Virus record (IMG/VR): IMGVR_UViG_3300017784_005363 | Location: 21,419-85,418 of that record | Length of the DNA: 64,000 nucleotides | Direction: 5' to 3' (one strand) | From: a virus | Lineage: Duplodnaviria > Caudoviricetes | Part shown: piece by piece, positions 1 through 64,000 of the stretch | Position numbering within the stretch: position 1 is the first letter of the stretch | How the letters are laid out: each line of letters opens with the position of its first letter | Position numbers and translations under genes: made by a program | Notes under the pieces: generated by a model | Database searches by the model: none | What the model was told of the DNA's origin: nothing | What the model saw: the letters and a program-made list of their open reading frames with translations, nothing else

Positions 1-1
1 T

Positions 2-613
2 AACATAGGAACTAATGCAGTTGATTTTTCAGAAAGTGATGGAGCAAGTTCAACTAGAGGAGCAACAGCACCTTTATCTTTTGCATGTAATTATAGAACA
101 ACTGCTAGTGGAAATTTTGCTTTTGCTTCTGGTTCTTCTACTACTGCTTCAGGATTTGGAGCCTTTGCTACTGGACAGAATGGTACAGCATCTGGAAATT
201 CTTCTACTGTAACTGGTTTTACTTGTATTGCTTCAGGTGATGGTTCTTTTGCAACTGGTAATGGTAATACTTCTCCATCAGGTTATGAAACAGTTGTAGG
301 TATGTTTGCTACTAATTATTCTCCAGCTAGTACAAATGGATATAGTGCTTTAGATAGAGTATTTAATATTGGTAATGGAACTGTTGCTGGGGCAAGAAGT
401 GATGCTTTTACAGTTCTTAAAAATGGTACATCTATTTTTGGTGGTCCTGCAAGATTAAAAACTTATACAGTAGTTACATTACCTGCTGGTGTTTTAGGAG
501 ATACAGCAATTGTAACAGATGCTACAGCTCCTACATATCTAGGTGCTTTAGTTGGTGGAGGTGCAGTAGTATGTCCAGTATTCTATAATGGAACAGCTTG
601 GGTTAGTCATTAA
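2..613 (+). CDS. Tail/head fibre protein with YadA-like (Hep_Hag) beta-roll repeats, 5'-truncated by the window edge
   Basis: The frame of the 302..613 ORF is open back to nt 2 (NIGTNAVDFSES...). It contains 14-aa repeats TTASGNFAFASGSS / TTASGFGAFATGQN / GTASGNSSTVTGFT / CIASGDGSFATGNG, typical of trimeric beta-roll heads. Confidence 0.7.
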   Translation, partial: NIGTNAVDFSESDGASSTRGATAPLSFACNYRTTASGNFAFASGSSTTASGFGAFATGQNGTASGNSSTVTGFTCIASGDGSFATGNGNTSPSGYETVVGMFATNYSPASTNGYSALDRVFNIGNGTVAGARSDAFTVLKNGTSIFGGPARLKTYTVVTLPAGVLGDTAIVTDATAPTYLGALVGGGAVVCPVFYNGTAWVSH

Positions 614-633
614 TATTAACATTATTATAATCA

Positions 634-681
634 TTTATTCAAAACTTTTAATTAAATTTGCAGTTAAAAGTTTTGAATAAA
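634..681 (+). promoter_or_regulatory. Perfect 18-bp inverted repeat whose 12-nt loop holds a Bacteroidota -7 promoter box (TAAATTTG, 653-660)
   Basis: tttattcaaaacttttaa (634-651) and ttaaaagttttgaataaa (664-681) are exact reverse complements; the loop is ttaaatttgcag. Confidence 0.7.
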
Positions 682-709
682 AAATAAAATATCTTAAATT
701 TTAAATTAC

Positions 710-1102
710 ATGGGAGAAATTAAACAAATTATTATAGATAATTTTCCAGCAATTTTCAGTTGCTTATTTGGTGGAGGAGGTTTATTCTTATTCTTTTTAG
801 AAAGAAAGAAAAATAGAGCTTTCACAAGTCAAGAAGTAGCTAAAGCAGGACAGGAAGAAGCTACAGCTTTGTCAAATATGAGACAAGCCTACAAAGAGTT
901 TACAGAAGATATGACACAAAGGTATGAAGTGTTAAGTGAAGAAGTGAAAGATTTAAAAAAAAAGCTGTTAACTGTTACAACCCAAGTTAAAGAAGAAGAA
1001 GAAAAGTATGACATTTTAAAAACATCATATGACAAATTAAAAATATCATATGACAATCTTAAAAAAGAGTTTGATAATTATAAGAAAAAACATTCAAAAT
1101 AA
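710..1102 (+). CDS. Membrane-anchored coiled-coil protein, putative holin/lysis protein
   Basis: Single N-terminal hydrophobic helix (FPAIFSCLFGGGGLFLFFL) followed by RKK and a long heptad coiled coil; lies directly after a fibre gene. Confidence 0.45.
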   Translation: MGEIKQIIIDNFPAIFSCLFGGGGLFLFFLERKKNRAFTSQEVAKAGQEEATALSNMRQAYKEFTEDMTQRYEVLSEEVKDLKKKLLTVTTQVKEEEEKYDILKTSYDKLKISYDNLKKEFDNYKKKHSK

Positions 1103-1106
1103 TTAA

Positions 1107-2423
1107 ATGATAAGAAAACAAATCATAGATTACCTACTATCTAAATCAGGAAATTTAGATAGTGGGGAAACTTGGTACACAATTGGTATCAAATTTGGTA
1201 TAGAGCCACAAGATAAACAAAGAGCTGAAACTGATGAAGCATACAAAAAAAGGTCAATACAAACACAAGCCAATGATATTTGGAGATTGTATTTAAAACA
1301 AAAAAACAAATTAGAAGTAGTAAAAGAGACTTATAAAAATGGTAAGTTACAATTTGAGACTTTAAAAGAAAGACCAAAGAATGTTGAAGTAAATCATGAA
1401 GATTTCGACATAGATAGAATGACCACTAACCCTTATGGTGGAGCTTGGATAAAGCTAAAAAGAAAAGAGAAAATTTATGAAGATGACCACCTTGATAAAT
1501 TAAAAGAACTACTCACAAAAGAAATTACCCCAACATTATACACTGAACCAACTACAACCAATGATAAAGGATTATTTATTTATGGTTCAGATAAACATAT
1601 AGGAGCATTAACTAAAGAAGACTCTAATTTTACAAATAAATATGACAGAGATGAAATGAGAAAAAGAATTGTCATTTTTACTTTAAGTCATATATTTAAA
1701 AATGTAGCTCTTCATGGTAAATTTGAATCATTATTTATAATGGATTTAGGTGATGCTTTGGATGGTTTTAATCAAAAAACAACTGGAGGTCTTAGAGGAA
1801 CATCTTCACATACATTACCACAACAATTAAACAACAGAGAACAACATGACTTTTATGTAGAATTACATAAGGAATTATTTGATAGTATAATGGCAAACTC
1901 TTTAGCAAAAGATGTTTACTTTATATCTACAAGTAATAGTAACCATGGAGGTGATTTTGAATATGGAGCAATGAGAAATCTGGAAACATATCTTAATATT
2001 AAACATCCTGGTATTAAGACATATGTATCATATAAACCATTTAATCATTTTATTTATGGTAATCACTGTGTAATTTTTGGTCATGGTAAAGATGATGAAG
2101 ATATGAAAAATGGATTACCATTAGTCTTAAATGATAAAGTATCAAACTTAATATCTGATTATATTAGAGTTAATAAACTTGAAGATTATAATGTAAGCTT
2201 TATTAGTGGAGATTTACATCAATCTGCTGAAACTTATGCTAAAAATTTTAGATATAAGAAAGTATTATCTCAATATGGAAGTTCTAAATGGATGCACACT
2301 AACTTTGGTTCAGGTGCACCAGGATTGTCTTCTGAAGTATATGAGAAAAATTCAGCAGAAATTCTTAAAGGAGATATATTTTTTACTATTGATAATGAAT
2401 CTAATACAGGAATTCACTTCTAA
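1107..2423 (+). CDS. Calcineurin-like metallophosphoesterase
   Basis: Motifs in the expected order: GSDKHIG (DxH), DLGDALDG (GDxxD), SNSNHGG (xNH), FGHG, GDLHQ. Confidence 0.85.
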   Translation: MIRKQIIDYLLSKSGNLDSGETWYTIGIKFGIEPQDKQRAETDEAYKKRSIQTQANDIWRLYLKQKNKLEVVKETYKNGKLQFETLKERPKNVEVNHEDFDIDRMTTNPYGGAWIKLKRKEKIYEDDHLDKLKELLTKEITPTLYTEPTTTNDKGLFIYGSDKHIGALTKEDSNFTNKYDRDEMRKRIVIFTLSHIFKNVALHGKFESLFIMDLGDALDGFNQKTTGGLRGTSSHTLPQQLNNREQHDFYVELHKELFDSIMANSLAKDVYFISTSNSNHGGDFEYGAMRNLETYLNIKHPGIKTYVSYKPFNHFIYGNHCVIFGHGKDDEDMKNGLPLVLNDKVSNLISDYIRVNKLEDYNVSFISGDLHQSAETYAKNFRYKKVLSQYGSSKWMHTNFGSGAPGLSSEVYEKNSAEILKGDIFFTIDNESNTGIHF

Positions 2424-2437
2424 TTAAAAATAATTTG

Positions 2438-2445
2438 TATCTTTG
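2438..2445 (+). promoter_or_regulatory. Host sigma-A -7 box TATCTTTG, 4 nt upstream of an ATG (probable leaderless mRNA)
   Basis: TATCTTTG-CTTC-ATG; matches the TAnnTTTG consensus. No clear -33 TTTG. Confidence 0.55.
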
Positions 2446-2449
2446 CTTC

Positions 2450-3169
2450 ATGGAAGAATTAAAAATACAAATATTGGAATGTTTTAAGGGTTTAGACTTT
2501 GAAGAAAGAACACATAAATATCTTTATCAAACTAAACCCATTAAAATTTCTGTCTCTGGTTTAATTAAAAATTTTTATGAACCATTTGATGCATATCAAA
2601 TTAGTTTAAGAATAGCAAAAAGAGATGGAATAACACAAGAAGAAGTTCTTAAAGGTTGGAGTGATGAAGGTAAAAAAGGAATAGATAAAGGTAATAAAGC
2701 ACATTTATTTGGAGAAATATTTCCCTTTAATAAACATTTAGAACCTAGTGATAATTATGAATTAGCAATTACAAAGTTTTGGAATGACCTTCCTGAACAT
2801 ATTGTACCTGTTATAATGGAATTAAGAATGTTCCATAAAGATTATATGTTTGCTGGTACAGCAGATATTTTGTTGTATAATACAATTACTAAAATGTTTA
2901 TAATTGGAGATTATAAAACTAATAAAGATTTATTTAAAAACTTTAAAAATAAAAAAATGTTAGCTCCATTTGATAGTATGTATGATACACCATTTGGTCA
3001 TTATCAATTACAATTATCCTTTTATCAAATGTTATTTGAACAAACTGGATTTAGAGTAGAAGCAAGAAAATTAATATGGTTACTTCCTGATGGTACATAT
3101 AATATGTATGATATGGATGATTTAACTGGAGTTTTAAAAGAACAATTAAAAAATAAAATTAAAATTTAA
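2450..3169 (+). CDS. PD-(D/E)XK exonuclease, Cas4/RecB-like, without an evident Fe-S Cys cluster
   Basis: FAGTADILL...IIGDYKT...YQLQLSFY motifs. ATG 2450 is preferred over the track's TTG 2435, which overlaps the promoter box. Confidence 0.8.
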   Translation: MEELKIQILECFKGLDFEERTHKYLYQTKPIKISVSGLIKNFYEPFDAYQISLRIAKRDGITQEEVLKGWSDEGKKGIDKGNKAHLFGEIFPFNKHLEPSDNYELAITKFWNDLPEHIVPVIMELRMFHKDYMFAGTADILLYNTITKMFIIGDYKTNKDLFKNFKNKKMLAPFDSMYDTPFGHYQLQLSFYQMLFEQTGFRVEARKLIWLLPDGTYNMYDMDDLTGVLKEQLKNKIKI

Positions 3170-3175
3170 ACTATT

Positions 3176-3628
3176 ATGGGACAGCCATCATTAAAATTAA
3201 TCACAGATAAAAATCTGAAAAAAATATTAGAATATATTCTAAAACAATTAAAACATTTATTAATTTTATCAGAGTCTTCTGGTAATCCATTTTACAAATC
3301 ATATTCAGCATTATTGACACAAACAGGAGTAGATGCACCTACTGCATTAGTAAAACAACCTTTAACAGGTGTAACTGTAACTTACTCATATGTTTCTCCT
3401 GCTGTTTATAAGATTATTTTCTCAGAACCTATATTAACAGAGACAAATCATAGAGTAATACAAGGAGCAGGAAATCAAAGTTCATTAGTTTCTATATGGG
3501 CATATTATGATTCACCAACAGAACTTACAATAGAATGTTATGATTTAGGAAATACTAATATAACTATTCCTACTTCTGATGATATATTATTAAATCAATA
3601 TATCGAAATACAAATAGATAATGATTAA
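3176..3628 (+). CDS. Hypothetical protein, possibly virion structural
   Basis: 150-aa ORF in the late operon with a beta-rich C-terminal region; no catalytic motif recognised. Confidence 0.55.
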   Translation: MGQPSLKLITDKNLKKILEYILKQLKHLLILSESSGNPFYKSYSALLTQTGVDAPTALVKQPLTGVTVTYSYVSPAVYKIIFSEPILTETNHRVIQGAGNQSSLVSIWAYYDSPTELTIECYDLGNTNITIPTSDDILLNQYIEIQIDND

Positions 3629-3630
3629 TT

Positions 3631-3741
3631 ATGAAAAAATTAACTAAAAAACAAACATTACAATTGTGTAAAGAGAAAAAGTCTTTACCTAGTAAATTAA
3701 AACAAAAGTATTGTAAATGTTTATGTTGTAATGAAGAATAA
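3631..3741 (+). CDS. 36-aa basic, Cys-rich small protein (MKKLTKKQTLQLCKEKKSLPSKLKQKYCKCLCCNEE), missed by the ORF track
   Basis: ATG 3631 to TAA 3741 fills the gap between 3628 and 3749 with 2-nt and 7-nt spacing. Confidence 0.55.
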   Translation: MKKLTKKQTLQLCKEKKSLPSKLKQKYCKCLCCNEE

Positions 3742-3748
3742 ATAAGAT

Positions 3749-4450
3749 ATGACTTATAGAGATATTATACAAAGAATACTATCACTTTACTCAAAAGGTG
3801 TTCAATCCCAATCTATTAGATTGGCAGATAGACATGTAGCTAATAAAATGACTACTGTGAGAAGTAAGTTAGTTTCTCAAGAAGCCAAGAAAAAACAGAA
3901 AATTAATCAGTGGAGTTATCAAACATTAAATTGTGTAGAGTTAATAAAAGCTCAACCCAATGAGTGTCCTTGTATAGCTCCTCCTGGTTGTGAGATACTT
4001 AGAAGTAAATATCCTATTCCAAAACCATTAACAGATTTAAATAAACATTTAATTCAATCTGTTACTACTTTAGATGGAGATATTATTTTTTCTGAAATTA
4101 CTTGGACTGAAAAGAAATATAAAAAATATAGTAAATATACAGCAAATAAACCTGATTATTTTATTAGAAATAATTATTTGTATATTACAAGTAGAATTGG
4201 TTTAAAAGTTATTACAGTAACTGGATTATTTGATGACCCATTAGCAGCATATAACTTTCCTTCAATGTGTAAAGATTGTGTAGATTGTCATGATTGTACT
4301 AGTCCATTAGATATGGAATTTCCAATTGATAATGATATGGTTGATACATTAATTGACATGTGTAAAGATGAATTAATAGCTCAATTTTCACAGATGCCAG
4401 AAGATTTAAGAAATAATGCAATTGATAGTTTGCCAGAAAATAGTAAATAA
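3749..4450 (+). CDS. crAss-like tail ring / head-tail connector protein
   Basis: Size and position just upstream of the IHF-like, tail tubular and muzzle genes match the conserved crAss-like tail block; Cys-rich. Confidence 0.55.
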   Translation: MTYRDIIQRILSLYSKGVQSQSIRLADRHVANKMTTVRSKLVSQEAKKKQKINQWSYQTLNCVELIKAQPNECPCIAPPGCEILRSKYPIPKPLTDLNKHLIQSVTTLDGDIIFSEITWTEKKYKKYSKYTANKPDYFIRNNYLYITSRIGLKVITVTGLFDDPLAAYNFPSMCKDCVDCHDCTSPLDMEFPIDNDMVDTLIDMCKDELIAQFSQMPEDLRNNAIDSLPENSK

Positions 4451-4917
4451 TGGGTTGTAAGAATGTAAGAGATAGTTATAAACTATATAAAAAATCAGTA
4501 GAAAATCCAGTTGATATTCAAACTTATATTAAATATGTTAATGATTATCATAAATTTTTAATGAATAAAGTATTTGAAGGAAATGAAATTACATTACCAG
4601 CAAGAATGGGAACATTATGTATTGTAGGTAAAAAACAAAAAGTATCATTTGATGAAGATGGTAAAGTAAAAGGATTAGCTCCAGATTGGGTTAAAACAAA
4701 ACAATTATGGAATAGTAATTCAGAAGCAAAAGAAAGAAAGCAATTACTGTATCACACTAATAGTCATACAGATAATACAAGATATAGATTTGCATGGTCT
4801 AAAATTAATATTTTAGCAAAGAATAAAATTCTTTATTCATTAAGAATGACTAGAGATAATAAAAGAGCTGTGCATGATTTAATATTACAAGGAAAACAAT
4901 TTATAACTAAATATTAA
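4450..4917 (+). CDS. IHF/HU-like DNA-binding protein of the crAss-like tail block
   Basis: FLMNKVFEGNEITLPARMGTLCIVGKK resembles the HU/IHF core; basic protein; conserved synteny. Confidence 0.65.
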   Translation: MGCKNVRDSYKLYKKSVENPVDIQTYIKYVNDYHKFLMNKVFEGNEITLPARMGTLCIVGKKQKVSFDEDGKVKGLAPDWVKTKQLWNSNSEAKERKQLLYHTNSHTDNTRYRFAWSKINILAKNKILYSLRMTRDNKRAVHDLILQGKQFITKY

Positions 4918-4921
4918 TATT

Positions 4922-5191
4922 ATGGGAGAAGCATTATCAAGAGCAACCTTTAAACAAAAAGAGATTGACACTATTCCTAAAGGAGCAAAAGTCTTATCTA
5001 AAGATGTGTCAATAACAGTAGAAGAAATTGAAAATGGATTTTTAGTTTCTAAATCTACTGAAGTAAAATATCAATATGATAAAAGAACAGATTATTCTTA
5101 TCATACAAAGAAATATTTTGCAAAGGAGAATCCATTAGAATTAGATATGGATAAAATATCAGATAAATCATTAGCAGATAATTTTGAATAA
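4922..5191 (+). CDS. Small conserved hypothetical protein of the tail block
   Basis: 89 aa; VSITVEEIENGFLV beta motif; overlaps the next gene. Confidence 0.6.
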   Translation: MGEALSRATFKQKEIDTIPKGAKVLSKDVSITVEEIENGFLVSKSTEVKYQYDKRTDYSYHTKKYFAKENPLELDMDKISDKSLADNFE

Positions 5192-6131
5192 TATGTCAGA
5201 AATGCAATATACATCAATCAATACAGTACTTGGTAAATTTTATAGAGATTTAAGAGGTAATGAAATTAGTGAGTCAGACCTTATAGAATGGACTGGTGAA
5301 GCTTTAGAATTTCTAAAGGTGAATCAGATTCAGGAACAAGCTATTGCCTTTCTTGAAGTAAAAGATTTTCATGCTGAGATACCAAAAGGATTTCAAATGG
5401 TATTACAAATTGCCAGAAATAATAGATGGGTAGAAGAAGAAAAAGAAAGCTGTACTCCATGTGTGGTAATTGATGCAATAGAAGAAGAAGTTCCTGGTTG
5501 TTGTACTGGCACTATAGTTACAGATTGTAATGGATTTGTAATTGAAAATAATAACATAGTTGATTATAAACCTTATTTTGATTTAAGATTTAATTATCAA
5601 CCTTGGATTAATAGTTACTATTATAGAAGTAATTATACACCTGTAAGATTAAGTAATCATACTTTATTCAATTCAATTGTTTGCAAAGAAAAAGTTGATG
5701 AATGTATAGGATGTGTAGATGAATATACTATTGTAGGTTTACAAGAAAAAAGAATTAGAACTTCATTTCAAAATGGTTCTATTGCAATGGCATATTTAAA
5801 AAATGCTATTGATGATGAAACAGGTTATCCTTTAATCCCAGACCAAATATCATATATTACTGCTATTGTTTATTATATACAATGGAAAATAGCACAAATG
5901 TATGACTGGAATGGTAGAGAAGGTTATGCTAGAATATCTCAAGATAAAGAAAGACTTTGGACTAGATATGCTAAACAAGCTAAGAACTATGCTAAGATGC
6001 CTAAATCATTAGATGATTATCAAGACCTTTTAGAACAGTCACATTATTTAATTCCTAACCATAAAAAATACTATGGTTTCTTTGGTAATCTTTCAAGAAC
6101 AGAACATTTACCTTTTAAATATAATACTTAA
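5184..6131 (+). CDS. Tail tubular (P22 gp4-like) ring protein
   Basis: About 315 aa, immediately before the muzzle gene; C-terminal helical PLIPDQISYITAIVYYI...W...A pattern of tail tubular proteins. Confidence 0.65.
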   Translation: MNNMSEMQYTSINTVLGKFYRDLRGNEISESDLIEWTGEALEFLKVNQIQEQAIAFLEVKDFHAEIPKGFQMVLQIARNNRWVEEEKESCTPCVVIDAIEEEVPGCCTGTIVTDCNGFVIENNNIVDYKPYFDLRFNYQPWINSYYYRSNYTPVRLSNHTLFNSIVCKEKVDECIGCVDEYTIVGLQEKRIRTSFQNGSIAMAYLKNAIDDETGYPLIPDQISYITAIVYYIQWKIAQMYDWNGREGYARISQDKERLWTRYAKQAKNYAKMPKSLDDYQDLLEQSHYLIPNHKKYYGFFGNLSRTEHLPFKYNT

Positions 6132-6133
6132 TA

Positions 6134-9100
6134 ATGGAAGTAAATAATAATATTTCAGAAAATATTGGTGGATTGCATTCAGATGCTTCACCACAAAATC
6201 AACCTAAAGGTTCTCAAAGATTTGCATTAAATGTAGTCAATGAATCTGAACATGGTGATGAACCTTATAGAAGTAATGAAGAAAGTAATGAAGTATGTAC
6301 TTATTTAAAAGAAGATTTCATTCCTCTTGATAAATGTTACATTGGTAATAAAGAGGTTATTGTTTTCTCTGTAAAAAAAGATAATAGTATTTCAGAAATT
6401 GGAATTCTAAGTAATTCTTGTGTATATACTGTACATGTAAATGATGAATTTTCTACAGATAAATTAGGTTTTACTGTAGAACATCAAATTAATTCTACTT
6501 ATAGATTAAGAAGAGGATGTGAAAGAACTGTTTATTGGACAGATGATAATGAGAAACCAAGATACTACAATTTTGATAAACCAGAAGATTTTAAAGATAA
6601 ACTTAGTGGTGAATGGGAAGCAACAAAATTTAACTTATTTAAAGAGTATAGTAAAATTCCTGAATTTAGAGCTGTTGAAGTTTTAGATTCTGGGGGTAAC
6701 TTAAAATCAGGTAGTTATAACATGTCAATTAGATATGTAGATGAAGGTTTAAATCCTTCTGAATGGATTATAACTTCACCTATTATTAATATTTATAATG
6801 ATTTAAAATCAGAAGCTTTTCTTAATATTAGAGGAAGTATTACTTCTGATGTAGATTATCTTAATTTTCCAATATCATCTAAAGCAATTAGAGTGGAATT
6901 TGATAACTTAGATGACAATTATCCATTCTATCAAATTGCATTTATAGAAGCTACTAATGGAAGTGGAATGGTTTCAGATGTTAAATACACTGATACTATA
7001 CCAACTTCTAAAGACTTCTATATTTATACTGGAGATAATATTACAGTTAATGGAACTGAAGAAGAAATTTTATTCTTTAATGAGATTATTTATAGAGCAA
7101 ATTCTATTGAACAAATAGAAAATAGATTATTACTTGCAAATACAGAAGGTAAAAATGTTGATTTTTGTAAACTTCAAAAATATGCAAGTAGAATAAAAGC
7201 TGATGTTGTAACTAAAAAAGTTATTGTAAATGATATAAATGACCCTAGGAATACTAAGAATCCTACTATGCATTTTGGAGATATGATTACAGGAGGTACA
7301 GGTTATATGCCAGGTGAGATATATTCATTTGGTATTAATTATGTATTTACTGATGGCTCTATGAGTCCAACTTATCATATACCAGGAAAGAATCCTTCTA
7401 TACATCCTTCAACTATATTTACTTCTGGTCCAGCTACATATCCAATGAGTCAGAATAATGAGAGTCAAAACAATACTTATATTGATAATGACAATTGTTC
7501 TTCTAATGACTACTGGGGATTAGATTCAGAAGGTGATAGTTTATCAGGGAGACCTGTTAGACATCATAGATTTCCTTTAAGAAGTGAAATAGGTTTATCA
7601 TTAATAACTGAAGAAGCAGCTACACCTCAAACATTTCCATATTTTAAATTACAATTTAATGCTAATGGAACAACTCCATTACCTTGTACACAAGATATGA
7701 TTGATGCTGGAGAATGTGGTGCTATTGTTGTAGCTCCTCCTTTTCAAGCTAGAGTTAGTTTCACTGTTGATGGAAGTCCAGAAACATTAGTAATGAATAT
7801 TGATACTAATATAATTTCTAATCCAGTTAATGTAACTGTATTATCAAATTTATATAGTTCAAATGCAATTGTTATTACAGGTATTGAAGAGTCTGATGGT
7901 GCAGGAGGTTTCTATGATGTACTTTCTTATCCTTCAGCTAAAGGTTTAACTTATTCAACCAATGTTATTCCAGCTGATTTTACTACAGAAGGTAAAATAT
8001 TTTCAACAGAAATTCTAGGTATTAAATTTTCTGGTGTTGATTTACCTAGTTTAGTAGATACTAATGGTAATGAAGTTATTGGTTATTATATTGTAAGAAA
8101 TGATAGAGTTGAAAATGAAAAGACTATTTTAGATAGTGCTGTTTTAACTCCAAGTTTAAAAAATAATAAATATATATCACATGGATTACTACAACCAGTA
8201 GTTGACCCAAATAGAATAAGTAAAGATGTATTTGGAATGATACATCCAGAACATAAATTTAATGAAAGAGAATATACTAATTATACAAGTATTATACAAG
8301 AAGGTAATTTCCAAATTGTAAAAAGAAATTATAGTAAGATTAGATATAATGATTGTTTTGATGGTTCATCTTATGATAGTAGTATTCATAAAGAAGGTAA
8401 TGATGATGGTAATAATTTAGATGGATGGGGTGTAACTAGTTTCAATAGAGACCAATATACTCATTTTGTTCCTAGAACTAATTTTGAAATAGACCAAACT
8501 CAAATAAAAGAAAAATTTTATTTAAAAGCTTTACAAAGTAGAGATATAAATGATGGTGCAAATGCTGTATATAATATTGCAGGTGATAATAGAGTAGGAA
8601 TGATTCAATTAAAAGCAAACAATTTAATTAATCCTATAACAGAAAACTTACCTTATGTATTATTAAAAAGAGATATTGCTGATTCATATTCAACATTTAG
8701 AACTTTACCTTATTATAAAGATAGTATCAATATGGAAACAGCTGATACTGCTAGTATTTTTAGTGGTGATACTTATGTAGCACCTATGAGATATACTAAT
8801 TCAATTTGGTGGGATAATAGACCAGCAGAAAGAGCTGGTAAAACTTCTGTATGGAATTATATCATTGGTGGTATTTTAATTGTTATTGGAGCTATCTTAT
8901 TAATTTTTGGAGGTTCTGGTGCAATTGTTATTGGAGCAGGTATTGCTATTATTGGTGGTGGAGCTTTATTCATTTCTTCAGGTATTGAAAGAGATGCTTT
9001 AGTAAAAGCTTATCAAGAAGAATATTCTAAAGGTTTAAGGGAAACAGCATTAGATAATATTACTCAATTAATCTATAGAGATAATGTTTCTCTATGGGGA

Positions 9101-11857
9101 ACTGTTGGTGAACCTTATACAACTAATGGACCTTCAGATGATGAGATACAATGGATTGGAGATACTGTTACAGACCTTTGGTTTGAATCACAAGTTAATA
9201 TTTCATTAAGACATAAAATGACTTCTGATGTACCTACATTTTTAGATGCACCAGGAGTAATGGAAACAGGTAATTCAGACCCTTATATTGGTTGGGAATT
9301 TTTTGGTAAGTGGTATGAAAATTCAGTATCAAGATACCCAATATCTAAAATGGATAATCATATGGCTAAGAAATTACTTGCTTACAATTCTAATAGAAAA
9401 GATAATAGACAATATATTGGACATTCATTAGGAGAGTGGTATAAAGTAAATCCTGATTTTCATAGAAAAAATACTCAAAAAATATTCTATCATTTACCAT
9501 TAGAATATGATTGTTGTTCAGATTGTAAAGAAGACTTTCCACATAGATGGCATTGGTCAGAACAATCTTTCCAAGAAGAATTGACTGATAATTATAGAAC
9601 ATTTTTACCTAATAATTATAAAGATTTAGAAGGTGAGACTGGTGAAATTACTAATGTATTTAAAATTGGTAATAATTTATTTATGCACACACAGGAAGCA
9701 CTATGGCAAATTCCTAGAAATTATCAAGAAAGAGTAACAGACCAAATTGTATCTTTTATTGGTACAGGTTCTTATGGAGAAATTCCAGCTCAGAAAGTAT
9801 TAGATGATGATACAGGTAGTAGTGCAGGTTCACAACATAAATGGGGAATGATTAAAACTCCTAATGGTGTATTTTTTCCTAGTGAAAGTCAAAGAAAAAT
9901 ATATCAATTTGATGGTAAACAATTAAAACCTATTAGTAATATAGGAATATCAAATTGGTTTCAAAATAATATGAAATTAGCTGTAGATGAACAATACTAC
10001 AATGCTAAACAAACATTATATCCATATAGAAATAATCCATCTAACCCATTTGGTTCTGGTTTTATTTCAACATATGACACAACTAAAGAAAGAATTATAT
10101 TTACTAAAAAAGATTTCTTATTAAGTCAAGAAGTAGTGGGTAATGAAGATTTTGAGATTTGTGTGAATAGTGGACAGATGACAATATTTCCTGATTTTGG
10201 TCAAACAATAAATGACCAAGCTTTATTAGGTTGGAATTATGTAGGTATTGAAAATTGTAAATTAAAATTTGAAAAAACAAAAATAGTAACAACTACAGAA
10301 ACAAGACAAATTGTTCTTAATGTTCCTAATAATGCTGACATTATTATATGGTTAGATACATCAGGAAGTTTTGATACTTCAGCAAGAAATCAAATTAAAA
10401 GTGCTGTTAATAGTTGGTTAGTAGGTTTTGGTGCATCTAATCCAAATTGGGTAGGTAATTTACATTTTATTGAAGCTCCTGGTGCTGGTGGTGGACAAAC
10501 TGAAAGATGGATGGATGCTTTAAGATATACAAGAGATACTATTTATGGAGGAAATGTAAATGGAAAAAATATCATTTTAGTAAACTTTGTTAATGAATCT
10601 ACTCCTGAATATCATACTGCATCATTTGATGGTAATATTGATAATCCTTCTGTAGAATATTTAAATGATTATAATGCTTTTGTTAATATTCATGATAATG
10701 AAATTATAGCTAATGGTGGAAGTTTTATTGGATTATCTTATCCAATTGTATTTACTGCACAAGCTAATTTAACTAGTGAATTTTTAAAGACAGTATTAGC
10801 AGCTGTAAAAGGTATTAGTTATGGTACAACAGCTTTTGGAATATTAACTCCAAATCCTGCTTGTCCAAGTTGGGCTATAATGGAAACAGCTTTAAAAGGT
10901 ACAAATCCTTATCCTGATAATGGTATTGGAGGTTTAGACCAATATGGTTGGAATGTTATTACTAATAGATTTTATAATGGTTCAGGAGCAATTATAACTG
11001 CTGAAAATTTTCAAGAAGATATGAAAGTTTTTCTTGAATCTAATTCAACTGTTGAAACTATTGAAGTAGAAGTAAGTAACCAGGAAACAGAATATATGTA
11101 TATAGATGGAGTACCAGTTGAAGACCCATTAGAATTGGAAAATTCTTGGACTATTAGTTTCTCGTTGAAACAAAACACTTGGGTATCTTGGCATTCTTAT
11201 TTACCTAATTTCTATATCAATGTTCCAGATAAATTTTATTCTTGGAAATATGGTAGTGATGCAATTTGGAAACATAATAAGAAAGGTCATTATCAAACTT
11301 TTTATGGAAAATTATATCCTTTTATTTTAGAATATGTTTCTTTATCAAATCTATTAAGTACAAGAATTTGGGATTACTTAACATTTTTAGTAGAAAGTAA
11401 AAGATTTGATTTTACTACAAATGAATTTGTAGATGTTAATGATGTATTTTTTAACAAGTTGATAGCTTATAATTCAAGACAATGTACTGGATTATTAAAT
11501 ACTAAACTTAAAAATAACTATTTAACAGAAAATTATTTATATCAACAAGTTGAAAATTTAACTGGTAATGAAATATTAGTTGACAGAAATGAAAGAAATT
11601 GGAGTCTTAATGAGCTGAGAGATGTGAGAACAGATTACAGTAAACCAATATTTATTTCTGAATTAAGTTCATTACAAAATGAATACTTTATTGATAAAAT
11701 TGTAAATACTGCAACAATTAACTTTGACAAGGATTGGACACAGCTTGAAAGTTTTAGAGATAAATATTTGGTAGTTAGATTAATATTTGATAAATTTGCT
11801 GATACTAAAATGATAATGAATTTTTCAGTTGAAAATGAAACACAATCTTTTAGATAA
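6134..11857 (+). CDS. Tail stabilisation / muzzle protein (P22 gp10-like) with inserted hydrophobic hairpin and vWA-like domain
   Basis: Beta-propeller-type segments (VYWTDDNEKPRYYNF; TPNGVFFPSESQRKIYQFDG; TISFSLKQNTWVSWHSYLP), synteny, and internal WLDTSGSFD (DxSxS). Confidence 0.75.
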   Translation: MEVNNNISENIGGLHSDASPQNQPKGSQRFALNVVNESEHGDEPYRSNEESNEVCTYLKEDFIPLDKCYIGNKEVIVFSVKKDNSISEIGILSNSCVYTVHVNDEFSTDKLGFTVEHQINSTYRLRRGCERTVYWTDDNEKPRYYNFDKPEDFKDKLSGEWEATKFNLFKEYSKIPEFRAVEVLDSGGNLKSGSYNMSIRYVDEGLNPSEWIITSPIINIYNDLKSEAFLNIRGSITSDVDYLNFPISSKAIRVEFDNLDDNYPFYQIAFIEATNGSGMVSDVKYTDTIPTSKDFYIYTGDNITVNGTEEEILFFNEIIYRANSIEQIENRLLLANTEGKNVDFCKLQKYASRIKADVVTKKVIVNDINDPRNTKNPTMHFGDMITGGTGYMPGEIYSFGINYVFTDGSMSPTYHIPGKNPSIHPSTIFTSGPATYPMSQNNESQNNTYIDNDNCSSNDYWGLDSEGDSLSGRPVRHHRFPLRSEIGLSLITEEAATPQTFPYFKLQFNANGTTPLPCTQDMIDAGECGAIVVAPPFQARVSFTVDGSPETLVMNIDTNIISNPVNVTVLSNLYSSNAIVITGIEESDGAGGFYDVLSYPSAKGLTYSTNVIPADFTTEGKIFSTEILGIKFSGVDLPSLVDTNGNEVIGYYIVRNDRVENEKTILDSAVLTPSLKNNKYISHGLLQPVVDPNRISKDVFGMIHPEHKFNEREYTNYTSIIQEGNFQIVKRNYSKIRYNDCFDGSSYDSSIHKEGNDDGNNLDGWGVTSFNRDQYTHFVPRTNFEIDQTQIKEKFYLKALQSRDINDGANAVYNIAGDNRVGMIQLKANNLINPITENLPYVLLKRDIADSYSTFRTLPYYKDSINMETADTASIFSGDTYVAPMRYTNSIWWDNRPAERAGKTSVWNYIIGGILIVIGAILLIFGGSGAIVIGAGIAIIGGGALFISSGIERDALVKAYQEEYSKGLRETALDNITQLIYRDNVSLWGTVGEPYTTNGPSDDEIQWIGDTVTDLWFESQVNISLRHKMTSDVPTFLDAPGVMETGNSDPYIGWEFFGKWYENSVSRYPISKMDNHMAKKLLAYNSNRKDNRQYIGHSLGEWYKVNPDFHRKNTQKIFYHLPLEYDCCSDCKEDFPHRWHWSEQSFQEELTDNYRTFLPNNYKDLEGETGEITNVFKIGNNLFMHTQEALWQIPRNYQERVTDQIVSFIGTGSYGEIPAQKVLDDDTGSSAGSQHKWGMIKTPNGVFFPSESQRKIYQFDGKQLKPISNIGISNWFQNNMKLAVDEQYYNAKQTLYPYRNNPSNPFGSGFISTYDTTKERIIFTKKDFLLSQEVVGNEDFEICVNSGQMTIFPDFGQTINDQALLGWNYVGIENCKLKFEKTKIVTTTETRQIVLNVPNNADIIIWLDTSGSFDTSARNQIKSAVNSWLVGFGASNPNWVGNLHFIEAPGAGGGQTERWMDALRYTRDTIYGGNVNGKNIILVNFVNESTPEYHTASFDGNIDNPSVEYLNDYNAFVNIHDNEIIANGGSFIGLSYPIVFTAQANLTSEFLKTVLAAVKGISYGTTAFGILTPNPACPSWAIMETALKGTNPYPDNGIGGLDQYGWNVITNRFYNGSGAIITAENFQEDMKVFLESNSTVETIEVEVSNQETEYMYIDGVPVEDPLELENSWTISFSLKQNTWVSWHSYLPNFYINVPDKFYSWKYGSDAIWKHNKKGHYQTFYGKLYPFILEYVSLSNLLSTRIWDYLTFLVESKRFDFTTNEFVDVNDVFFNKLIAYNSRQCTGLLNTKLKNNYLTENYLYQQVENLTGNEILVDRNERNWSLNELRDVRTDYSKPIFISELSSLQNEYFIDKIVNTATINFDKDWTQLESFRDKYLVVRLIFDKFADTKMIMNFSVENETQSFR

Positions 11858-11885
11858 AGATTAATCTGAACCAATAAAGATTAAA

Positions 11886-13712
11886 ATGAAAAGAAAAAAA
11901 ATTAAATCTAAATTACCAAAATATGAATTTGGTACTTATATAGAAAATCCAAACACTACTCTTGCAGAGAATCAAATAGCAATGGTTAGAGCAAAACAAA
12001 AAGCAGCGTCTAATCCCTGGGTTAAGGGGTTAGATGTTTTTGGTAATCTAGCTATGCAAGTTGGAACATCAATGATGAACAAAGGTGCAGCTAATGGTGA
12101 AGGTGCTGATGGTAAAGGTGTAGCTGGTTTCTTATCTGAGAACAATGGTCTTATGAATGGAATGCTAGGTGCAACTACAGCTATGGGTAATACAGGTGGA
12201 TTTGCTTATGGTGGTAAAGTTCCAGTAGAAGTTGAAGGACAGGAAGTTGGTGAAACTCCTTCTGGAGAACTAATGGAATTTAATGGACCTTCTCATGAAG
12301 CTGGTGGTATTCCAATAGGTTTACCAGAAGGTACAGAAATCTATTCTAAAAGAATCAAGGTTGATGGTGTATCTATGGCAGATAGAAAAAAGAAAAGAGA
12401 AAATAAAGCTGTTTCATTAGAATCATTACTTGAAAAGAATAAGACAGATAATTTAGTTAAAAATTCTTTAGAGAGAACAAAAGAAGTTAATGCTTTTGAA
12501 GAAGATGCTGATAATAAAATACAACAAGTTGTAAAACAATTATTAGATTCTCAAGAAGCTCCAAAAACTAAATTTAAACAACATGCTTATGGTAATACTG
12601 TTGGTGGTGGAGATGACCCATTTGCTAAAGTTAAATATTATGATAAGTTAAGTACTAATGAATTTGGACCTTACTTTCAAAAATATATGACTGAAGTTGG
12701 TAAATCAGATTTAGATTGGAGTAATCCTCAAACTATGAAAGATTATCAATCTCATATTGGATTAACAGGTGAACAAGTAGATGGTATGCCAGGCACAATA
12801 ACTTTTGGAAATTCAATTGGGAAGTATGGTAAAACTCCTGGATTCAATCCTGGTTCTACTACACCTAATCCTGATATTAATTTTGATGCAATAAATAATA
12901 AATTTAATACTTTACCAATCAGTGATGATGCTAGATTAGGTGAAGTTACAAATAGAGCTTATAATCCTAGTCCTGTGGCTGGTGGAGGAACAGGTGTTGA
13001 TGATGGAAGTGATGGCACTACCTCCACCCCTACAGGTAAAAGTTTTGATGATATGTTTGGAATGACTGCTGGAGATGCAGTAGGTATCTTTGGAAATTTA
13101 TATCAAGCTTTTGCACCAGCAAAAGAAACTGAGAGAAATAGAGCAGGTGATACTCCTAACATAAATGCTTTTAAAGATTATGGTAAAGAAGGTTTAGAAA
13201 CTTTAGATTCTACAAAACAATATGTTAATCAAGTTAGAGATGAAAAATTAACTGATTTAGAATTATCAAGAACTGCTGGAATTAAAAGAGGAAGAAATTC
13301 TGCTAGAGGTGTTAATACATTAAGAGCTTTAGATTTAGCAACTGATGCAAATGTTAATAATACTAAAGCAGATACATATAGTCAGTTTGCTCAAGAGATG
13401 ATGTCAATTCTTGGACAAGAAGCTGGAATGGAAAATCAAAGAGATAGAGTTGTAATGGAAGGTGAACAACTTAGAGATGAAAATGATAGAAAAGATAGAG
13501 ATAATTATTTTTCTCAAAGAGCAACTGATAAAGCAGCTATTGGAGAAGGACTTACAAAAACTGGTGGCTCTATGAATGAAATCAAACAAAGAAATATGAC
13601 AGAAAATTTGATTAATCAATTATCAAATTATGGTATCACAATTGATGAGCATGGTAATTTACAAGATAAAAAATCAGCTCCTAAAAAATTAACTAAAAAG
13701 AAAAAGAGATAA
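11886..13712 (+). CDS. Internal virion cargo protein (crAss cargo protein 1-like)
   Basis: VEVEGQE...GPSHEAGG motif, FAYGG-type repeats, Gly-rich, Cys-free, basic termini; follows the muzzle gene. Confidence 0.6.
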   Translation: MKRKKIKSKLPKYEFGTYIENPNTTLAENQIAMVRAKQKAASNPWVKGLDVFGNLAMQVGTSMMNKGAANGEGADGKGVAGFLSENNGLMNGMLGATTAMGNTGGFAYGGKVPVEVEGQEVGETPSGELMEFNGPSHEAGGIPIGLPEGTEIYSKRIKVDGVSMADRKKKRENKAVSLESLLEKNKTDNLVKNSLERTKEVNAFEEDADNKIQQVVKQLLDSQEAPKTKFKQHAYGNTVGGGDDPFAKVKYYDKLSTNEFGPYFQKYMTEVGKSDLDWSNPQTMKDYQSHIGLTGEQVDGMPGTITFGNSIGKYGKTPGFNPGSTTPNPDINFDAINNKFNTLPISDDARLGEVTNRAYNPSPVAGGGTGVDDGSDGTTSTPTGKSFDDMFGMTAGDAVGIFGNLYQAFAPAKETERNRAGDTPNINAFKDYGKEGLETLDSTKQYVNQVRDEKLTDLELSRTAGIKRGRNSARGVNTLRALDLATDANVNNTKADTYSQFAQEMMSILGQEAGMENQRDRVVMEGEQLRDENDRKDRDNYFSQRATDKAAIGEGLTKTGGSMNEIKQRNMTENLINQLSNYGITIDEHGNLQDKKSAPKKLTKKKKR

Positions 13713-15310
13713 TGGGAAGATTTTATCAAACAGCAAAAAGAGAGTTTGTAGATAATTTCATTTATCAACCTCCAGTAGAACTGATGGCAAAAGTAATAGG
13801 TAATGCAGATAAACAAGTATTAGATACTGAGACTGAAGCATTAGCTATATATGATAAATTAAAAGCTCAAGGTTTAAAAGCAGATGAACCAAGATTACAA
13901 GAAATTATACAAGGTTATCAATCTCAGATTGAAGACCTTTCTGGTGTTATGCAAAAAAGTCCTTTAGAATTTAGAAAGGAAATTGGTAAGATTAGAAATC
14001 TAAGTAGAACTATTGGTAATGATTGGAGTAGTCAAGGTGAAGTTGGAAAAATTCAAGAACAGTATGCAGCTAGAAATGCTTATGCAAAAGAATTACAAGA
14101 TGGTGTTGAAAAAGGTAAAATTTTACAAGAAAATGCTACACAAGCTTTACAAAAATTTGATAACGAGTATCAGGGTGTAAATTATAAAAGTGCAAGTGAA
14201 TATAATAGATACAATTCTGAAAATTTAAATGAATATGTAGATGCAGATAAAATTGCAGATGAAATAGGTGAAGGCTGGAAAGCTGATGTAAAATCTAAAG
14301 GTTATGATTATGCAGATGGACAATGGGTTAGAACAGTAAATGGAAAAAGAGAAGTAGCTGATGAAACAGAAATTCAAGATTCTATTCAAAGAACTTTATT
14401 AAAAAATGAAAAAGTAAGAGCTTACTATGACCAGCAACAAAGATTAGGTTTTATGTCTCCTGAACAATTTGCACAAAAAATTGGAAATACAGCTAGTGTT
14501 TATTCTAAGAAACATGGATATGTTAAACAAGAAGATGAAACTAGAATGAAAGAAAATAGTAATTATTGGGCAGAACTTAGTTGGAATAAAGCTATACAAG
14601 AAGAAGAAATGTTAAAAGCTTTAGAAACAAATAAAGAAACTGGAGAAATATATGGTAATAGTGTAGCACAAGATATGGCTGAAGAAGAATGGTTAACTAA
14701 ATTAGGAAGTGGAGTTACTAATTCTATTTCTGGTAAACCTTATAAGTTTAACGATGTAAGTCATGCTATAGATATTTTACAAAAATCTTATGATAAAAAA
14801 CCTTCTCCTGCTTTATTAGCCAAATTAAATGAAGCTAAAGGAATTAAAGCTAAAACATTAAGTATGTCTAAAGCTACTTGGGCTCCTTTATATGAAAAAG
14901 GTTTCTCTGTAGCTGCTGTAGATAAATTAAAAGAAAAAGTTGATGAAGATTTTCTTGCAAATGGTTTAAGTTATAAATATAGATTACCTAAATTACAAAT
15001 TATGGATGTAAATAATAAATTATATAATTCAAAATTAAAAGATGACTATCAAGAATTTACACCAAAAAATCTAGTTAATAAAAAAATGATATTACCTTCT
15101 GGGCAACAAGTAACAATTACTAATGTAAGACTTGTACCTAAATCAATAAAACCTATTCTTATTAATGGTATAGTAAATAATAAATCTATTAATAATAATG
15201 ATGCTCACTCTACATTACAATTTGTATATATGGATGGAGAAGAAGAAAAAACATTTAATCAAACAGCATTCTATAACATGCAACAATCACAAGGTTTTGC
15301 ATTTGACTAA
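13712..15310 (+). CDS. Putative ejected virion protein
   Basis: 532 aa, helical, Cys-free; lies between the cargo gene and the vRNAP as in crAss-like genomes. Confidence 0.55.
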   Translation: MGRFYQTAKREFVDNFIYQPPVELMAKVIGNADKQVLDTETEALAIYDKLKAQGLKADEPRLQEIIQGYQSQIEDLSGVMQKSPLEFRKEIGKIRNLSRTIGNDWSSQGEVGKIQEQYAARNAYAKELQDGVEKGKILQENATQALQKFDNEYQGVNYKSASEYNRYNSENLNEYVDADKIADEIGEGWKADVKSKGYDYADGQWVRTVNGKREVADETEIQDSIQRTLLKNEKVRAYYDQQQRLGFMSPEQFAQKIGNTASVYSKKHGYVKQEDETRMKENSNYWAELSWNKAIQEEEMLKALETNKETGEIYGNSVAQDMAEEEWLTKLGSGVTNSISGKPYKFNDVSHAIDILQKSYDKKPSPALLAKLNEAKGIKAKTLSMSKATWAPLYEKGFSVAAVDKLKEKVDEDFLANGLSYKYRLPKLQIMDVNNKLYNSKLKDDYQEFTPKNLVNKKMILPSGQQVTITNVRLVPKSIKPILINGIVNNKSINNNDAHSTLQFVYMDGEEEKTFNQTAFYNMQQSQGFAFD

Positions 15311-15331
15311 AAATAATTATAAAAACTAAAT

Positions 15332-18300
15332 ATGGGAAAGAAAGTCTTTGAAGATGGAAATGGGTATGACCCAATGAAAAACAAATATATTGTTTCAAAC
15401 AATCCACTTAAACAAGCAAAATTTGTAAGAGAGCATAATGAAGCTGAACATAAAAGAGTATCTACAGGTATTGTTTTACAAAAGAAAAAAGAAAAAGAAG
15501 GTAAATTATCTACAGTTGATGAATTAATATTACAAGAAACAATTGGTCAAGAAATAGCTGAAGCTGAAGCTGAAAATCAATTAAGAAAAGTTATTGAAAA
15601 AGAAGCTAAAGAAGCTGAATATGCACCTGCTGATGAGGTAGAAAAAGAATTTAAATCTTCTGTGGAAGAAAGTCAATATAATTCTTTTAAAGACATTCAA
15701 AAAAGATATGATGAATTATCAGCTAAAACTTATTCTGGTGTTCAACAAAAATTATTTAAAAAAGGTCAAGAACAAAACATGAAACCAGAAGTTGATGATA
15801 ATTGGTTAGAGTCTGCTGGTAAAAATGTAAGTAATACACTTTTTAGTGCTTTAGATATTGTTGGCTCTCACATAGGAGCTGCTGGTAGTCAATTTTCTGA
15901 TAAGAATAAATTCACAGAAAAAGAAGAACAAGAATATGAAGTTCTTAAAAAACAAATAGCTCAAGTTAGAAATCCTATTTTAACTAAGCAAAAAACTGCA
16001 TTAGAAGAAAAGAAAAAACAATTAGAAAGTAAATTAGGAACTGTTAAAGGTATAGGGCAATTATCACCATTTATGAATGATAAAAAAAGTACTCAAATGG
16101 CTATTGTAGCTTATGAAGATGCTATTGAATTATATCAAGATGCCATTGATAATGGTGGATTTATATCAGGACTTAATAATGATTTAACAGGTTCTTTGAC
16201 TTTAAATATTTCAAGTATAGAAGAAACAAGAAGAGCTAAAGAATTAACTGAAAAGAAATTAAATGGAGAAGAATTAAATGAAATTGAAAATGATTTCATG
16301 GAGTCTTATGAAATATTAGGAAAAGCAAAACAATCAAGTTTAAATAAAAACATGTCTTATAAACTTGGAGAAGGTATAAAAGAAACTGGTAAATTTATTG
16401 GTGAAATAATTGTTACTAATAAAATTATTGGTAATGTTATTCCAAAGTTAAATGTTCAACCAGGGATGAATGCTGCAACTGTTGTTAAACAACCTATTGG
16501 TGCAGCTATAAGTCCATCAACTTTAATTAAAACTGATGAAAAATACATTCAAAAATACTATGAAAATGAATCTAATTTAAAGACAATAAATAATAGTATC
16601 AAAGTATTAGATAGTAAAGTTAATAATTTATTATCTAAAGAATCTTTATCTAAAGATGAAGAAGTTGAATTAAGTAAATTAAAAATTAAAAAAGAATTAT
16701 TTCAAGAACAAAAAGATGAGTTAGTTAGTTATAGTGATTCATTTGTTTATGGTATGTCTGAAAATTTAAAAGAAAGATACTCTGAAATTTTTGTAGGGGG
16801 TGCTGTAGATAAAGTAGGTAAATCATTTTTACCAGCTCTAGGTAGTGCTTTAAATAAAAGTAAAGTTGGTTCAGCTTTAGTTAAAACTTCTACTAAAGTA
16901 GATGATGTATTAACTAAAAAATTAAGAACAGGTAGAGAGCTTTTAGATAGAAAATTATTTGACAATACTCCTGGTAAATTAAGTAAAGCTTTAGTAAACC
17001 ATACAGGTTCAGCTAAAGTTATGCACAGTTTACCTGCTGAGATGATTGAAGAAATTGCTGTACAATTAACTCCTACATATCAAGAAGATTACCAGGAACA
17101 ATTTAAAGAATTAGGAAAAGCTGATTTCTATACTATGGTTGCAGCTCAAACTTTAATTCTTGGTGGATTTAATGGAACTGTTGGTGGAGCTAATCACTTT
17201 TATAATATGAAGACTGATTCAAATTATAGAGATGACTATAATGCAAATCAAAAAAATAAAAAACAATTAAAAGAAGTATATAATAGAATTGATGAAGCTA
17301 CTACTGATGAACAATTAGCACAAGATGTTGCTATGAGTACTATGGGTACTATCTTTCAAATCAATGATTATAATGGTAGAATTGCTGAATTAAGAAATCC
17401 TAAAGTGGACCACAAAGATGGATTAACTGCTGAAGAAAGAATTAAAAAAGCTGACATGATGGAAAGAAATTCTTTCTATAACCTTGGTGTGCAATCTATT
17501 GAAACAGGTACTAGTACTGAGTTTAAGAAATCTTTAAGTATGCTTTCAAGAAATGAAAAAGTATCTGAAGAAACAAGAGCTAATGCTGCTTTAGGTTTAG
17601 CTAAATTAAGTCAATTAGAAGACATTAGTGAAAAGCATAAAAACAAAGTAAATTATTCTTCTGTTATGGATTTATCTATAAGAGAAAATTTAAACAATGA
17701 AACTATTAATGATTTAGATACTAAAATCCAAGCTGTTAAAAAAGTTGCAGATTTAGAAGTTCAAAAATTTAATAAACAAAATGATTTAAATGAATACTTT
17801 AATCTTGATAAATTATTATTAAAAATTGAAAGTGAAGAAGAACAAGGTGAATATAATAACTACTTAGCTCAATTGAGAAAAGAAGATATTCCTGAAGTTA
17901 ATCAATACTTAGATTTATTATTAAATAAAGAATTACTTGAAAAAGAAAATAATGAAGTTTCTAAAAAATTAAGATATGAAACAAATCCTAATAATGCAGA
18001 AGCAATCAGAACTAGAGAGTATGACAAAGTAAAAAAACAATTAACTTCAAATGTTAATGTAAATAATGTAGATGATGTTAAAGCTGAATTGACAGAAAAA
18101 GAAATTGCAACTCCTGAAGTAGTTCAAGAGATAAACAATAAAGCAATTGAAGATTCAAATAAAGCTCCAGAAGTAAGTAAAGAAGCTACTGTAAGAGAAT
18201 TTGATACTCAAATTACTTCTGAACAGATTAAAGAAGCTTTACCATTTGATGATTTATTTGGACCACAAGAAACTATTATAAATAAAATTGCACCAGTTGA

Positions 18301-21300
18301 AGATACCCCAGAGCAAAAAGCAATCAGAAAAGATAAATTAAATAAATTTACTTTAGAAGCTGCTAGAAAAAAAGAACTTGAAGATAATGATGTAGTAGAT
18401 ATTATTAAATTAGGAGAAGAACTTCCTACTGAAGAAGAAGCTGCAAGAAGAGCTAAATTACAAAAAACTATTAATGATAAATATGATGCATTAATAAAAG
18501 CAAAAGAAGAAGAAACTACTGGTAGTCAAGCTGCTAAAGAAGCACATGTATTTAATCAAGGTTCATTATTCTCTCCAATAGAGTATGATGCAAATAATGA
18601 TGAGCATGTAGAAAAAGTTAAAAAGTTTGAGAAAGGATTTGCTCAACTTATTTCTAATAATCCTGGTTTGACTTTCCAAGGTCTTATGGGTAATGTAATT
18701 AGAGATGCTGGTGAATTGAGAGTTAGTAATAACTTTGAAATCATGGCTAAAGCATGGAATAATGTTAGTGCAGAAAAAATATCTCCTACTGAAAAAGATT
18801 CTTTTTATGAAAGAAACTTTGGAAGTAAGGATGCAGCTTCTGTATTATTTGGTACTGAAGTTCAAACTCAAGTGTCTAAACCAGTTACAGAATCAGTTGC
18901 TGTTGAACAATCAGTGACTCCAGAAGTTACTGCTTTATCATTAGTGACAGGACAACCTGTGAAATTATATAAAGGAAGAAAGTTTGCAGAAGTTGGCTTA
19001 AAAGCTGGTTTCTTAGGATTGAATTATGTTGAGAATGATACTGAAAAAGTAACTGTTGATACTTCAGTAAATGCTAATGCTTTACCATTTATTGACTACA
19101 GAAACTTTCAAGTAGGAGATGAAGTTGAATTAACTTTTAATTATGAATATTTATTAAATCCTGAAAATAAAGTTTCTAAATGGGAAAATGTAAATGATGT
19201 TCCAACTAAAACTTCTATTACTGTTGGACAGTTATTAGAAGATTTATTTCCTGGAAAATCATATGCAGAATTAACTCAAATTTTAAGAACTAATCCAGAA
19301 ACACTTTTAAGTAATGAAGAATTCTTAAAAGCAGTTCCTGTTGGAATTAAAAATAATGGATTGTCTGACAATGGACAAGATATTATTACAGGTGGATTAA
19401 ATGATTATTACTGGTTCAATGTATCTAATGTTGCATTAAAAGAAAATGCAGAAGGTGAGAAATTAATTGGAGAACAAAGAGAAAGAATTGAAAATAATAG
19501 AAAGCTTAACTTAGAAACTAGAAAACAAATATTACAAAATGGTAGTGTTACTACAAAAGTAACTAGTAGAAGTCAAGGTGAAAGTAATAAATTATTGATG
19601 CTTACTAATGAAGAAAAAGCACAAGGCTTTTCTGAACAATTCCAGTCAATCTCTGATGCTTTTAAAGATGGAACAATGGAAGAAGCTCAAAAGCATTCAG
19701 CTCTTGGTGTAATTAAAGGAAAACAGATTGTATCAAAAGGAAAACCAGGAGAAGAAAAATTAATATCAGTGAATGGTAAAGAAGTTAATACTGACCAAAT
19801 CACTAACTGGGAATCTTTTACTGATGAAATTGCTGTAAGAGAAGGTAGTAAACAAAATGTGACTGGTAAAATAGTTATGGTTGTTCAAAGTGGTATTGAT
19901 GAATTAGGAAATCCTACTTATGTTTTACACAATGTAATTAACAATCATAAAAATAAACAAGAACAATTTAAAGTAATAAATGAAATAAAATATAAATTAA
20001 TTAACTACTCAGATATATTATCTGGTAAAAAAGTTGGTACACCTACTGAAGTAGAGAAAGCTAACAAAATTAAAACTAATATTAAAAATAACTTTGGTAT
20101 TGACATTACATCAAAAGATGTATTGAATACAATTTTAGATTTTTATCCAGAACAAAATAAAGATAAGAATGGAAAAGTTACTCAAGAATTTAGACAAGAT
20201 ATGAATCCTAAATTAGCTGATTTAAAAAGGGCTAATAATATTCCTAACTTAACTATTTTTGAATCTGTTGCAGAATTTGAATCAGCATTTTTAACTAATA
20301 ATATAGGTACAACTACTTATAGTGATATATTATATAGTAATATGCATACTCAATATATCTATACAGGTATTGAAAATAAAGGTAAAAAGATTTGGACTAA
20401 TGAAGTTCAACCAGTAATCATGTTTAGTAATGAACACTTAGATTCTAAAGTTGTTGAAAATATTACTGAACAAAAAGAAGAACAAATAATTGCACAAGAA
20501 GTAGAAATTACAAATAAACAAATTGCATTTAAACAACAATTATTAGCTGAAGAAGAAGACACTGATGTAAAACAAGAATTAACAAATGAAATTGAAGAAT
20601 TAAAAGCTAAAGTAGAATCTATTCCAACAGTTAGACCAACAGTTAAAAAAGAATTTGATAATACAGATACTTTTCAAGTAGTTGAGCATATTGTATTTAA
20701 AGCATTATCTCAATTAGATGTAACTGGAAAAATTACTAAAGAACAAATCTATAAAGAAGTTAGTAATACTTTTGACAATTTAGTTAAAGAGTTGAAAGCA
20801 AAAGGATTAGAAGCTGAAGCTAACTTTGTATTAGAAAATAAAGCAGAAATTCTTGGTGAAGGTTATTATGATAATAGTATAAAAGAAGTTATTTATGCAG
20901 TATTTAATTTAACAGAAGATGGTGATGTTACAGATTTAACTGGTGAGAATATTAAATCTCATTCAAAAGAATCTTATGAAAATAATATTGCTGATTCATT
21001 AAGTTTAAAGGTTAAGATATTACTTTCTGGTATTGTAGATACTAGATTAGATAATGTTAATAACTTTGCAGGTTTACAATCTACTATGTCATTCAATGAT
21101 GCATTGGATGCTTTACAACAAATTATGTCAGAGGTTAATAATAATACAATTGCTGATGTGAAGAAAGCTATTCAAGCTAAAATTGAATTGAATGAAAAAG
21201 AATTTGAATTCTATAATCAATTATTAACTAGATTAAATGATATTGAAAAAATAGACAATTCAATTATCAATGAAATATTATACAGTCTGTACCAACCTAA

Positions 21301-24300
21301 AGTTAGTATGGCATTTGTATTGTATCATAAAAACAGTGATGGAAGTTATAGTATGGAAACTTATGATGCCAATACTAAAAATCCTTTATTTGTTAAAAGA
21401 GCTAAATGGCAAGAAAATTTTAAAAACTCTTCTATTGTAACAAAATTTGAAGAAGGTTTTTACAAAATCAATGAAGAAGAATATAATAAATTAAATGAAT
21501 TATACAATGATATAATTGCAAATGAAAATATTTCAGATGTTAAAGCATATCTTGAAGCTGTTGGTGTTAAATTAAATAGTAAAATTTATGAAATATTAGA
21601 AGATAAAAATCATTCATCTAATAGTAGTTTAAATACTTTAGTTCTTTCTACTACAGGTATTATTAAAAACATAAATGATAATCTTAAAACTGCTTTTGAA
21701 AGTAAAAAAGTATTAGCATTTAGTAATAATGTAATTACTGATAGAAAATTACAACAACAATTCAATGTATTAACATTTAATAATTCAAGATTAAATGATT
21801 TAATTCATGCTGACAATAATGTATCATTCATTTCTATGAACATGATGTATATTGGTGGTAAGATGATTAATGTATATGAGCAACCTAAAAGAATTAGTAA
21901 CATCCTTAAAAAATTAAAGAATGATACTAACTTTAGAAATCAATTAAAAAGCTCTCAAATCTCATCTGATAACTTCTTATTGAACTTATTGGAAGATGAT
22001 GAAAAATTAAATGAGTATATTGATGTTGTAATGGTATCTTTAGAATCTTTAAAAGAAAGAGGTTCTGCTTCAAGTGATAAAATGTCTGTAACAAACTTAT
22101 CTAACAAAGATGCTTTTGTAACATTGTTTAATTTATTTGCTAGTAGTGAAGGTGCTTATGCAAATGAGGAAATGAAAGAAAAAGGAATTAAGTTGAGAAA
22201 AGGTATGGTTAATTTCCCTACACTTTCAGATTCATCTCAATTACCTTTATTCAAAACTATTTTAGTTGATGTACAGAAAGAAAATGTATTAGGTAATACT
22301 TTATCTGAAGATATGTCTGATGTATTAATCAATCAATTATTAAAAGGTGATTTAAAAAGAATTGGTGCTTTCATTTCTTCTGGTGTTTCAACAAACATTA
22401 AAGGTCATGATGCAGGTGCATTATTTATAACAAGTATGTCTTCTTTAAATTCATTAGCTGTTGATTTCGTTTATGAAAGTAATGGTAAAGAAGTTAAAAC
22501 TAAAAGAACTTTAGTTGAAGTATTTAGAAATAATCCTGAGTATCATACTGAAGAAGGTGTACAAAGATTTATTGATGATTACAAATCAGATATAGTTGAA
22601 GAAATTAATAGAAATGTTAACTATGAAGTAAATCAATATATTAGTGAAGATGGTTTAACTGGCTTATTTAAAGACAATGAAATATTTGCTGGAGATAAAT
22701 TATTGTTTATTGATAAAAAATATCTTGATGGAAAAGGTGAAATGACTCCTTTAGAACAAGCTAGATTAGTTGCTTATGATTATGTTATTAACAATTTAAT
22801 TCAACAAAAAGAAATTCAAACAACTTTTGCTGGAGATATTGCTAATTACTTTAAAGATAATATGGCAAAAGATTTAATTAATGGACACTCAGTTACTAAT
22901 ACTCAAGATATTATAAATTTCTATTATCCTGGTATGGACCAACAAATTAAGGATTTAGTAGCAGATAAAAACTATCAATTGTTATTTGAAAGATTTCCTA
23001 AATTAAAATTTAGTAATGAATACATTTCATCTGACATTTCACATGAAGAGCAGTATCAAGAATTTATTCCTGTGATTCAAATGAAAACTAAAAAGATGTT
23101 TGAAGATGTGCAAAATAACTTATCTAAAAGATTGAAAGCTTTAATCTCTCCAGGAAATCAATTTCCAAATAGTAGAGGTAATAAGGTTTACAAACAAATT
23201 ATGACACAAGATGTTGAAAATTCATCTGAAGTGTTAGAAAATTTAGTTGAGTTATATCACCCAGAATTATACAGTGAAGTAGTAAATGATTTAAGAGAAT
23301 TTAAAGTCTTAGATAACATTTATGAAAATAATAGAACAGAACAAGAAGGTAAAAGACATAAAGCTTTGTATAATGACTTGACAGGTAAGTTACCTATGAT
23401 TAGTGGTTTCTTTAAGACTGCATCTACAGATGCTCAGGAATATACTTCATGGACTGACAACCTTAATCAATTATTAGAACAAGGTAGAATAACAACTAAT
23501 GAATATAATAACTTAAAAGACAAATTAACTAAACAAGAAAAAGATTTAGATACAACTGGTACTATCAAAGAAGAAAATAAATTAACTAAAGAGGAAAGAA
23601 AACTTGCAATGATGCAACCTACAAAACCTTTATACTCTGGATTACATTTTGAAAATCATAATGGTTATCAATTACAAAGAGATATTTATGTTAAGTCTTC
23701 TTCATTTGCTATCACACCAGAATTAGCATCAATGTTTCCTAAGTTTAACAGTTTAAGAAAAGTAATTAATGCTTTAGAAAATGGTTCAGAGAATACAGTA
23801 GTTAGAATTTCTTATGACTCAGCTAATAAAGTTGGAGCTGTTAAGAATGCAATACCTATGTCTGAATTGTACAGAGAAGATTTTGATTTAAATAGAATCA
23901 ATTCTTCTATAGTAGAGTTAGACAGAGAAAACTTTTATATTCAACAAGATAAACCTTTCAAGTCAGATAAAAATGCTGAAAAAGGATTAGTTGATACTGT
24001 AACAAGAGCTACTCAGTTTGAAAAAATATTATTAGGTGATGGAATTAATCAAATTAAAAACCATGTATTCCCTAATATGTTTGATGCTGAATTAATTTCT
24101 GAGTTAAGTATTGAAGTGGTTGATGGTAAAGTTAATGGACCAGCTTTAAAATTATTATATAATGAAATTTATAAAAAAGAACAAAAGTTATTCAAAGAAA
24201 ACTTATTTAGAAAATTAGGAATTACTGACTATTCAGATTTAATGAATGGTAATGTAGCTTCAATGGAAAAATTAGCTGAATTGTTATCTAAAAGATTAAC

Positions 24301-27300
24301 TAATAAACAAGATAAAAAAGGTTTAGAATTAACTTATCATGTAAAAGGTTATAATCAAACTTTCTCTAAAAAAGAAATCATTGATAAAAACTTAATACCT
24401 GAAAAAGCTGAATTTAAAATTCCTATTTTCATGACACCTAACTCAAGAAAATTTGAGTCTGTGTTGAATAGTGTTGTTAATAAGAACAGCATCAATTTAT
24501 CACTTCCTGGTTTCTCATCTCCTGTTGCATCTCAAGAGGGATTTGATTTCAAAGGATATGAAGGGGCTAGTTCATTAGAAGATTTAAAAGCTAAAGGTTT
24601 AGTTACAACTAAAAACTTTGATGCTAAAAAAGGACTACAGGCAACTAGAAATGAAGATGGAAGTTTAAAATATGCTCAAGTATTTATTGCTAATAAATAT
24701 AAAGTGTTTGATGAAACCACTGGACAATACAATTATATTGACTTGAAAGAGTTTATTGATGAAAATGGTCAGATAGATTCAACTAAATTACCAGAAGAAT
24801 TATTAAGTATGTTCTCATTTAGAATCCCAACTTCATCTCACCAATCAGGTGTAATGATTGAAGTAGCAGGTTTCTTACCACATACTGTTGGAGATTTAAT
24901 GATTGTACCAAAAGACCATACTGTCCAACTTGGAGAGGATTATGATATTGATACAAGATATGTTTACAATTATAATTATAAGCAAGATGCTAATGGTAAC
25001 TTAAAGAAATTGGAATATGCTGATTTAAATACACTTGGAGAAGATTTAGAAAGTGTTAAGCAAGAATATGAAGCATATAAAAAAGAATTATTTGATGAGT
25101 ACTTTAAAACAAATGTTAATACAAATAAACCATTAGGTAAAAATACATTTGTAAATAATACTTATTGGAATTCAAATAGAGAAACTTTATTAGAAATTGC
25201 AATACTAGAAGATTCATTAGAAAATTATAATGAAGATAAAGTATTACATGCAATATTCCAGGACCAATATGACTTTGCTCCAGTTGCATCTAAAGAAGAA
25301 ATGAAAGATAAAATTGATGAGCTTAAAGCAAAATTACTTCCTAGTGATTTAGTTAAGTCTAAAGCTACTGAAATGAAAAAAGAATATAATAGTATTTTAA
25401 AAGATTTGAAAGATGCTTATAAAAATGAAGCTAAACAATTAAGAAAGTCACACTACAAATATGCAAACTCTGTTAGAGGTAAAAAAGATGTAGAAAAAGT
25501 GTTACAAAACAATTTAGTTTCATTATATAAAGCTGTTTTTTCAGCTGAAGATAAAGAAGTTCAATCATTGATTAACAAAACTTTATCAACTGATTTTGCT
25601 GAAAATACAGCTAAAGAAATGGATAAAAAATTAAATACTAATACAAATAATATTTACAACATTTATTCACCTTTAACTCAAAGTAAAATTATGGCATTGG
25701 GTGCTGATGGTAAAATGGGTATTGGAGTTCACTCTAATGCAGTAACTATGAACTCATTATTACAACAAACTAATGCTGATATTAAATTTGTTAAGAACTA
25801 TAATCAAGATACTGGAGCACCAGAATTCTATAAAATGTTATTTGGAGATTTAGTGTTTGATGGTACTTTAGGTAAAGTGACTAATAGAAACTTTAGAATT
25901 TCAGAAAGTGGAATGGAGTCTCAAAACTCTGCTACAGATAATCAAAAATTACAGATTATGGGTAGAAGAAATGAGAATGCTGAAACTATTAATGTGTTCA
26001 CAATCTTACAGGCAACTGGATTAGATAATGATGGATTAAAGATTAAAGGACAGGAGATGTCTTATGCTTCTTTATTTATTAATCAACCTATATTAAGAGA
26101 GTACACTACTTTAGTTAAAAAGTATAAATCATCTACTAATGATAAAAAAGGGAATCCTGAAAAGTTAGCTATAAAAGAATTAACTCAAAAGTATAATGCA
26201 AAAGTTAATAAAGATAATTGGATATTAGATGATAAAAAGAAACCTGTTGTAGGTATCTTTAAACCAGAAGTATTACAAAGATTAGGTAGTAACCTGACAT
26301 CAGAGAAATTATATAATGATTTAATTATGACAGAAGCAGACATTTTGTCACAACTATATGTATTAAAAAGATTTAATGAATTAAAAGAACCTGCAAAAGA
26401 ATACAATAGATTACAAAAATTTGTGAATATTGAAAATGGTGGTTTAGGTATTTCATATTTTGACACAATTGAATTGATGGAAGAAATGATAGATATTGCT
26501 TCTGGTGATATTGCTATTACAAATTCTGCTAATATGATTGGAGATTTAATTTATGTAGAATCTGAAGAAGTTAGAAAAGATAAAGAAGCTAAAGGATATA
26601 TATTTGTTAAAGTTTCTGATGCAGGAAGTTTAGTGATGATTAAACCATCAAACCATTATTCTCATAAAATTGTCAATTCAATTGCTGATGGATATAATTT
26701 ATGGTCATCTATGTTTCCTTATGAATCAAGATTTATTAATGAGCAAATTGGAGAAATTACTGCTATTAGTAGTGTAATTAATGATAATGAAAAGAAAGAA
26801 TTAAAATATAAAGTTATTTCAGAACTTAAAGATTATATTTACTCAAACAGTCCTACTTTGTTCAATAACAATGTATTAGGAAAAAGTAATGAATTGTTCT
26901 TTGATAATAATGAAACTGGAAATACTTCATTGGCAAGTTACTTGTTAGAATTATCTAACAATCCACAATTCAATTATTTATTTAATCTACCATTTTTTAA
27001 AGATTTACAATTTGATATAAATGAAGGAACTTATCCATCAACTGTTAAGTATAATAATAATGATATTTCTAAATTAAGTAATATCAACACTTATAATACA
27101 CTAAACAAATTAGTTAATTCTAATAAAAAGTTATTGGATAAAAATGGAGTAGCTTATACTGAAGCAGATTTAATGAAAGATTTATTGATGTATTCATTAT
27201 TAAGTAATCAAGAGAATGGAGCAATTGGATTTAGACACTTATTACCTATTGAATTATTTGATAAGTATAAAGTAACTGAAAATTTAAGAGGTAAGTCAGA

Positions 27301-28972
27301 TTTTAAAAATCCTAACATACAAAATTTATTGTATAATGGTTTAAGTAAATCTGTTGAATCTTTATTAGGTAATCAAATTGATAACACTGGTGTTGTAAGT
27401 AATATTAACAATGTACCTGTTTCAGAAATTTACACATTAGTAAGTTACATTAACAGACAATTAAACTTTGATAATAAGACTACAGATAACACTTATGTTA
27501 AAGTAGTTGATGATAAAGGAACTGTAGTATTTAATAACTACTCTGGTGAATACCAAAACAGTAATTTTGTTAGACAGTTCTTACAACATAATCCAGAATT
27601 ATCAAATGAAATTCCATTTGTTGTAAATAATTTAGATGAACCAAATGCAAAAATGTCTGAATTTCAAACATTATTGAGAAGTAACAGTATATTATTAGAA
27701 GATTTTGATAAAGGATTAATGACTTCTTTCTATAAAAATCCATATTATTATGCAGTTAAATACAAAAATGATAAAATTGTTTCTAAAAGAAAAATTAAAA
27801 GTATTGGAGATTTAAATATTAATGAATCATTATTAGAAGACAGTCCTAAATTTATTTCATTAAGAGATAAAAATGGAAATGTTAAATTATATGAATTAAA
27901 AGAAGAAAACTATTATGAGCAAATTACAACATTAGGTACATTTGGGTTTAATGAATACCAAGCTGGTAGAGTAATTAATAGGTCTTTAGTTGATAAGAAT
28001 AATGTTAAAAAGTTTTTAGTTACTAAAATTGTTCCTACTGAAACAGCTGAGTTTATTAATGCAAATGATATTATGACTGTTATTGAAGAAACTTTCAAGG
28101 ATAAAAATCATCCTTATAAAGCACTTTTAGATATGTTCTTACCATTAGTAGATATATCAAAAGTAGAAATTGAAGTTGTTCCTACATTACCTGGAAAGGC
28201 AGTGTACTATAATAATAAAATTAGTGTGAGTCAAGCTTATTTAGATACTTTACCAACTAATAAAGATTTAAGTGATACTTTAATAGAAGAAATTTTACAC
28301 AGTATTACAGTTAAAGCAGTTGGTAGATATGTAGATATTAGTGATATTGATGATTCTGGTAAAATTGTTTACAAATTAAAAGAAGGAATGACAATTCCAG
28401 CTTCATTGAGAACAATGTTAACTATATACCAGAAAGGTATTGATGTTATTAAGAATGAACAAGGATTAGAAACATTATTATCTAGTGTTAGAAAATTTAG
28501 AGGTATATCAAATGCTAATAATTCTGAACAAGGTTCATTAGTAACTAATAGTGCTCAAGAGTATGATGCATATAGAGTTATGGATATTCATGAATTTATA
28601 GCTGGTATATTCAGAAAAGATAGTAACTTTGCAACTAAGATGGCAAAAACTTCTTATTTGGAATCTGGGTTAAGTATATTGAAAAAATATGCTGAAACAC
28701 TTGTAAGATTACTTTATAATATAGTACCTTCAAAAAGATTAGATAGCATCTCAGCTAATATGGCTTTGAATTTATATGATTTCTTAGTAGAAGATAAAAA
28801 CTATTTAGAAGAAAGATACCAAGCTAGTGCTTATAATAATGAAGCAAATGATGCTATTCTTGCAGAAGCTCAAAAACTTTTATTAGATATGGAAGCATCT
28901 GAAAACATTGGAGATACTGGAAATAATTCTCCAATAGAAAATGTAATAAACACAATAAAAACTAAATGTTAA
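15332..28972 (+). CDS. Giant virion-associated two-barrel RNA polymerase polyprotein (phi14:2 gp66-like)
   Basis: FRIPTSSHQS followed by GEDYDIDTRY (DxDxD at nt 24938-24952, residues 3203-3207); C-terminal zincin-like EEILH...HEFIAG; a single Cys. Confidence 0.85.
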   Translation: MGKKVFEDGNGYDPMKNKYIVSNNPLKQAKFVREHNEAEHKRVSTGIVLQKKKEKEGKLSTVDELILQETIGQEIAEAEAENQLRKVIEKEAKEAEYAPADEVEKEFKSSVEESQYNSFKDIQKRYDELSAKTYSGVQQKLFKKGQEQNMKPEVDDNWLESAGKNVSNTLFSALDIVGSHIGAAGSQFSDKNKFTEKEEQEYEVLKKQIAQVRNPILTKQKTALEEKKKQLESKLGTVKGIGQLSPFMNDKKSTQMAIVAYEDAIELYQDAIDNGGFISGLNNDLTGSLTLNISSIEETRRAKELTEKKLNGEELNEIENDFMESYEILGKAKQSSLNKNMSYKLGEGIKETGKFIGEIIVTNKIIGNVIPKLNVQPGMNAATVVKQPIGAAISPSTLIKTDEKYIQKYYENESNLKTINNSIKVLDSKVNNLLSKESLSKDEEVELSKLKIKKELFQEQKDELVSYSDSFVYGMSENLKERYSEIFVGGAVDKVGKSFLPALGSALNKSKVGSALVKTSTKVDDVLTKKLRTGRELLDRKLFDNTPGKLSKALVNHTGSAKVMHSLPAEMIEEIAVQLTPTYQEDYQEQFKELGKADFYTMVAAQTLILGGFNGTVGGANHFYNMKTDSNYRDDYNANQKNKKQLKEVYNRIDEATTDEQLAQDVAMSTMGTIFQINDYNGRIAELRNPKVDHKDGLTAEERIKKADMMERNSFYNLGVQSIETGTSTEFKKSLSMLSRNEKVSEETRANAALGLAKLSQLEDISEKHKNKVNYSSVMDLSIRENLNNETINDLDTKIQAVKKVADLEVQKFNKQNDLNEYFNLDKLLLKIESEEEQGEYNNYLAQLRKEDIPEVNQYLDLLLNKELLEKENNEVSKKLRYETNPNNAEAIRTREYDKVKKQLTSNVNVNNVDDVKAELTEKEIATPEVVQEINNKAIEDSNKAPEVSKEATVREFDTQITSEQIKEALPFDDLFGPQETIINKIAPVEDTPEQKAIRKDKLNKFTLEAARKKELEDNDVVDIIKLGEELPTEEEAARRAKLQKTINDKYDALIKAKEEETTGSQAAKEAHVFNQGSLFSPIEYDANNDEHVEKVKKFEKGFAQLISNNPGLTFQGLMGNVIRDAGELRVSNNFEIMAKAWNNVSAEKISPTEKDSFYERNFGSKDAASVLFGTEVQTQVSKPVTESVAVEQSVTPEVTALSLVTGQPVKLYKGRKFAEVGLKAGFLGLNYVENDTEKVTVDTSVNANALPFIDYRNFQVGDEVELTFNYEYLLNPENKVSKWENVNDVPTKTSITVGQLLEDLFPGKSYAELTQILRTNPETLLSNEEFLKAVPVGIKNNGLSDNGQDIITGGLNDYYWFNVSNVALKENAEGEKLIGEQRERIENNRKLNLETRKQILQNGSVTTKVTSRSQGESNKLLMLTNEEKAQGFSEQFQSISDAFKDGTMEEAQKHSALGVIKGKQIVSKGKPGEEKLISVNGKEVNTDQITNWESFTDEIAVREGSKQNVTGKIVMVVQSGIDELGNPTYVLHNVINNHKNKQEQFKVINEIKYKLINYSDILSGKKVGTPTEVEKANKIKTNIKNNFGIDITSKDVLNTILDFYPEQNKDKNGKVTQEFRQDMNPKLADLKRANNIPNLTIFESVAEFESAFLTNNIGTTTYSDILYSNMHTQYIYTGIENKGKKIWTNEVQPVIMFSNEHLDSKVVENITEQKEEQIIAQEVEITNKQIAFKQQLLAEEEDTDVKQELTNEIEELKAKVESIPTVRPTVKKEFDNTDTFQVVEHIVFKALSQLDVTGKITKEQIYKEVSNTFDNLVKELKAKGLEAEANFVLENKAEILGEGYYDNSIKEVIYAVFNLTEDGDVTDLTGENIKSHSKESYENNIADSLSLKVKILLSGIVDTRLDNVNNFAGLQSTMSFNDALDALQQIMSEVNNNTIADVKKAIQAKIELNEKEFEFYNQLLTRLNDIEKIDNSIINEILYSLYQPKVSMAFVLYHKNSDGSYSMETYDANTKNPLFVKRAKWQENFKNSSIVTKFEEGFYKINEEEYNKLNELYNDIIANENISDVKAYLEAVGVKLNSKIYEILEDKNHSSNSSLNTLVLSTTGIIKNINDNLKTAFESKKVLAFSNNVITDRKLQQQFNVLTFNNSRLNDLIHADNNVSFISMNMMYIGGKMINVYEQPKRISNILKKLKNDTNFRNQLKSSQISSDNFLLNLLEDDEKLNEYIDVVMVSLESLKERGSASSDKMSVTNLSNKDAFVTLFNLFASSEGAYANEEMKEKGIKLRKGMVNFPTLSDSSQLPLFKTILVDVQKENVLGNTLSEDMSDVLINQLLKGDLKRIGAFISSGVSTNIKGHDAGALFITSMSSLNSLAVDFVYESNGKEVKTKRTLVEVFRNNPEYHTEEGVQRFIDDYKSDIVEEINRNVNYEVNQYISEDGLTGLFKDNEIFAGDKLLFIDKKYLDGKGEMTPLEQARLVAYDYVINNLIQQKEIQTTFAGDIANYFKDNMAKDLINGHSVTNTQDIINFYYPGMDQQIKDLVADKNYQLLFERFPKLKFSNEYISSDISHEEQYQEFIPVIQMKTKKMFEDVQNNLSKRLKALISPGNQFPNSRGNKVYKQIMTQDVENSSEVLENLVELYHPELYSEVVNDLREFKVLDNIYENNRTEQEGKRHKALYNDLTGKLPMISGFFKTASTDAQEYTSWTDNLNQLLEQGRITTNEYNNLKDKLTKQEKDLDTTGTIKEENKLTKEERKLAMMQPTKPLYSGLHFENHNGYQLQRDIYVKSSSFAITPELASMFPKFNSLRKVINALENGSENTVVRISYDSANKVGAVKNAIPMSELYREDFDLNRINSSIVELDRENFYIQQDKPFKSDKNAEKGLVDTVTRATQFEKILLGDGINQIKNHVFPNMFDAELISELSIEVVDGKVNGPALKLLYNEIYKKEQKLFKENLFRKLGITDYSDLMNGNVASMEKLAELLSKRLTNKQDKKGLELTYHVKGYNQTFSKKEIIDKNLIPEKAEFKIPIFMTPNSRKFESVLNSVVNKNSINLSLPGFSSPVASQEGFDFKGYEGASSLEDLKAKGLVTTKNFDAKKGLQATRNEDGSLKYAQVFIANKYKVFDETTGQYNYIDLKEFIDENGQIDSTKLPEELLSMFSFRIPTSSHQSGVMIEVAGFLPHTVGDLMIVPKDHTVQLGEDYDIDTRYVYNYNYKQDANGNLKKLEYADLNTLGEDLESVKQEYEAYKKELFDEYFKTNVNTNKPLGKNTFVNNTYWNSNRETLLEIAILEDSLENYNEDKVLHAIFQDQYDFAPVASKEEMKDKIDELKAKLLPSDLVKSKATEMKKEYNSILKDLKDAYKNEAKQLRKSHYKYANSVRGKKDVEKVLQNNLVSLYKAVFSAEDKEVQSLINKTLSTDFAENTAKEMDKKLNTNTNNIYNIYSPLTQSKIMALGADGKMGIGVHSNAVTMNSLLQQTNADIKFVKNYNQDTGAPEFYKMLFGDLVFDGTLGKVTNRNFRISESGMESQNSATDNQKLQIMGRRNENAETINVFTILQATGLDNDGLKIKGQEMSYASLFINQPILREYTTLVKKYKSSTNDKKGNPEKLAIKELTQKYNAKVNKDNWILDDKKKPVVGIFKPEVLQRLGSNLTSEKLYNDLIMTEADILSQLYVLKRFNELKEPAKEYNRLQKFVNIENGGLGISYFDTIELMEEMIDIASGDIAITNSANMIGDLIYVESEEVRKDKEAKGYIFVKVSDAGSLVMIKPSNHYSHKIVNSIADGYNLWSSMFPYESRFINEQIGEITAISSVINDNEKKELKYKVISELKDYIYSNSPTLFNNNVLGKSNELFFDNNETGNTSLASYLLELSNNPQFNYLFNLPFFKDLQFDINEGTYPSTVKYNNNDISKLSNINTYNTLNKLVNSNKKLLDKNGVAYTEADLMKDLLMYSLLSNQENGAIGFRHLLPIELFDKYKVTENLRGKSDFKNPNIQNLLYNGLSKSVESLLGNQIDNTGVVSNINNVPVSEIYTLVSYINRQLNFDNKTTDNTYVKVVDDKGTVVFNNYSGEYQNSNFVRQFLQHNPELSNEIPFVVNNLDEPNAKMSEFQTLLRSNSILLEDFDKGLMTSFYKNPYYYAVKYKNDKIVSKRKIKSIGDLNINESLLEDSPKFISLRDKNGNVKLYELKEENYYEQITTLGTFGFNEYQAGRVINRSLVDKNNVKKFLVTKIVPTETAEFINANDIMTVIEETFKDKNHPYKALLDMFLPLVDISKVEIEVVPTLPGKAVYYNNKISVSQAYLDTLPTNKDLSDTLIEEILHSITVKAVGRYVDISDIDDSGKIVYKLKEGMTIPASLRTMLTIYQKGIDVIKNEQGLETLLSSVRKFRGISNANNSEQGSLVTNSAQEYDAYRVMDIHEFIAGIFRKDSNFATKMAKTSYLESGLSILKKYAETLVRLLYNIVPSKRLDSISANMALNLYDFLVEDKNYLEERYQASAYNNEANDAILAEAQKLLLDMEASENIGDTGNNSPIENVINTIKTKC

Positions 28973-28976
28973 TAAT

Positions 28977-31900
28977 ATGAGTTGTACATTAAAAGAACAA
29001 TTTAAACAAGAATTCGGGATTGACCTTCAAAATGGAAGGTTAATTCCTGAATTAATGAAAGTAAGAGTTTCAAGTTGGATACATAATAATGCATCTGTAA
29101 TGAAAGAAATGTCATTTAATGATGAGGTTTTAGGTATTGAATATAGAAAGAGTAATTCTGACCATGGAGGTACAGATTACTTTATTAAATATGATGAGAA
29201 AGCTGAAGAACAATGGGAAGCTTATAAATATCATCAATCATCTCAAGATGCTCTTGAATCAATACAAGAAACACTTAACTTTAATCAATATTATAATTAT
29301 GCTATAAATGAAAACCATGAAGATGATAATGTTCAAGGTGATTATTTATTTGAAGATATTGATGTTGTAGATAACCCAGTTAATTTTATTGAATGGAAAA
29401 ACAATAGAAAAGCTTTAAAAGAAAAGTTGGAGAGACAAGCTATTCAATATAGAAAACATAATAATGACAGAAGAAAATTAAAATTAGTTAATAAGGCAAT
29501 TGCTGAAATTGATAAACAATTAACTAAATTTAATGAGAATGATATGTTTATTGTTCATGAAACTTTAATGCAGGAAATTAATGTGTTAGATAAATTATTA
29601 AAAGATATTACAACAAATGTTATTGATGCAGCTATTATACTTGAATCAAATAGAGTAAAAGAAAGAATTAATGAACTTTCTATATATTTTAATGGAATTG
29701 ATTTAATTAATATTAATAGCCCTGTAAATAATTCATTAAGAGAATTATTAGAAAATACTTTTGAAGATGATAAATTATATAAAGTACAAAAAGGTGTATC
29801 AAATTTATATGAAAAATATAATAAAAATTTATTCACTATTATAGAGAGTACTTTTGCTAATGATTCATTAGTAATAGAACATAAAAAGAATATGTCTCCT
29901 GAAGAATTTAAAAATTTTTATACCACATCTATTGAATTAATTAAAAGTAGAGAAGTTTTTATTGGAGAGACTCAAAGAGATGCATCTAAAGTTTTAGGAG
30001 CAGCTTCTGTAGATTCTGTATTAGCTGATTTATTATTTTCTGGTAGAGAGAACTATTATAATCAGGAAGTAGGTCAGACTCAAATTTTGATTCAAAACTT
30101 TACTGATTCATGGAAAAAAATAAAAGATAAAGTTGATGCTAATAAAGATTATATTACAACTCAATTATATCAAAAAGATAAGTTAGGAGTAAGAACTAAT
30201 AAATTAATTAGTCCATTTACAACTGCTTTTTATAAGTTATTGAAAGATGTTAATAGTGCAAAATTTGCTTTCTTTGGAAATAAAAGTCTTCAATCATATA
30301 AGACTTGGATGAATATATTAAAGAATAATGCAGATTTTATACAACCTTATAAATTAAAAGTTTACCAGGAATTGTATAAAGATAATGCTATGTTTAAAAG
30401 TTTCTTTACTTATTCTGACCAGGAAATGTTAGATTATGAAAATGAACTTAAATCAAAATTAGGTGTAGCTTTATATGAAATTGAATTAAATAAACAACAA
30501 GAAATGATTAAGAATTATATAAATGAGCAAGAAAATGGATTATTCTCATCTGCTTCATTTGTATATTCTAAAAATCCATTCAGTTTTATTAATAATTTCT
30601 ATTCTGATAATTTTAATAAGCCAGATAACACAACTTCTGAATATTTAGAACCAGCTTATACTCAAATGATTCCTAAAATGGATAAAACTGATGAGTATAA
30701 TCCTGAAGAATATTACAATACAGAATTAAAAAAAATGGAAAGTGGGGAATTTGGTCAGGAATTGATGGATGTTTATAAACATGCTTATAATTTACTTACT
30801 GAATATATTAATCCTTCCTTACAGGCTGAAGATGTCAATGTGACATCATTAGAATTAATGAATCAAGTGGATATTTTAGATAGAGAAGTAATTAAAAATT
30901 TATCTTTCTTTCAAAAAGTTCCATTACAATTAAAAAATTTATGGAATTCTATACTTGAGAATTATACTACTAATAATGTCCAAGATAAAGAAGATAAAAA
31001 TAAATTAAAAAGTAAATACAGTAGTTATGGTAAAAATAAAACTAAGATATTACAGCAAATTTATAATAATAAATCACAAATAGAATTAATCAATCTTTTA
31101 AGTAAAGAAGGTGTTGATGTAAACTCAAGTGCAGTAGTTAAAGCATCTAAAAGACAATTAGTTAATTCATTAGTTCAATTAGAACTAAATAAATATTCTT
31201 CTACTAACCTATTTAATTCAATCACAGAATCAACTGAGATTGTAAGAAATATGAATGCTAGAAAGAATACTATGAATATGTTTGATTTATTTGAAGACTA
31301 TGTAAAAAATAAAGATAGGCAAAATGATAGGGAATTAAATTATTTAGAAGATTGGAGTAGATTAAATTTACAAAAAGAAAAATATTTAAAAGATAGTCCA
31401 GACCCTAAAATAATGCATGGAAATATAGGTAAAACTTATTTTAGTCTTGATAGAAATATTAAAAGATTATTAGATTTAGAAAAAGATAATTTAAATTATA
31501 ATTACTCTTTTAAATTAGATGATGATAATTATACCACTGAAAATGGTACATTTTATAAAAATGAACAAGAAATTTCTAAAGAAGAAATAGACATAAAATA
31601 TAATGAATACACTCAAGAATTATTAAAGTTACTTGGTGTTGATTTTACAGTAGGTGCAATTGCAAATGGGTTTCTTGCAGGTATTTATAAAAGAGCTATG
31701 AAATCTTTAGGTCCTGGTAGATATTTCTTAAACAGATTTGCAGGTTTAAATCAGAATATGTCAGCAGCTGCTTCAAAAGAATTTGGATTTGATATGAAAA
31801 ACTTATTAATTTCAAGAAGATTTTTAAGAGGTGATATTTTAAGAAAGATGACTCATTGGGATTCTGCAAGAAAATTACTTGGTTTACAAGAAACTAATAG

Positions 31901-33638
31901 ATTAAAGAATATGAAAACTCTTTTGTCATTAGCTGAATCATTAAGAATTTTAGAAACTTCTATGGAAACTGTAAAACAAGAAGGTGAATTTGGTGATAAA
32001 GGTTTACTTAAAAAAATTAATATATCTTTAACTAATATTACTACAAATTATCCAGAATGGAAAAATCAAATGGAAAGTTTATTAAGTATATTACAAACTG
32101 TTGAAATAGAAACTATTAATGGAGAAAAGAAAAAGGTATTTGATGGTAATAATTTTATTTACATTCCTGGTACTTTACAATTGAAAGATGAATTTAGAAC
32201 AGAAGCTAATGTAGAAAATTGGGAAAAGTTTAAAGAAGATACTGATGGTAATTCACCACAGAATTTAATTTTTGCCTTGTCTAAACAAGCAAAAAGAAAA
32301 ACTCAAGGTAATTACTCAGGGGAAGATAAAGTTCCTATATTAGGGTCTGAAATTGGTAAACTTGGTAGTGTATTTACAAGATATTTATATGAGAATACAA
32401 ATAGACAATATGGTTCAAAGAAATCAGATTTAGCTACTGGACAATTAAATGTAAAAGGTAATAAACTTATTTTAGCAGAACATGCTCCAACATTTTTAAC
32501 TCACTTATTATTAGGAAATGGATGGGTAAATACTTTAGGTGGTATGGTTATAGGAACTTCAGCTTTATCTGCTGGTGCTTTTGTAAGTGCAGCTGCTATT
32601 GTACCTATTGTTATTATAGGTGGTTTAGTTATTGCAAATAGAAAAGTAATTAAAATGAATCATCTTAACAAAGATGAAATGAAATTAGCTTTAAATTATG
32701 CAAAAGAAGTGGCATTTAGGTCTATAAATATTATACCTAATTATCTTCAAATGAGTCTAATTCCAGAAGATAAAATCCATGCAATTAAATTTGTTCCAAC
32801 AGGAATGACAGCTAAAGACAGAGATATTTTATCTGCTTCTGCACAAGAACTATCTCAAAAAATGGGAATGTTTATTGGTAGTGCCATGACATCTTTAATA
32901 CTTTCTGGTATTTATACATTATTAGCAGTGGATGACGATGATGAAGAAAAGAAACAGAAGATGGCTTCCTTAGAAGTGAAATTAAATACTTTAATTAATT
33001 TAAAAAATTCATTATATGCTGATATTGAAAAATATACTAACCCTAATATATTTGCTGATAATTCTACAACATTAATATATTTTACAATGCTTCAGAGAAA
33101 TTGGAATAAACTAAATAAAACAATTGATGATTATGGGACTGATAAGATTGAAGAAGGTGAATTAACTTCTGAACTATCTAAGTCTTTAGGGTTTTTAGTT
33201 GGTTTACCAAAGGCTGTTAATGAAATTACAGAACCAGGAACATTAATAAATAGTGAAAGAGTCTATGAAGAAGGAGATTGGTTTGATGAATTAATTGATA
33301 ATAAGACTAAACCTGCTGAACAAAACTATAAAGAAGCTACTCAAGAACTGAGAGAACCAATGAGAAATAAATTGGTTAATCAAATTAGAGATGCTTATAG
33401 AGATTCAGATAAGGAAATGTCAGAAGAAACTATCAAAGAGTTGGCTACAGCTTGGTTAAGACAACATGATTTAACCAAAGATAAAGGTGAAACTTATGAG
33501 TCATTATTCAATGATAAAAAGAAATGGAGTGATGCTGAGAAAGAGATTGAAAAAATCAATTCAAGTAATGTACATCAAATCCAGAAAACTAAAAGAAAAC
33601 AAAAAAGCTCTGATGAGAGTTCTTCAGTAGCTAAATAA
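28977..33638 (+). CDS. Large ejected virion protein with C-terminal transmembrane segments
   Basis: 1553 aa; hydrophobic stretches LGGMVIGTSALSAGAFVSAAAIVPIVIIGGLVIA and MGMFIGSAMTSLILSGIYTLLAV; last gene of the late module. Confidence 0.6.
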   Translation: MSCTLKEQFKQEFGIDLQNGRLIPELMKVRVSSWIHNNASVMKEMSFNDEVLGIEYRKSNSDHGGTDYFIKYDEKAEEQWEAYKYHQSSQDALESIQETLNFNQYYNYAINENHEDDNVQGDYLFEDIDVVDNPVNFIEWKNNRKALKEKLERQAIQYRKHNNDRRKLKLVNKAIAEIDKQLTKFNENDMFIVHETLMQEINVLDKLLKDITTNVIDAAIILESNRVKERINELSIYFNGIDLININSPVNNSLRELLENTFEDDKLYKVQKGVSNLYEKYNKNLFTIIESTFANDSLVIEHKKNMSPEEFKNFYTTSIELIKSREVFIGETQRDASKVLGAASVDSVLADLLFSGRENYYNQEVGQTQILIQNFTDSWKKIKDKVDANKDYITTQLYQKDKLGVRTNKLISPFTTAFYKLLKDVNSAKFAFFGNKSLQSYKTWMNILKNNADFIQPYKLKVYQELYKDNAMFKSFFTYSDQEMLDYENELKSKLGVALYEIELNKQQEMIKNYINEQENGLFSSASFVYSKNPFSFINNFYSDNFNKPDNTTSEYLEPAYTQMIPKMDKTDEYNPEEYYNTELKKMESGEFGQELMDVYKHAYNLLTEYINPSLQAEDVNVTSLELMNQVDILDREVIKNLSFFQKVPLQLKNLWNSILENYTTNNVQDKEDKNKLKSKYSSYGKNKTKILQQIYNNKSQIELINLLSKEGVDVNSSAVVKASKRQLVNSLVQLELNKYSSTNLFNSITESTEIVRNMNARKNTMNMFDLFEDYVKNKDRQNDRELNYLEDWSRLNLQKEKYLKDSPDPKIMHGNIGKTYFSLDRNIKRLLDLEKDNLNYNYSFKLDDDNYTTENGTFYKNEQEISKEEIDIKYNEYTQELLKLLGVDFTVGAIANGFLAGIYKRAMKSLGPGRYFLNRFAGLNQNMSAAASKEFGFDMKNLLISRRFLRGDILRKMTHWDSARKLLGLQETNRLKNMKTLLSLAESLRILETSMETVKQEGEFGDKGLLKKINISLTNITTNYPEWKNQMESLLSILQTVEIETINGEKKKVFDGNNFIYIPGTLQLKDEFRTEANVENWEKFKEDTDGNSPQNLIFALSKQAKRKTQGNYSGEDKVPILGSEIGKLGSVFTRYLYENTNRQYGSKKSDLATGQLNVKGNKLILAEHAPTFLTHLLLGNGWVNTLGGMVIGTSALSAGAFVSAAAIVPIVIIGGLVIANRKVIKMNHLNKDEMKLALNYAKEVAFRSINIIPNYLQMSLIPEDKIHAIKFVPTGMTAKDRDILSASAQELSQKMGMFIGSAMTSLILSGIYTLLAVDDDDEEKKQKMASLEVKLNTLINLKNSLYADIEKYTNPNIFADNSTTLIYFTMLQRNWNKLNKTIDDYGTDKIEEGELTSELSKSLGFLVGLPKAVNEITEPGTLINSERVYEEGDWFDELIDNKTKPAEQNYKEATQELREPMRNKLVNQIRDAYRDSDKEMSEETIKELATAWLRQHDLTKDKGETYESLFNDKKKWSDAEKEIEKINSSNVHQIQKTKRKQKSSDESSSVAK

Positions 33639-33669
33639 AAAAATTAGAAAGTGAGGGTTTTTAAATAAT

Positions 33670-33703
33670 AAAGCCAGTAAGAAATTAATCTTACTGGCTT
33701 TTT
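33670..33703. terminator. Probably bidirectional intrinsic terminator at the convergence of the two modules
   Basis: aaagccagtaag-aaattaat-cttactggcttt, perfect 12-bp stem; T-run on + strand, shorter A/T-rich tract on - strand. Confidence 0.85.
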
Positions 33704-33704
33704 G

Positions 33705-33777
33705 TAGTGCTAGAGGGGATTGAACCCTCATGGACAGGTTGAAAACCTGCAATCCTAACCAATTAGATGATAGCACC
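33705..33777 (-). tRNA. tRNA-Glu(TTC)
   Basis: GGTGCTA acceptor, GCAGG-TTTTCAA-CCTGT anticodon arm, GAGGG-TTCAATC-CCCTC T arm; 73 nt; CCA not encoded. Confidence 0.93.
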
Positions 33778-33782
33778 ATTTG

Positions 33783-33855
33783 TGGAAATGCCTGGATTTG
33801 AACCAGGGACACCTAGATTTTCAGTCTAGTGCTCTACCAACTGAGCTACACTTCC
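33783..33855 (-). tRNA. tRNA-Phe(GAA)
   Basis: GGAAGTG acceptor, GCTC/GAGC D stem, CTAGA-CTGAAAA-TCTAG, CCTGG-TTCAAAT-CCAGG; 73 nt. Confidence 0.95.
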
Positions 33856-34094
33856 AAATTACTTAATAATGACATAGGAATACCTATGTCAAATCCTATA
33901 AAATTTGTAATTCTCTTTTCTTTTACTACTTGTAATTCATCACATAATTTTTCATACTTTTTTTCCAATATATCATATTCATAATCTGAAATAATTGATA
34001 TATCTACTAAAAGAATATCTTTACATTCATAATAAAAATATCTATATTTTCTAAGATTTTTATGAATTACATCTAATTCTTCTATTGTTGTCAT
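33846..34094 (-). CDS. Stand-alone NAD-dependent DNA ligase domain Ia-like protein
   Basis: LRKYRYFYY...ISDYEYDILEKKYEKL matches the LigA N-terminal pattern (HHEYLYH...IPDAEYDRL); no adenylation KxDG domain follows. Confidence 0.65.
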   Translation of the reverse strand: MTTIEELDVIHKNLRKYRYFYYECKDILLVDISIISDYEYDILEKKYEKLCDELQVVKEKRITNFIGFDIGIPMSLLSNLEV

Positions 34095-34107
34095 AATTTA
34101 TATTTAG

Positions 34108-34178
34108 TTGACCTAAAAGGACTCGAACCTCTAATGACTGCACCAAAAACAGTAGTGTTACCATTACACTATAGGTCA
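34108..34178 (-). tRNA. tRNA-Gln(TTG)
   Basis: TGACCTA/TAGGTCA acceptor (U1-A72), ACTGT-TTTTGGT-GCAGT, AGAGG-TTCGAGT-CCTTT; 71 nt. Confidence 0.93.
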
Positions 34179-34245
34179 TTTTCATTGTGGGTATAACATA
34201 TTGATACACACTCAATCCTTAATCAAATTGTCATTAAGGCAATTG

Positions 34246-34329
34246 CAGAGAGTATAGGATTTGAACCTATGTGGGTGTTACCCCTTCTGATTAGCAGTCA
34301 GATGCTTTTAGCCACTCAGCCAACTCTCT
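34246..34329 (-). tRNA. tRNA-Ser(GCT)
   Basis: AGAGAGT/ACTCTCT acceptor, TCTGA-CTGCTAA-TCAGA, long variable arm GGGT-AAC-ACCC, G73 discriminator; 84 nt. Confidence 0.93.
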
Positions 34330-34331
34330 AG

Positions 34332-34664
34332 TTATTCACTATGTTCTATCATATGACAATTAGCACATAATATTTCAAGATTTTCTCTTTTATTATTATC
34401 TCTATTCCTATCTATATGATGAACTTGAAGTGCTTTTATATTTTCAAAACCACATTTTTCACAAACAGAATCTTCTTTAATTATATTTCTATAAGATGCT
34501 TTACCTGTTGTATAGTTTGGATGATTTTCACCACTTTTAAATAAACTATTATTTACAGTATTAGAACAACTTCTTGAACAATAACAGTTTCCTGTTTTTG
34601 ACTTTTTTATTTGTGCTGGAGACCTATTAATCTCTTCACCACAATTTGCACAATTTACTTTCAT
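34332..34664 (-). CDS. HNH homing endonuclease with N-terminal zinc-ribbon motifs
   Basis: CANCG, CYCSRSC, CEKCG...VHHIDRNRDNNKRENLEILCANCHMIEH. ATG 34664 is preferred; the track's 34730 start runs through the tRNA-Pro remnant and promoter. Confidence 0.88.
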   Translation of the reverse strand: MKVNCANCGEEINRSPAQIKKSKTGNCYCSRSCSNTVNNSLFKSGENHPNYTTGKASYRNIIKEDSVCEKCGFENIKALQVHHIDRNRDNNKRENLEILCANCHMIEHSE

Positions 34665-34668
34665 ATTA

Positions 34669-34700
34669 CAAATGTACAAACTTATATTGGGAATACCAAA
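34669..34700 (-). promoter_or_regulatory. Complete host sigma-A promoter TTTG-N20-TACATTTG, 4 nt before the HNH ATG
   Basis: -33 TTTG at 34700-34697 and -7 TACATTTG at 34676-34669; canonical Bacteroidota spacing. Confidence 0.75.
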
Positions 34701-34707
34701 ACTTTTT

Positions 34708-34745
34708 TCCCAAAGCAGACCTTCTACCAATTGAAATACATCCCT
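34708..34745 (-). pseudogene. 5' half (nt 1-38) of tRNA-Pro(TGG); 3' half absent
   Basis: AGGGATG TA TTTC AATTGGTA GAAG G TCTGC TT TGG GA, then unrelated sequence instead of the GCAGA 3' anticodon strand. No T arm or CATCCCT found nearby. Confidence 0.75.
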
Positions 34746-34750
34746 AAATA

Positions 34751-34782
34751 AAAAAATCCCTCTATTATTAGTAGAGGGATTT
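34751..34782 (-). terminator. Intrinsic terminator downstream of groEL and the small ORF
   Basis: aaatccctcta / tagagggattt 11-bp perfect stem followed on the - strand by a T tract. Confidence 0.85.
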
Positions 34783-34804
34783 GATTTGTTTTTAATTTAT
34801 TTGA

Positions 34805-34879
34805 CTAAATTCCATCATAATCTTCCCTCAATGTAAATTGTGGTTCTTGAAATAATGGATAGCTGAATAAATTTTTCAT
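34805..34879 (-). CDS. 24-aa small ORF MKNLFSYPLFQEPQFTLREDYDGI (or an sRNA) between a promoter and a terminator
   Basis: ATG 34879 to TAG 34805; 19 nt after a consensus -7 box; terminator follows. Confidence 0.4.
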   Translation of the reverse strand: MKNLFSYPLFQEPQFTLREDYDGI

Positions 34880-34898
34880 ATTGGATTGATTTATACTG

Positions 34899-34929
34899 CA
34901 AATGTAAACAAAATATTTACATAAACAAA
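34899..34929 (-). promoter_or_regulatory. Complete host sigma-A promoter TTTG-N19-TACATTTG
   Basis: -33 at 34929-34926 and -7 at 34906-34899, immediately after the groEL stop. Confidence 0.75.
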
Positions 34930-34931
34930 TT

Positions 34932-36560
<1,629 letters not shown>

Positions 36561-36563
36561 TTA

Positions 36564-36998
36564 TTAATCAAAAAGTCCATATCCAATTGTTATATTTAAT
36601 GTATCAACTGGGTTGTTAATCACATTATATTCTAAATCAGGTAATGATAATTTTACAAAACTCATAAATAAAATTACTAATTCATCCACATATAAATCAT
36701 GAAATCTTAAAATACCATGTGCTTCTAAAATAGTATTTGCTAATTCAGAAACTTCACTACTTTGATATTCTACACAAATATTTCTATCGTCATATTCATC
36801 ATCTTCCCAAGAAATTTTATGTCCATCTACTATAATATCACTATTTGAAGTAAATGTTAATCCAGTTAATAAACAAGATTTTTCATAAGCTTCTTTTACT
36901 TCTTCTTTTGTTTTATTACATTCAATAGTTGTATAATCACATTTACCATGCCCATCATCTGATGGGTCTCCTACTGGTATTCTAAATATATTTTTCAT
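36564..36998 (-). CDS. Conserved-looking phage hypothetical protein (GDPSDDGHG motif)
   Basis: 144-aa acidic ORF separating groES and groEL. Confidence 0.65.
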   Translation of the reverse strand: MKNIFRIPVGDPSDDGHGKCDYTTIECNKTKEEVKEAYEKSCLLTGLTFTSNSDIIVDGHKISWEDDEYDDRNICVEYQSSEVSELANTILEAHGILRFHDLYVDELVILFMSFVKLSLPDLEYNVINNPVDTLNITIGYGLFD

Positions 36999-37000
36999 AA

Positions 37001-37276
37001 TTATTTATTTACTATCATAAAAATGTCTTCTTGTCTCATTAAAAGATAATCTTTACCTTCTAATTTAACTTCTATTCCAGAATACTTTCCAAATAATACT
37101 AAATTATCTGATTTAAGCTTCATTTCTACATCTTTCTTTCCTGGTCCAACTGCTACTACTCTTCCTTTCATAGGTTTTTCTTTGGCAGTATCAGGAATAA
37201 TAATTCCTGATGCAGTAACTGTTTCTGTAATAGTTTCAATTAAAACTCTGTCTTCTAATAATTCAATTCCTTCCAT
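37001..37276 (-). CDS. groES: Co-chaperonin GroES
   Basis: LLEDRVLIE, TASGIIIPDTAKEKP mobile loop, GRVVAVGPG, VLFGKYSGIEVK. Confidence 0.97.
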   Translation of the reverse strand: MEGIELLEDRVLIETITETVTASGIIIPDTAKEKPMKGRVVAVGPGKKDVEMKLKSDNLVLFGKYSGIEVKLEGKDYLLMRQEDIFMIVNK

Positions 37277-37319
37277 GTTTTCTTGTTTTTAAGGGATGTA
37301 TAAATTTGTTGGGTGCTCA

Positions 37320-38069
37320 TTATTTTGCAATTTGAAAACCTATATATCCACCTAATATAAAACTAGCTGGAACTAAGATTTTTGTTAATACACTTTTTGT
37401 TTTTAATTTAGATACTTGCTTTTCAAGATTGTTGATATTATCTTCAGCTGAAGCATTTAAATCTTTGTTCAATTTAACATCCTGTTCTGCTGACATTAAT
37501 TTGGTATTAATATCTTGTTTATCTTTCTCTAAATTAGTGATTAAGTATTGTTGATTATCAATTATTTTATCTTTCAAAGGTAATACTTCTTTTACTCTAT
37601 CACCTTCTTCTAATTCATAACTAACATCATAAGCTGTAAACTCAGCTAATCCAACTTTATCTTCTACAACTTTATTCTCTTTAGTTTTATACCTTTCATT
37701 GAAATATTTAGTTAAACCAATTACATCTTTAGGGACATTGATTGGTTTAGATTTGATTTTTTCAATATTTGATATGACTTTTTTGGTATCTGCAACAAGC
37801 TCTTTGTTTTCAGTTTCCCTTCTTTTGATTTCACTATTAAGAGAATCTTTTTCTCTTTTTCTGGTTTCTTCAAATACTTTAACACCATCTTTTTGTTTTA
37901 AATAATCTTTTTCTAAGATATTATACTCACCTTTTAGTCTATTATACTTTTGACTATTACAAGTAAGTAATCCCATCATAATAAAACCAAAAATTACTAT
38001 TACAGCTATATAAACTTTTTTTAATTTTTTTATGTCTTCTTTGAAGACTAATCTTTCTTGTTCTGTCAT
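37320..38069 (-). CDS. Membrane coiled-coil protein, candidate unimolecular spanin/lipoprotein
   Basis: N-terminal hydrophobic segment ending GLLTC, about 190-aa coiled coil, C-terminal hydrophobic ILVPASFILGGYIGFQIA. Confidence 0.45.
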   Translation of the reverse strand: MTEQERLVFKEDIKKLKKVYIAVIVIFGFIMMGLLTCNSQKYNRLKGEYNILEKDYLKQKDGVKVFEETRKREKDSLNSEIKRRETENKELVADTKKVISNIEKIKSKPINVPKDVIGLTKYFNERYKTKENKVVEDKVGLAEFTAYDVSYELEEGDRVKEVLPLKDKIIDNQQYLITNLEKDKQDINTKLMSAEQDVKLNKDLNASAEDNINNLEKQVSKLKTKSVLTKILVPASFILGGYIGFQIAK

Positions 38070-38092
38070 AATATTAGATTTTAAAGAGAGGA

Positions 38093-38332
38093 CTAATTGT
38101 CCTCTCTATCTGCAAATTTATCAATTTGCTCATTAGTAAATGTGTTAGAAAAGTCAACTGTAAAACCATTTCTATCAATAAGAGTGATAATTTTACTGTT
38201 AAAATCAACTTTAATTTGATTTCCTTTTTTGTTTACATAATACTTTTTTTCAGTATCAGTTTCTTTAAATTGAAATCCCATCATTGTAATATAATCTGCA
38301 AATGCTTTATTTGCTTCAAAAAATTTAGCCAT
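38093..38332 (-). CDS. Hypothetical protein
   Basis: 79-aa ORF co-oriented with its neighbours, with an AT-rich leader. Confidence 0.6.
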   Translation of the reverse strand: MAKFFEANKAFADYITMMGFQFKETDTEKKYYVNKKGNQIKVDFNSKIITLIDRNGFTVDFSNTFTNEQIDKFADREDN

Positions 38333-38368
38333 AATAATATGATATTATTAATTAATAATTAAAAAAAC

Positions 38369-38890
38369 TTATTTTATATCAGTAGTACCAGTACTCCCAA
38401 ATCCTCCAGAACCTCTATCAGTTATAGATGCTTCTTCAGTATTCTCAATAACTAATTTTGGTGCAAAAGATGATACTAATTGAGCTATTTTTTCTCCTTT
38501 AGTAACTTGATTTAAGAATGGTGTAGAATTATAAATAATAACTCCAACTTCACCTCTATAATCAGAATCTACTGTACCAGGAGAATTAGCAACTAATAAT
38601 CCTCTTTTTAAAGAAACTCCACTTCTACTTCTTACTTGAAGTTCAAATCCTTGTGCTAATTCAGCAACAGTTAAGCCAGTTCCAAAAAGAATTCTTTCAA
38701 AAGGTCTTAATTTAATATAACCTCTTTCTCTAAATCCTTCTTTCATTTTTTCAAACTTTTCACCAGTAATTTCTACATCACCTTTGTAAGCTTTAATAAT
38801 TGAATTGGCAGTAACATCCATTCCTGCTGAACCTTCTGTTTCATATTTAGGTAAATTAATACCTTCTTCTAGTTTGAATCTTACTAACAT
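38369..38890 (-). CDS. dut: Trimeric dUTPase
   Basis: GSAGMDV, RSGVSLK, GTVDSDYRGEVGV, IAQLV, RGSGGFGSTG (motifs I-V). Confidence 0.96.
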   Translation of the reverse strand: MLVRFKLEEGINLPKYETEGSAGMDVTANSIIKAYKGDVEITGEKFEKMKEGFRERGYIKLRPFERILFGTGLTVAELAQGFELQVRSRSGVSLKRGLLVANSPGTVDSDYRGEVGVIIYNSTPFLNQVTKGEKIAQLVSSFAPKLVIENTEEASITDRGSGGFGSTGTTDIK

Positions 38891-38954
38891 TTATTTTTTT
38901 GTTTTATGTATAGACTATAAATCCAACAAGTTGTTCCTAAATAACTATACATGA

Positions 38955-39837
38955 TTAATTAAAATTTATTTCACAAGCTCCACCTGAACAACTAGCTCCA
39001 GACATTTCATCTGCTTGTAGATACTTTTCAGTATAATTAATTTTTGTAAAATCAACTGGTTTGTTTTTCAATACTCTGTTTATTTTTACCCATTTATGAT
39101 ATAAATGAATATCTTTTAAACAATCAATTGCTTTTATTGCATTACCTTTAAAGTAATTTTTAGCAAATTTCTTGATTCTTGCAATAATATCTTTCTTTAC
39201 CATTACAGTGATTCTATCTCCAGTTAACTTGAAATCTCTGTCAGTAACAGCAGAACAAGCATCCCATAAATCATCACCAAAACAATGTAAAGCATCAACT
39301 ATTAAACCAGAAGCAAATACTGTAGCATTATCATATTTAGAAATTAATTGTTCTAAAGTTAGAACTTCTACAAATGGAGATTGCTTATAGACTTTATCTC
39401 CTGAATCAGATAAGAAAGAAAGACCACAGAAGTATTCTTTATTTTCAAATATATAATCAAAAGTTTTATCCCAATCTTTTACAGATACAGTGTTACTTAC
39501 ATTATGTGTAATTGTCTTACTATAACCTAAGTCTTTATTTGTCCCAGGTAATACCCAATACTTATAAACAGTCTGTACTGCTTTAAGAAAATCAATTTCA
39601 TCTACTTGAGATTTTACTACAGTTTCTGCTGTTTCTTCCATAGGAATAAAACATGCATAATCTGAGTTAGTTGGACTCCAAACTCCTTCTTCTAATAATT
39701 CAGGATAATTTTCATTAAGATACTTTGCCATTGGTGTATCTTTATTCAATTGTACAGTTCTAAAATATTTATGAGCATGTGCAGGGTGAATTCCTGAAGC
39801 TGTCTTTGCCAATACTGAAGCATTACCTGATGGTTTT
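38955..39837 (-). CDS. nrdJ: Class II (monomeric, B12-dependent) ribonucleotide reductase, exon 2
   Basis: Begins A-AAA-CCA-TCA-GGT, completing TTCV|KPSGNASV; ends CSGGAC. Confidence 0.85.
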
Positions 39838-39846
39838 CATTTATAT

Positions 39847-40389
39847 TCACTTAACTTCGTTAATTGTTAAGTCGTTTTTTAATCTATAATAATGAGTAGT
39901 AGAAATTCCAAATTGTTTTTTAGCTTCTTTATGAGTAAGATGTTTCATATCTTCCCATTTATAAGTTTTTTGAGTTTCCCAATATTCTTTTGAAACTTTT
40001 TTAAACAATTCTTTATTTTCTTTTGTATGTATTATACCTAATGCAGGTTTTCTGTTTTTTCTTTTAATAGATAATTTTCTTTTCCATTCTTCTATATTTG
40101 AAACAACAAATCCTCCATTACCTCCTTTTGCCATATTATAATATCCTATTTCTTTAATAGTATTTATCTCTGCTTTTTCACAAGATTTTCTATCTTTAAA
40201 ATTTTCTATTAATAATATCTCAAAATTATTAATTCCATAACTTCTCATTGCATCATATAAAATAGTTTTCTTTTTCAAATTATTTACACAATTTTTATGT
40301 TGTGAAAATCTTTTTTCTAAAGTTTGTTTAGTCATACCAATATAGATATGATTATTAATTTTATTTACTATTTTATATAATTTATACAT
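39847..40389 (-). CDS. Intron-encoded GIY-YIG homing endonuclease
   Basis: KLYKIVNKINNHIYIGMT, RFSQH, E and YN catalytic-module pattern, NUMOD3-like GIIHTKENK; located 3' of P7/P9. Confidence 0.9.
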   Translation of the reverse strand: MYKLYKIVNKINNHIYIGMTKQTLEKRFSQHKNCVNNLKKKTILYDAMRSYGINNFEILLIENFKDRKSCEKAEINTIKEIGYYNMAKGGNGGFVVSNIEEWKRKLSIKRKNRKPALGIIHTKENKELFKKVSKEYWETQKTYKWEDMKHLTHKEAKKQFGISTTHYYRLKNDLTINEVK

Positions 40390-40518
40390 TATTTACTGCT
40401 TTAGTTTTCACTAAAGATTGGACTATATCATCATCTTATTTTTAATATAAGATGGAATGCACTTCCACTCACTTGAGTGTACTCCCTCCCCAGGGATAGT
40501 CTCTGAACCTTTAATTTG

Positions 40519-40526
40519 CAAATATA
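40519..40526 (-). promoter_or_regulatory. Intron-internal -7 box TATATTTG, candidate promoter for the GIY-YIG gene
   Basis: Lies in the AT-rich loop between Q and R; TTAG (one mismatch to TTTG) is 20 nt upstream. Confidence 0.5.
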
Positions 40527-40662
40527 ATAAGAAATAATAATATTTCCTAATGGTTTTACAAAAAACTTGGCTGCTGATTGGCATGGGAATTAAATCCTTT
40601 AGCTTTCCAGCAATTCACATTCTTATCACTTAATTATTACTAATTAAGGGTGCAAACACTTT

Positions 40663-41975
40663 ACACAGGTAGTTCTTGCTGATTGATTAATACCAATTAA
40701 ATCTGCAATAAGTTTATTGTAATGTTTTACAATTTCAGCTCCTCTTGTAAGAACTTTTGGACTTAATAATACTTCTGGATTATTCATAATACCTGTAATA
40801 GATACTCCTAATAAAGCTTCCCATCTTACTAATTCTTCAGTTTCTGGTCCAAGAAATGAGAAATCTGTATAACTTGCTTGAAAAGTTCCTATAATTGCTG
40901 CATTTTTACATGCTATATAGAATCTTTCAGGTGTTGTACATTTAGACCCAATAATTTCATTAAGATTACAGAATGACCAACATGATTTTCCTGTTCTTGG
41001 ATTTCTTGGTATAAAACCAATTTCCACACAAGGATTACACATCATATCAATATCATCTACTAATAGTATTCCTGGTTCACCAAATTCCATGATAAACTTC
41101 TTGTAATTATCAAGTTCTTCTTTTGTCAGAGAACCTTTTAATATTTTAGCAGAGTTGTTAGCTCTACCTCTCCAAGGTGTATCAATAAACCAATTTCCTG
41201 TTTTACAAGATAACATTAATGTATCATCTTTATCAAACAATGAAATTAATGCACTTCTTCTTACTCCACCAGATAAAACTGCATCAGATAATATACATAT
41301 AATATCATGACAGTCTAATGAAGTCAATGTGTAATCACTCTCTTGAACTTTACTTTGAAGTAATTTTCTAATAAGTTCATGAGATTTTTTTAATCCTTCA
41401 GGACCAGGAGCTAAAAATTCACCTGCAATTAATGTACCTCTTTCTCTGATTTGAGAATAGTCAAAGACAATTCTATTTTGTCCAGTGAAATAAGATGTCA
41501 TTAAAGCATCAATTGAATTTGCCCAACCTTCTATACTATCTTCAACAACATGTAGAGTTGATTCTCCTGTAAGGTATTTTAATTTAGGCATTTTTTCTAT
41601 AAATCTGTTTTCTACAGAAAATCCTACACCAGCTCCACATAATAGAACCCACATAATCTCTTTAAATACTTCTGGTCTATCTACATAAGTAACAGAACAA
41701 TTGTATAATTTAGCATTATGTTTACTAATACTTCTTTCTCTGAATTGTAAATTTCTTTGAGAAGCTAATATTTCTTGGTTTATGTAAGCTTGTTGTGCAT
41801 CATTAAAATAAGGTTCAATTTCTTTCCAATTAGGAAGAATACTAAACTTATTATAATGCATTTTCATTACATCTTCACAGGCTTCTTGCCATGTTTCTAA
41901 TCTACTTTCTGCTTTGTTATACTTTGCATAAGATTCATTAAATTTTAAGTTAGATACTAAGTCTTTACCAATCAT
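40663..41975 (-). CDS. nrdJ: Class II ribonucleotide reductase, exon 1
   Basis: YNCS, SGGVRRSALI (RTPR-like VRRSA), NPCVEI (NxCxE), ARTTCV; no nrdB in the window. Confidence 0.85.
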
Positions 41976-42151
41976 TATTTATTCATTTTAAATAGTTCAA
42001 AAAACTCTCTACTATAAGTGTTATAATTACTCTTTATAGTATAAAAAACTAAAAAACTTTTATAACAATCAGTTTCAACTGTCTCTATCCTGGGTTTGAA
42101 TTTTATCTCTAATACCACAGATATTAGGATAATTAATAATATGTATTCCAT
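41975..42151 (-). CDS. 58-aa small membrane protein (MEYILLIILISVVLEIKFKPRI...FKMNK), missed by the track
   Basis: ATG 42151; stop overlaps the nrdJ start (TAATG); N-terminal hydrophobic helix. Confidence 0.6.
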   Translation of the reverse strand: MEYILLIILISVVLEIKFKPRIETVETDCYKSFLVFYTIKSNYNTYSREFFELFKMNK

Positions 42152-42171
42152 ATTTTTTATTTTGAGGGGTA

Positions 42172-42179
42172 CAAATTTA
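42172..42179 (-). promoter_or_regulatory. -7 box TAAATTTG upstream of the small ORF and nrdJ
   Basis: Consensus TAnnTTTG 20 nt before ATG 42151, inside an imperfect hairpin TTTTG-T-GGTA/TACC-CCT-CAAAA. Confidence 0.55.
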
Positions 42180-42191
42180 CCACAAAACTCT

Positions 42192-43292
42192 TTATAAAAC
42201 TAACTTATTGTCAACAATAAATCTATAAGGAATAAAACCTTTTAAATTAGTACACCAACCAAATCCTTTATTTTGCATACTTGTGTCAGTATAGATATTA
42301 AATTCATCTTGGTCAGTAATACTACTTTCTCCTCTAAAGTAAGAGTAATATTCTGTATTATCCATAGCTCTTGCAGTATGCTCAAAAGGTGAACTATGTG
42401 GAGGGTCTTGAGTCAACAATCTATCATGCAAAGCAATCATAGCTTCATAATCAACTTTTGTTTCTCCAGCTACAACTGTATAAGAAGTTCTAGCTGCCAT
42501 AGCTACTGAAATTTCTATCTTAGCTTTATTTGCAGCATAATACATAGTATCAAAATCTCCAGTTTCAATGATTGAAGGTAATTTATCACATAAATCTTTA
42601 TGGTCAATTTTATCTTGAAAAGGAATATGCCATTCACCAGCTTTTAACTGTTTAGGAGTAGATTCATTAACAGAATCCCAAATCTTTTCAGCTAAATCCA
42701 TAATATGAATCTCTGCTTGTCCTTGATTAATTTTTAACCAATCTATTTGAGTTGTTGGTAAATAAGGTAAATCTTTAGGGTGATTTACAAGAAAATTATT
42801 ATAACAATCTTTTTGACTTCTAAATGTTAAACCACCATATTCATAAGAAGGACATCTTAATCTAAAGAAATTATCCCAACCTTCTCTACTACCAGTAATT
42901 AACATAGTAGTCCACATAAATGGTTCAAGAAGTCTATTAGCTAATTGTTTAGTAACTCCTGCATCAGTAACTCTTTGAGCACTTAAAATTGCATAATTCA
43001 TTGCATCTTTCCATTCTCTATGAGCAACTCTTAAATCTAACATGTCAGTTATATATTCAGTTCCTTGCATACCTTTATGCTCTTTTTGAAAAGCAATTGG
43101 AATAAATGGATTTGTTTTTATAGCTTCTAACATTTTATTAAATGGAATTGCTCTGGATGATGAAGTATTTTTACTTAACATCCTATGTGTATTTACTTCA
43201 GCAAGAATAATTCTTGGAAAAGTACACAACATTGTAATAAGCTCATCTCCCTGTGGATTCAGGGAATGAGCTACTATTTCTGCTTTTATCAT
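42192..43292 (-). CDS. thyX: FAD-dependent thymidylate synthase (ThyX-like, phage type)
   Basis: FPRIILAEVNTHRMLSKNTSSSRAIP (RHRxxS...SxR-like), QLANRLLEPF, HSSPFEH. Confidence 0.8.
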   Translation of the reverse strand: MIKAEIVAHSLNPQGDELITMLCTFPRIILAEVNTHRMLSKNTSSSRAIPFNKMLEAIKTNPFIPIAFQKEHKGMQGTEYITDMLDLRVAHREWKDAMNYAILSAQRVTDAGVTKQLANRLLEPFMWTTMLITGSREGWDNFFRLRCPSYEYGGLTFRSQKDCYNNFLVNHPKDLPYLPTTQIDWLKINQGQAEIHIMDLAEKIWDSVNESTPKQLKAGEWHIPFQDKIDHKDLCDKLPSIIETGDFDTMYYAANKAKIEISVAMAARTSYTVVAGETKVDYEAMIALHDRLLTQDPPHSSPFEHTARAMDNTEYYSYFRGESSITDQDEFNIYTDTSMQNKGFGWCTNLKGFIPYRFIVDNKLVL

Positions 43293-43298
43293 AATTGT

Positions 43299-43730
43299 TT
43301 ATTTTAAAATTCCTTCTTTTTCTAACCATTTTTCAACTGCTTCCCAATCTACAAAAGGTTTTTTAGATAATGATAAATCATTTTTTAAAGGACATCCTAA
43401 TGAAGAATCATCTATCATCAATTGAGCATAACTTTTAGGACTTTCTGTCCAATTATGTTGGTCTGGATTAGATTGAACTCCATATAAAGGAATACCATTA
43501 TTCATAAACCATTTTATAGCATCATTTAAAAAATGACCATTTGTATCAGGAACTATATCTCCATCTCCTATATCTTTAAAAGTAATTCTATTACTTCTCA
43601 TAGTAAATAAGATAAGTTGATGTCCTTGGTCTGTCAATCTCTTTAATACTGGTATTGCACCAATCTCTTTACCTATTTCTGGAAAACTGTGTGTTACACA
43701 TGTTCCATCAAAGTCAATGTTTATTGTCAT
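43299..43730 (-). CDS. HAD-superfamily phosphatase
   Basis: INIDFDGTCV (DxDGT), LILFTMRS, K...MIDD motifs. Confidence 0.8.
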   Translation of the reverse strand: MTINIDFDGTCVTHSFPEIGKEIGAIPVLKRLTDQGHQLILFTMRSNRITFKDIGDGDIVPDTNGHFLNDAIKWFMNNGIPLYGVQSNPDQHNWTESPKSYAQLMIDDSSLGCPLKNDLSLSKKPFVDWEAVEKWLEKEGILK

Positions 43731-43915
43731 AATTGTTTACCGTTTTTATTTGTTTTTTGAACTTCTTTTTTCAACAAGTCATCAAATGCTTTCATTGAAT
43801 CTAAAGACATAGCTGGAAAAAATCTTTCAGTATGTTTTTTAACAATTTTTTCAATGTTCTTTCTATCTATTAAAGCATTTATATATTTAATAGAAGGTGC
43901 TTTTTTATAACTCAT
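43727..43915 (-). CDS. Hypothetical protein
   Basis: 62 aa with ATGA overlaps at both ends. Confidence 0.65.
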   Translation of the reverse strand: MSYKKAPSIKYINALIDRKNIEKIVKKHTERFFPAMSLDSMKAFDDLLKKEVQKTNKNGKQL

Positions 43916-45381
43916 ATATTTAAGAAATAAAGTTCATTTTTTGCTCTTGTTCTTGCTACATATTTAAGATTCATCTCTTGTCTAATTTGTTCTTCACTTT
44001 TAGCAAATTTAGATGGTATTAAATTTTCATTTAAAATGTACACTATATCTGCTTCTAAACCTTTAGATTTATGAATTGTACATAACATGATTGCATTTTT
44101 CTTATCAATGAATAAAGCTTTTATCTTATTTAATAAAGAATCAACTGTTTCATATTGTGTAGCTAAATGTTGAGCTAATTTTTTATATTTTTCAAAATCT
44201 TCTTTGAAATAATATAGTTTAATTTTACCAGCATCAGAATGGTCATCTTCTAAATCTTCCAATTTATACAACATTTCTGTTTTTGCTGATTCTGTAGTGT
44301 GATTACCATAAGGTTTAAGAAATCTAACTATTCCAGTTAAAATATCTTCACCTTTAATATAAGTATTTTTACCAGCACCTAATAGTTCAAAATATAAGTC
44401 AATTAATGGTTTTGAATTTCTACAAATTACCATTGAATTATCTTTAATTTCTATTGTATTATTAATTTGTGCTACAACACCTTTATTAGATTTGTGATAT
44501 TCCATTACATCATAAACTTCATTAGCTTTATCAATAATTTTAGTTGAACATCTATAACAAATATCTAATGGTAATTCTTCAACATCTCCATACTTTAAAA
44601 ATAAATCAAAAGAATTTGAAAAAGCACCAGAAAAACCATAAATAGCTTGATTTCTATCACCAACAGCAATCCACTTTTTAACATCTCCCTGGTCAATTAG
44701 ATTTTTCACCAACTTGTGTTGAGACAAGTTTAAATCTTGACACTCATCAAGCATTAAATAAGTTGGGTCAATTGGAATATACAAGTTTTTAATAACTGGT
44801 AAATAAATCATATCATTAAAATCAATTTCAACAATAGGTTGTTCATAAGTGGCATCTCTTAATTTAAGAAATTCTTGCCATAGATAATCCATCTCAGGAA
44901 TTCCACTCATCACTTTATCCATACTTTCAAAATGACCTTCAATTTCTTTCATATCATTAGTTAAAAACAACCTAGATATATCATTCATATCCATAAGATT
45001 ATAACTTAATTTAAGTTTATTCTCCCAAGACATTTTTTTGAATAATTTCTTTTCATTATCTTGAAGTTTTTTAATTAAATCAAAATTTTTACCATTATTG
45101 ATTCTCCATTTTGGAAAAGCTTTTTTTACAGCAAGTAAACCAAGACTATGTAAAGTCATTGCTTTACCTTGTCCTAGATTCTTAATTTCAATTTTAGCTT
45201 GTATCTCTTCTTGAATTGACTTATTAAAGGCTAAAAATAATGTTCTATTATCACATAATTCTAATAACTGTAGCAAAGTAGTAGTTTTTCCACTACCAGC
45301 TACAGCATTAATTAAAATATTATTATGTGTATTTATCCAAGTATCAAAAATTTTTGTTTGTTTTGGACTTGCACTAAACAT
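43912..45381 (-). CDS. UvrD/Rep-like SF1 helicase
   Basis: AVAGSGKTT, LDECQD, VGDRNQAIYGFSGA, CYRC, TIHKSKGLE, YVARTRAK. Confidence 0.93.
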   Translation of the reverse strand: MFSASPKQTKIFDTWINTHNNILINAVAGSGKTTTLLQLLELCDNRTLFLAFNKSIQEEIQAKIEIKNLGQGKAMTLHSLGLLAVKKAFPKWRINNGKNFDLIKKLQDNEKKLFKKMSWENKLKLSYNLMDMNDISRLFLTNDMKEIEGHFESMDKVMSGIPEMDYLWQEFLKLRDATYEQPIVEIDFNDMIYLPVIKNLYIPIDPTYLMLDECQDLNLSQHKLVKNLIDQGDVKKWIAVGDRNQAIYGFSGAFSNSFDLFLKYGDVEELPLDICYRCSTKIIDKANEVYDVMEYHKSNKGVVAQINNTIEIKDNSMVICRNSKPLIDLYFELLGAGKNTYIKGEDILTGIVRFLKPYGNHTTESAKTEMLYKLEDLEDDHSDAGKIKLYYFKEDFEKYKKLAQHLATQYETVDSLLNKIKALFIDKKNAIMLCTIHKSKGLEADIVYILNENLIPSKFAKSEEQIRQEMNLKYVARTRAKNELYFLNI

Positions 45382-45727
45382 GTTCTGTTATTTGTTTAAA
45401 TTGAGAAATGTCAATTATGTCATTCATATCAGGTCTATGTTCCATCATCCAAGATAGGAATAATGCATTACATTGTATATGACCTATATGAGAAAGACCT
45501 GATTCTGAATCATTTAATTCACCTTCCATGAATTTATCTAAATGTCTTTTAAGACTTTCACAAATCTCTGAAACAGATAGACCTTTCATCCAATTAAAAG
45601 GTGCATATTTTTCAGCACCAAACTCAAGTACTTGAACCATTGGTAATAAAGCTGATTGTGGAACTAAAGACCATTTAGGTTTTCCACTGTTAAACCTTAA
45701 TCCTTGGTTTTCTACTAATTCTTCCAT
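45374..45727 (-). CDS. dATP/dGTP diphosphohydrolase domain protein (DUF5664-like)
   Basis: GLRFNSGKPKWSLVP...LEFGAEKYAPFNWMKG...SLKRHL...ESGLSHIGH. Confidence 0.85.
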   Translation of the reverse strand: MEELVENQGLRFNSGKPKWSLVPQSALLPMVQVLEFGAEKYAPFNWMKGLSVSEICESLKRHLDKFMEGELNDSESGLSHIGHIQCNALFLSWMMEHRPDMNDIIDISQFKQITEHV

Positions 45728-46365
45728 TTTTTATCTAATTTTTCATTAAAAAATATACCATCTTCTTTTTCTTCATCATAATTGAATATTTCTTCTACTT
45801 TTTTTAGAGGAAGTTCTAATTCAGCAAATTTAAAATCTTCTGCTGTAGGAACATCTCCAGTTTTCAAGTTAAATTCTTTATTAACTTCTTTTACATATTC
45901 TTCAACTAAAATTGGATTTCTTGTTAGTATATTATATTCTTTTTTTCTTGTACTATTAGAAAATAGTAAATTTATTTCATTATCTAAATACATCATACTA
46001 TAATTTCCTTGAAGAAAATTATCATAAGCATCATTAAAAATTTCTGGAACTTTAATAATAACTACATGTTTTCTTGATGTTAAGATTTCTGAATCAGGAC
46101 AGTAATCAGCAACATAATAGTCCTGGTATTTTATCCATTCAAGGAATTCTTCAAAATATTTTCCTTGAGTTACTTTGTCACACATTATATAAATACTTCT
46201 ACCTTCTGAAATTTTAGCCCCATTAGTTAGAGTATCATGAATTCCTACTGCTAATTTAAATAAAGGATTAAATTTTCTAACAAAAGTATCTCCATGTCCT
46301 CTTAAACAGGGTAATAAAAATCTCCAAGTTTTATTTATATAAATCTCACCAATTTTTATCTCCAT
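45715..46365 (-). CDS. Conserved hypothetical protein
   Basis: 216-aa ORF overlapping the next gene; no motif recognised. Confidence 0.65.
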   Translation of the reverse strand: MEIKIGEIYINKTWRFLLPCLRGHGDTFVRKFNPLFKLAVGIHDTLTNGAKISEGRSIYIMCDKVTQGKYFEEFLEWIKYQDYYVADYCPDSEILTSRKHVVIIKVPEIFNDAYDNFLQGNYSMMYLDNEINLLFSNSTRKKEYNILTRNPILVEEYVKEVNKEFNLKTGDVPTAEDFKFAELELPLKKVEEIFNYDEEKEDGIFFNEKLDKKWKN

Positions 46366-46369
46366 ATAC

Positions 46370-47500
46370 CTAAGTCTTTATACCATTCCAATCAATCTTC
46401 AAAACTCCATTATTTTTAGTAATAACTTCTTCTTCATTCCAATCATTTGCTTCTTGGTATAAATAAATATCTATTAATTCATCAAATCCTTCAACTTTTC
46501 TAATTACAACTTCATCATAATTATTACTTGGCAATTGTACTCTTAAATCTTTTTTACCATATTTTCCAATATGAAGTAATTGTTCATCTAAGATATACAC
46601 TAAAGGTTGTCCAGGATAAGAATTAGATTCTACAACAAACATAAATGGTAAGACCATTTTCTCAGTTATTTTACATTTTAAATCAAATGAAGAATTATCT
46701 GATAATAAAGCTTCTGTGTACCAGGCAGCTTGAATATCATATCTAAATGATTTTAAATTACTAAGAAATCTTAATGTAGAACCATTCATAGTCTTTAAAT
46801 CTATTGGAGTTAAAGATAAAATGTTTCCATCTTCATCCTTAATTACTATAAGCATATCTAATAATGCTTTACAATAAATTCCTTTATAATAGAAATATAT
46901 AGGTAATTGGTAATAAATATCTGCATCTGTTCTTTTATCCAATGCAATTCTATTGAAAAACTGCATAGTTCTTGGATTACTTTTTAAAGAGAATACAATA
47001 TCATCAATTAATTTCTTTTCAACAGCTGTTAAAATCTGTTTTCCAAGTCCTTTTTTCAAATCTTCAAAGTATTCAGCTCCTCTATCTAATAATCCTTGTA
47101 TTCTTTTTTCTCCTGGTTTACCTCCATACCAATCATGTTCCACAATTGATTGCTCAATAGAATCTAAATAAGTAGGTAAATCTTCAATTTCTGTTAATAC
47201 ATCTTTTAATTCATCAAAAACTTTCTGAATTATACTCATTTCTACATCTGAAGGTTTCTTAACTAATGTAGAGATATGATATTGTTTTTCAAATTCTCCA
47301 GCTTCTCCAGTTAATATAGTATCAACTGCTGAACCTATAACAAAATGTCCTTTTTCTTCATAATAAAGTTTTTTTTCTTCTTCATTACTATTAATAAAAA
47401 CATCAATACCTTTTAGTATTTTCTTTAATTGAGATTGACTTAAAGCATCTGAATTAAAGTATTCATCAATTTTTTCTTGAGGTGTTATAATTACACTCAT
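46370..47500 (-). CDS. PD-(D/E)XK exonuclease, RecE/ExoVIII (DUF3799)-like
   Basis: ALSQSQLKK, GSAVDTILT, CKALLDML...IDLKT, YDIQAAWY. Confidence 0.8.
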   Translation of the reverse strand: MSVIITPQEKIDEYFNSDALSQSQLKKILKGIDVFINSNEEEKKLYYEEKGHFVIGSAVDTILTGEAGEFEKQYHISTLVKKPSDVEMSIIQKVFDELKDVLTEIEDLPTYLDSIEQSIVEHDWYGGKPGEKRIQGLLDRGAEYFEDLKKGLGKQILTAVEKKLIDDIVFSLKSNPRTMQFFNRIALDKRTDADIYYQLPIYFYYKGIYCKALLDMLIVIKDEDGNILSLTPIDLKTMNGSTLRFLSNLKSFRYDIQAAWYTEALLSDNSSFDLKCKITEKMVLPFMFVVESNSYPGQPLVYILDEQLLHIGKYGKKDLRVQLPSNNYDEVVIRKVEGFDELIDIYLYQEANDWNEEEVITKNNGVLKIDWNGIKT

Positions 47501-47544
47501 TTTTTATTATTTTTTAAAAATTTCTTTAAAATCTTTAAAACTCG

Positions 47545-48249
47545 TTACAGAGTAAAACTCCATTTATATTTACCTGCACTTTTTCTTTCTCCTAAACAAC
47601 ATTTACCTATATTAGTAGCTTTAATTCCAGTAATTCTTTCTGCTTCTTTTGCAGATTTATAAGTTTCTATAAAGTTATTATTTATATCTCTTTGAGTAAC
47701 TTTCTTTTCATTTAATGGTCCTCTATTTTTAGCTGAGATAGACATTTTTATTTTAGAAGAATTTTTATGTTTTCTACCTACCCACCAATCAATTTTTATA
47801 GGATTATTTATTAAAGATAATCTAGCTTTTTCTAATCTTTTCAATAAACTATCTCTATATTTTATAGCATTTATCTTTTGAATTGATTTTAAATTCTTTA
47901 ATTGTTCTTTTGTAAATTTATATCCTATAGAATATCCTGGAATTTCTAAACAATTAAAACCATTATTAAATGAATTATATTTAATAATATTATCTAATTC
48001 TAATTTAAATAAGTCAGTAATTTCACAAAAACATACAATTTCAATATTTAAATCTTCATTTCCATGTTTATTATAATGTCTTTGTAGATAAATAGAATGA
48101 TGTTCATTTTTATTTAAATCATTAATATGCTTATTAATTCTACTATATAAATTAGAACTACTTCCTATGTAAGATTTATTATTTACAGAACTAAAAATTC
48201 TATAAATTCCAATTTTTTTAAAATATTTTCTTCTTTCTAAATTATTCAT
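47545..48249 (-). mobile_element. Free-standing GIY-YIG homing endonuclease gene with NUMOD3/NUMOD1-like domains
   Basis: IGIYRIFSSVNNKSYIGSS, RINKH, GRKHKNSSKIKMS, ETYKSAKEAER...IGKCC...SAGKYKW. Confidence 0.9.
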
Positions 48250-48265
48250 TTTTATAGTGATGGAT

Positions 48266-48688
48266 TTAAAGCATCAAAGGTAATGAATTATCTTTACTTA
48301 AAGTAATTATTTTTATATAAACTCCAGGATTTAATTTATCATGCTTGTAAGTAGAATTATTTTCTAATAGAGGAATAGGTAGCATAATATCAGAATTATC
48401 ATCTGATAGCCAACCATGAGTTACCATTTCATCTTGTATTGTTTGAGTTACATTATTAAAATCAAATTTATGTTTACTCTTTCTAACAAAATGCATTCCT
48501 ATAAATAAAGGTAAATTTTTAGGTTGTTTTTCTAATTCTTTTAAAAATTCATCTTTCAATTTAATCCAATGAGGTTCAGTTAATTTTCTCCATAAATGTG
48601 TATTTTTTGAAGAAGTTAAAAACTTACCTGTCCATTGTTTACTATTTTTAGATGATGGAGTATTAAATGGAATAAAAAATTTAGTCAT
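48266..48688 (-). CDS. RusA-like Holliday junction resolvase
   Basis: IPFNTPSSKN, KFDFNNVTQTIQD, GWLSDDN, NPGVYI. Confidence 0.75.
   Translation of the reverse strand: MTKFFIPFNTPSSKNSKQWTGKFLTSSKNTHLWRKLTEPHWIKLKDEFLKELEKQPKNLPLFIGMHFVRKSKHKFDFNNVTQTIQDEMVTHGWLSDDNSDIMLPIPLLENNSTYKHDKLNPGVYIKIITLSKDNSLPLML
48275..48282 (-). promoter_or_regulatory. -7 box TACCTTTG inside the 3' end of the resolvase gene, 25 nt before the HEG ATG
   Basis: TAnnTTTG consensus; no canonical -33. Confidence 0.45.
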
Positions 48689-49869
48689 TAATCAACATAT
48701 TTATTCATGGTTTTAGAAATTTCTTGTAATCTTGCAAGAATTAATTTCTTATTTAATTCTGGAATTTCAGGAATACTAATAGTATAATTTCCTTCATCTT
48801 CAGCATTTACTTCACCATTATAAGCAATTTGTTGCATAAAGTTGTCTTCAAATCCATCATTAACACCTTCATCAATGATATTTTTATTTTCATCTCTTTG
48901 AACAATAGAAATTGGATAATATGCACAACATCTCATTTTACCATATCCATCAGAAGGTGGTACAGCAACTACATCAGCAGGATTAACCAGGACCATTAAA
49001 GAGATGTTACCAAAATAACTTCCATTTTTTTCAAGCCATTGTTTACCAGCTACATGCAATCCACTTGAACAAGTGTTTTCTTGAATAGGGTCACATTCTT
49101 CTCTTGGCATAGACACAACTTCACCAATTTTGATAGTAAAACTTCCTGAATGTGCATCTGTATAAGTAGGAGCTACATTTTCATCAGATAATTTTAAATA
49201 CATTTCATCTAACATACCTAAAACTTTTGAAACTTTACTTCTGTCAGTGCTAATCATTAAATCATCTGAATCTTCTTTATAACCTACAATATAGTTTTTA
49301 GGAGATTTTTTCAATTTATGTTTTACTCTAGTATATTGAGCACTAATAAAATCAGCAAGTTTGGTATCAATACCTGAACCTTCTTTTTTCAATCTTACAT
49401 TTCTGTATGCTACAAATAATCCTGATTTAGAAATAGTCATACCATATCTATTCAAGAACCAGAATAAATTAATTCTTGCTCTACTATCTGGATTTAATGA
49501 ACATAATGTCCAAAAATTTAAATAAGTATCAACTAATTCTTGGTCTCCAGCTGATTCTGCTCTATAAATAGCAACAGCTAAATCTTCTGGAAGTGTAAGC
49601 TCTGAAATTGATTTAATATAAACACTACTACCAACTACAGTTAAATACTTAGATTCAGACCAATACCAATCACTTAAAAGTTTAACTTTAGTGGTTACTT
49701 CCTCTTCTTTTTTAACATATTCTGGTATTAATAAAGATTTTACTAAATCTTCATCATTTTGGTTGTTTACAATTTGATTGTAAATTTCATCTGTACAATC
49801 ATTACTTGTTAGCATCATTCCATCATTTAAAATGACAGTGATGTGTTTTTTAAGCCTTAATATCTTCAT
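48688..49869 (-). CDS. rIIB: rIIB-like protein
   Basis: FVAYRNV, YTDAHSG, CSSGLHV, VLVNPADVVAVP, KMRCCAY; follows rIIA. Confidence 0.88.
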   Translation of the reverse strand: MKILRLKKHITVILNDGMMLTSNDCTDEIYNQIVNNQNDEDLVKSLLIPEYVKKEEEVTTKVKLLSDWYWSESKYLTVVGSSVYIKSISELTLPEDLAVAIYRAESAGDQELVDTYLNFWTLCSLNPDSRARINLFWFLNRYGMTISKSGLFVAYRNVRLKKEGSGIDTKLADFISAQYTRVKHKLKKSPKNYIVGYKEDSDDLMISTDRSKVSKVLGMLDEMYLKLSDENVAPTYTDAHSGSFTIKIGEVVSMPREECDPIQENTCSSGLHVAGKQWLEKNGSYFGNISLMVLVNPADVVAVPPSDGYGKMRCCAYYPISIVQRDENKNIIDEGVNDGFEDNFMQQIAYNGEVNAEDEGNYTISIPEIPELNKKLILARLQEISKTMNKYVD

Positions 49870-52180
49870 CTTCTTTTATATTTAAAATTGTTTCTTTTTT
49901 CAATTTGACAACTGATGCTATATCAGGTCTAAATAATTTTCTTGATAGAATATAATCTACAGCTAGATTTATTCTATCTTCAGGAATTCCTCCACTATAA
50001 CTTCCTTTATCAACAAATAAAAGAATACCTTCTGCTTCAGTCAACATGTCAAGATTAATGTTTAAAATAGCTTCCATTTCTACATCAAAATAATTTTCTT
50101 TTTGACATAATGTATAAATTTCATCAACTAAAGCACCTTCTAATTTATTAGTTTTATTATTTAAATAACCTTTACAGTAAGTTGATAATTCATCAACTGC
50201 ATTATATAATTTTGTTGAAATTTTACTTAATGAATTTTTATTTTTATATAATTCATGAATGTGTGGTATTTTTTCTTCAATTAATCTTGCAGTACCTATT
50301 TGTCTAATAATTTTATAATCTGTATTCATAAATTTTTCTATATTGACAAAATTGTCAAAATTACTTAATAATTTTTGTCTTGTTGGTGCTACTTCAATGA
50401 AATCAATATGTGAAGTAGTTTTCTGTAATAATAAACTATAGAAAGTTCTTAATTTAACATCACCTTTATCAGCAAATACAGTTATTTTTCTGTATTTCTT
50501 TTTTAACATATCTAATTTATAAGTTACACTTGTTGTAGAAATGTTATTATTTCCTCTATCAGCAACTCTCAATTCATTTACATTAACATTTTCAGACCAA
50601 TCTATTCCAGCACCTTTTCTTAAAGCTCTTTTTGCTTTATCATCAGCTTTTTTTGCTTTATCATCAGCTTTTTTCTTCTCAATATAAGATACAGGAACAT
50701 TTCTATCATTAAAATGTCTAATATTTAAAATATTAGGTGTTAAACTTTTAACAATAACTTTAATAATATCAATATCAAAATGCATATTATTATACATTCC
50801 ATCACAATAACTTCTAATTTGTTTAATTAATTTTTTATAAAAGAATTTTACATCTTTATTAGTATGAATAAATAAACTACCATTTTCAAATGTTTCTCTA
50901 ATATAAGTTTTACTAATATTAGCTAATTCAGCTACATCACCAATATAAAGTTTAGAAAAACTAGATTTGACAGCATTTAAACTATAATTAAAATTAATAT
51001 AATTTAATTTACCATTACTAAGTTGATAAGAAATTGGAACAATAGCAGATGCCATTATATGATTATACATTTCTTCAAAATGTTTTTTCTTATAAGCAAT
51101 ACCATTAAAAGTGATTTTTGATTCACCACTATTAATTTTAATCATTACTTTTTCTTCTCCATCTACTTCCATTAAAGGAGCTTTTTGAGAATTTTTTAAT
51201 GCTTCTATATATTCAGAAATTATAGTGAAATCTTTTTCAGTATGAAGTTTGAAAAATTCATCTAATTCTAATAAAGCTTCATCTAATACAGTTTGAATTT
51301 TTTCAATATTTTTATTACTATAAAGAATTTCTTCTCTATTTGGAGTAACTTCTAAATCACCAATATTAAATATAAGTGATATAGGATATTCTTCAATATA
51401 ATGAGAGTAACCTTTTGATAAATTACTAATTCTTAATGGGTATCTAACTTTACCTAAAACTAAATCAATATTACTAGAACTATCTAAATCATTAACTAAG
51501 AAATTATTATATTTCTTAATATGAAAATTATTAAATTCTTCTTGATTTCTATCACCATTAGTTCCTGTATTATCAACAAAATATAAGTTTTCAAAGTAAA
51601 CTAATTGTTCTTTAATAGCTGAATAAAAATTATCAACATCTCTGTAATCTTTTAACTCAACTTGTACTTCTACACCATTTCTATCTGTAGTAGGTTCTTC
51701 ATGTAATAAATCAATAGAAATACTATTTCCATCTTTATACATAATGTATTTATACTTAGTTCCATCAAAATTTGAAGTAACATGTACTACATCAGAATAA
51801 GCTAATGCTGAGAATCTTCCTATTCCAAATCCTCCAATTTGAGTGTTGTCATCTCTCTTTGTTGAACTTCCAATATTTCTATAGACAGTGTCAAATCTTT
51901 CAGGACTTAATCCTACTCCAAAATCTTGGATTCTACAGAAGTAATTACCTTCAGTATCTTTACCTAATTCTAATAATACTGGTTCTGTGATTCCAGCTTC
52001 TATATGAGAATCCCATGCATTACTGACAGTTTCTCTAATAAAGGATTGTATAGGTTTTGAATATAAATTTGTTGATAGTATTGTTACTATAAAATTTATA
52101 TTACTATTATCAATGGAAACATTGTTTCCTTTTATTCCTCCAATAGAGGTTGCTTCTTGGGCTAAAGTATCAAATTTCAT
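49850..52180 (-). CDS. rIIA: rIIA-like protein (GHKL ATPase N-terminus)
   Basis: LYSKPIQSFIRETVSNAWDSH, QDFGVGLS, STKRDDNTQIGGFGIGRFS, LEVTPNREEI. Confidence 0.9.
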   Translation of the reverse strand: MKFDTLAQEATSIGGIKGNNVSIDNSNINFIVTILSTNLYSKPIQSFIRETVSNAWDSHIEAGITEPVLLELGKDTEGNYFCRIQDFGVGLSPERFDTVYRNIGSSTKRDDNTQIGGFGIGRFSALAYSDVVHVTSNFDGTKYKYIMYKDGNSISIDLLHEEPTTDRNGVEVQVELKDYRDVDNFYSAIKEQLVYFENLYFVDNTGTNGDRNQEEFNNFHIKKYNNFLVNDLDSSSNIDLVLGKVRYPLRISNLSKGYSHYIEEYPISLIFNIGDLEVTPNREEILYSNKNIEKIQTVLDEALLELDEFFKLHTEKDFTIISEYIEALKNSQKAPLMEVDGEEKVMIKINSGESKITFNGIAYKKKHFEEMYNHIMASAIVPISYQLSNGKLNYINFNYSLNAVKSSFSKLYIGDVAELANISKTYIRETFENGSLFIHTNKDVKFFYKKLIKQIRSYCDGMYNNMHFDIDIIKVIVKSLTPNILNIRHFNDRNVPVSYIEKKKADDKAKKADDKAKRALRKGAGIDWSENVNVNELRVADRGNNNISTTSVTYKLDMLKKKYRKITVFADKGDVKLRTFYSLLLQKTTSHIDFIEVAPTRQKLLSNFDNFVNIEKFMNTDYKIIRQIGTARLIEEKIPHIHELYKNKNSLSKISTKLYNAVDELSTYCKGYLNNKTNKLEGALVDEIYTLCQKENYFDVEMEAILNINLDMLTEAEGILLFVDKGSYSGGIPEDRINLAVDYILSRKLFRPDIASVVKLKKETILNIKEDEDIKA
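50631..50672. repeat. Perfect in-frame 21-bp tandem duplication in rIIA (KADDKAK x2)
   Basis: tttgctttatcatcagctttt occurs at 50631-50651 and 50652-50672. Confidence 0.9.
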
Positions 52181-52183
52181 TTT

Positions 52184-52762
52184 TTACCATTTTATTTCTT
52201 TTAAACTTTTATTTTTTAATATACTATTAATATAGTAATTATGTTTTGTAGTTTCACCTTCTACTTCTTTATTTGGTATAGTGAAGACATAATTCCAATC
52301 AGGATTGATAGGAATATCTTCAATTGTATCTTTATTATATCCTTGCACACTAAATTTATTATTGATTTGCAATAAAAATTTAGATATAGTGGGGTTTGCT
52401 ATTATCCAAATACAAGGATAATTTTTAGAAATGAATTTAATAACATGATTAATTAATTTCTCCCAATATTTAGCATGTGGTTCTGTATAACTTGCTGTCA
52501 AAGAAGAATAAAGAACAAAAATTCCTTGTTTTCTTAATTCCTGGTGATTTTCTTCAGTATATAATAAATGAGATTCTGTTAAAAACATTACAACTTTAAT
52601 TTCTTTTGGTGACATTTCAAACATTTGTAAAATATCACTAAAGTGGGGTTTGTAATGAACTTCAGGAAGTATCTTACTAAACAATTCAGCTAAATCATCT
52701 TGATATATAAGTGGTGGAATTATTTTTCTCCAATCTTCATGGATTCTATTTAATTGATTCAT
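52184..52762 (-). CDS. Degenerate family-1 uracil-DNA glycosylase-fold protein, catalytic motifs lost
   Basis: Scaffold colinear with Ung (W; P..DI..F; KVV; QG..L..LT; H...WE; ...I.W), but GQDPY reads LTESH, LLLN reads FVLY, and HPSP is absent. Confidence 0.65.
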   Translation of the reverse strand: MNQLNRIHEDWRKIIPPLIYQDDLAELFSKILPEVHYKPHFSDILQMFEMSPKEIKVVMFLTESHLLYTEENHQELRKQGIFVLYSSLTASYTEPHAKYWEKLINHVIKFISKNYPCIWIIANPTISKFLLQINNKFSVQGYNKDTIEDIPINPDWNYVFTIPNKEVEGETTKHNYYINSILKNKSLKEIKW

Positions 52763-53802
52763 AGCATTTTATGCAAAGTTAAAAAATTATTTAATTCAAT
52801 TCTACCTTTTTTATAAATTAAATCAGAAGGGTCTGATATTTCTTCATTTAATAGACTTTTATCAAGGTGTATTGCTATAGATTTACCAGGAAAATAAGAA
52901 TTAATATATTCAGAAACTTTAATACCTGCTTCAATTCCAGTTTCATCATTGTCAAAAAAGACAATTACATTTTTAAATCTTTTGCAAATAGGTAATAATA
53001 TATCATTTGTAGGAATCATTCCTTCATTTTGAAAACCTATAACATTAAGATTCTGGTTTTTAAGCACTCTATAATCTTTAAATGATTTACTTATAATTAA
53101 TAAATCACCAAATTTAGTAAGGCTATTTATACCATAAATATCATTTTGATTACAAGTAGTTAGAAACCTATTTTTACCTTTTTGTTGAGGTCTATGTAAT
53201 TTCATTCTACCATTTAAAAAATCTGTATGTGCATAACATAAATCATAAGTTCTTGATGAAAAATCACCATTCTTTGAATTTATAATCTTAAATCTTTTAA
53301 CTGCAAAAACTTTATCATCTACAAGATTTTGACTTGATATTTCATATCTCTTAAAATATCTTTCATCTCTTATATCAAAAGGTCTTCCATCAAACAATAT
53401 TCTTACCTCTTTCTTAATTCTTTGTGTAAATGTAACATCTTCTCTTTCAGGTAATTCTTTACCTTCAATTAAATGCTTTTTTATAAATTTTAAAGTGTTA
53501 TATAAATCACTTAGATTAAAAAATAATTGAACTGCATCAAAACAATCAATATTAATCATTTTTTTACCTCTTATATAAACTTGACTTCCAAAATCAGTAA
53601 ATTTTAACTTACCAGAAGGATAGTACTGAAACCAACATCCAGCATCACTATCATCTCTAAAAGGAGATGTAACATAATCAAATTCTTTTGGTTTAAATTT
53701 AAAGACCAATTCAAATATATCTTCTTCAGATACATACTTTAAAATATTATCTTTATCTATAAAACCTTTTCTTTCTACATTATCATCATTTTTATTAAAC
53801 AT
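52759..53802 (-). CDS. DNA primase (Toprim)
   Basis: TSPFRDDSDAGCWF, FTDFG, IISKSFKD, FFDNDETG (DxD). Confidence 0.88.
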   Translation of the reverse strand: MFNKNDDNVERKGFIDKDNILKYVSEEDIFELVFKFKPKEFDYVTSPFRDDSDAGCWFQYYPSGKLKFTDFGSQVYIRGKKMINIDCFDAVQLFFNLSDLYNTLKFIKKHLIEGKELPEREDVTFTQRIKKEVRILFDGRPFDIRDERYFKRYEISSQNLVDDKVFAVKRFKIINSKNGDFSSRTYDLCYAHTDFLNGRMKLHRPQQKGKNRFLTTCNQNDIYGINSLTKFGDLLIISKSFKDYRVLKNQNLNVIGFQNEGMIPTNDILLPICKRFKNVIVFFDNDETGIEAGIKVSEYINSYFPGKSIAIHLDKSLLNEEISDPSDLIYKKGRIELNNFLTLHKML

Positions 53803-53806
53803 AAAT

Positions 53807-53814
53807 CAAAATTA
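53807..53814 (-). promoter_or_regulatory. -7 box TAATTTTG, 4 nt before the primase ATG, overlapping the end of the terminator T tract
   Basis: TAATTTTG-ATTT-ATG; same geometry as at 2438 and 34669. Confidence 0.5.
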
Positions 53815-53843
53815 AAAAAAGAGAGAGTGTTTCCACTCCCTCT
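53814..53843 (-). terminator. Intrinsic terminator after the putative SSB gene
   Basis: AGAGGGAGTG-GAAA-CACTCTCTC followed by T7. Confidence 0.88.
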
Positions 53844-53850
53844 AATTAAA

Positions 53851-54603
53851 TTATTTCCAAGTTGATGGAGTAGCAGGTTTAGCTGCTTGTCCTGTAGAAG
53901 CTGGAGCTTCAGCACCAACTCCTTGTTGAGTTCCTTTATTACCTTCCATAAAAGATAAATCTCTAGTAAATGGGTGAATATTTCCAGCACCATCTACATA
54001 ATGAAGACCTTTTTCATCTCTTACTTCAGTCCAAGTTCCTCCAACTGGAGTAATTGAAGGTTTTAAGAATGCTCCACCTTTCATGTTTTTAGGCAATTCA
54101 GGATAAGTTTTATCTTGGTCTTCAGCAATTTCCCATTGGAATTCTAAGAAACCATCAACAGGCTTAGTTGCAAAATCAGCTGGAACTAAAGATAATACTT
54201 TAGAACACCAATCAGCAAAACTAGTTGCTGGTACAGCTAATGCTCTAACTAATTGGTCTTGAGTAACACCTACAGCTTTAACTGCATGGTTAATAACAGC
54301 CATTTTCTGAGTCATGTCAGTTTGATATAATTCAGCATAACCTTCTTCACCAGGAGCTACTTTAGTATTTTTCTTACCAAATAAGTCACCAGTAGTATCA
54401 TAGATTCTTCTTCTATATTCTCTGTCTCCTATTTGAAACCAAATATCTACTGCATCACCAGGTCCATTATCTTTTCCAGCTGTGTTAGTAAATTCTAATT
54501 TAGTAATATTACCATGATTTAAACCAAATTTACCACCACCTGATTTACCTTTTAATGACTCATCTTCATCATTTACTGCTCCAAATACAAAATTTGTACT
54601 CAT
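53851..54603 (-). CDS. Putative single-stranded DNA-binding protein
   Basis: 250 aa; between the AAA ATPase and primase as in crAss-like replication modules; beta-rich core and disordered Ala/Pro tail ending TWK. Assignment rests mainly on synteny. Confidence 0.5.
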   Translation of the reverse strand: MSTNFVFGAVNDEDESLKGKSGGGKFGLNHGNITKLEFTNTAGKDNGPGDAVDIWFQIGDREYRRRIYDTTGDLFGKKNTKVAPGEEGYAELYQTDMTQKMAVINHAVKAVGVTQDQLVRALAVPATSFADWCSKVLSLVPADFATKPVDGFLEFQWEIAEDQDKTYPELPKNMKGGAFLKPSITPVGGTWTEVRDEKGLHYVDGAGNIHPFTRDLSFMEGNKGTQQGVGAEAPASTGQAAKPATPSTWK

Positions 54604-54648
54604 ATTATTTTATTTTAAATATTATTTTTTTTAGAAAACTCTTTTAAT

Positions 54649-54662
54649 AATATAAAACTCTT
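54649..54662 (-). promoter_or_regulatory. AAGAGTTTTATATT motif, copy 1 (upstream of the SSB-like gene)
   Basis: Identical 14-mer at 55068-55081; partial second copy at 54634-54644. Confidence 0.45.
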
Positions 54663-54678
54663 TTTGTATTCCTTATTC

Positions 54679-55044
54679 TTATTTCCAAGTAGGGATTTCT
54701 GTCACAGGATTTTCTGCAACATTATCTGTAGCATTCTCAGTTGTATTCTCTACATCTGTTCCAGAAATTGCATTTTCCACACTTGGTTCAAGAGTTTCTT
54801 CAACTACTACAACAGCTTCTGCTACATTAATATCACCTACTTCTTCATTGTTTTCAACTACTGTATCTGTAACTAGTACAAAAGCTGGTTTATGTAATTT
54901 TCTAATTTTTAAACCTGCTTGTTTTAAAGCTGTACCCATTTGAGATACTGGAATACCATAATGTGATGCTAATGCATCTTTTTTCCAACCATCTTCAACT
55001 TGTTTAGTTAAAGTAGCTAAATTGATTTGAACTGCTTCTTTCAT
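54679..55044 (-). CDS. Small HTH-like protein with a long acidic tail ending TWK
   Basis: KDALASHYGIPVSQMGTALKQAG helix-turn-helix-like segment; E/V/T/N-rich tail. Confidence 0.55.
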   Translation of the reverse strand: MKEAVQINLATLTKQVEDGWKKDALASHYGIPVSQMGTALKQAGLKIRKLHKPAFVLVTDTVVENNEEVGDINVAEAVVVVEETLEPSVENAISGTDVENTTENATDNVAENPVTEIPTWK

Positions 55045-55067
55045 TTTTGTAATTTTTAATATTTATA

Positions 55068-55081
55068 AATATAAAACTCTT
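55068..55081 (-). promoter_or_regulatory. AAGAGTTTTATATT motif, copy 2
   Basis: Identical to 54649-54662; 23 nt before ATG 55044. Confidence 0.45.
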
Positions 55082-55751
55082 AATAACTCAATAATTTTTG
55101 AATTATAAAATTGTAATCATTTTCAATAACAGGGTCAAATAACCCCATAGGACTTCTTGCAGTATTAACTCCATCATTTTCAGTAGTTAATAAATAATGT
55201 GTTTTATCACCTTCTTTTTTAACTTCAGCATAAAATACTGATTCAAGTCTTCCTTCTAATTGCATTTTAGTACCAATTTTTCCAAGAATTTTTAATCTTT
55301 TCTTGTTATCAATACCTGATTTATAATCTTCAGTATGACCTGTTAAAATAGCATATCTTTCCTCTTCAAACATACCATTAGCTAAACCTTCATCAATATG
55401 TCTAATAACATCTCCATAAGATTTAGGTACTAAATGATATGGCATTCTAGGATTAACCTTTTTACCATATTCTTCTTTACCACCTTCCCACACAGGATTT
55501 TTATTATCAGCATTAAACCAAATGTTTGTATTTGGAGGTAATGTTCTCATACCAGTAGATTTACCTGTTCCTGGTTCACCAAGAACTAAAACAATTTCAA
55601 AACCTCTGTCTTGTAAGTCAGAGATTAATTGCCAAATATCTTTACCCATATCCATCCATGCATCATGACCTGGCTTTTTAGTAGCTGTCATCCACATTTC
55701 ATTTTGAATACCAGTTAAAGTATCTACACAAATAGTTCTAATCTTACTCAT
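55080..55751 (-). CDS. AAA_24/Sak4-like P-loop ATPase with rearranged motif order
   Basis: LGEPGTGKST Walker A, GHTE, LKILGK...EG, TARSPMGLF..IEND family motifs; Walker B-like ICVDT at the N-terminus. Confidence 0.8.
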   Translation of the reverse strand: MSKIRTICVDTLTGIQNEMWMTATKKPGHDAWMDMGKDIWQLISDLQDRGFEIVLVLGEPGTGKSTGMRTLPPNTNIWFNADNKNPVWEGGKEEYGKKVNPRMPYHLVPKSYGDVIRHIDEGLANGMFEEERYAILTGHTEDYKSGIDNKKRLKILGKIGTKMQLEGRLESVFYAEVKKEGDKTHYLLTTENDGVNTARSPMGLFDPVIENDYNFIIQKLLSY

Positions 55752-55752
55752 A

Positions 55753-56340
55753 TTATTTTAATGAAAATTTAGTTCCACCTACAATAATGTATTGAATAGT
55801 TCTTGGGTCAACTTCTCTTTTTCTAGTGTCATAATCTTCACCAGCTTTGTTCTTTTTAATTTCTTTAGGTAATTCCATATCAAAGAAATGAATTCTACCT
55901 AAATCATCAACAAAACCATAATGTCTTCCTTTCATGACTCTTAAATCACCAGGAATTACTTTAGATATAGGATTGTCAATTAAATCAGCTAATAAAGCAG
56001 TTGCATTTGCTAAAGATGCTGATTGAACTTTCTCAATAGCAGCTTGTTTTTCAGCTTCATAAGCTTTTTTAGTTTTAGCTACATCTTTCTTGAAGAAAGC
56101 CACAGTCATTGCAATTCTTGGACTATTGATAAATAAATCAGCTAATTCAGTCATTGTTTTCTTTTCTTCTTTATTAAAGATGTCTGCTGATTGTAATACA
56201 GCTTCTACATAAGGTTTACCAATGTTTAAGTCATTACCTAAATCATCTGTTACATCAATAGATGTTGGATTCACTTTCTTTACTACAAAAAATGAAGTTT
56301 CTGACAGGATTGAACCTGCTTTTAATTCTTTTGTGTTCAT
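55753..56340 (-). CDS. Conserved phage hypothetical protein
   Basis: 195-aa ORF with GRHYG..DDLGRIHF and REVDPRTI segments; function not recognised. Confidence 0.65.
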   Translation of the reverse strand: MNTKELKAGSILSETSFFVVKKVNPTSIDVTDDLGNDLNIGKPYVEAVLQSADIFNKEEKKTMTELADLFINSPRIAMTVAFFKKDVAKTKKAYEAEKQAAIEKVQSASLANATALLADLIDNPISKVIPGDLRVMKGRHYGFVDDLGRIHFFDMELPKEIKKNKAGEDYDTRKREVDPRTIQYIIVGGTKFSLK

Positions 56341-56344
56341 AATA

Positions 56345-57154
56345 TTATTTTTTTACTACATTTTTATAAAATCCTGTTGATACATCTTTTCCTGATGCTA
56401 CATTTTTAGAATAAGTTGTTCTAGCTGCACTATTTGTAGTCATACTAGAAGCTAAACCACTTGCAGAACCATCATAAACCAATGTATTACTTTTATCAAT
56501 AGATAAAGCTCTACTTACATTAGCTACATCATATGTAGTTCCAATAAATGTTACTGTATAATCTTCTTTTAATTCTTTAATTAAAGAAGAAACTTTTGTT
56601 GAAGAATATTTAATAGAACCATTTTCTCCACCATCAGTGTAAATATTAACAAGAACTTTTTCTCCTTTAGGAACATTTTTCTTAACTCTAGTTAAAGTTT
56701 CACCAATAGCATCATACAAAGCTGTGATTCCTCTATCATAAAATTTAACTGGAGGAACATCCTTAATAGGTTGATTAATAATTTTGAAATTAATATCATT
56801 TGTAGAAGAAAAATCACAGATAGTATAAACATAATTTGCTACATCTGATTTTTTTAATTCTTTTACACCATCATTAATACCTTTATTAGCATTATTAATT
56901 TTACTTCCACCCATAGAACCACTACAGTCAATAATATCTACAATATGAATTGTAGGTATTCCTGTAGTTTTAGTTGTAACTTTTTTTGTTGGTTTACTTT
57001 TAATTTCAGTATTTGTACCATTAATCATACTTTCAAGATATGATTTATAATCATCAACTGTACTATAACCAGCCTTTTTAGCTAATACTAATTTTCTATC
57101 TTTATTACTTCTTTTAAAAGAAGCTAATAAGTCTTTAAATAATTGTGTACTCAT
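56345..57154 (-). CDS. von Willebrand factor A domain protein
   Basis: IIDCSGSM (MIDAS DxSxS), TALYDAIG, IYTDGGENGS. ATG 57154 is preferred since the upstream gene stops at 57157. Confidence 0.85.
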   Translation of the reverse strand: MSTQLFKDLLASFKRSNKDRKLVLAKKAGYSTVDDYKSYLESMINGTNTEIKSKPTKKVTTKTTGIPTIHIVDIIDCSGSMGGSKINNANKGINDGVKELKKSDVANYVYTICDFSSTNDINFKIINQPIKDVPPVKFYDRGITALYDAIGETLTRVKKNVPKGEKVLVNIYTDGGENGSIKYSSTKVSSLIKELKEDYTVTFIGTTYDVANVSRALSIDKSNTLVYDGSASGLASSMTTNSAARTTYSKNVASGKDVSTGFYKNVVKK

Positions 57155-57156
57155 TT

Positions 57157-57660
57157 TTATTTCATTTCTAATAATAACCAATCTTTTGCAAGAATGTCAT
57201 CATTTGTTAATGTGTAAGGAGATGCTGTTTTAGATTCAAAATCTACAAAAGCTAAATAAGATTCTAGCTTGTATTCTCCATCTATGATTTCTGGTGTAAT
57301 AGAGATATGTCCATCAATACCACAATCAATCCATGATTTTCTTGTAGCCATTCCACCATTTTCTAATTCTTCCAATGCTTCAGAAAAACCAATTAATAAG
57401 GTTTCTCCACAAATAGGACAATTAGTTGAATCTCCAGTACATTGAGATTTTTCTTCTTCCATAACTGGTTCTTCTTTAACATCTGGAATTGCTTCTTCTT
57501 TTGCTTCTACTTTACTAGAAGAAATAGTGTGTTTAAGCTTTGCCATAGTAAGAACCATTCCCATTAATGGGCTAGTTTCAGCAACACTTTCAATAAATTC
57601 AGGAGTTACAGAAGCCATGTCTAACTTTTCTCCTGCTTCATTTACAATTTGTAATTTCAT
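57157..57660 (-). CDS. DUF2829 (Tad2-like) domain protein with N-terminal acidic region and CxxC
   Basis: GFSEALEELENG...RKSW...YL...DDILAKDW at the C-terminus; CTGDSTNCPICG linker. Confidence 0.65.
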   Translation of the reverse strand: MKLQIVNEAGEKLDMASVTPEFIESVAETSPLMGMVLTMAKLKHTISSSKVEAKEEAIPDVKEEPVMEEEKSQCTGDSTNCPICGETLLIGFSEALEELENGGMATRKSWIDCGIDGHISITPEIIDGEYKLESYLAFVDFESKTASPYTLTNDDILAKDWLLLEMK

Positions 57661-57664
57661 AATT

Positions 57665-58801
57665 TTAACTTTTAATGTTAATTTGTTTAAAACTCTTTAA
57701 ATTTCCAAGCATATCTGTTCTGAAGTGTTGTGGAAAAATACAATGTCTTGATTCTACTAAGTGAATAGTCCTCATGTTAGGAAAAAGTGGATTTTGTTTT
57801 GAATCTCTTAATTGAAGTCCAAAATGTTTTTGCAATCTAAATTTATCATCATTAGGATTAAAAATTGTGAATAAATAATCACAATCCTCACTCATATTAC
57901 CAGAATCTTTAATTTCATCTCCTGAAGGAAATAATTCATCTCCAGCAAATTTAATTTTATCCATATCAGCCATACCTCTGTTGGTATGTATAATAGGAAC
58001 AAATGTAAATCCACACCAATTTCTCAATTCTACCATATATTCAAGCATCTTGTCAACAGTTTGTTTCATCTGCCATCCTCTTTCTGGTATCAATTTTCTT
58101 AAATGGTCCATTACTATAATAGTAAATTTCTCTGGATTGTTTGCATGATAACCAGTTATTCTATTAGCTGTTGTAGAGTTATATAGAAAATAACCTGATT
58201 TTTCTGCATGTCTTTTTAGAGATTTGTAAATTCCTGTTGGATTATCTTTACTTTCACAAAATTTAATAAAACCTTTTCTTACTTGAGCACCATTACTGGC
58301 ATATTCTCCAAATAAAGGAATTATTCTTGTTTCATAAACAGTAATTAATGCTTTCTTTATATTATCACTTACTTTGATAATATTTCCATTGTCATCTTGT
58401 AATCTACCTCTTAAATAATCAGGAGATAAATCAATAACAGTTTGTGGTTTACCACCTACAGTGTAAGTTACACCTTCTTCTAATTGAATTTTTTCTATTC
58501 CAAAATCATGATATAAAAAGTAAGCAGCAAAATCAAATTCTTTACTTACTCTATCTAATTCAAAAGAATAATAAATCCATTCAATTGGAATTTTATGTTC
58601 CATAGCATAAAGAAATGGTTGAATTACAAAAGCATAATCTACAAAAGTGGATTTACCAGATTTAGATGCTCCAGCAGCTCCATAAATTCTTGCTCTTTGA
58701 ACTCCATTTATAGCTTTTGAAACATTTCCAACTCCTTCTCCCATTGGTAGTCCTTTATTACCACCAGATTGTCCTTTGTTGAATTCTTCAACTAAATTCA
58801 T
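57665..58801 (-). CDS. DnaB-like replicative helicase
   Basis: GAAGASKSGKST, YSFE, IVMDHL, DEIKDSGNMSEDCD, ESRH. Confidence 0.85.
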   Translation of the reverse strand: MNLVEEFNKGQSGGNKGLPMGEGVGNVSKAINGVQRARIYGAAGASKSGKSTFVDYAFVIQPFLYAMEHKIPIEWIYYSFELDRVSKEFDFAAYFLYHDFGIEKIQLEEGVTYTVGGKPQTVIDLSPDYLRGRLQDDNGNIIKVSDNIKKALITVYETRIIPLFGEYASNGAQVRKGFIKFCESKDNPTGIYKSLKRHAEKSGYFLYNSTTANRITGYHANNPEKFTIIVMDHLRKLIPERGWQMKQTVDKMLEYMVELRNWCGFTFVPIIHTNRGMADMDKIKFAGDELFPSGDEIKDSGNMSEDCDYLFTIFNPNDDKFRLQKHFGLQLRDSKQNPLFPNMRTIHLVESRHCIFPQHFRTDMLGNLKSFKQINIKS

Positions 58802-59259
58802 TATTTATCAAATATCACTATTGTTACATTATATTCTGATAAAACTCTTTTTATGATTTTTTTAACTTCTTTCCAATTTCCTCCTCCAATACCACAACCT
58901 ATCAAAGGTAATCCAATTTTAGAATTAGGTTCTATAGTTTTTGCTAATTTTTTCAATGATAATTCAAGAGCAGTATAATCTAAATCAGGACCAGGATTAT
59001 ACTGAGTATATAAATTAAAAACAGATAATAAATTATCACCATGTTTATATCTTACATAAGTAAAATCTCCCCATCTTTGAATTGGACTTCTTTTATCATT
59101 GAAATCTTTTACATAAGCATCATTAAATTGTCTTTTAATTTGAAAAGCTATTCCAGCTCCCATTGTTTTAAAACAATTTGCACCATGAGCAATTACATCA
59201 AATTGATGATTTTTAGCCATTTCTAATAAATCACCTTTTACTTCTTTATACTTTCCCAT
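58801..59259 (-). CDS. Macro domain (ADP-ribose-binding/hydrolase) protein
   Basis: VKGDLL, IAHGANCFKTMGAGIAFQIK, NLYTQ, LPLIGCGIGGGNW. Confidence 0.9.
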   Translation of the reverse strand: MGKYKEVKGDLLEMAKNHQFDVIAHGANCFKTMGAGIAFQIKRQFNDAYVKDFNDKRSPIQRWGDFTYVRYKHGDNLLSVFNLYTQYNPGPDLDYTALELSLKKLAKTIEPNSKIGLPLIGCGIGGGNWKEVKKIIKRVLSEYNVTIVIFDK

Positions 59260-59500
59260 GTCTTTCTTTAAATTTAGTATAAATGTAATCTACTGCATCA
59301 TCTGCTTTTTTTAAAGAATTAGACATTTTTTCCAATCTATCTTTTAGTTCTTCATTAGATAGATTACCTTTTTCTAATCTCATTTGTAATAATTGAATAT
59401 TAGCTCCAATATTACAAGTTGCACCACCATGTTCATGCATACCATAAGAAACTATTTTACCTTCTTCTGTATCCCAAAATCTTTTAATTACTTCTCCCAT
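59246..59500 (-). CDS. Hypothetical protein
   Basis: 84-aa ORF overlapping both neighbours. Confidence 0.6.
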   Translation of the reverse strand: MGEVIKRFWDTEEGKIVSYGMHEHGGATCNIGANIQLLQMRLEKGNLSNEELKDRLEKMSNSLKKADDAVDYIYTKFKERHGKV

Positions 59501-60030
59501 TATTGCATAGTATTAGTTACAGAATTTCTTCCTTCTACTTGATGTTGTTCCTCTAAGTATTTATCTAACCAATCTAAAATAGTTCTAGTTTTTGTAGCTC
59601 CAATACCTTTTTGAATAAAATAATGTGGAAACATTAAATATCTTGTATCTGTATTAACAATATACAATTTAGTTGCTCCAATAATATCTTCTTTTCTTAA
59701 AATAGGATTTTTAGCAAATAATTGTTTTAGTAATGAAGTTGCTTCTCTTACATGTCCACCTTTAGTTGGATTAGCTTCTTTAAATAGTGGCACATACTCA
59801 GTCTTTACCCATTCAAAAGCAGTTTCCTGACCTTCAAATAATGGAACATTCCATTTAATACTTCCTTTATCTTCAGTAAAAATACCTGTTATATTCATTT
59901 TTTGCTTAAAAGCATCAGGAATGTAACTTGGTTTATAACCATAATATAAAGAAATTAAATGACAGATTCCATCATCTTTCTGAATTTTACATTCAGTAAG
60001 AATTTCTAAAATTTCATTATTTACTTCCAT
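59500..60030 (-). CDS. Conserved hypothetical protein
   Basis: 176-aa ORF in the replication operon. Confidence 0.6.
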   Translation of the reverse strand: MEVNNEILEILTECKIQKDDGICHLISLYYGYKPSYIPDAFKQKMNITGIFTEDKGSIKWNVPLFEGQETAFEWVKTEYVPLFKEANPTKGGHVREATSLLKQLFAKNPILRKEDIIGATKLYIVNTDTRYLMFPHYFIQKGIGATKTRTILDWLDKYLEEQHQVEGRNSVTNTMQ

Positions 60031-60890
60031 AATTTAGACTCTACAAGTTTTTTTAACTTTATGAAATCTCCATAAACTACCTTATGTTTAATATCTTTTA
60101 ATGATAAAGATAGTTTATTTTCTAATACATATTCTTCAGCTAAAGGTCTAGTTGAAAAAGTTTTAGAATCATCAAGCCATTGCATAGCTTTTTCAGTATT
60201 ATCAAAATTAGCTAATACACAATCAATAAGAGATAAATCACTAGAAACTCTATAAAATTGTTTATTTTTAAATATATAAACATTATCTTCAGTTAAAAAT
60301 AGTGGTATATTATTAGATTTTTTTAATATATTAATACCATTACAATATCTACCTTCTTCAAGGTATCTTAGTCTATAATTAGAAGAACCATAACTAAATA
60401 ATAATGACTTATTTGTTGAAAATGTTATATTTTCAAGTAAACCATTATCTCTTGCATCATCTTGATGCTCTATATAATCTCCAAGTGTGAAAATTAAATT
60501 ATCAGATAATCTTTTAACTGAATGTATATTAAAATTTGAATTTAAATAACTTAAAGTATCTTTTTGTACATTATAACTTATAATATCATTAGAAAGATAT
60601 TTACTTAATCTAAAATTAGATAAAAATGCACCATCTCCATTCCAATCTTTAACAGAATAAATTTCTGTAGAGTCACTTTTTCTACTAATAGTTATTATTT
60701 GATAATCATTTTGACTAATTTCTTTCCAATACTCAGGAAATTTATCAATTTGAGCAATAAAATGAATACCAATAATTATATCATTTTCAATTAAGTCATA
60801 CTTTGTACCATTTGGAACAGTTTGAGTAGCTACAATTCCTAATTTTTCAAAACCAGGATATGTTTTTATAAGTTCAAACTTCCTAATCAT
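60021..60890 (-). CDS. Hypothetical protein
   Basis: 289-aa ORF; N-terminal KFELIKTYPG segment; no catalytic motif recognised. Confidence 0.6.
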   Translation of the reverse strand: MIRKFELIKTYPGFEKLGIVATQTVPNGTKYDLIENDIIIGIHFIAQIDKFPEYWKEISQNDYQIITISRKSDSTEIYSVKDWNGDGAFLSNFRLSKYLSNDIISYNVQKDTLSYLNSNFNIHSVKRLSDNLIFTLGDYIEHQDDARDNGLLENITFSTNKSLLFSYGSSNYRLRYLEEGRYCNGINILKKSNNIPLFLTEDNVYIFKNKQFYRVSSDLSLIDCVLANFDNTEKAMQWLDDSKTFSTRPLAEEYVLENKLSLSLKDIKHKVVYGDFIKLKKLVESKLWK

Positions 60891-61035
60891 TATCTTCTTC
60901 TTTAAGTTCCCTTACACTAATTACAAGACCAGCTTTAAAATTAGTTTGTGCTTCTTCAGCTGAGATGGCATCTACATCCATCCATTCTTTATCCTCTCTA
61001 CCATGTGGTAGAAATACTACTCTAAATTTTTTCAT
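60883..61035 (-). CDS. 50-aa small protein (MKKFRVVFLPHGREDKEWMDVDAISAEEAQ...), missed by the track
   Basis: ATGA overlap with the SF2 helicase stop; open to TAG 60883; overlaps the next start. Confidence 0.7.
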   Translation of the reverse strand: MKKFRVVFLPHGREDKEWMDVDAISAEEAQTNFKAGLVISVRELKEEDND

Positions 61036-62144
61036 AATTTTAAGTCATTATAATTAATATATTCTATTTTTGATTTATCAAAGTTTTCTAAAGCAGATTC
61101 AATCCATTTTTCATCCTTAGTTTTCATTAAACATAATAACCAAATTGTTGCTTTGTAGTCTTTTTGTTCTAAAAGAGTTCTTGCAATTTTCTGAGAAGTT
61201 GTTCCATTATTATCTGAATCAGCTTGAATCATACCTAAATGGTCAACTTCTTTATATGTCCAACCAATACCTCCAGCATTAACCATAGTTATCTCATCTA
61301 TTTCACCTTTAATAAATTTTTGTACAGCTATATCATTAGTTTTACTATGATAAAAATTATTAGATATAGCTTCAGCTTGATTTATACTTGCACAAAAGAA
61401 TAATTTCCTTCCTTTAAGATTTTCAATTAAAAATTTAGCTACTTCAGTTTTTGAAGGACTGTTATAAATAGCTCTCATTCTAGCTAATATCTTAAACATG
61501 ACATCTCTACTTCCTTGAGCTACAGCTTTATTGGCAGTAGAATCTAGCCAAGTGTACTGTTTCTCTTCAGAAGTAAAAAATGGTTTATCTTTATTTCCAG
61601 CTTTAATAGTATTAGTTTTACCTAATGGTATTTGTATAACCTTTATTTGATAGTTAGCTAACATTCCCATATTTACAGCTTCGTTAATTGTAAGTTTATA
61701 CAATACTGGTAATTTTAATAACTTGTAAAGCTCTTTTTTAGATTCATGTTTTGTTTGTGTACCTGTCATACTAATCATATAGTCACAAGTCAACTCTTTA
61801 TTAAACATATTGATACCATTATTTACTGTAAGAAATTGTTCTTCATCTAAGATGATAACAGTATAATGACCTCTTAGTTTATTAAGAGATGCCCATGTAG
61901 TAGTTGTTAATCTACTTAAATATTTTTTAGCTTTCCAAGTTTCAAATTCTTGTGGTATATCTTTTTCTGCAAGTTCTGCTGAAGGTGTAACCCACAAGAT
62001 AGATTTAGGATTGTTTTTCTTAATAATATCAATAGCTAATTTACTTTTACCAACTCTAGGAGCTAATAGTAATCTACCATGTGGGTTAGGCTTTAAAGAA
62101 TCTACTATTTCTTTTTGAATTTTACTTTTTTCTTTATTTGTCAT
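61032..62144 (-). CDS. SF2 (UvsW/DEAD-like) helicase
   Basis: LAPRVGKS, ILDEEQ, SMTGT, FFCASI, AGGIGW, QKIARTL. Confidence 0.88.
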   Translation of the reverse strand: MTNKEKSKIQKEIVDSLKPNPHGRLLLAPRVGKSKLAIDIIKKNNPKSILWVTPSAELAEKDIPQEFETWKAKKYLSRLTTTTWASLNKLRGHYTVIILDEEQFLTVNNGINMFNKELTCDYMISMTGTQTKHESKKELYKLLKLPVLYKLTINEAVNMGMLANYQIKVIQIPLGKTNTIKAGNKDKPFFTSEEKQYTWLDSTANKAVAQGSRDVMFKILARMRAIYNSPSKTEVAKFLIENLKGRKLFFCASINQAEAISNNFYHSKTNDIAVQKFIKGEIDEITMVNAGGIGWTYKEVDHLGMIQADSDNNGTTSQKIARTLLEQKDYKATIWLLCLMKTKDEKWIESALENFDKSKIEYINYNDLKL

Positions 62145-62147
62145 ATT

Positions 62148-64000
62148 TTAATGGCATTCACCATAATTTTTACCAAAATCTACACTAATACCTATTTCAA
62201 TGTTTAAATTTAACTCTCTGTTAGTTTCAACCATTGCTTCTTTAAGTATTGCTTCAATTTCAACTTTATATTTTGTAGGACAAATCAATAAAATCTCATC
62301 ATGATATTGTAAGACAACTTTTATACCATAATCTTTTGTTTTTTGTTTTACTTTTCTTAACCAAGAATCAAATACAAATACTCCACTATTTTGATTTAGT
62401 GTAGAAAATCTATCTTTCTCAGCTTTTAAAAATAACCAGAATCCACTAATAGGATTATACAACCATTTCTGTCCATTGACAATTTTTACTGTACAAGAAT
62501 CAGCAGTTTGTTTAACAGCTTTATTTCTTTTCCAATAAGTTTTGTGCAATTTTGTAGCAAATGCTAAATCACATTTTAAAGTTTCTGCAATTTTAGGTGG
62601 TCCTGCACCATAAGTAGCTGAAAAGTTAACTGTTTTAGCATTACCTCTAATGGTTTTAATTCTTTTGTAAGTCAATTCATCTTCATCAGAATCAAACTTA
62701 AACTCAGATTTTTGTTCTTCTTTCTTGAATTCTACATCTTTGTAGAACTGCTCTTCTTCTTTTGTTAATAAACCTGATAAGACACCAATATCAATATGTG
62801 GGTCAAATCCTGGAACTCTCATATCTCTCACATAATCAGGGTCAAAGATATAAATATAATGTTGTTTTGTGTTATCCTCTAAACCAGAAATATCACTTCC
62901 ACACATTATATAGTCAGGGTCATTGATTGTTAAACAAGACCTGATTTGGCTTCCATACCATTTATCAACTCCTGGTAAATTCACTACTGGCTTAGAATGT
63001 TGTAATCTTAATGTATTAGTTAATCCATGAGCTGTAGAATAGATTTTATTATTATCATCTTTATTTTCTAAAAATGACTTAAATAATCCATATCTATGTT
63101 GTGCCTTATAAAGACCATCAAGGTCTTCTAAATAAGGATGCTCATCAAACAATTCTTTCACACTTTTACAAAGTCCTTGTCCAAAAGGTAATGATACTTG
63201 TGGTAAATTCTCACCTGTATTTTTACTGATTTTGAATGTTTTAGGTTTCCAACCTAGTGAAAATAACCAATCTTTTAATTGTGCTGGTGAACCAGGATTA
63301 GGTAATTCTCTGATTTCTGTAGTTCCTTCAAAAGGTAAATTGAAATCTTTCAATCTTTCAATCCATTTAACTCCATGACTAGATAGTGTACCATCTTGTT
63401 TATATAGAGTTTTTGGCATAGAATGTAATATTTTTCCAAGAGTTTTTGGCATACTATGAGATAAAGTATGAACTTTATTGTCAATAATAATCTCTAACTC
63501 TTTCATTGACTTATGAACTAAATCAATATCTAAATCAATACCAACTTCTTCTTGGTCTTTAAGACAATCTAATTTAAATGTAAGATAATTGAATATAGAA
63601 TTAACCATATCCATATCATTATTATAAATCTGCATTGTATATTCCATTTGACCATGAAATAATCTTGTATTAATCTCAACATCACTTTCACATCTATGAA
63701 TATAGACTTCTAAAGGTTGATTTTTCCAATCTTCTACAACAGGTTTTCCAAAACCTAATCTTTCTCCCCAAGCACCTAAACCATGTTTAAAGTTTTTGAT
63801 TGGATAATGATAATAGGATATACCTAGTGTATCAATTAATCTTGCATTGATTTCAATGTCTAATAATTTATTTAATACAGGAATATCATATTTTACAATA
63901 TTATGACCTACAAGTGTATCAGTCTTATTAAGAAAATTAACTATTTCTTCATTAGTAGTACAAGTACCACTAAATAATAATTGAGTTCCCCAATAACTTC
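62148..64000 (-). CDS. polA: Family A (T7-like) DNA polymerase with 3'-5' exonuclease, 5'-truncated by the window edge
   Basis: The frame is open from 63998: VGHNIVKYDI (ExoII), HGLGAWG, YIHRCESDV (ExoIII), then GSDISGLED (A), KTVNFSATYG (B, Phe at the 762-equivalent), YHDE (C). Confidence 0.95.
   Translation of the reverse strand, partial: SYWGTQLLFSGTCTTNEEIVNFLNKTDTLVGHNIVKYDIPVLNKLLDIEINARLIDTLGISYYHYPIKNFKHGLGAWGERLGFGKPVVEDWKNQPLEVYIHRCESDVEINTRLFHGQMEYTMQIYNNDMDMVNSIFNYLTFKLDCLKDQEEVGIDLDIDLVHKSMKELEIIIDNKVHTLSHSMPKTLGKILHSMPKTLYKQDGTLSSHGVKWIERLKDFNLPFEGTTEIRELPNPGSPAQLKDWLFSLGWKPKTFKISKNTGENLPQVSLPFGQGLCKSVKELFDEHPYLEDLDGLYKAQHRYGLFKSFLENKDDNNKIYSTAHGLTNTLRLQHSKPVVNLPGVDKWYGSQIRSCLTINDPDYIMCGSDISGLEDNTKQHYIYIFDPDYVRDMRVPGFDPHIDIGVLSGLLTKEEEQFYKDVEFKKEEQKSEFKFDSDEDELTYKRIKTIRGNAKTVNFSATYGAGPPKIAETLKCDLAFATKLHKTYWKRNKAVKQTADSCTVKIVNGQKWLYNPISGFWLFLKAEKDRFSTLNQNSGVFVFDSWLRKVKQKTKDYGIKVVLQYHDEILLICPTKYKVEIEAILKEAMVETNRELNLNIEIGISVDFGKNYGECH

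Follow-up and report, generated by a model that had tools for sequence, protein, structure and literature searches.

N4-like and crAss-like phages pose the same open question, namely how and in which order podophages pass megadaltons of protein through a channel of 25-50 Å (PMC10172136; PMC13434306). In the Schitoviridae (N4 gp50, DEV gp71/72/73), a giant packaged RNA polymerase is accompanied by co-ejected proteins, and cysteine is strongly suppressed (PMC11445570). For the Crassvirales, phi14:2 delivers its gp66 to the host cell (preprint 10.1101/2020.03.07.982082), and mass spectrometry of the crAss001 virion, for which Bayfield et al. used reduced and untreated samples, identified gp45, gp46, gp47, gp49 and gp50; gp57 and the tail of crAss001 virions do contain disulfides (PMC10172136). 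The papers on crAss001 and phi14:2 do not mention the cysteines of the cargo proteins, and neither does the literature proposing that fused polymerase forms undergo cleavage. A direct precedent is the pre-ejectosome of cyanopodophage A4 (Anabaena phage A-4L), in which cryo-EM revealed a disulfide between gp27 Cys1715 and gp26 Cys5 inside the capsid (PNAS 2025, PMC12002296). That bond was described as a structural detail, with no suggestion that a whole family follows a rule connected with gene fission and fusion (PMC12002296). According to our own count, Cys1715 is the sole cysteine of gp27 (1717 aa), two residues from its C-terminal end (..NPCQF), and Cys5 the sole one of gp26 (1114 aa; MSKHC).

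The window analysed here is a stretch of 64,000 nucleotides from the 85,418-bp genome of a marine crAss-like phage. It encodes four consecutive cargo proteins with the following features, all counted from the first letter of the window:

11886..13712, plus strand: 608-aa cargo protein without cysteine; phrog_15413, positional homolog of FpV4 gp30
13712..15310, plus strand: 532-aa cargo protein without cysteine; phrog_14670, positional homolog of FpV4 gp31
15332..28972, plus strand: 4546-aa virion RNA polymerase protein, its single cysteine being the last residue
24938..24952, plus strand: DYDID catalytic motif, residues 3203-3207, aligned with DFDID 1361-1365 of phi14:2 gp66
28787..28966, plus strand: polar tail, the last ~60 residues before the terminal cysteine, hypervariable among relatives and ending in a conserved ..NVINTIKTK
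28967..28969, plus strand: TGT codon of Cys4546, with which the polymerase protein ends; an invariant column in 29 aligned homologs
28970..28976, plus strand: TAA TAA T, two stop codons in tandem and an intergenic gap of 4 nt, the following gene being shifted +1 in frame
28977..33638, plus strand: 1553-aa downstream cargo protein, the final member of the putative chain, with a single cysteine at residue 3 and none at the C-terminus
28983..28985, plus strand: TGT codon of Cys3 (MSC...), an invariant column; the model puts Cys3 among four coil residues that precede helix 1 of a folded N-terminal domain

The 4546-aa protein is a fusion of parts resembling gp67 and gp66 of phi14:2. The DxDxD motif of two-barrel polymerases is present, with D3203, D3205 and D3207 invariant in 29 homologs, and the protein matched phrog_16227 (1.5e-146). 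By tblastn, 131 phage records were hit, including the 'putative RNAP' genes of crAss001, crAss002 and CrAssphage ZA as well as FpV4 gp32. A phmmer search against PDB chains returned nothing at E<=0.01, the HExxH zincin motif is absent from the 4546-aa and 1553-aa proteins, and a Pfam search with the four cargo proteins gave no match. The genes are arranged in the order muzzle protein, two small cargo genes, polymerase and large downstream protein, as in FpV4 and in three related genomes (L003, L019 and L020); in the latter three, the gene upstream of the block matches PF25731 (crAss_MUZ). A 1907-aa protein matched phrog_15100. Related loci were also searched for in IMG/VR, where a single protein query retrieved none and an alignment query one.

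Together, the four cargo proteins comprise 7239 aa and contain two cysteines, while approximately 76-82 would be expected (81.5 by position-specific base composition). The 64 other ORFs of the genome encode 198 cysteines in 18,928 aa (1.05%), and only two of these ORFs carry a cysteine at residues 2-6 and four among the last nine residues. Chance thus falls far short of accounting for either the depletion or the terminal placement. Our recount agrees with the initial annotation, which had assigned 0, 0, 1 and 1 cysteines to the 608-, 532-, 4546- and 1553-aa proteins, and uncovered no additional internal residue. The complete absence of cysteine from the Schitoviridae-type ejection operon (N4 gp50-52) is not found here, given the two conserved terminal residues. 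While N4-like proteins are essentially free of cysteine, termini included, the crAss-like family retains exactly those facing a junction; the N4-like polymerase moreover is one chain with a different, T7-like fold.

An enrichment of terminal cysteines in homologs, proposed earlier as a check, turned out to be strongly positive. All 36 polymerase homologs possess a cysteine within the last three residues, and 31 of them have no other. The close homologs of the 1553-aa protein have exactly one cysteine, at residue 3 (8/8). Among 83 full-length representatives of the downstream protein, clustered at 50% identity, every one has a cysteine at residue 3, 4, 5 or 7 and none within the last nine residues, with a median of one cysteine per protein. 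The terminal cysteines are thus kept at 25-50% identity in 36/36 and 83/83 cases, whereas the adjoining residues vary. As judged from these alignments, the Cys4546/Cys3 pair is under selection.

The junction reads ...AAA TGT TAA TAA T ATG AGT TGT... and gave no blastn match among phage records. The statement that the two genes lie in different frames and are not joined by stop readthrough was confirmed by the two in-frame stops, the 4-nt gap and the +1 frame change. Stop-codon readthrough or translational coupling was rejected on the grounds of the two stops, the frame change, the variable gaps in relatives and the opposite-strand arrangement in crAss001. A split intein was rejected as well, since the cysteines lie so near the ends (0-8 residues from the C-terminus, residues 3-7 at the N-terminus) that intein halves would not fit, and no Pfam match was obtained.

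Whether the two cysteines belong together can be judged from relatives in which the polymerase gene is split. A split is accompanied by a new cysteine pair at the break, and a fused gene such as the one studied here has none; this absence was checked at the gp67/gp66-type boundary. The split relatives L002 (2018, 3162 and 1670 aa), L003 (1377, 3749, 998 and 1705 aa), L006 (1891, 3180 and 1695 aa) and L007 have a C-terminal cysteine plus Cys3 at all internal junctions, and L009 and two further junctions fit the same terminal-Cys rule. BLAST mapping onto the 4546-aa protein placed the split points of the relatives at at least two different sites. The rule is also obeyed by phi14:2 (g067, g066, g065; 5398 aa together), by crAss001 (gp47, gp50, gp49) although gp47 lies on the opposite strand, and by CrAssphage ZA, crAss002, cr3_1, cr52_1, cr125_1, cr53_1, cr7_1 and cr126_1, so that it covers marine and human gut phages alike. 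In crAss001, the facing ends are ..LRCNS of gp47 and MSKRC.. of gp50 at one junction, and at the other Cys2404 of gp50 faces Cys5 of gp49. The Crassvirales blocks phi14:2 gp67-gp66-gp65 and crAss001 gp47-gp50-gp49 hence share with the present locus a homologous DxDxD polymerase, the neighbourhood and the terminal-Cys rule, but have two junctions, whereas the gp67-like and gp66-like parts are united in one protein here and a single junction is left.

When 15 genomes were pooled, cysteine was present at all junction-facing ends (21/21 N-ends and 21/21 C-ends) and at none of the outer chain ends (0/15 plus 0/15, i.e. 0/30), although these genomes are mutually related, so that a pooled P value exaggerates their independence. 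All facing cysteines are situated 0-8 residues from the C-end or at residues 3-7 of the N-end. The junction gaps range from an overlap to 52 nt, every frame relation was found, and the codon may be TGT or TGC. Selection therefore operates at the protein level, given that neither spacing nor frame, nor even strand, is constant. There are as many cysteine pairs as gene breaks, which is what a head-to-tail link would lead one to expect. Longer fused forms of the 1553-aa protein were not found among proteins of 2719-5000 aa; a full fusion would exceed 6000 aa. Some terminal cysteines of the block have no visible partner, as indicated by orphans in other cargo proteins of relatives, namely Cys5 of FpV4 gp30 and the Intestiviridae C1-like proteins ending in ..RCGG...

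Building on the observed depletion, conservation and correspondence of cysteine pairs with gene breaks, and on the analogy to A4, we consider it likely that the two cysteines are the halves of a conserved head-to-tail tether, best pictured as an intermolecular Cys4546-Cys3 disulfide in the oxidised virion. Cys4546 would cap a tail that is variable and flexible, and Cys3 would reside in a free stub preceding the first N-terminal helix of its partner, so that the bond would join the polymerase and the 1553-aa protein into one nearly linear thread of ~6100 residues, the two proteins summing to 6099 aa. Disulfide and peptide bond thus appear to be interchangeable at module boundaries of the crAss-like chain. 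The purge of all other cysteines may prevent wrong cross-links and, with them, branched or looped cargo that would be blocked at the narrow tail channel. The initial annotation had pictured a covalent daisy chain of cargo proteins. The facing cysteines at the junction of the 4546- and 1553-aa proteins are in line with this idea, but the 608- and 532-aa proteins lack cysteine and cannot belong to the chain, which reduces it to a single link.

The polymerase tail is probably a flexible tether. Its length differs by indels of 0 to ~230 aa in the alignment of relatives, and the AlphaFold2 model of the last 300 aa is of low confidence (residues 241-300 below 50), its mean pLDDT of 55 being no more than a weak hint of flexibility. 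A complex prediction for the C-terminal 347 aa of the polymerase and the N-terminal 350 aa of the next protein, run with alignments, yielded a score of 0.03 and was counted neither way.

Neither thioredoxin nor glutaredoxin is encoded in the 85,418-bp genome. A search for Erv1/Alr had no match in this genome, nor in control genomes, and is therefore uninformative. Given that the host cytoplasm is reducing and the phage provides no thioredoxin or glutaredoxin, the bond could form only after assembly or release, which in turn requires prior non-covalent docking. Release from the cell is, we suppose, followed by bond formation; the chain would be ejected as a single thread in the N-to-C direction, and host thiol reductases may separate the proteins in the cytoplasm. 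Two-chain protein toxins offer a conceptual analogy to such a route: linked by one disulfide, they pass unfolded through a narrow channel and are separated by cytosolic reduction. The comparison ends there, as these toxins are unrelated to the phage proteins and belong to a eukaryotic setting.

The link may be real and yet serve assembly, by ensuring 1:1 co-packaging or by holding the polymerase modules in the capsid, with the proteins leaving independently or staying linked. Fused and split forms are interchangeable, which argues for stoichiometry as much as for threading, and the A4 disulfide stabilises a static layer of the pre-ejectosome (PMC12002296). On the other hand, a disulfide is hard to form during assembly in a reducing cytoplasm, and the extreme-terminal position of the cysteines in every case is needed for a threadable, quasi-linear joint but not for a merely structural link. 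We therefore regard an assembly role as unlikely, albeit with a real share of the probability. Considerably less probable is a bridging metal ion shared by the two thiols, or another covalent chemistry. The comparative data show the coupling of the two cysteines alone and not the type of bond, but no conserved His, Asp or further Cys adjoins either end, invariant columns near the ends being limited to C300 for the C-terminal alignment and to M1 and C3 for the N-terminal one, and the one solved example of the pattern, in A4, is a disulfide.

A still smaller chance is left for the terminal cysteines binding a third partner (portal, capsid interior or muzzle) independently of each other. The orphan terminal cysteines in other cargo proteins of relatives and the cysteine-rich muzzle-like protein next to the block, with 16 cysteines, would agree with such anchoring; yet C-end and N-end cysteines are always equal in number, each gene break having exactly one pair, and cysteine is invariably absent from the N-end of the first and the C-end of the last protein (0/30; 0/83), which independent anchoring does not predict. 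That the cysteines have no function and are tolerated at chain ends, or that their codons are part of a nucleotide-level junction signal, would fit nearly all of them being TGT near stop and start codons in very AT-rich DNA, but is effectively refuted by their retention at 25-50% identity in 36/36 and 83/83 proteins, their absence from the outer ends, junction gaps that vary between an overlap and 52 nt, the occurrence of every frame relation, TGC in some genomes and the location of crAss001 gp47 on the other strand, away from gp50.

The proposed disulfide tether finds its closest counterpart in A4, which likewise has consecutive large internal or ejection proteins with the sole cysteines at the facing ends. 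In contrast to the phage studied here, A4 has a T7-like ejectosome without an RNA polymerase, and a single link. A4 gp26 and gp27 showed no similarity to the 4546- and 1553-aa proteins (best BLASTP E = 0.064 in a two-sequence database), which makes the A4 precedent an analogy; judged by sequence, the likeness is functional or convergent and not one of family membership. On a broader scale, and with a chance we put a little short of even, Crassvirales and their marine relatives might carry a disulfide-stitched polyprotein of 5,400-7,800 residues that is threaded in order through the tail and cut by host thiol reductases; the same solution might have evolved independently in a T7-like cyanophage and would thus represent a general rule of podophage ejection.

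With the terminal-Cys rule, protein ejection by podophages gains a concrete hypothesis that calls into question the published conjecture of fused forms as cleaved polyproteins and would explain the free fission and fusion of genes in the polymerase block. The rule also aids annotation, as it pointed to the MSC start codons that are probably correct for the polymerase genes of CrAssphage ZA and crAss002.

The complete viral record to which the window belongs comprises 85,418 bp with a G+C content of 27%. The genes of interest form one block:

6134-11857, + strand: muzzle-like protein, 1907 aa, matching phrog_15100 and directly upstream of the cargo ORFs
11886-13712, + strand: cargo ORF, 608 aa, no Cys
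13712-15310, + strand: cargo ORF, 532 aa, no Cys
15332-28972, + strand: crAss-type virion RNA polymerase as judged by homology, 4546 aa, one Cys
28977-33638, + strand: large downstream protein, 1553 aa, one Cys

The polymerase assignment is based on sequence comparison. The 4546-aa protein matches phrog_16227 at 1.5e-146, and its central part is matched by polymerase genes annotated in crAss001, crAss002, CrAssphage ZA and numerous uncultured Crassvirales, the closest match being gp32 of the Flavobacterium psychrophilum phage FpV4 group. Its DYDID (residues 3203-3207) is aligned with the catalytic DFDID of phi14:2 gp66, and BLAST mapping revealed that parts corresponding to phi14:2 gp67 and gp66 are combined in this single protein. 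Within the C-terminal domain, E4319, E4320 and H4323 of the motif EEILH (residues 4319-4323, window 28286-28300), which differs from canonical HExxH, are invariant in 29 homologs, as are E4421, F4422 and A4424.

The initial annotation had noticed only two Cys in the four cargo proteins, facing each other across the junction between the polymerase gene and the next. Our computational recount (0, 0, 1 and 1 in the 608-, 532-, 4546- and 1553-aa proteins, 7239 aa in total) agrees with this description in every detail. The sole Cys of the polymerase is residue 4546 of 4546 (TGT 28967-28969) and that of the 1553-aa protein is residue 3 (TGT 28983-28985). The junction reads TGT TAA TAA T ATG AGT TGT, and its two in-frame stops, 4-nt gap and frame change confirm that the arrangement is not one of stop readthrough. 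From base composition, 81.5 Cys would be expected in the four cargo genes versus the two seen. Cys accounts for 1.05% of residues in the 64 other ORFs of the genome, of which just two show a Cys within residues 2-6 and four within the last nine residues. The adjoining muzzle-like protein, quite unlike the cargo genes, contains 16 Cys (0.84%); disulfides are known to have a stabilising role in the crAss001 tail barrel, ring proteins and fibre hubs (PMC10172136).

An enrichment of terminal Cys in homologs, suggested earlier as a check, was found on both sides of the junction. In all 36 polymerase homologs (length 3032-5808 aa; 30-100% identity across the last 847 aa), a Cys is found among the final three residues, and in 31 of them it is the only one. 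Among relatives of the downstream protein, eight (37-89% identity) have a single Cys, always residue 3, while a ninth (25% identity) has Cys4 and two internal Cys. A filter-free phmmer search against 1.84 billion cluster representatives yielded 83 full-length downstream homologs (at least 1400 aa, M start), every one with a Cys at residue 3 (59), 4 (17), 5 (6) or 7 (1), none with a Cys in the last nine residues, and with a median of one Cys per protein. C4546 and C3 are invariant alignment columns, each being among just four such positions in the terminal 300 residues on its side.

Four short polymerase homologs proved to be split genes, each starting with M-x-C. Their chains, i.e. the polymerase protein or proteins plus the large downstream protein, are as follows:

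Relative's locus L002: 2018 aa (..KKECK), 3162 aa (MEC.. ..YKC), 1670 aa (MSC..)
Relative's locus L006: 1891 aa (..KKECN), 3180 aa (MTC.. ..YKC), 1695 aa (MNC..)
Relative's locus L007: partial (..GNIC), 3032 aa (MEC.. ..KCK), 1599 aa (MSC..)
Relative's locus L003: 1377 aa (..PCSGGANI), 3749 aa (MAC.. ..FKC), 998 aa (MNC.. ..NCR), 1705 aa (MNC..)

The polymerase breaks map to at least two places on the window protein, around residues 920-1000 for L003 and 1700-1830 for the other three. At every break in these loci, the upstream protein carries a C-terminal Cys and its downstream neighbour Cys3. An N-terminal Cys is always missing from the first protein of the chain, as is a C-terminal Cys from the last, and none occurs in the fused window protein at the internal sites corresponding to its relatives' breaks. 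The same rule holds in FpV4, phi14:2 (g067/g066/g065), crAss001 (gp47/gp50/gp49), cr126_1, cr52_1, cr125_1, cr53_1, cr7_1, cr3_1 and the relatives' loci L008, L009, L019 and L020. Pooled over 15 genomes, Cys is present at 21/21 N-ends and 21/21 C-ends facing a junction, versus 0/15 and 0/15 of the outer ends (Fisher 6e-21, a P value without phylogenetic correction for these related genomes). The summed chain length is 5398-7829 aa, whether in two, three or four pieces, and the window contributes the fused version, in which two proteins share a single link. For CrAssphage ZA and crAss002, polymerase starts have been annotated 21 (L010:11869-11940) and 32 (L012:10999-11100) codons upstream of an in-frame M-S-C. 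With this Met as the true start, as the terminal-Cys rule predicts, Cys3 would stand opposite the preceding protein's C-terminal ..FSCM and ..FVCS, respectively.

The 998-aa module of L003 (L003:21254-24250), inserted between polymerase and last protein and Cys-tipped at both ends, carries an HExxH zincin motif and looks like a chain-compatible cassette. HExxH is also present in phi14:2 gp65 (residue 245), whereas it is absent from both window chain proteins. Single Cys were further seen in cargo outside the chain: at residue 5 (MKKKC) of FpV4 gp30 (L001:9854-11650), a homolog of the Cys-free 608-aa protein, and, upstream of the polymerase block, at the terminus (..QSCR) of a 795-aa CrAssphage ZA protein (L010:975-3362) and near the end (..FRCGGKKKIA) of crAss002 gp30 (L012:304-1977). 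No facing partner was seen for these three. A 265-aa CrAssphage ZA ORF (L010:117-914) with 3 Cys ends in ..YRCGGLRR, sharing RCGG with crAss002 gp30.

A head-to-tail link would predict just such a comparative pattern, which no rival explains. As regards the covalent link proposed in the initial annotation, facing-end conservation and the presence of one pair per break lend very strong support to a coupling of the two Cys, and a disulfide between them is likely by analogy with cyanopodophage A4 (Anabaena phage A-4L). The cryo-EM structure of the A4 pre-ejectosome contains a disulfide between Cys1715 of the ejection protein gp27 and Cys5 of gp26 (PMC12002296). By our own count in the A-4L genome, these are the sole Cys of the 1717-aa and 1114-aa proteins, so that, as in the window, the upstream protein's Cys lies near its C-end and the downstream protein's near its N-end; no sequence similarity was found between the A4 and window proteins. 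We consider it probable that the Cys pair forms an intermolecular disulfide replacing a peptide bond at a module boundary. No description of the facing-Cys rule for crAss-like phages was found in the literature searched; it is of a kind now known from this one structure.

Cys suppression has been documented in N4 gp50 and the whole Schitoviridae ejection operon, with envelope passage as the suggested reason (PMC11445570). The crAss001 virion contains gp45, gp46, gp47, gp49 and gp50, and its cargo is thought to exit N to C, partly unfolded, through constrictions <50 Å; disulfides were seen in the tail and gp57, and cargo cysteines are absent from that paper's text (PMC10172136). A phi14:2 preprint describes three proteins that are fused in some phages, offers cleavage of the fusion as a guess and leaves Cys unmentioned, and according to an N4 paper from 2026, how the three crassvirus polymerase-associated proteins are related is still an open question.

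Since no thioredoxin or glutaredoxin gene was found in the 85,418-bp genome, the disulfide would most likely form once the particle reaches an oxidising environment. The extreme terminal position of the Cys and the purge of all others would fit a quasi-linear joint passing a narrow channel, and both would also fit a need to prevent other cross-links. Ejection of the linked chain in N-to-C order and its reductive release in the cytoplasm are plausible; a link serving purely assembly or stoichiometry is a live alternative. Non-terminal Cys make up 0-0.03% of the chain proteins in marine/Flavobacteriia phages and crAss001 versus 0.08-0.33% in gut Intestiviridae and Suoliviridae (window 15332-33638 versus L010-L017), a contrast which is, as a correlation only, in line with an oxidation-driven purge and may reflect oxic versus anoxic virion life.

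A metal bridge, offered earlier in place of a disulfide, finds no further conserved ligands near the ends in the terminal alignments. Independent anchoring of both ends to a third protein is contradicted by the strict count of one pair per break, and relaxed selection at termini by the conservation of the terminal Cys together with the Cys-free outer ends. There is no room for an intein at the Cys-tipped ends. At the DNA level, chain genes overlap in phi14:2 and L009 and are elsewhere separated by up to 52 nt, each of the three frame relations is represented, the terminal Cys codon is TGC rather than TGT in phi14:2 g067 and cr52_1, and crAss001 gp47 lies on the strand opposite to gp50-gp49. 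Because gap, frame, codon and strand all vary, a junction nucleotide signal is excluded; the variable gaps and frames and the opposite-strand gp47 likewise exclude translational coupling and, for the chains as a group, readthrough. Some chain gaps contain Bacteroidota-type promoter-like words of the form TAnnTTTG (L001:26745-26773 in FpV4 and L007:816-867; GTACATTTG, ACTATATTTG), so a separate promoter may serve the downstream chain gene in those phages; at 4 nt, the gap in the window is too short for one.

Between the last conserved domain of the polymerase and its terminal Cys (window 28070-28969), polar sequence that cannot be aligned varies among relatives, which differ here by 0 to about 230 residues. 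A short pre-Cys peptide is kept within subclades (..TIKTKC, ..PITSVxYKC, ..PITNVxLNC, ..ALKCK). AlphaFold2 gave a poor model of the last 300 residues, with pLDDT <50 for the last 60, which would be compatible with, and at most hints at, a flexible leash with a docking peptide at its tip. In the 1553-aa protein, the first 90 residues were modelled at moderate confidence (block pLDDT values of 67-89) as a small helix/hairpin domain, whose helix at residues 5-13 is preceded by a free coil of residues 1-4, Cys3 among them.

Follow-up and report, generated by a model that had tools for sequence, protein, structure and literature searches.

A putative homing HNH endonuclease cassette interrupts tRNA-Pro in a phage tRNA array and may bypass a leader-peptide attenuator

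At the head of a phage tRNA array, a 378-bp cassette on the minus strand (34707-34330), consisting of a Bacteroidota-type promoter followed by an HNH endonuclease gene, is joined to the 5′ half of a tRNA-Pro(UGG) gene. The window analysed is a stretch of 64,000 nucleotides from a virus of the Caudoviricetes (IMG/VR record IMGVR_UViG_3300017784_005363, positions 21,419 to 85,418), and coordinates are those of the window. The best joint explanation of the observations, and one that we consider probable, is that a homing HNH cassette invaded tRNA-Pro(UGG) and that its promoter bypasses the attenuator of the array. The locus contains the following features, given in the direction of transcription.

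34899..34929, minus: leader/array promoter of the host type (Bacteroidota), by pattern match; -33 TTTG at 34929-34926, -7 TACATTTG at 34906-34899
34805..34879, minus: leader ORF of 24 codons plus stop, with a codon-level match to the array
34823..34830, minus: candidate region 2 (antiterminator strand), lying within the leader ORF and able to pair with the 5′ arm of the terminator
34747..34782, minus: intrinsic terminator with an 11-bp stem, 7-nt loop and T run, dG -13.4 (hairpin and T run at 34782-34754)
34708..34745, minus: tRNA-Pro(UGG) remnant, nt 1-38; 38/38 match to the intact gene of contig L087, truncated Rfam match of 11.5 bits
34665..34707, minus: 5′ end of the cassette with its promoter, from the alignment of 10 cassettes
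34332..34664, minus: HNH endonuclease gene, 110 aa (Pfam HNH, PHROGs)
34245..34329, minus: tRNA-Ser(GCU), the first intact tRNA of the array (ARAGORN; Rfam 64.5 bits)
34178-34107, minus: tRNA-Gln (ARAGORN, Rfam)
34094-33846, minus: 82-aa ORF within the array
33855-33782, minus: tRNA-Phe (ARAGORN, Rfam)
33777-33704, minus: tRNA-Glu (ARAGORN, Rfam)
33701-33670: terminator past tRNA-Glu

The array after tRNA-Ser spans 33704..34178, and ARAGORN calls only these four tRNAs in the whole genome.

On the minus strand, likeness to a tRNA runs from 34745 as far as 34708 and breaks directly past the anticodon loop. Within it are the 5′ strands of the acceptor and anticodon stems, with the D arm between them, and the loop TTTGGGA, in which TGG is the anticodon. 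It fails as a complete cloverleaf. ARAGORN makes no call for it, and the Rfam tRNA model (RF00005) covers only model positions 1-38, at 11.5 bits (E 2.8) against a gathering threshold of 29, and solely when the sequence is cut at 34706. Judged by its sequence, this is a fragment of a tRNA gene. Its assignment to tRNA-Pro, weak when the stretch is taken alone, is settled by comparison with an intact tRNA-Pro(TGG) gene in L087, which is called by ARAGORN, scores 61.3 bits with Rfam and lies behind an identical hairpin. Identity between L087 and the window over this gene stops exactly past A38. A preliminary description of the locus had read the fragment as a tRNA-Pro(TGG) 5′ half of nt 1-38 ending past the anticodon, followed by a promoter, the HNH gene and, 2 nt past its stop, tRNA-Ser. 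This layout stands in every part. The description also proposed that the HNH gene had invaded or replaced a tRNA gene and predicted an intact tRNA-Pro in relatives lacking it; L087, which has no HNH gene, is such a relative.

In the HNH protein, a zinc ribbon at the N terminus precedes an HNH/CxxC core. The protein matches Pfam HNH (PF01844) at 27.6 bits (E 3.4e-6), above the cut-off of 21.4, and scores 29.6 bits when the genome is searched; PHROG HNH families match it down to E 4e-14. At E up to 1, Pfam returned HNH and zinc-ribbon families only, with no GIY-YIG domain. Among the His and Asn residues of the beta-beta-alpha-metal core and the flanking CxxC zinc ligands, H82, H83, N91, N95, H108, C68, C71, C100 and C103 are invariant in 16 homologues, and H104 is nearly so. 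The gene is present in a single copy and is the sole HNH gene of the genome. Its ORF is intact, and dN/dS values of 0.19-0.39 point to purifying selection. The ORF stands apart, with a promoter of its own, outside any detected intron or intein.

The phage GroEL is closest to GroEL of Flavobacteriaceae (64-65%), and the host is probably a member of this family. A sigma-70 promoter scan is inapplicable to a Bacteroidota host, and promoters were judged by the rules for that phylum (PMC6847099, PMC9723704). The Bacteroidota sigma-A consensus comprises a -7 box TAnnTTTG, its middle two positions not G, and a -33 TTTG about 19-21 nt upstream (PMC6847099). The cassette agrees with it, with TTTG at 34700-34697 lying 20 nt upstream of TACATTTG at 34676-34669, which is followed after 4 nt by the ATG at 34664. 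With the G-5 position and the box-to-start-site spacing of 4-5 nt (PMC6847099), the HNH mRNA is predicted to be leaderless, starting at the A of this ATG. Counts are uninformative: the window has 4 copies of the full pattern where 4.4 are expected by chance, and across the genome the -7 box alone is about as frequent as chance predicts. The promoter is supported instead by its conservation in relatives, as the -7 box lies a constant 4 nt from the ATG in 9 of the 10 aligned cassettes. The cassette of L091 has no recognisable -7 box.

Relatives were found in IMG/VR, Logan and metagenomes via GroEL, the HNH protein and the tRNA-Pro pattern. A search of GenBank phage DNA gave generic tRNA matches and no close relative, and the 74 metagenome matches to the tRNA-Pro pattern were mostly unrelated tRNAs or chance. 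The junction recurs in ten related contigs, in which the cassette lies behind a tRNA fragment ending at or just past the anticodon loop, or behind an intact tRNA-Pro. It is the same in L088, L090 and L091, which carry a related HNH gene (81% amino acid identity in L088), and in L169, L171, L172, L173 and L174 (62-68%). In L089 the cassette directly follows an intact tRNA-Pro, and in L172 the fragment upstream of the HNH gene is not tRNA-Pro-like, so insertion is not always in the anticodon loop of tRNA-Pro. L169, L171 and L173 have a 5′ tRNA fragment on one side of the element and an intact tRNA-Pro on the other. In some relatives the remnant has decayed, with a changed loop in L091 and an internal deletion in L173. 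No relative examined has a truncated tRNA-Pro without the HNH gene, an arrangement that the preliminary description had counted against its own reading.

The HNH gene is found behind the GroEL gene in the window and L088 and is absent at the same place from L087 and L003, which retain 7-8 intact tRNA genes. Nucleotide identity between the window and L088 is 88% in the HNH gene, 71% at the 3′ end of GroEL and 59% in the leader region. Patchy presence and a cassette more alike than its flanks are both typical of selfish mobile genes. The wider HNH family has tRNA genes within 2.5 kb in 33 of 35 IMG/VR loci, the nearest neighbour being most often tRNA-Pro(TGG) or tRNA-Ala(TGC). Simple homing fails to account for the right-hand junction (stop, 2 nt, tRNA), which the window and L088 share even though the next tRNA is Ser in one and Gln in the other. 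A search for the exact pre-insertion allele of the window (Pro-Asn-Met-Ser-Gln), using the conserved Ser-Gln spacer, gave the contig of L003 only.

Upstream of the remnant lies a unit with the anatomy of a leader-peptide attenuator. The promoter at 34899..34929, whose equivalent precedes a tiny ORF in most related loci, would serve the leader ORF and, via read-through, the tRNA array. Leader codons 5-15 (34867-34835) specify Phe, Ser(AGC), Tyr, Pro, Leu, Phe, Gln, Glu, Pro, Gln and Phe, and 9 of these 11 are read by tRNAs of the array if the amputated tRNA-Pro is counted. These nine account for most of the 10 matches among the 23 codons of the window leader. Over 11 loci, 127 leader residues match their arrays where 71.6 are expected, and 0 of 20,000 array shuffles reach 127; the P values from such shuffles overstate independence because the loci are related to one another.

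The terminator just upstream of the remnant, already reported in the preliminary description at 34751-34782, is a hairpin with a T run. An intrinsic terminator followed by a U run is present in all 11 loci (dG -13 to -19), with 2-5 nt between its end and the first tRNA in the window and most relatives. L087 has the identical hairpin, L088 one that differs by 1 nt, and L003 one with compensatory changes. A partner for the 5′ arm of the terminator exists in 10 of the 11 loci, lying inside the leader ORF in 9 of them, 13-38 nt before the stop. In silico, this candidate antiterminator pairing has an RNAduplex dG of -10.9 (z -3.6) in the window, and across loci the partner covaries with the terminator arm (summed dG -134.3 against -60.3 +/- 6.4 in shuffles). 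Such a pairing inside a codon-matched leader ORF marks the hairpin as a conditional stop. In the HNH-free L087 and L003, the first tRNA lies 2-4 nt past the same hairpin with no promoter in between, as had been predicted for relatives without the cassette. In these phages, then, transcription of the array must start at the upstream promoter and pass through the hairpin, and with the leader anatomy in place the hairpin is better seen as a regulated stop than as a wall. We infer that the upstream unit is a leader-peptide attenuator in the style of trp and his. A literature search found no description of leader-peptide attenuation for tRNA arrays.

The preliminary description had instead taken the cassette promoter to be the only one visible for the tRNA operon and the cassette to be hard to lose for that reason. 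The hairpin would then be an efficient terminator, Ser-Gln-ORF-Phe-Glu would depend entirely on the cassette, and this dependence of the phage would fix a selfish gene. The strength of the hairpin and T run (dG -13.4) fits this account, as does the conservation of the cassette promoter, besides which no consensus promoter lies between the hairpin and the tRNAs of the window. No terminator fits between the HNH stop and the start of tRNA-Ser at 34329, and because this gap is only 2 nt, transcripts from the cassette promoter must enter tRNA-Ser; to this extent the earlier view that the cassette feeds the tRNAs is retained. The claim of a sole promoter fails on L087 and L003, which have the same hairpin and no later promoter and yet keep their intact tRNA genes, and on the covarying alternative pairing of the hairpin found in 10 of 11 loci. 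We regard exclusive dependence on the cassette as quite unlikely. Most likely the cassette promoter adds unregulated transcription past the attenuator, and loss of the cassette would leave the array its native, regulated promoter.

Three further readings concern the remnant and the nuclease. The 5′ half may have been retained for a function, whether as a left homology arm for homing, as a stable tRNA-half-like RNA, or, by TTGGGAA/TTCCCAA pairing, as part of a structure that regulates the cassette promoter or, on read-through transcripts, translation of HNH. L088 has the same remnant as the window, and the two remnants show 0 changes in 39 nt relative to the intact L087 gene, against about 9 predicted from the synonymous rate (cassette synonymous divergence of 0.28 over the same comparisons; neutral P about 4e-5). 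Functional tRNA-Gln and tRNA-Phe genes are just 59-85% identical among these genomes. The unchanged remnant may thus be more than a dead relic. However, the same identity could arise if a conserved tRNA-Pro allele had been invaded recently and separately, or by co-conversion of the flank, and the remnants of L091 and L173 have changed. The pairing between the loop and TTCCCAA (34693-34687) within the cassette, to which the preliminary description drew attention, does exist but is statistically unremarkable in the window (fold z -1.4; duplex P 0.11). The complementarity recurs in 4 of 10 loci (window, L088, L169, L173) and is significant in 2, and we dropped it as a conserved structure. A functional 5′ half is possible, though doubtful. 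A GTTCGAA-like element within the cassette of some relatives was also considered as a T-arm relic and dropped, since no stem can be drawn.

The HNH protein could also have ceased to home, or never have done so, and serve the phage as a domesticated nuclease, for example in recombination or amplification of the tRNA region or against host or rival DNA. Purifying selection on the gene and the residence of the whole family in tRNA arrays are consistent with such a role, and SegB-driven amplification of tRNA genes helps phage T6 escape a defence system (PMC13096335). Its patchy distribution in close relatives and the greater similarity of the cassette than of its flanks speak against domestication, which we consider unlikely. 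Homing and domesticated roles are not mutually exclusive. Far less probable is a split or trans-spliced tRNA-Pro, with its 3′ half elsewhere, or a degenerate group I intron with the HNH gene as its ORF. The break does fall at the anticodon loop, where tRNA introns and split tRNAs break, and phage group I introns often house HNH genes (PMC3984707). Against this, a search of the 85,418-bp record for the complementary acceptor strand, T-loop motifs and a T arm beside an acceptor complement found no tRNA-Pro 3′ half, returning only the four known tRNAs and chance matches. The record is estimated to be 91% complete, leaving about 9% of the genome unseen. The split tRNA was dropped on this result, which agrees with the absence of a 3′ half expected in the preliminary description. 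Neither group I nor group II introns gave an Rfam match at E up to 10 over 33500-35100, where the only matches besides the four tRNAs were terminator-like noise, and with tRNA-Ser 2 nt past the HNH stop there is no room for a 3′ exon.

The reading we prefer, invasion of tRNA-Pro(UGG) by a homing cassette that bypasses the attenuator, suggests the following course of events. A free-standing HNH homing-endonuclease cassette (34707-34330) would have invaded the first gene of the array and replaced the 3′ half of tRNA-Pro, joining directly past the anticodon loop. It probably also displaced tRNA-Asn and tRNA-Met, which come after tRNA-Pro in relatives. Transcription from the Bacteroidota sigma-A promoter of the cassette would yield the leaderless HNH mRNA and continue into tRNA-Ser, Gln, Phe and Glu, and RNase P cutting at tRNA-Ser could trim the 3′ end of the HNH message. 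The native control unit of promoter, leader ORF and terminator lies about 150 nt upstream of the cassette promoter. There, ribosome stalling on matched leader codons would cause read-through into the tRNA genes. By its position between the attenuator and the tRNAs, the cassette would let transcription enter the tRNA genes without regulation, bypassing the switch. The Pro codons that occur twice in the leader would be a fossil of the lost tRNA-Pro.

A more ambitious joint reading can be offered tentatively, as a possibility rather than an expectation. The HNH family would be made up of homing endonucleases specific to tRNA genes, which recognise the anticodon arm of tRNA-Pro(UGG) and repeatedly invade the first tRNA behind codon-matched attenuators. 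Its constitutive leaderless promoter would uncouple tRNA supply from the switch, the 5′ half would be kept without change as a homing arm or an RNA, and the leader codons would record the deleted tRNAs, Pro in the window and Asn in L088.

The locus may add to the Bacteroidota phages an HNH-type counterpart of SegB, a nuclease recently tied to escape from tRNA-targeting host defences (PMC13096335), with a defined and recurrent junction at the tRNA-Pro anticodon arm. It would be a selfish gene that deletes tRNA genes from a phage array. Since natural alleles from before (L087) and after (window, L088) the insertion are available, the cleavage site and the homing mechanism are directly testable. 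A nuclease gene placed between a candidate tRNA-sensing attenuator and its tRNAs is also a natural experiment, setting regulated against bypassed arrays in otherwise similar phages. The retained Pro codons of the leader would be independent evidence that leader and array co-evolved.

Several known systems share parts of this arrangement. Amino-acid operons are controlled by attenuators such as trpL, hisL and pheL and by the multivalent thr and ilvGMEDA leaders. The upstream unit resembles them in its promoter, short ORF of regulatory codons, intrinsic terminator and alternative antiterminator that would depend on ribosome position. It differs in that phage tRNA genes rather than biosynthetic genes would be controlled, in that the leader of the window lists many amino acids matching the array, in its Bacteroidota host, and in that several leader mRNAs of these loci are predicted to be leaderless. 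Integrase-mediated mobile elements in tRNA genes leave a tRNA fragment, often at the anticodon loop, and here too a mobile element adjoins a partial tRNA copy. The window, however, has no integrase or attachment repeats, and the 5′ rather than the 3′ part is orphaned. It also has no restored intact copy of tRNA-Pro, so unlike in those elements the tRNA is lost. Group I introns with homing endonuclease ORFs occur in tRNA anticodon loops (PMC3984707), and in the window a nuclease gene likewise interrupts a tRNA gene at that loop. With no ribozyme detected and no 3′ exon, splicing cannot restore the tRNA-Pro of the window.

Closer parallels are found among the free-standing endonucleases of phage T4. 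MobA-E are HNH homing endonucleases of the free-standing kind (PMC2790892); they spread by cutting or nicking DNA close to the insertion site, with co-conversion of flanks. The Mob genes lie between protein-coding genes, whereas the HNH gene of the window lies in a tRNA array, and in the Pfam and PHROGs comparison only the HNH core is common to the proteins. SegB, a homing endonuclease encoded within the T4 tRNA gene cluster, has a tRNA motif as its recognition sequence (PMC2330249), and it is associated with tRNA genes across many phages (PMC13096335). SegB and the HNH gene are alike in several respects: both are small nuclease genes among phage tRNA genes, with a target within tRNA gene sequence in T4 and probably here, both are absent from close relatives, their spread goes with loss of tRNA markers in the recipient, and both nuclease families are associated with tRNA genes across many phages. 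[quoted passage not shown] The cassette also leaves half a tRNA and carries a conserved promoter for a message predicted to be leaderless. Overall, we read the cassette as a free-standing homing endonuclease that lives in tRNA arrays, an HNH-type analogue of T4 SegB.

The locus lies on the minus strand of an IMG/VR source record of 85,418 bp with 27.8% G+C, estimated to be 91% complete, of which the window covers bases 21419-85418. Its features, listed 5′ to 3′ along that strand, are:

36542-34932, minus: GroEL gene
34929-34899, minus: first promoter-like site
34879-34805, minus: leader, a tiny ORF of 24 codons
34782-34747, minus: hairpin with T run
34745-34708, minus: 38-nt stretch resembling the first half of a tRNA
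34700-34669, minus: second promoter-like site
34664 (ATG) to 34332 (stop), minus: HNH ORF, 110 aa
from 2 nt past the HNH stop, minus: tRNA-Ser(GCU), tRNA-Gln, 82-aa ORF, tRNA-Phe, tRNA-Glu, terminator

By itself, the half-tRNA-like remnant is weak. It scores 11.5 bits with the Rfam tRNA model, and only if the sequence is cut at the break, and ARAGORN did not call it as a tRNA in the window. A pattern search of viral contigs supplied an intact counterpart. This 89-kb contig, L087, carries a GroEL gene, a tiny ORF, a hairpin identical to that of the window, and an intact tRNA-Pro(UGG) (Rfam 61.3 bits). It has no HNH gene, its intact tRNA-Pro is what the preliminary description expected of relatives lacking the HNH, and its array is Pro, Asn, Met, Gln, Ile, Glu, Phe, His. 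The window remnant matches the first 38 nt of this tRNA-Pro at 38/38 positions, and identity ends exactly past the final anticodon-loop base. This confirms the earlier reading of a half tRNA-Pro that ends at the anticodon and is followed by a promoter, an HNH gene and tRNA-Ser. Judged against the intact gene, the window is without the 3′ half of tRNA-Pro. The same half would point to a split tRNA if it lay elsewhere, but none was found anywhere in the 85-kb record, and no intron-like RNA was detected at the locus. A second HNH-free relative, L003, has a GroEL gene 73% identical to that of the window, a hairpin that differs by compensating changes, and the array Ala, Asn, Met, Ser, Gln, Phe, His. 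The relatives suggest that tRNA-Asn and tRNA-Met are probably also missing from the window.

Within the window array, the 82-aa ORF (33846-34094, minus) is missing from the arrays of L003, L087 and the HNH-bearing relative L088. Its match to PHROG 3869, a family of NAD-dependent DNA ligases (E 1.4e-5), is confined to the N-terminal part and covers profile positions 6-58 out of 656. Between tRNA-Ser and tRNA-Gln lies a 66-nt spacer (34179-34244, minus) that is identical to the L003 spacer at 63/66 positions, and the flanking tRNAs are far less alike (tRNA-Ser 69/97, tRNA-Gln 59/72). The predicted fold of the spacer consists of two small hairpins (z -1.3), and an Rfam search gave no match; the spacer may encode a small RNA or serve as a processing signal.

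Pfam (27.6 bits, cut-off 21.4) and the PHROGs HNH families (down to E 4e-14) identify the 110-aa product as an HNH endonuclease, and the genome has no other HNH gene. A protein search returned 45 relatives, and the surrounding DNA was read for ten. In L088 (81% aa identity) an identical tRNA-Pro remnant precedes the cassette, and tRNA-Gln begins 2 nt past the stop; the window shares this right-hand junction of stop, 2 nt and tRNA, although its next tRNA is a different one. L090 and L091 (77%) have a tRNA-Pro fragment extending to the anticodon loop, decayed in L091, followed by the cassette and a tRNA. In L169, L171 and L173 (63-65%) a 5′ tRNA-Pro fragment and the cassette precede an intact tRNA-Pro, in L172 a fragment of another tRNA lies at the cassette, and in L174 the cassette sits at the array end, behind a fragment ending in the same loop sequence. 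The cassette of L089 (73%) lies right behind an intact, different tRNA-Pro.

That L089 tRNA-Pro(UGG) (2883-2957) has an unusual anticodon loop, in which position 37 is A rather than G, and its flanking stem also differs; it could be a cleavage-resistant allele. The complete tRNA-Pro directly downstream of the cassette in L169, L171 and L173 is diverged, and the arrangement (L169 1480-1990, L171 1410-1915, L173 220-715) is a partial duplication that preserves tRNA function. Intact copies and fragments in three distant relatives differ in the two stem pairs beside the anticodon loop.

Between the window and L088, DNA identity is 88% in the HNH gene, compared to 71% at the GroEL 3′ end and 59% in the leader region. 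The dN/dS ratio is 0.19-0.39 (four cassettes), and 16 homologues show no variation at the zinc and catalytic residues. In the wider family, tRNA genes lie within 2.5 kb in 33 of the 35 full-length IMG/VR relatives, with tRNA-Pro(UGG) or tRNA-Ala(UGC) as the commonest nearest neighbours. Because of these observations together, we read the cassette as a mobile, functional gene with the marks of a free-standing homing endonuclease of tRNA arrays, its cleavage activity being predicted from sequence. The intact L087 allele and the recurring junction support the proposal that an HNH cassette with its own promoter invaded tRNA-Pro.

Compared with the functional gene of L087, the remnants of the window and L088 show 0/39 changes, in contrast to a synonymous divergence of 0.28 between cassettes. 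In the same set of genomes, identity between functional tRNA genes is no higher than 59-85% for tRNA-Gln and tRNA-Phe. Either separate recent invasions struck a conserved allele, or the flank was co-converted, or the element derives some use from the half tRNA. The pairing of TTGGGAA in the remnant with TTCCCAA in the insert, which had been pointed out earlier, is present and recurs in four loci, but is significant in only two.

The 43 nt 5′ of the HNH ATG are homologous in 10/10 cassettes (alignment A1), and therefore came in together with the gene. The promoter consists of TTTG, a 20-nt spacer, TACATTTG, 4 nt and the ATG, and a -7 box or TAnnTTGY variant lies at the same distance from the ATG in 9 of the 10. 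Neither the full pattern (4 in the window, 4.4 expected) nor the -7 box alone (chance frequency) is enriched. The -7 box of Flavobacterium promoters covers -12 to -5, transcription starts 4-5 nt past it, and about 5% of mRNAs are leaderless (PMC6847099, PMC9723704). Use of these rules is supported by the phage GroEL, which is nearest to Flavobacteriaceae GroEL (64-65%). With its box 4 nt from the ATG, the HNH message is therefore predicted to begin at its own AUG. Such a message would have its start codon at +1 and no 5′ leader, and RNase P cleavage at tRNA-Ser, 2 nt past the stop, would leave it no 3′ untranslated region. This minimal mRNA might hold the nuclease level low.

Only 2-4 nt separate the hairpin from the first tRNA in L087 and L003. 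Since this leaves no gap for a promoter, transcription of these arrays must come from the upstream promoter and pass through the hairpin. A promoter, tiny ORF and terminator precede every tRNA array examined, and leader and terminator are present at 11 loci (the window, L003, L087-L091, L169 and L171-L173). Codons 5-15 of the window leader encode Phe, Ser(AGC), Tyr, Pro, Leu, Phe, Gln, Glu, Pro, Gln, Phe, and 9/11 are read by array tRNAs, tRNA-Pro counted in. Across the 11 loci, whose arrays differ, 127 leader residues match their own array versus 71.6 expected from proteome composition, a conservative count as contig ends cut two of the arrays. Shuffling arrays among leaders gave 88.9 ± 7.9 matches; 0/20,000 shuffles reached 127, although, as the loci are related, this figure cannot be taken as a true probability. 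A hairpin (-13 to -19 kcal/mol) followed by a U run occurs in 11/11 loci. Its 5′ arm has an upstream partner in 10/11, located in 9 inside the leader ORF, 13-38 nt before the stop. The partner changes along with the hairpin arm, with a summed duplex energy of -134.3 versus -60.3 ± 6.4 in shuffles.

In its anatomy this leader unit corresponds to a trp/his-type attenuator, which makes it a candidate for control of phage tRNA genes by leader-peptide attenuation. A ribosome stalled at the matched codons would leave the antiterminator free, and transcription would continue into the tRNA genes. A ribosome reaching the stop codon would sit between both strands, and the terminator would form. A literature search for an attenuator of this kind on tRNA genes found no paper. 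The leader ATG lies 4-5 nt past the -7 box in most relatives (L088, L089, L090, L169, L171, L173), and attenuator leaders are therefore predicted to be leaderless mRNAs; the distance is 19 nt in the window and 15 nt in L003.

The window leader keeps two CCA codons though tRNA-Pro is gone. The L088 leader (433-510) has five Asn and three Ile codons. Neither amino acid has a tRNA in the L088 array as it now stands (Gln, Phe, His), but both do in the related array of L087, which is free of HNH. Because CCA codons in the window and Asn codons in L088 remain without cognate tRNAs, the leaders appear to record tRNA genes removed by invasion, the L088 Asn and Ile codons seeming to be a fossil.

The cassette stands between this candidate switch and the tRNA genes with its own promoter outside the control of the switch, and it probably bypasses the candidate tRNA-sensing attenuator upstream. 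With tRNA-Ser starting 2 nt past the HNH stop, we infer that any transcript from the cassette promoter has to continue into the tRNA genes. To this extent the preliminary description holds, but the L087 and L003 anatomy argues against a sole promoter. Most likely, the Ser, Gln, Phe and Glu genes would receive unregulated transcription in addition to regulated read-through. The promoter would also serve the nuclease gene, since without it that gene would lie silent past the terminator. The further suggestion that the cassette is hard to lose, and thus fixed, as the sole promoter is not supported, since the native promoter would remain after its loss.

A published parallel is T4 SegB, likewise a nuclease gene of a phage tRNA array. 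SegB recognises a tRNA T-loop motif, and its spread leads to loss of the recipient's tRNA markers (PMC2330249); it is linked with tRNA genes across phages (PMC13096335). While SegB is a GIY-YIG enzyme (PMC2330249), the window protein is an HNH endonuclease. We regard the window cassette as an HNH-type counterpart of SegB whose junction with tRNA-Pro is defined.
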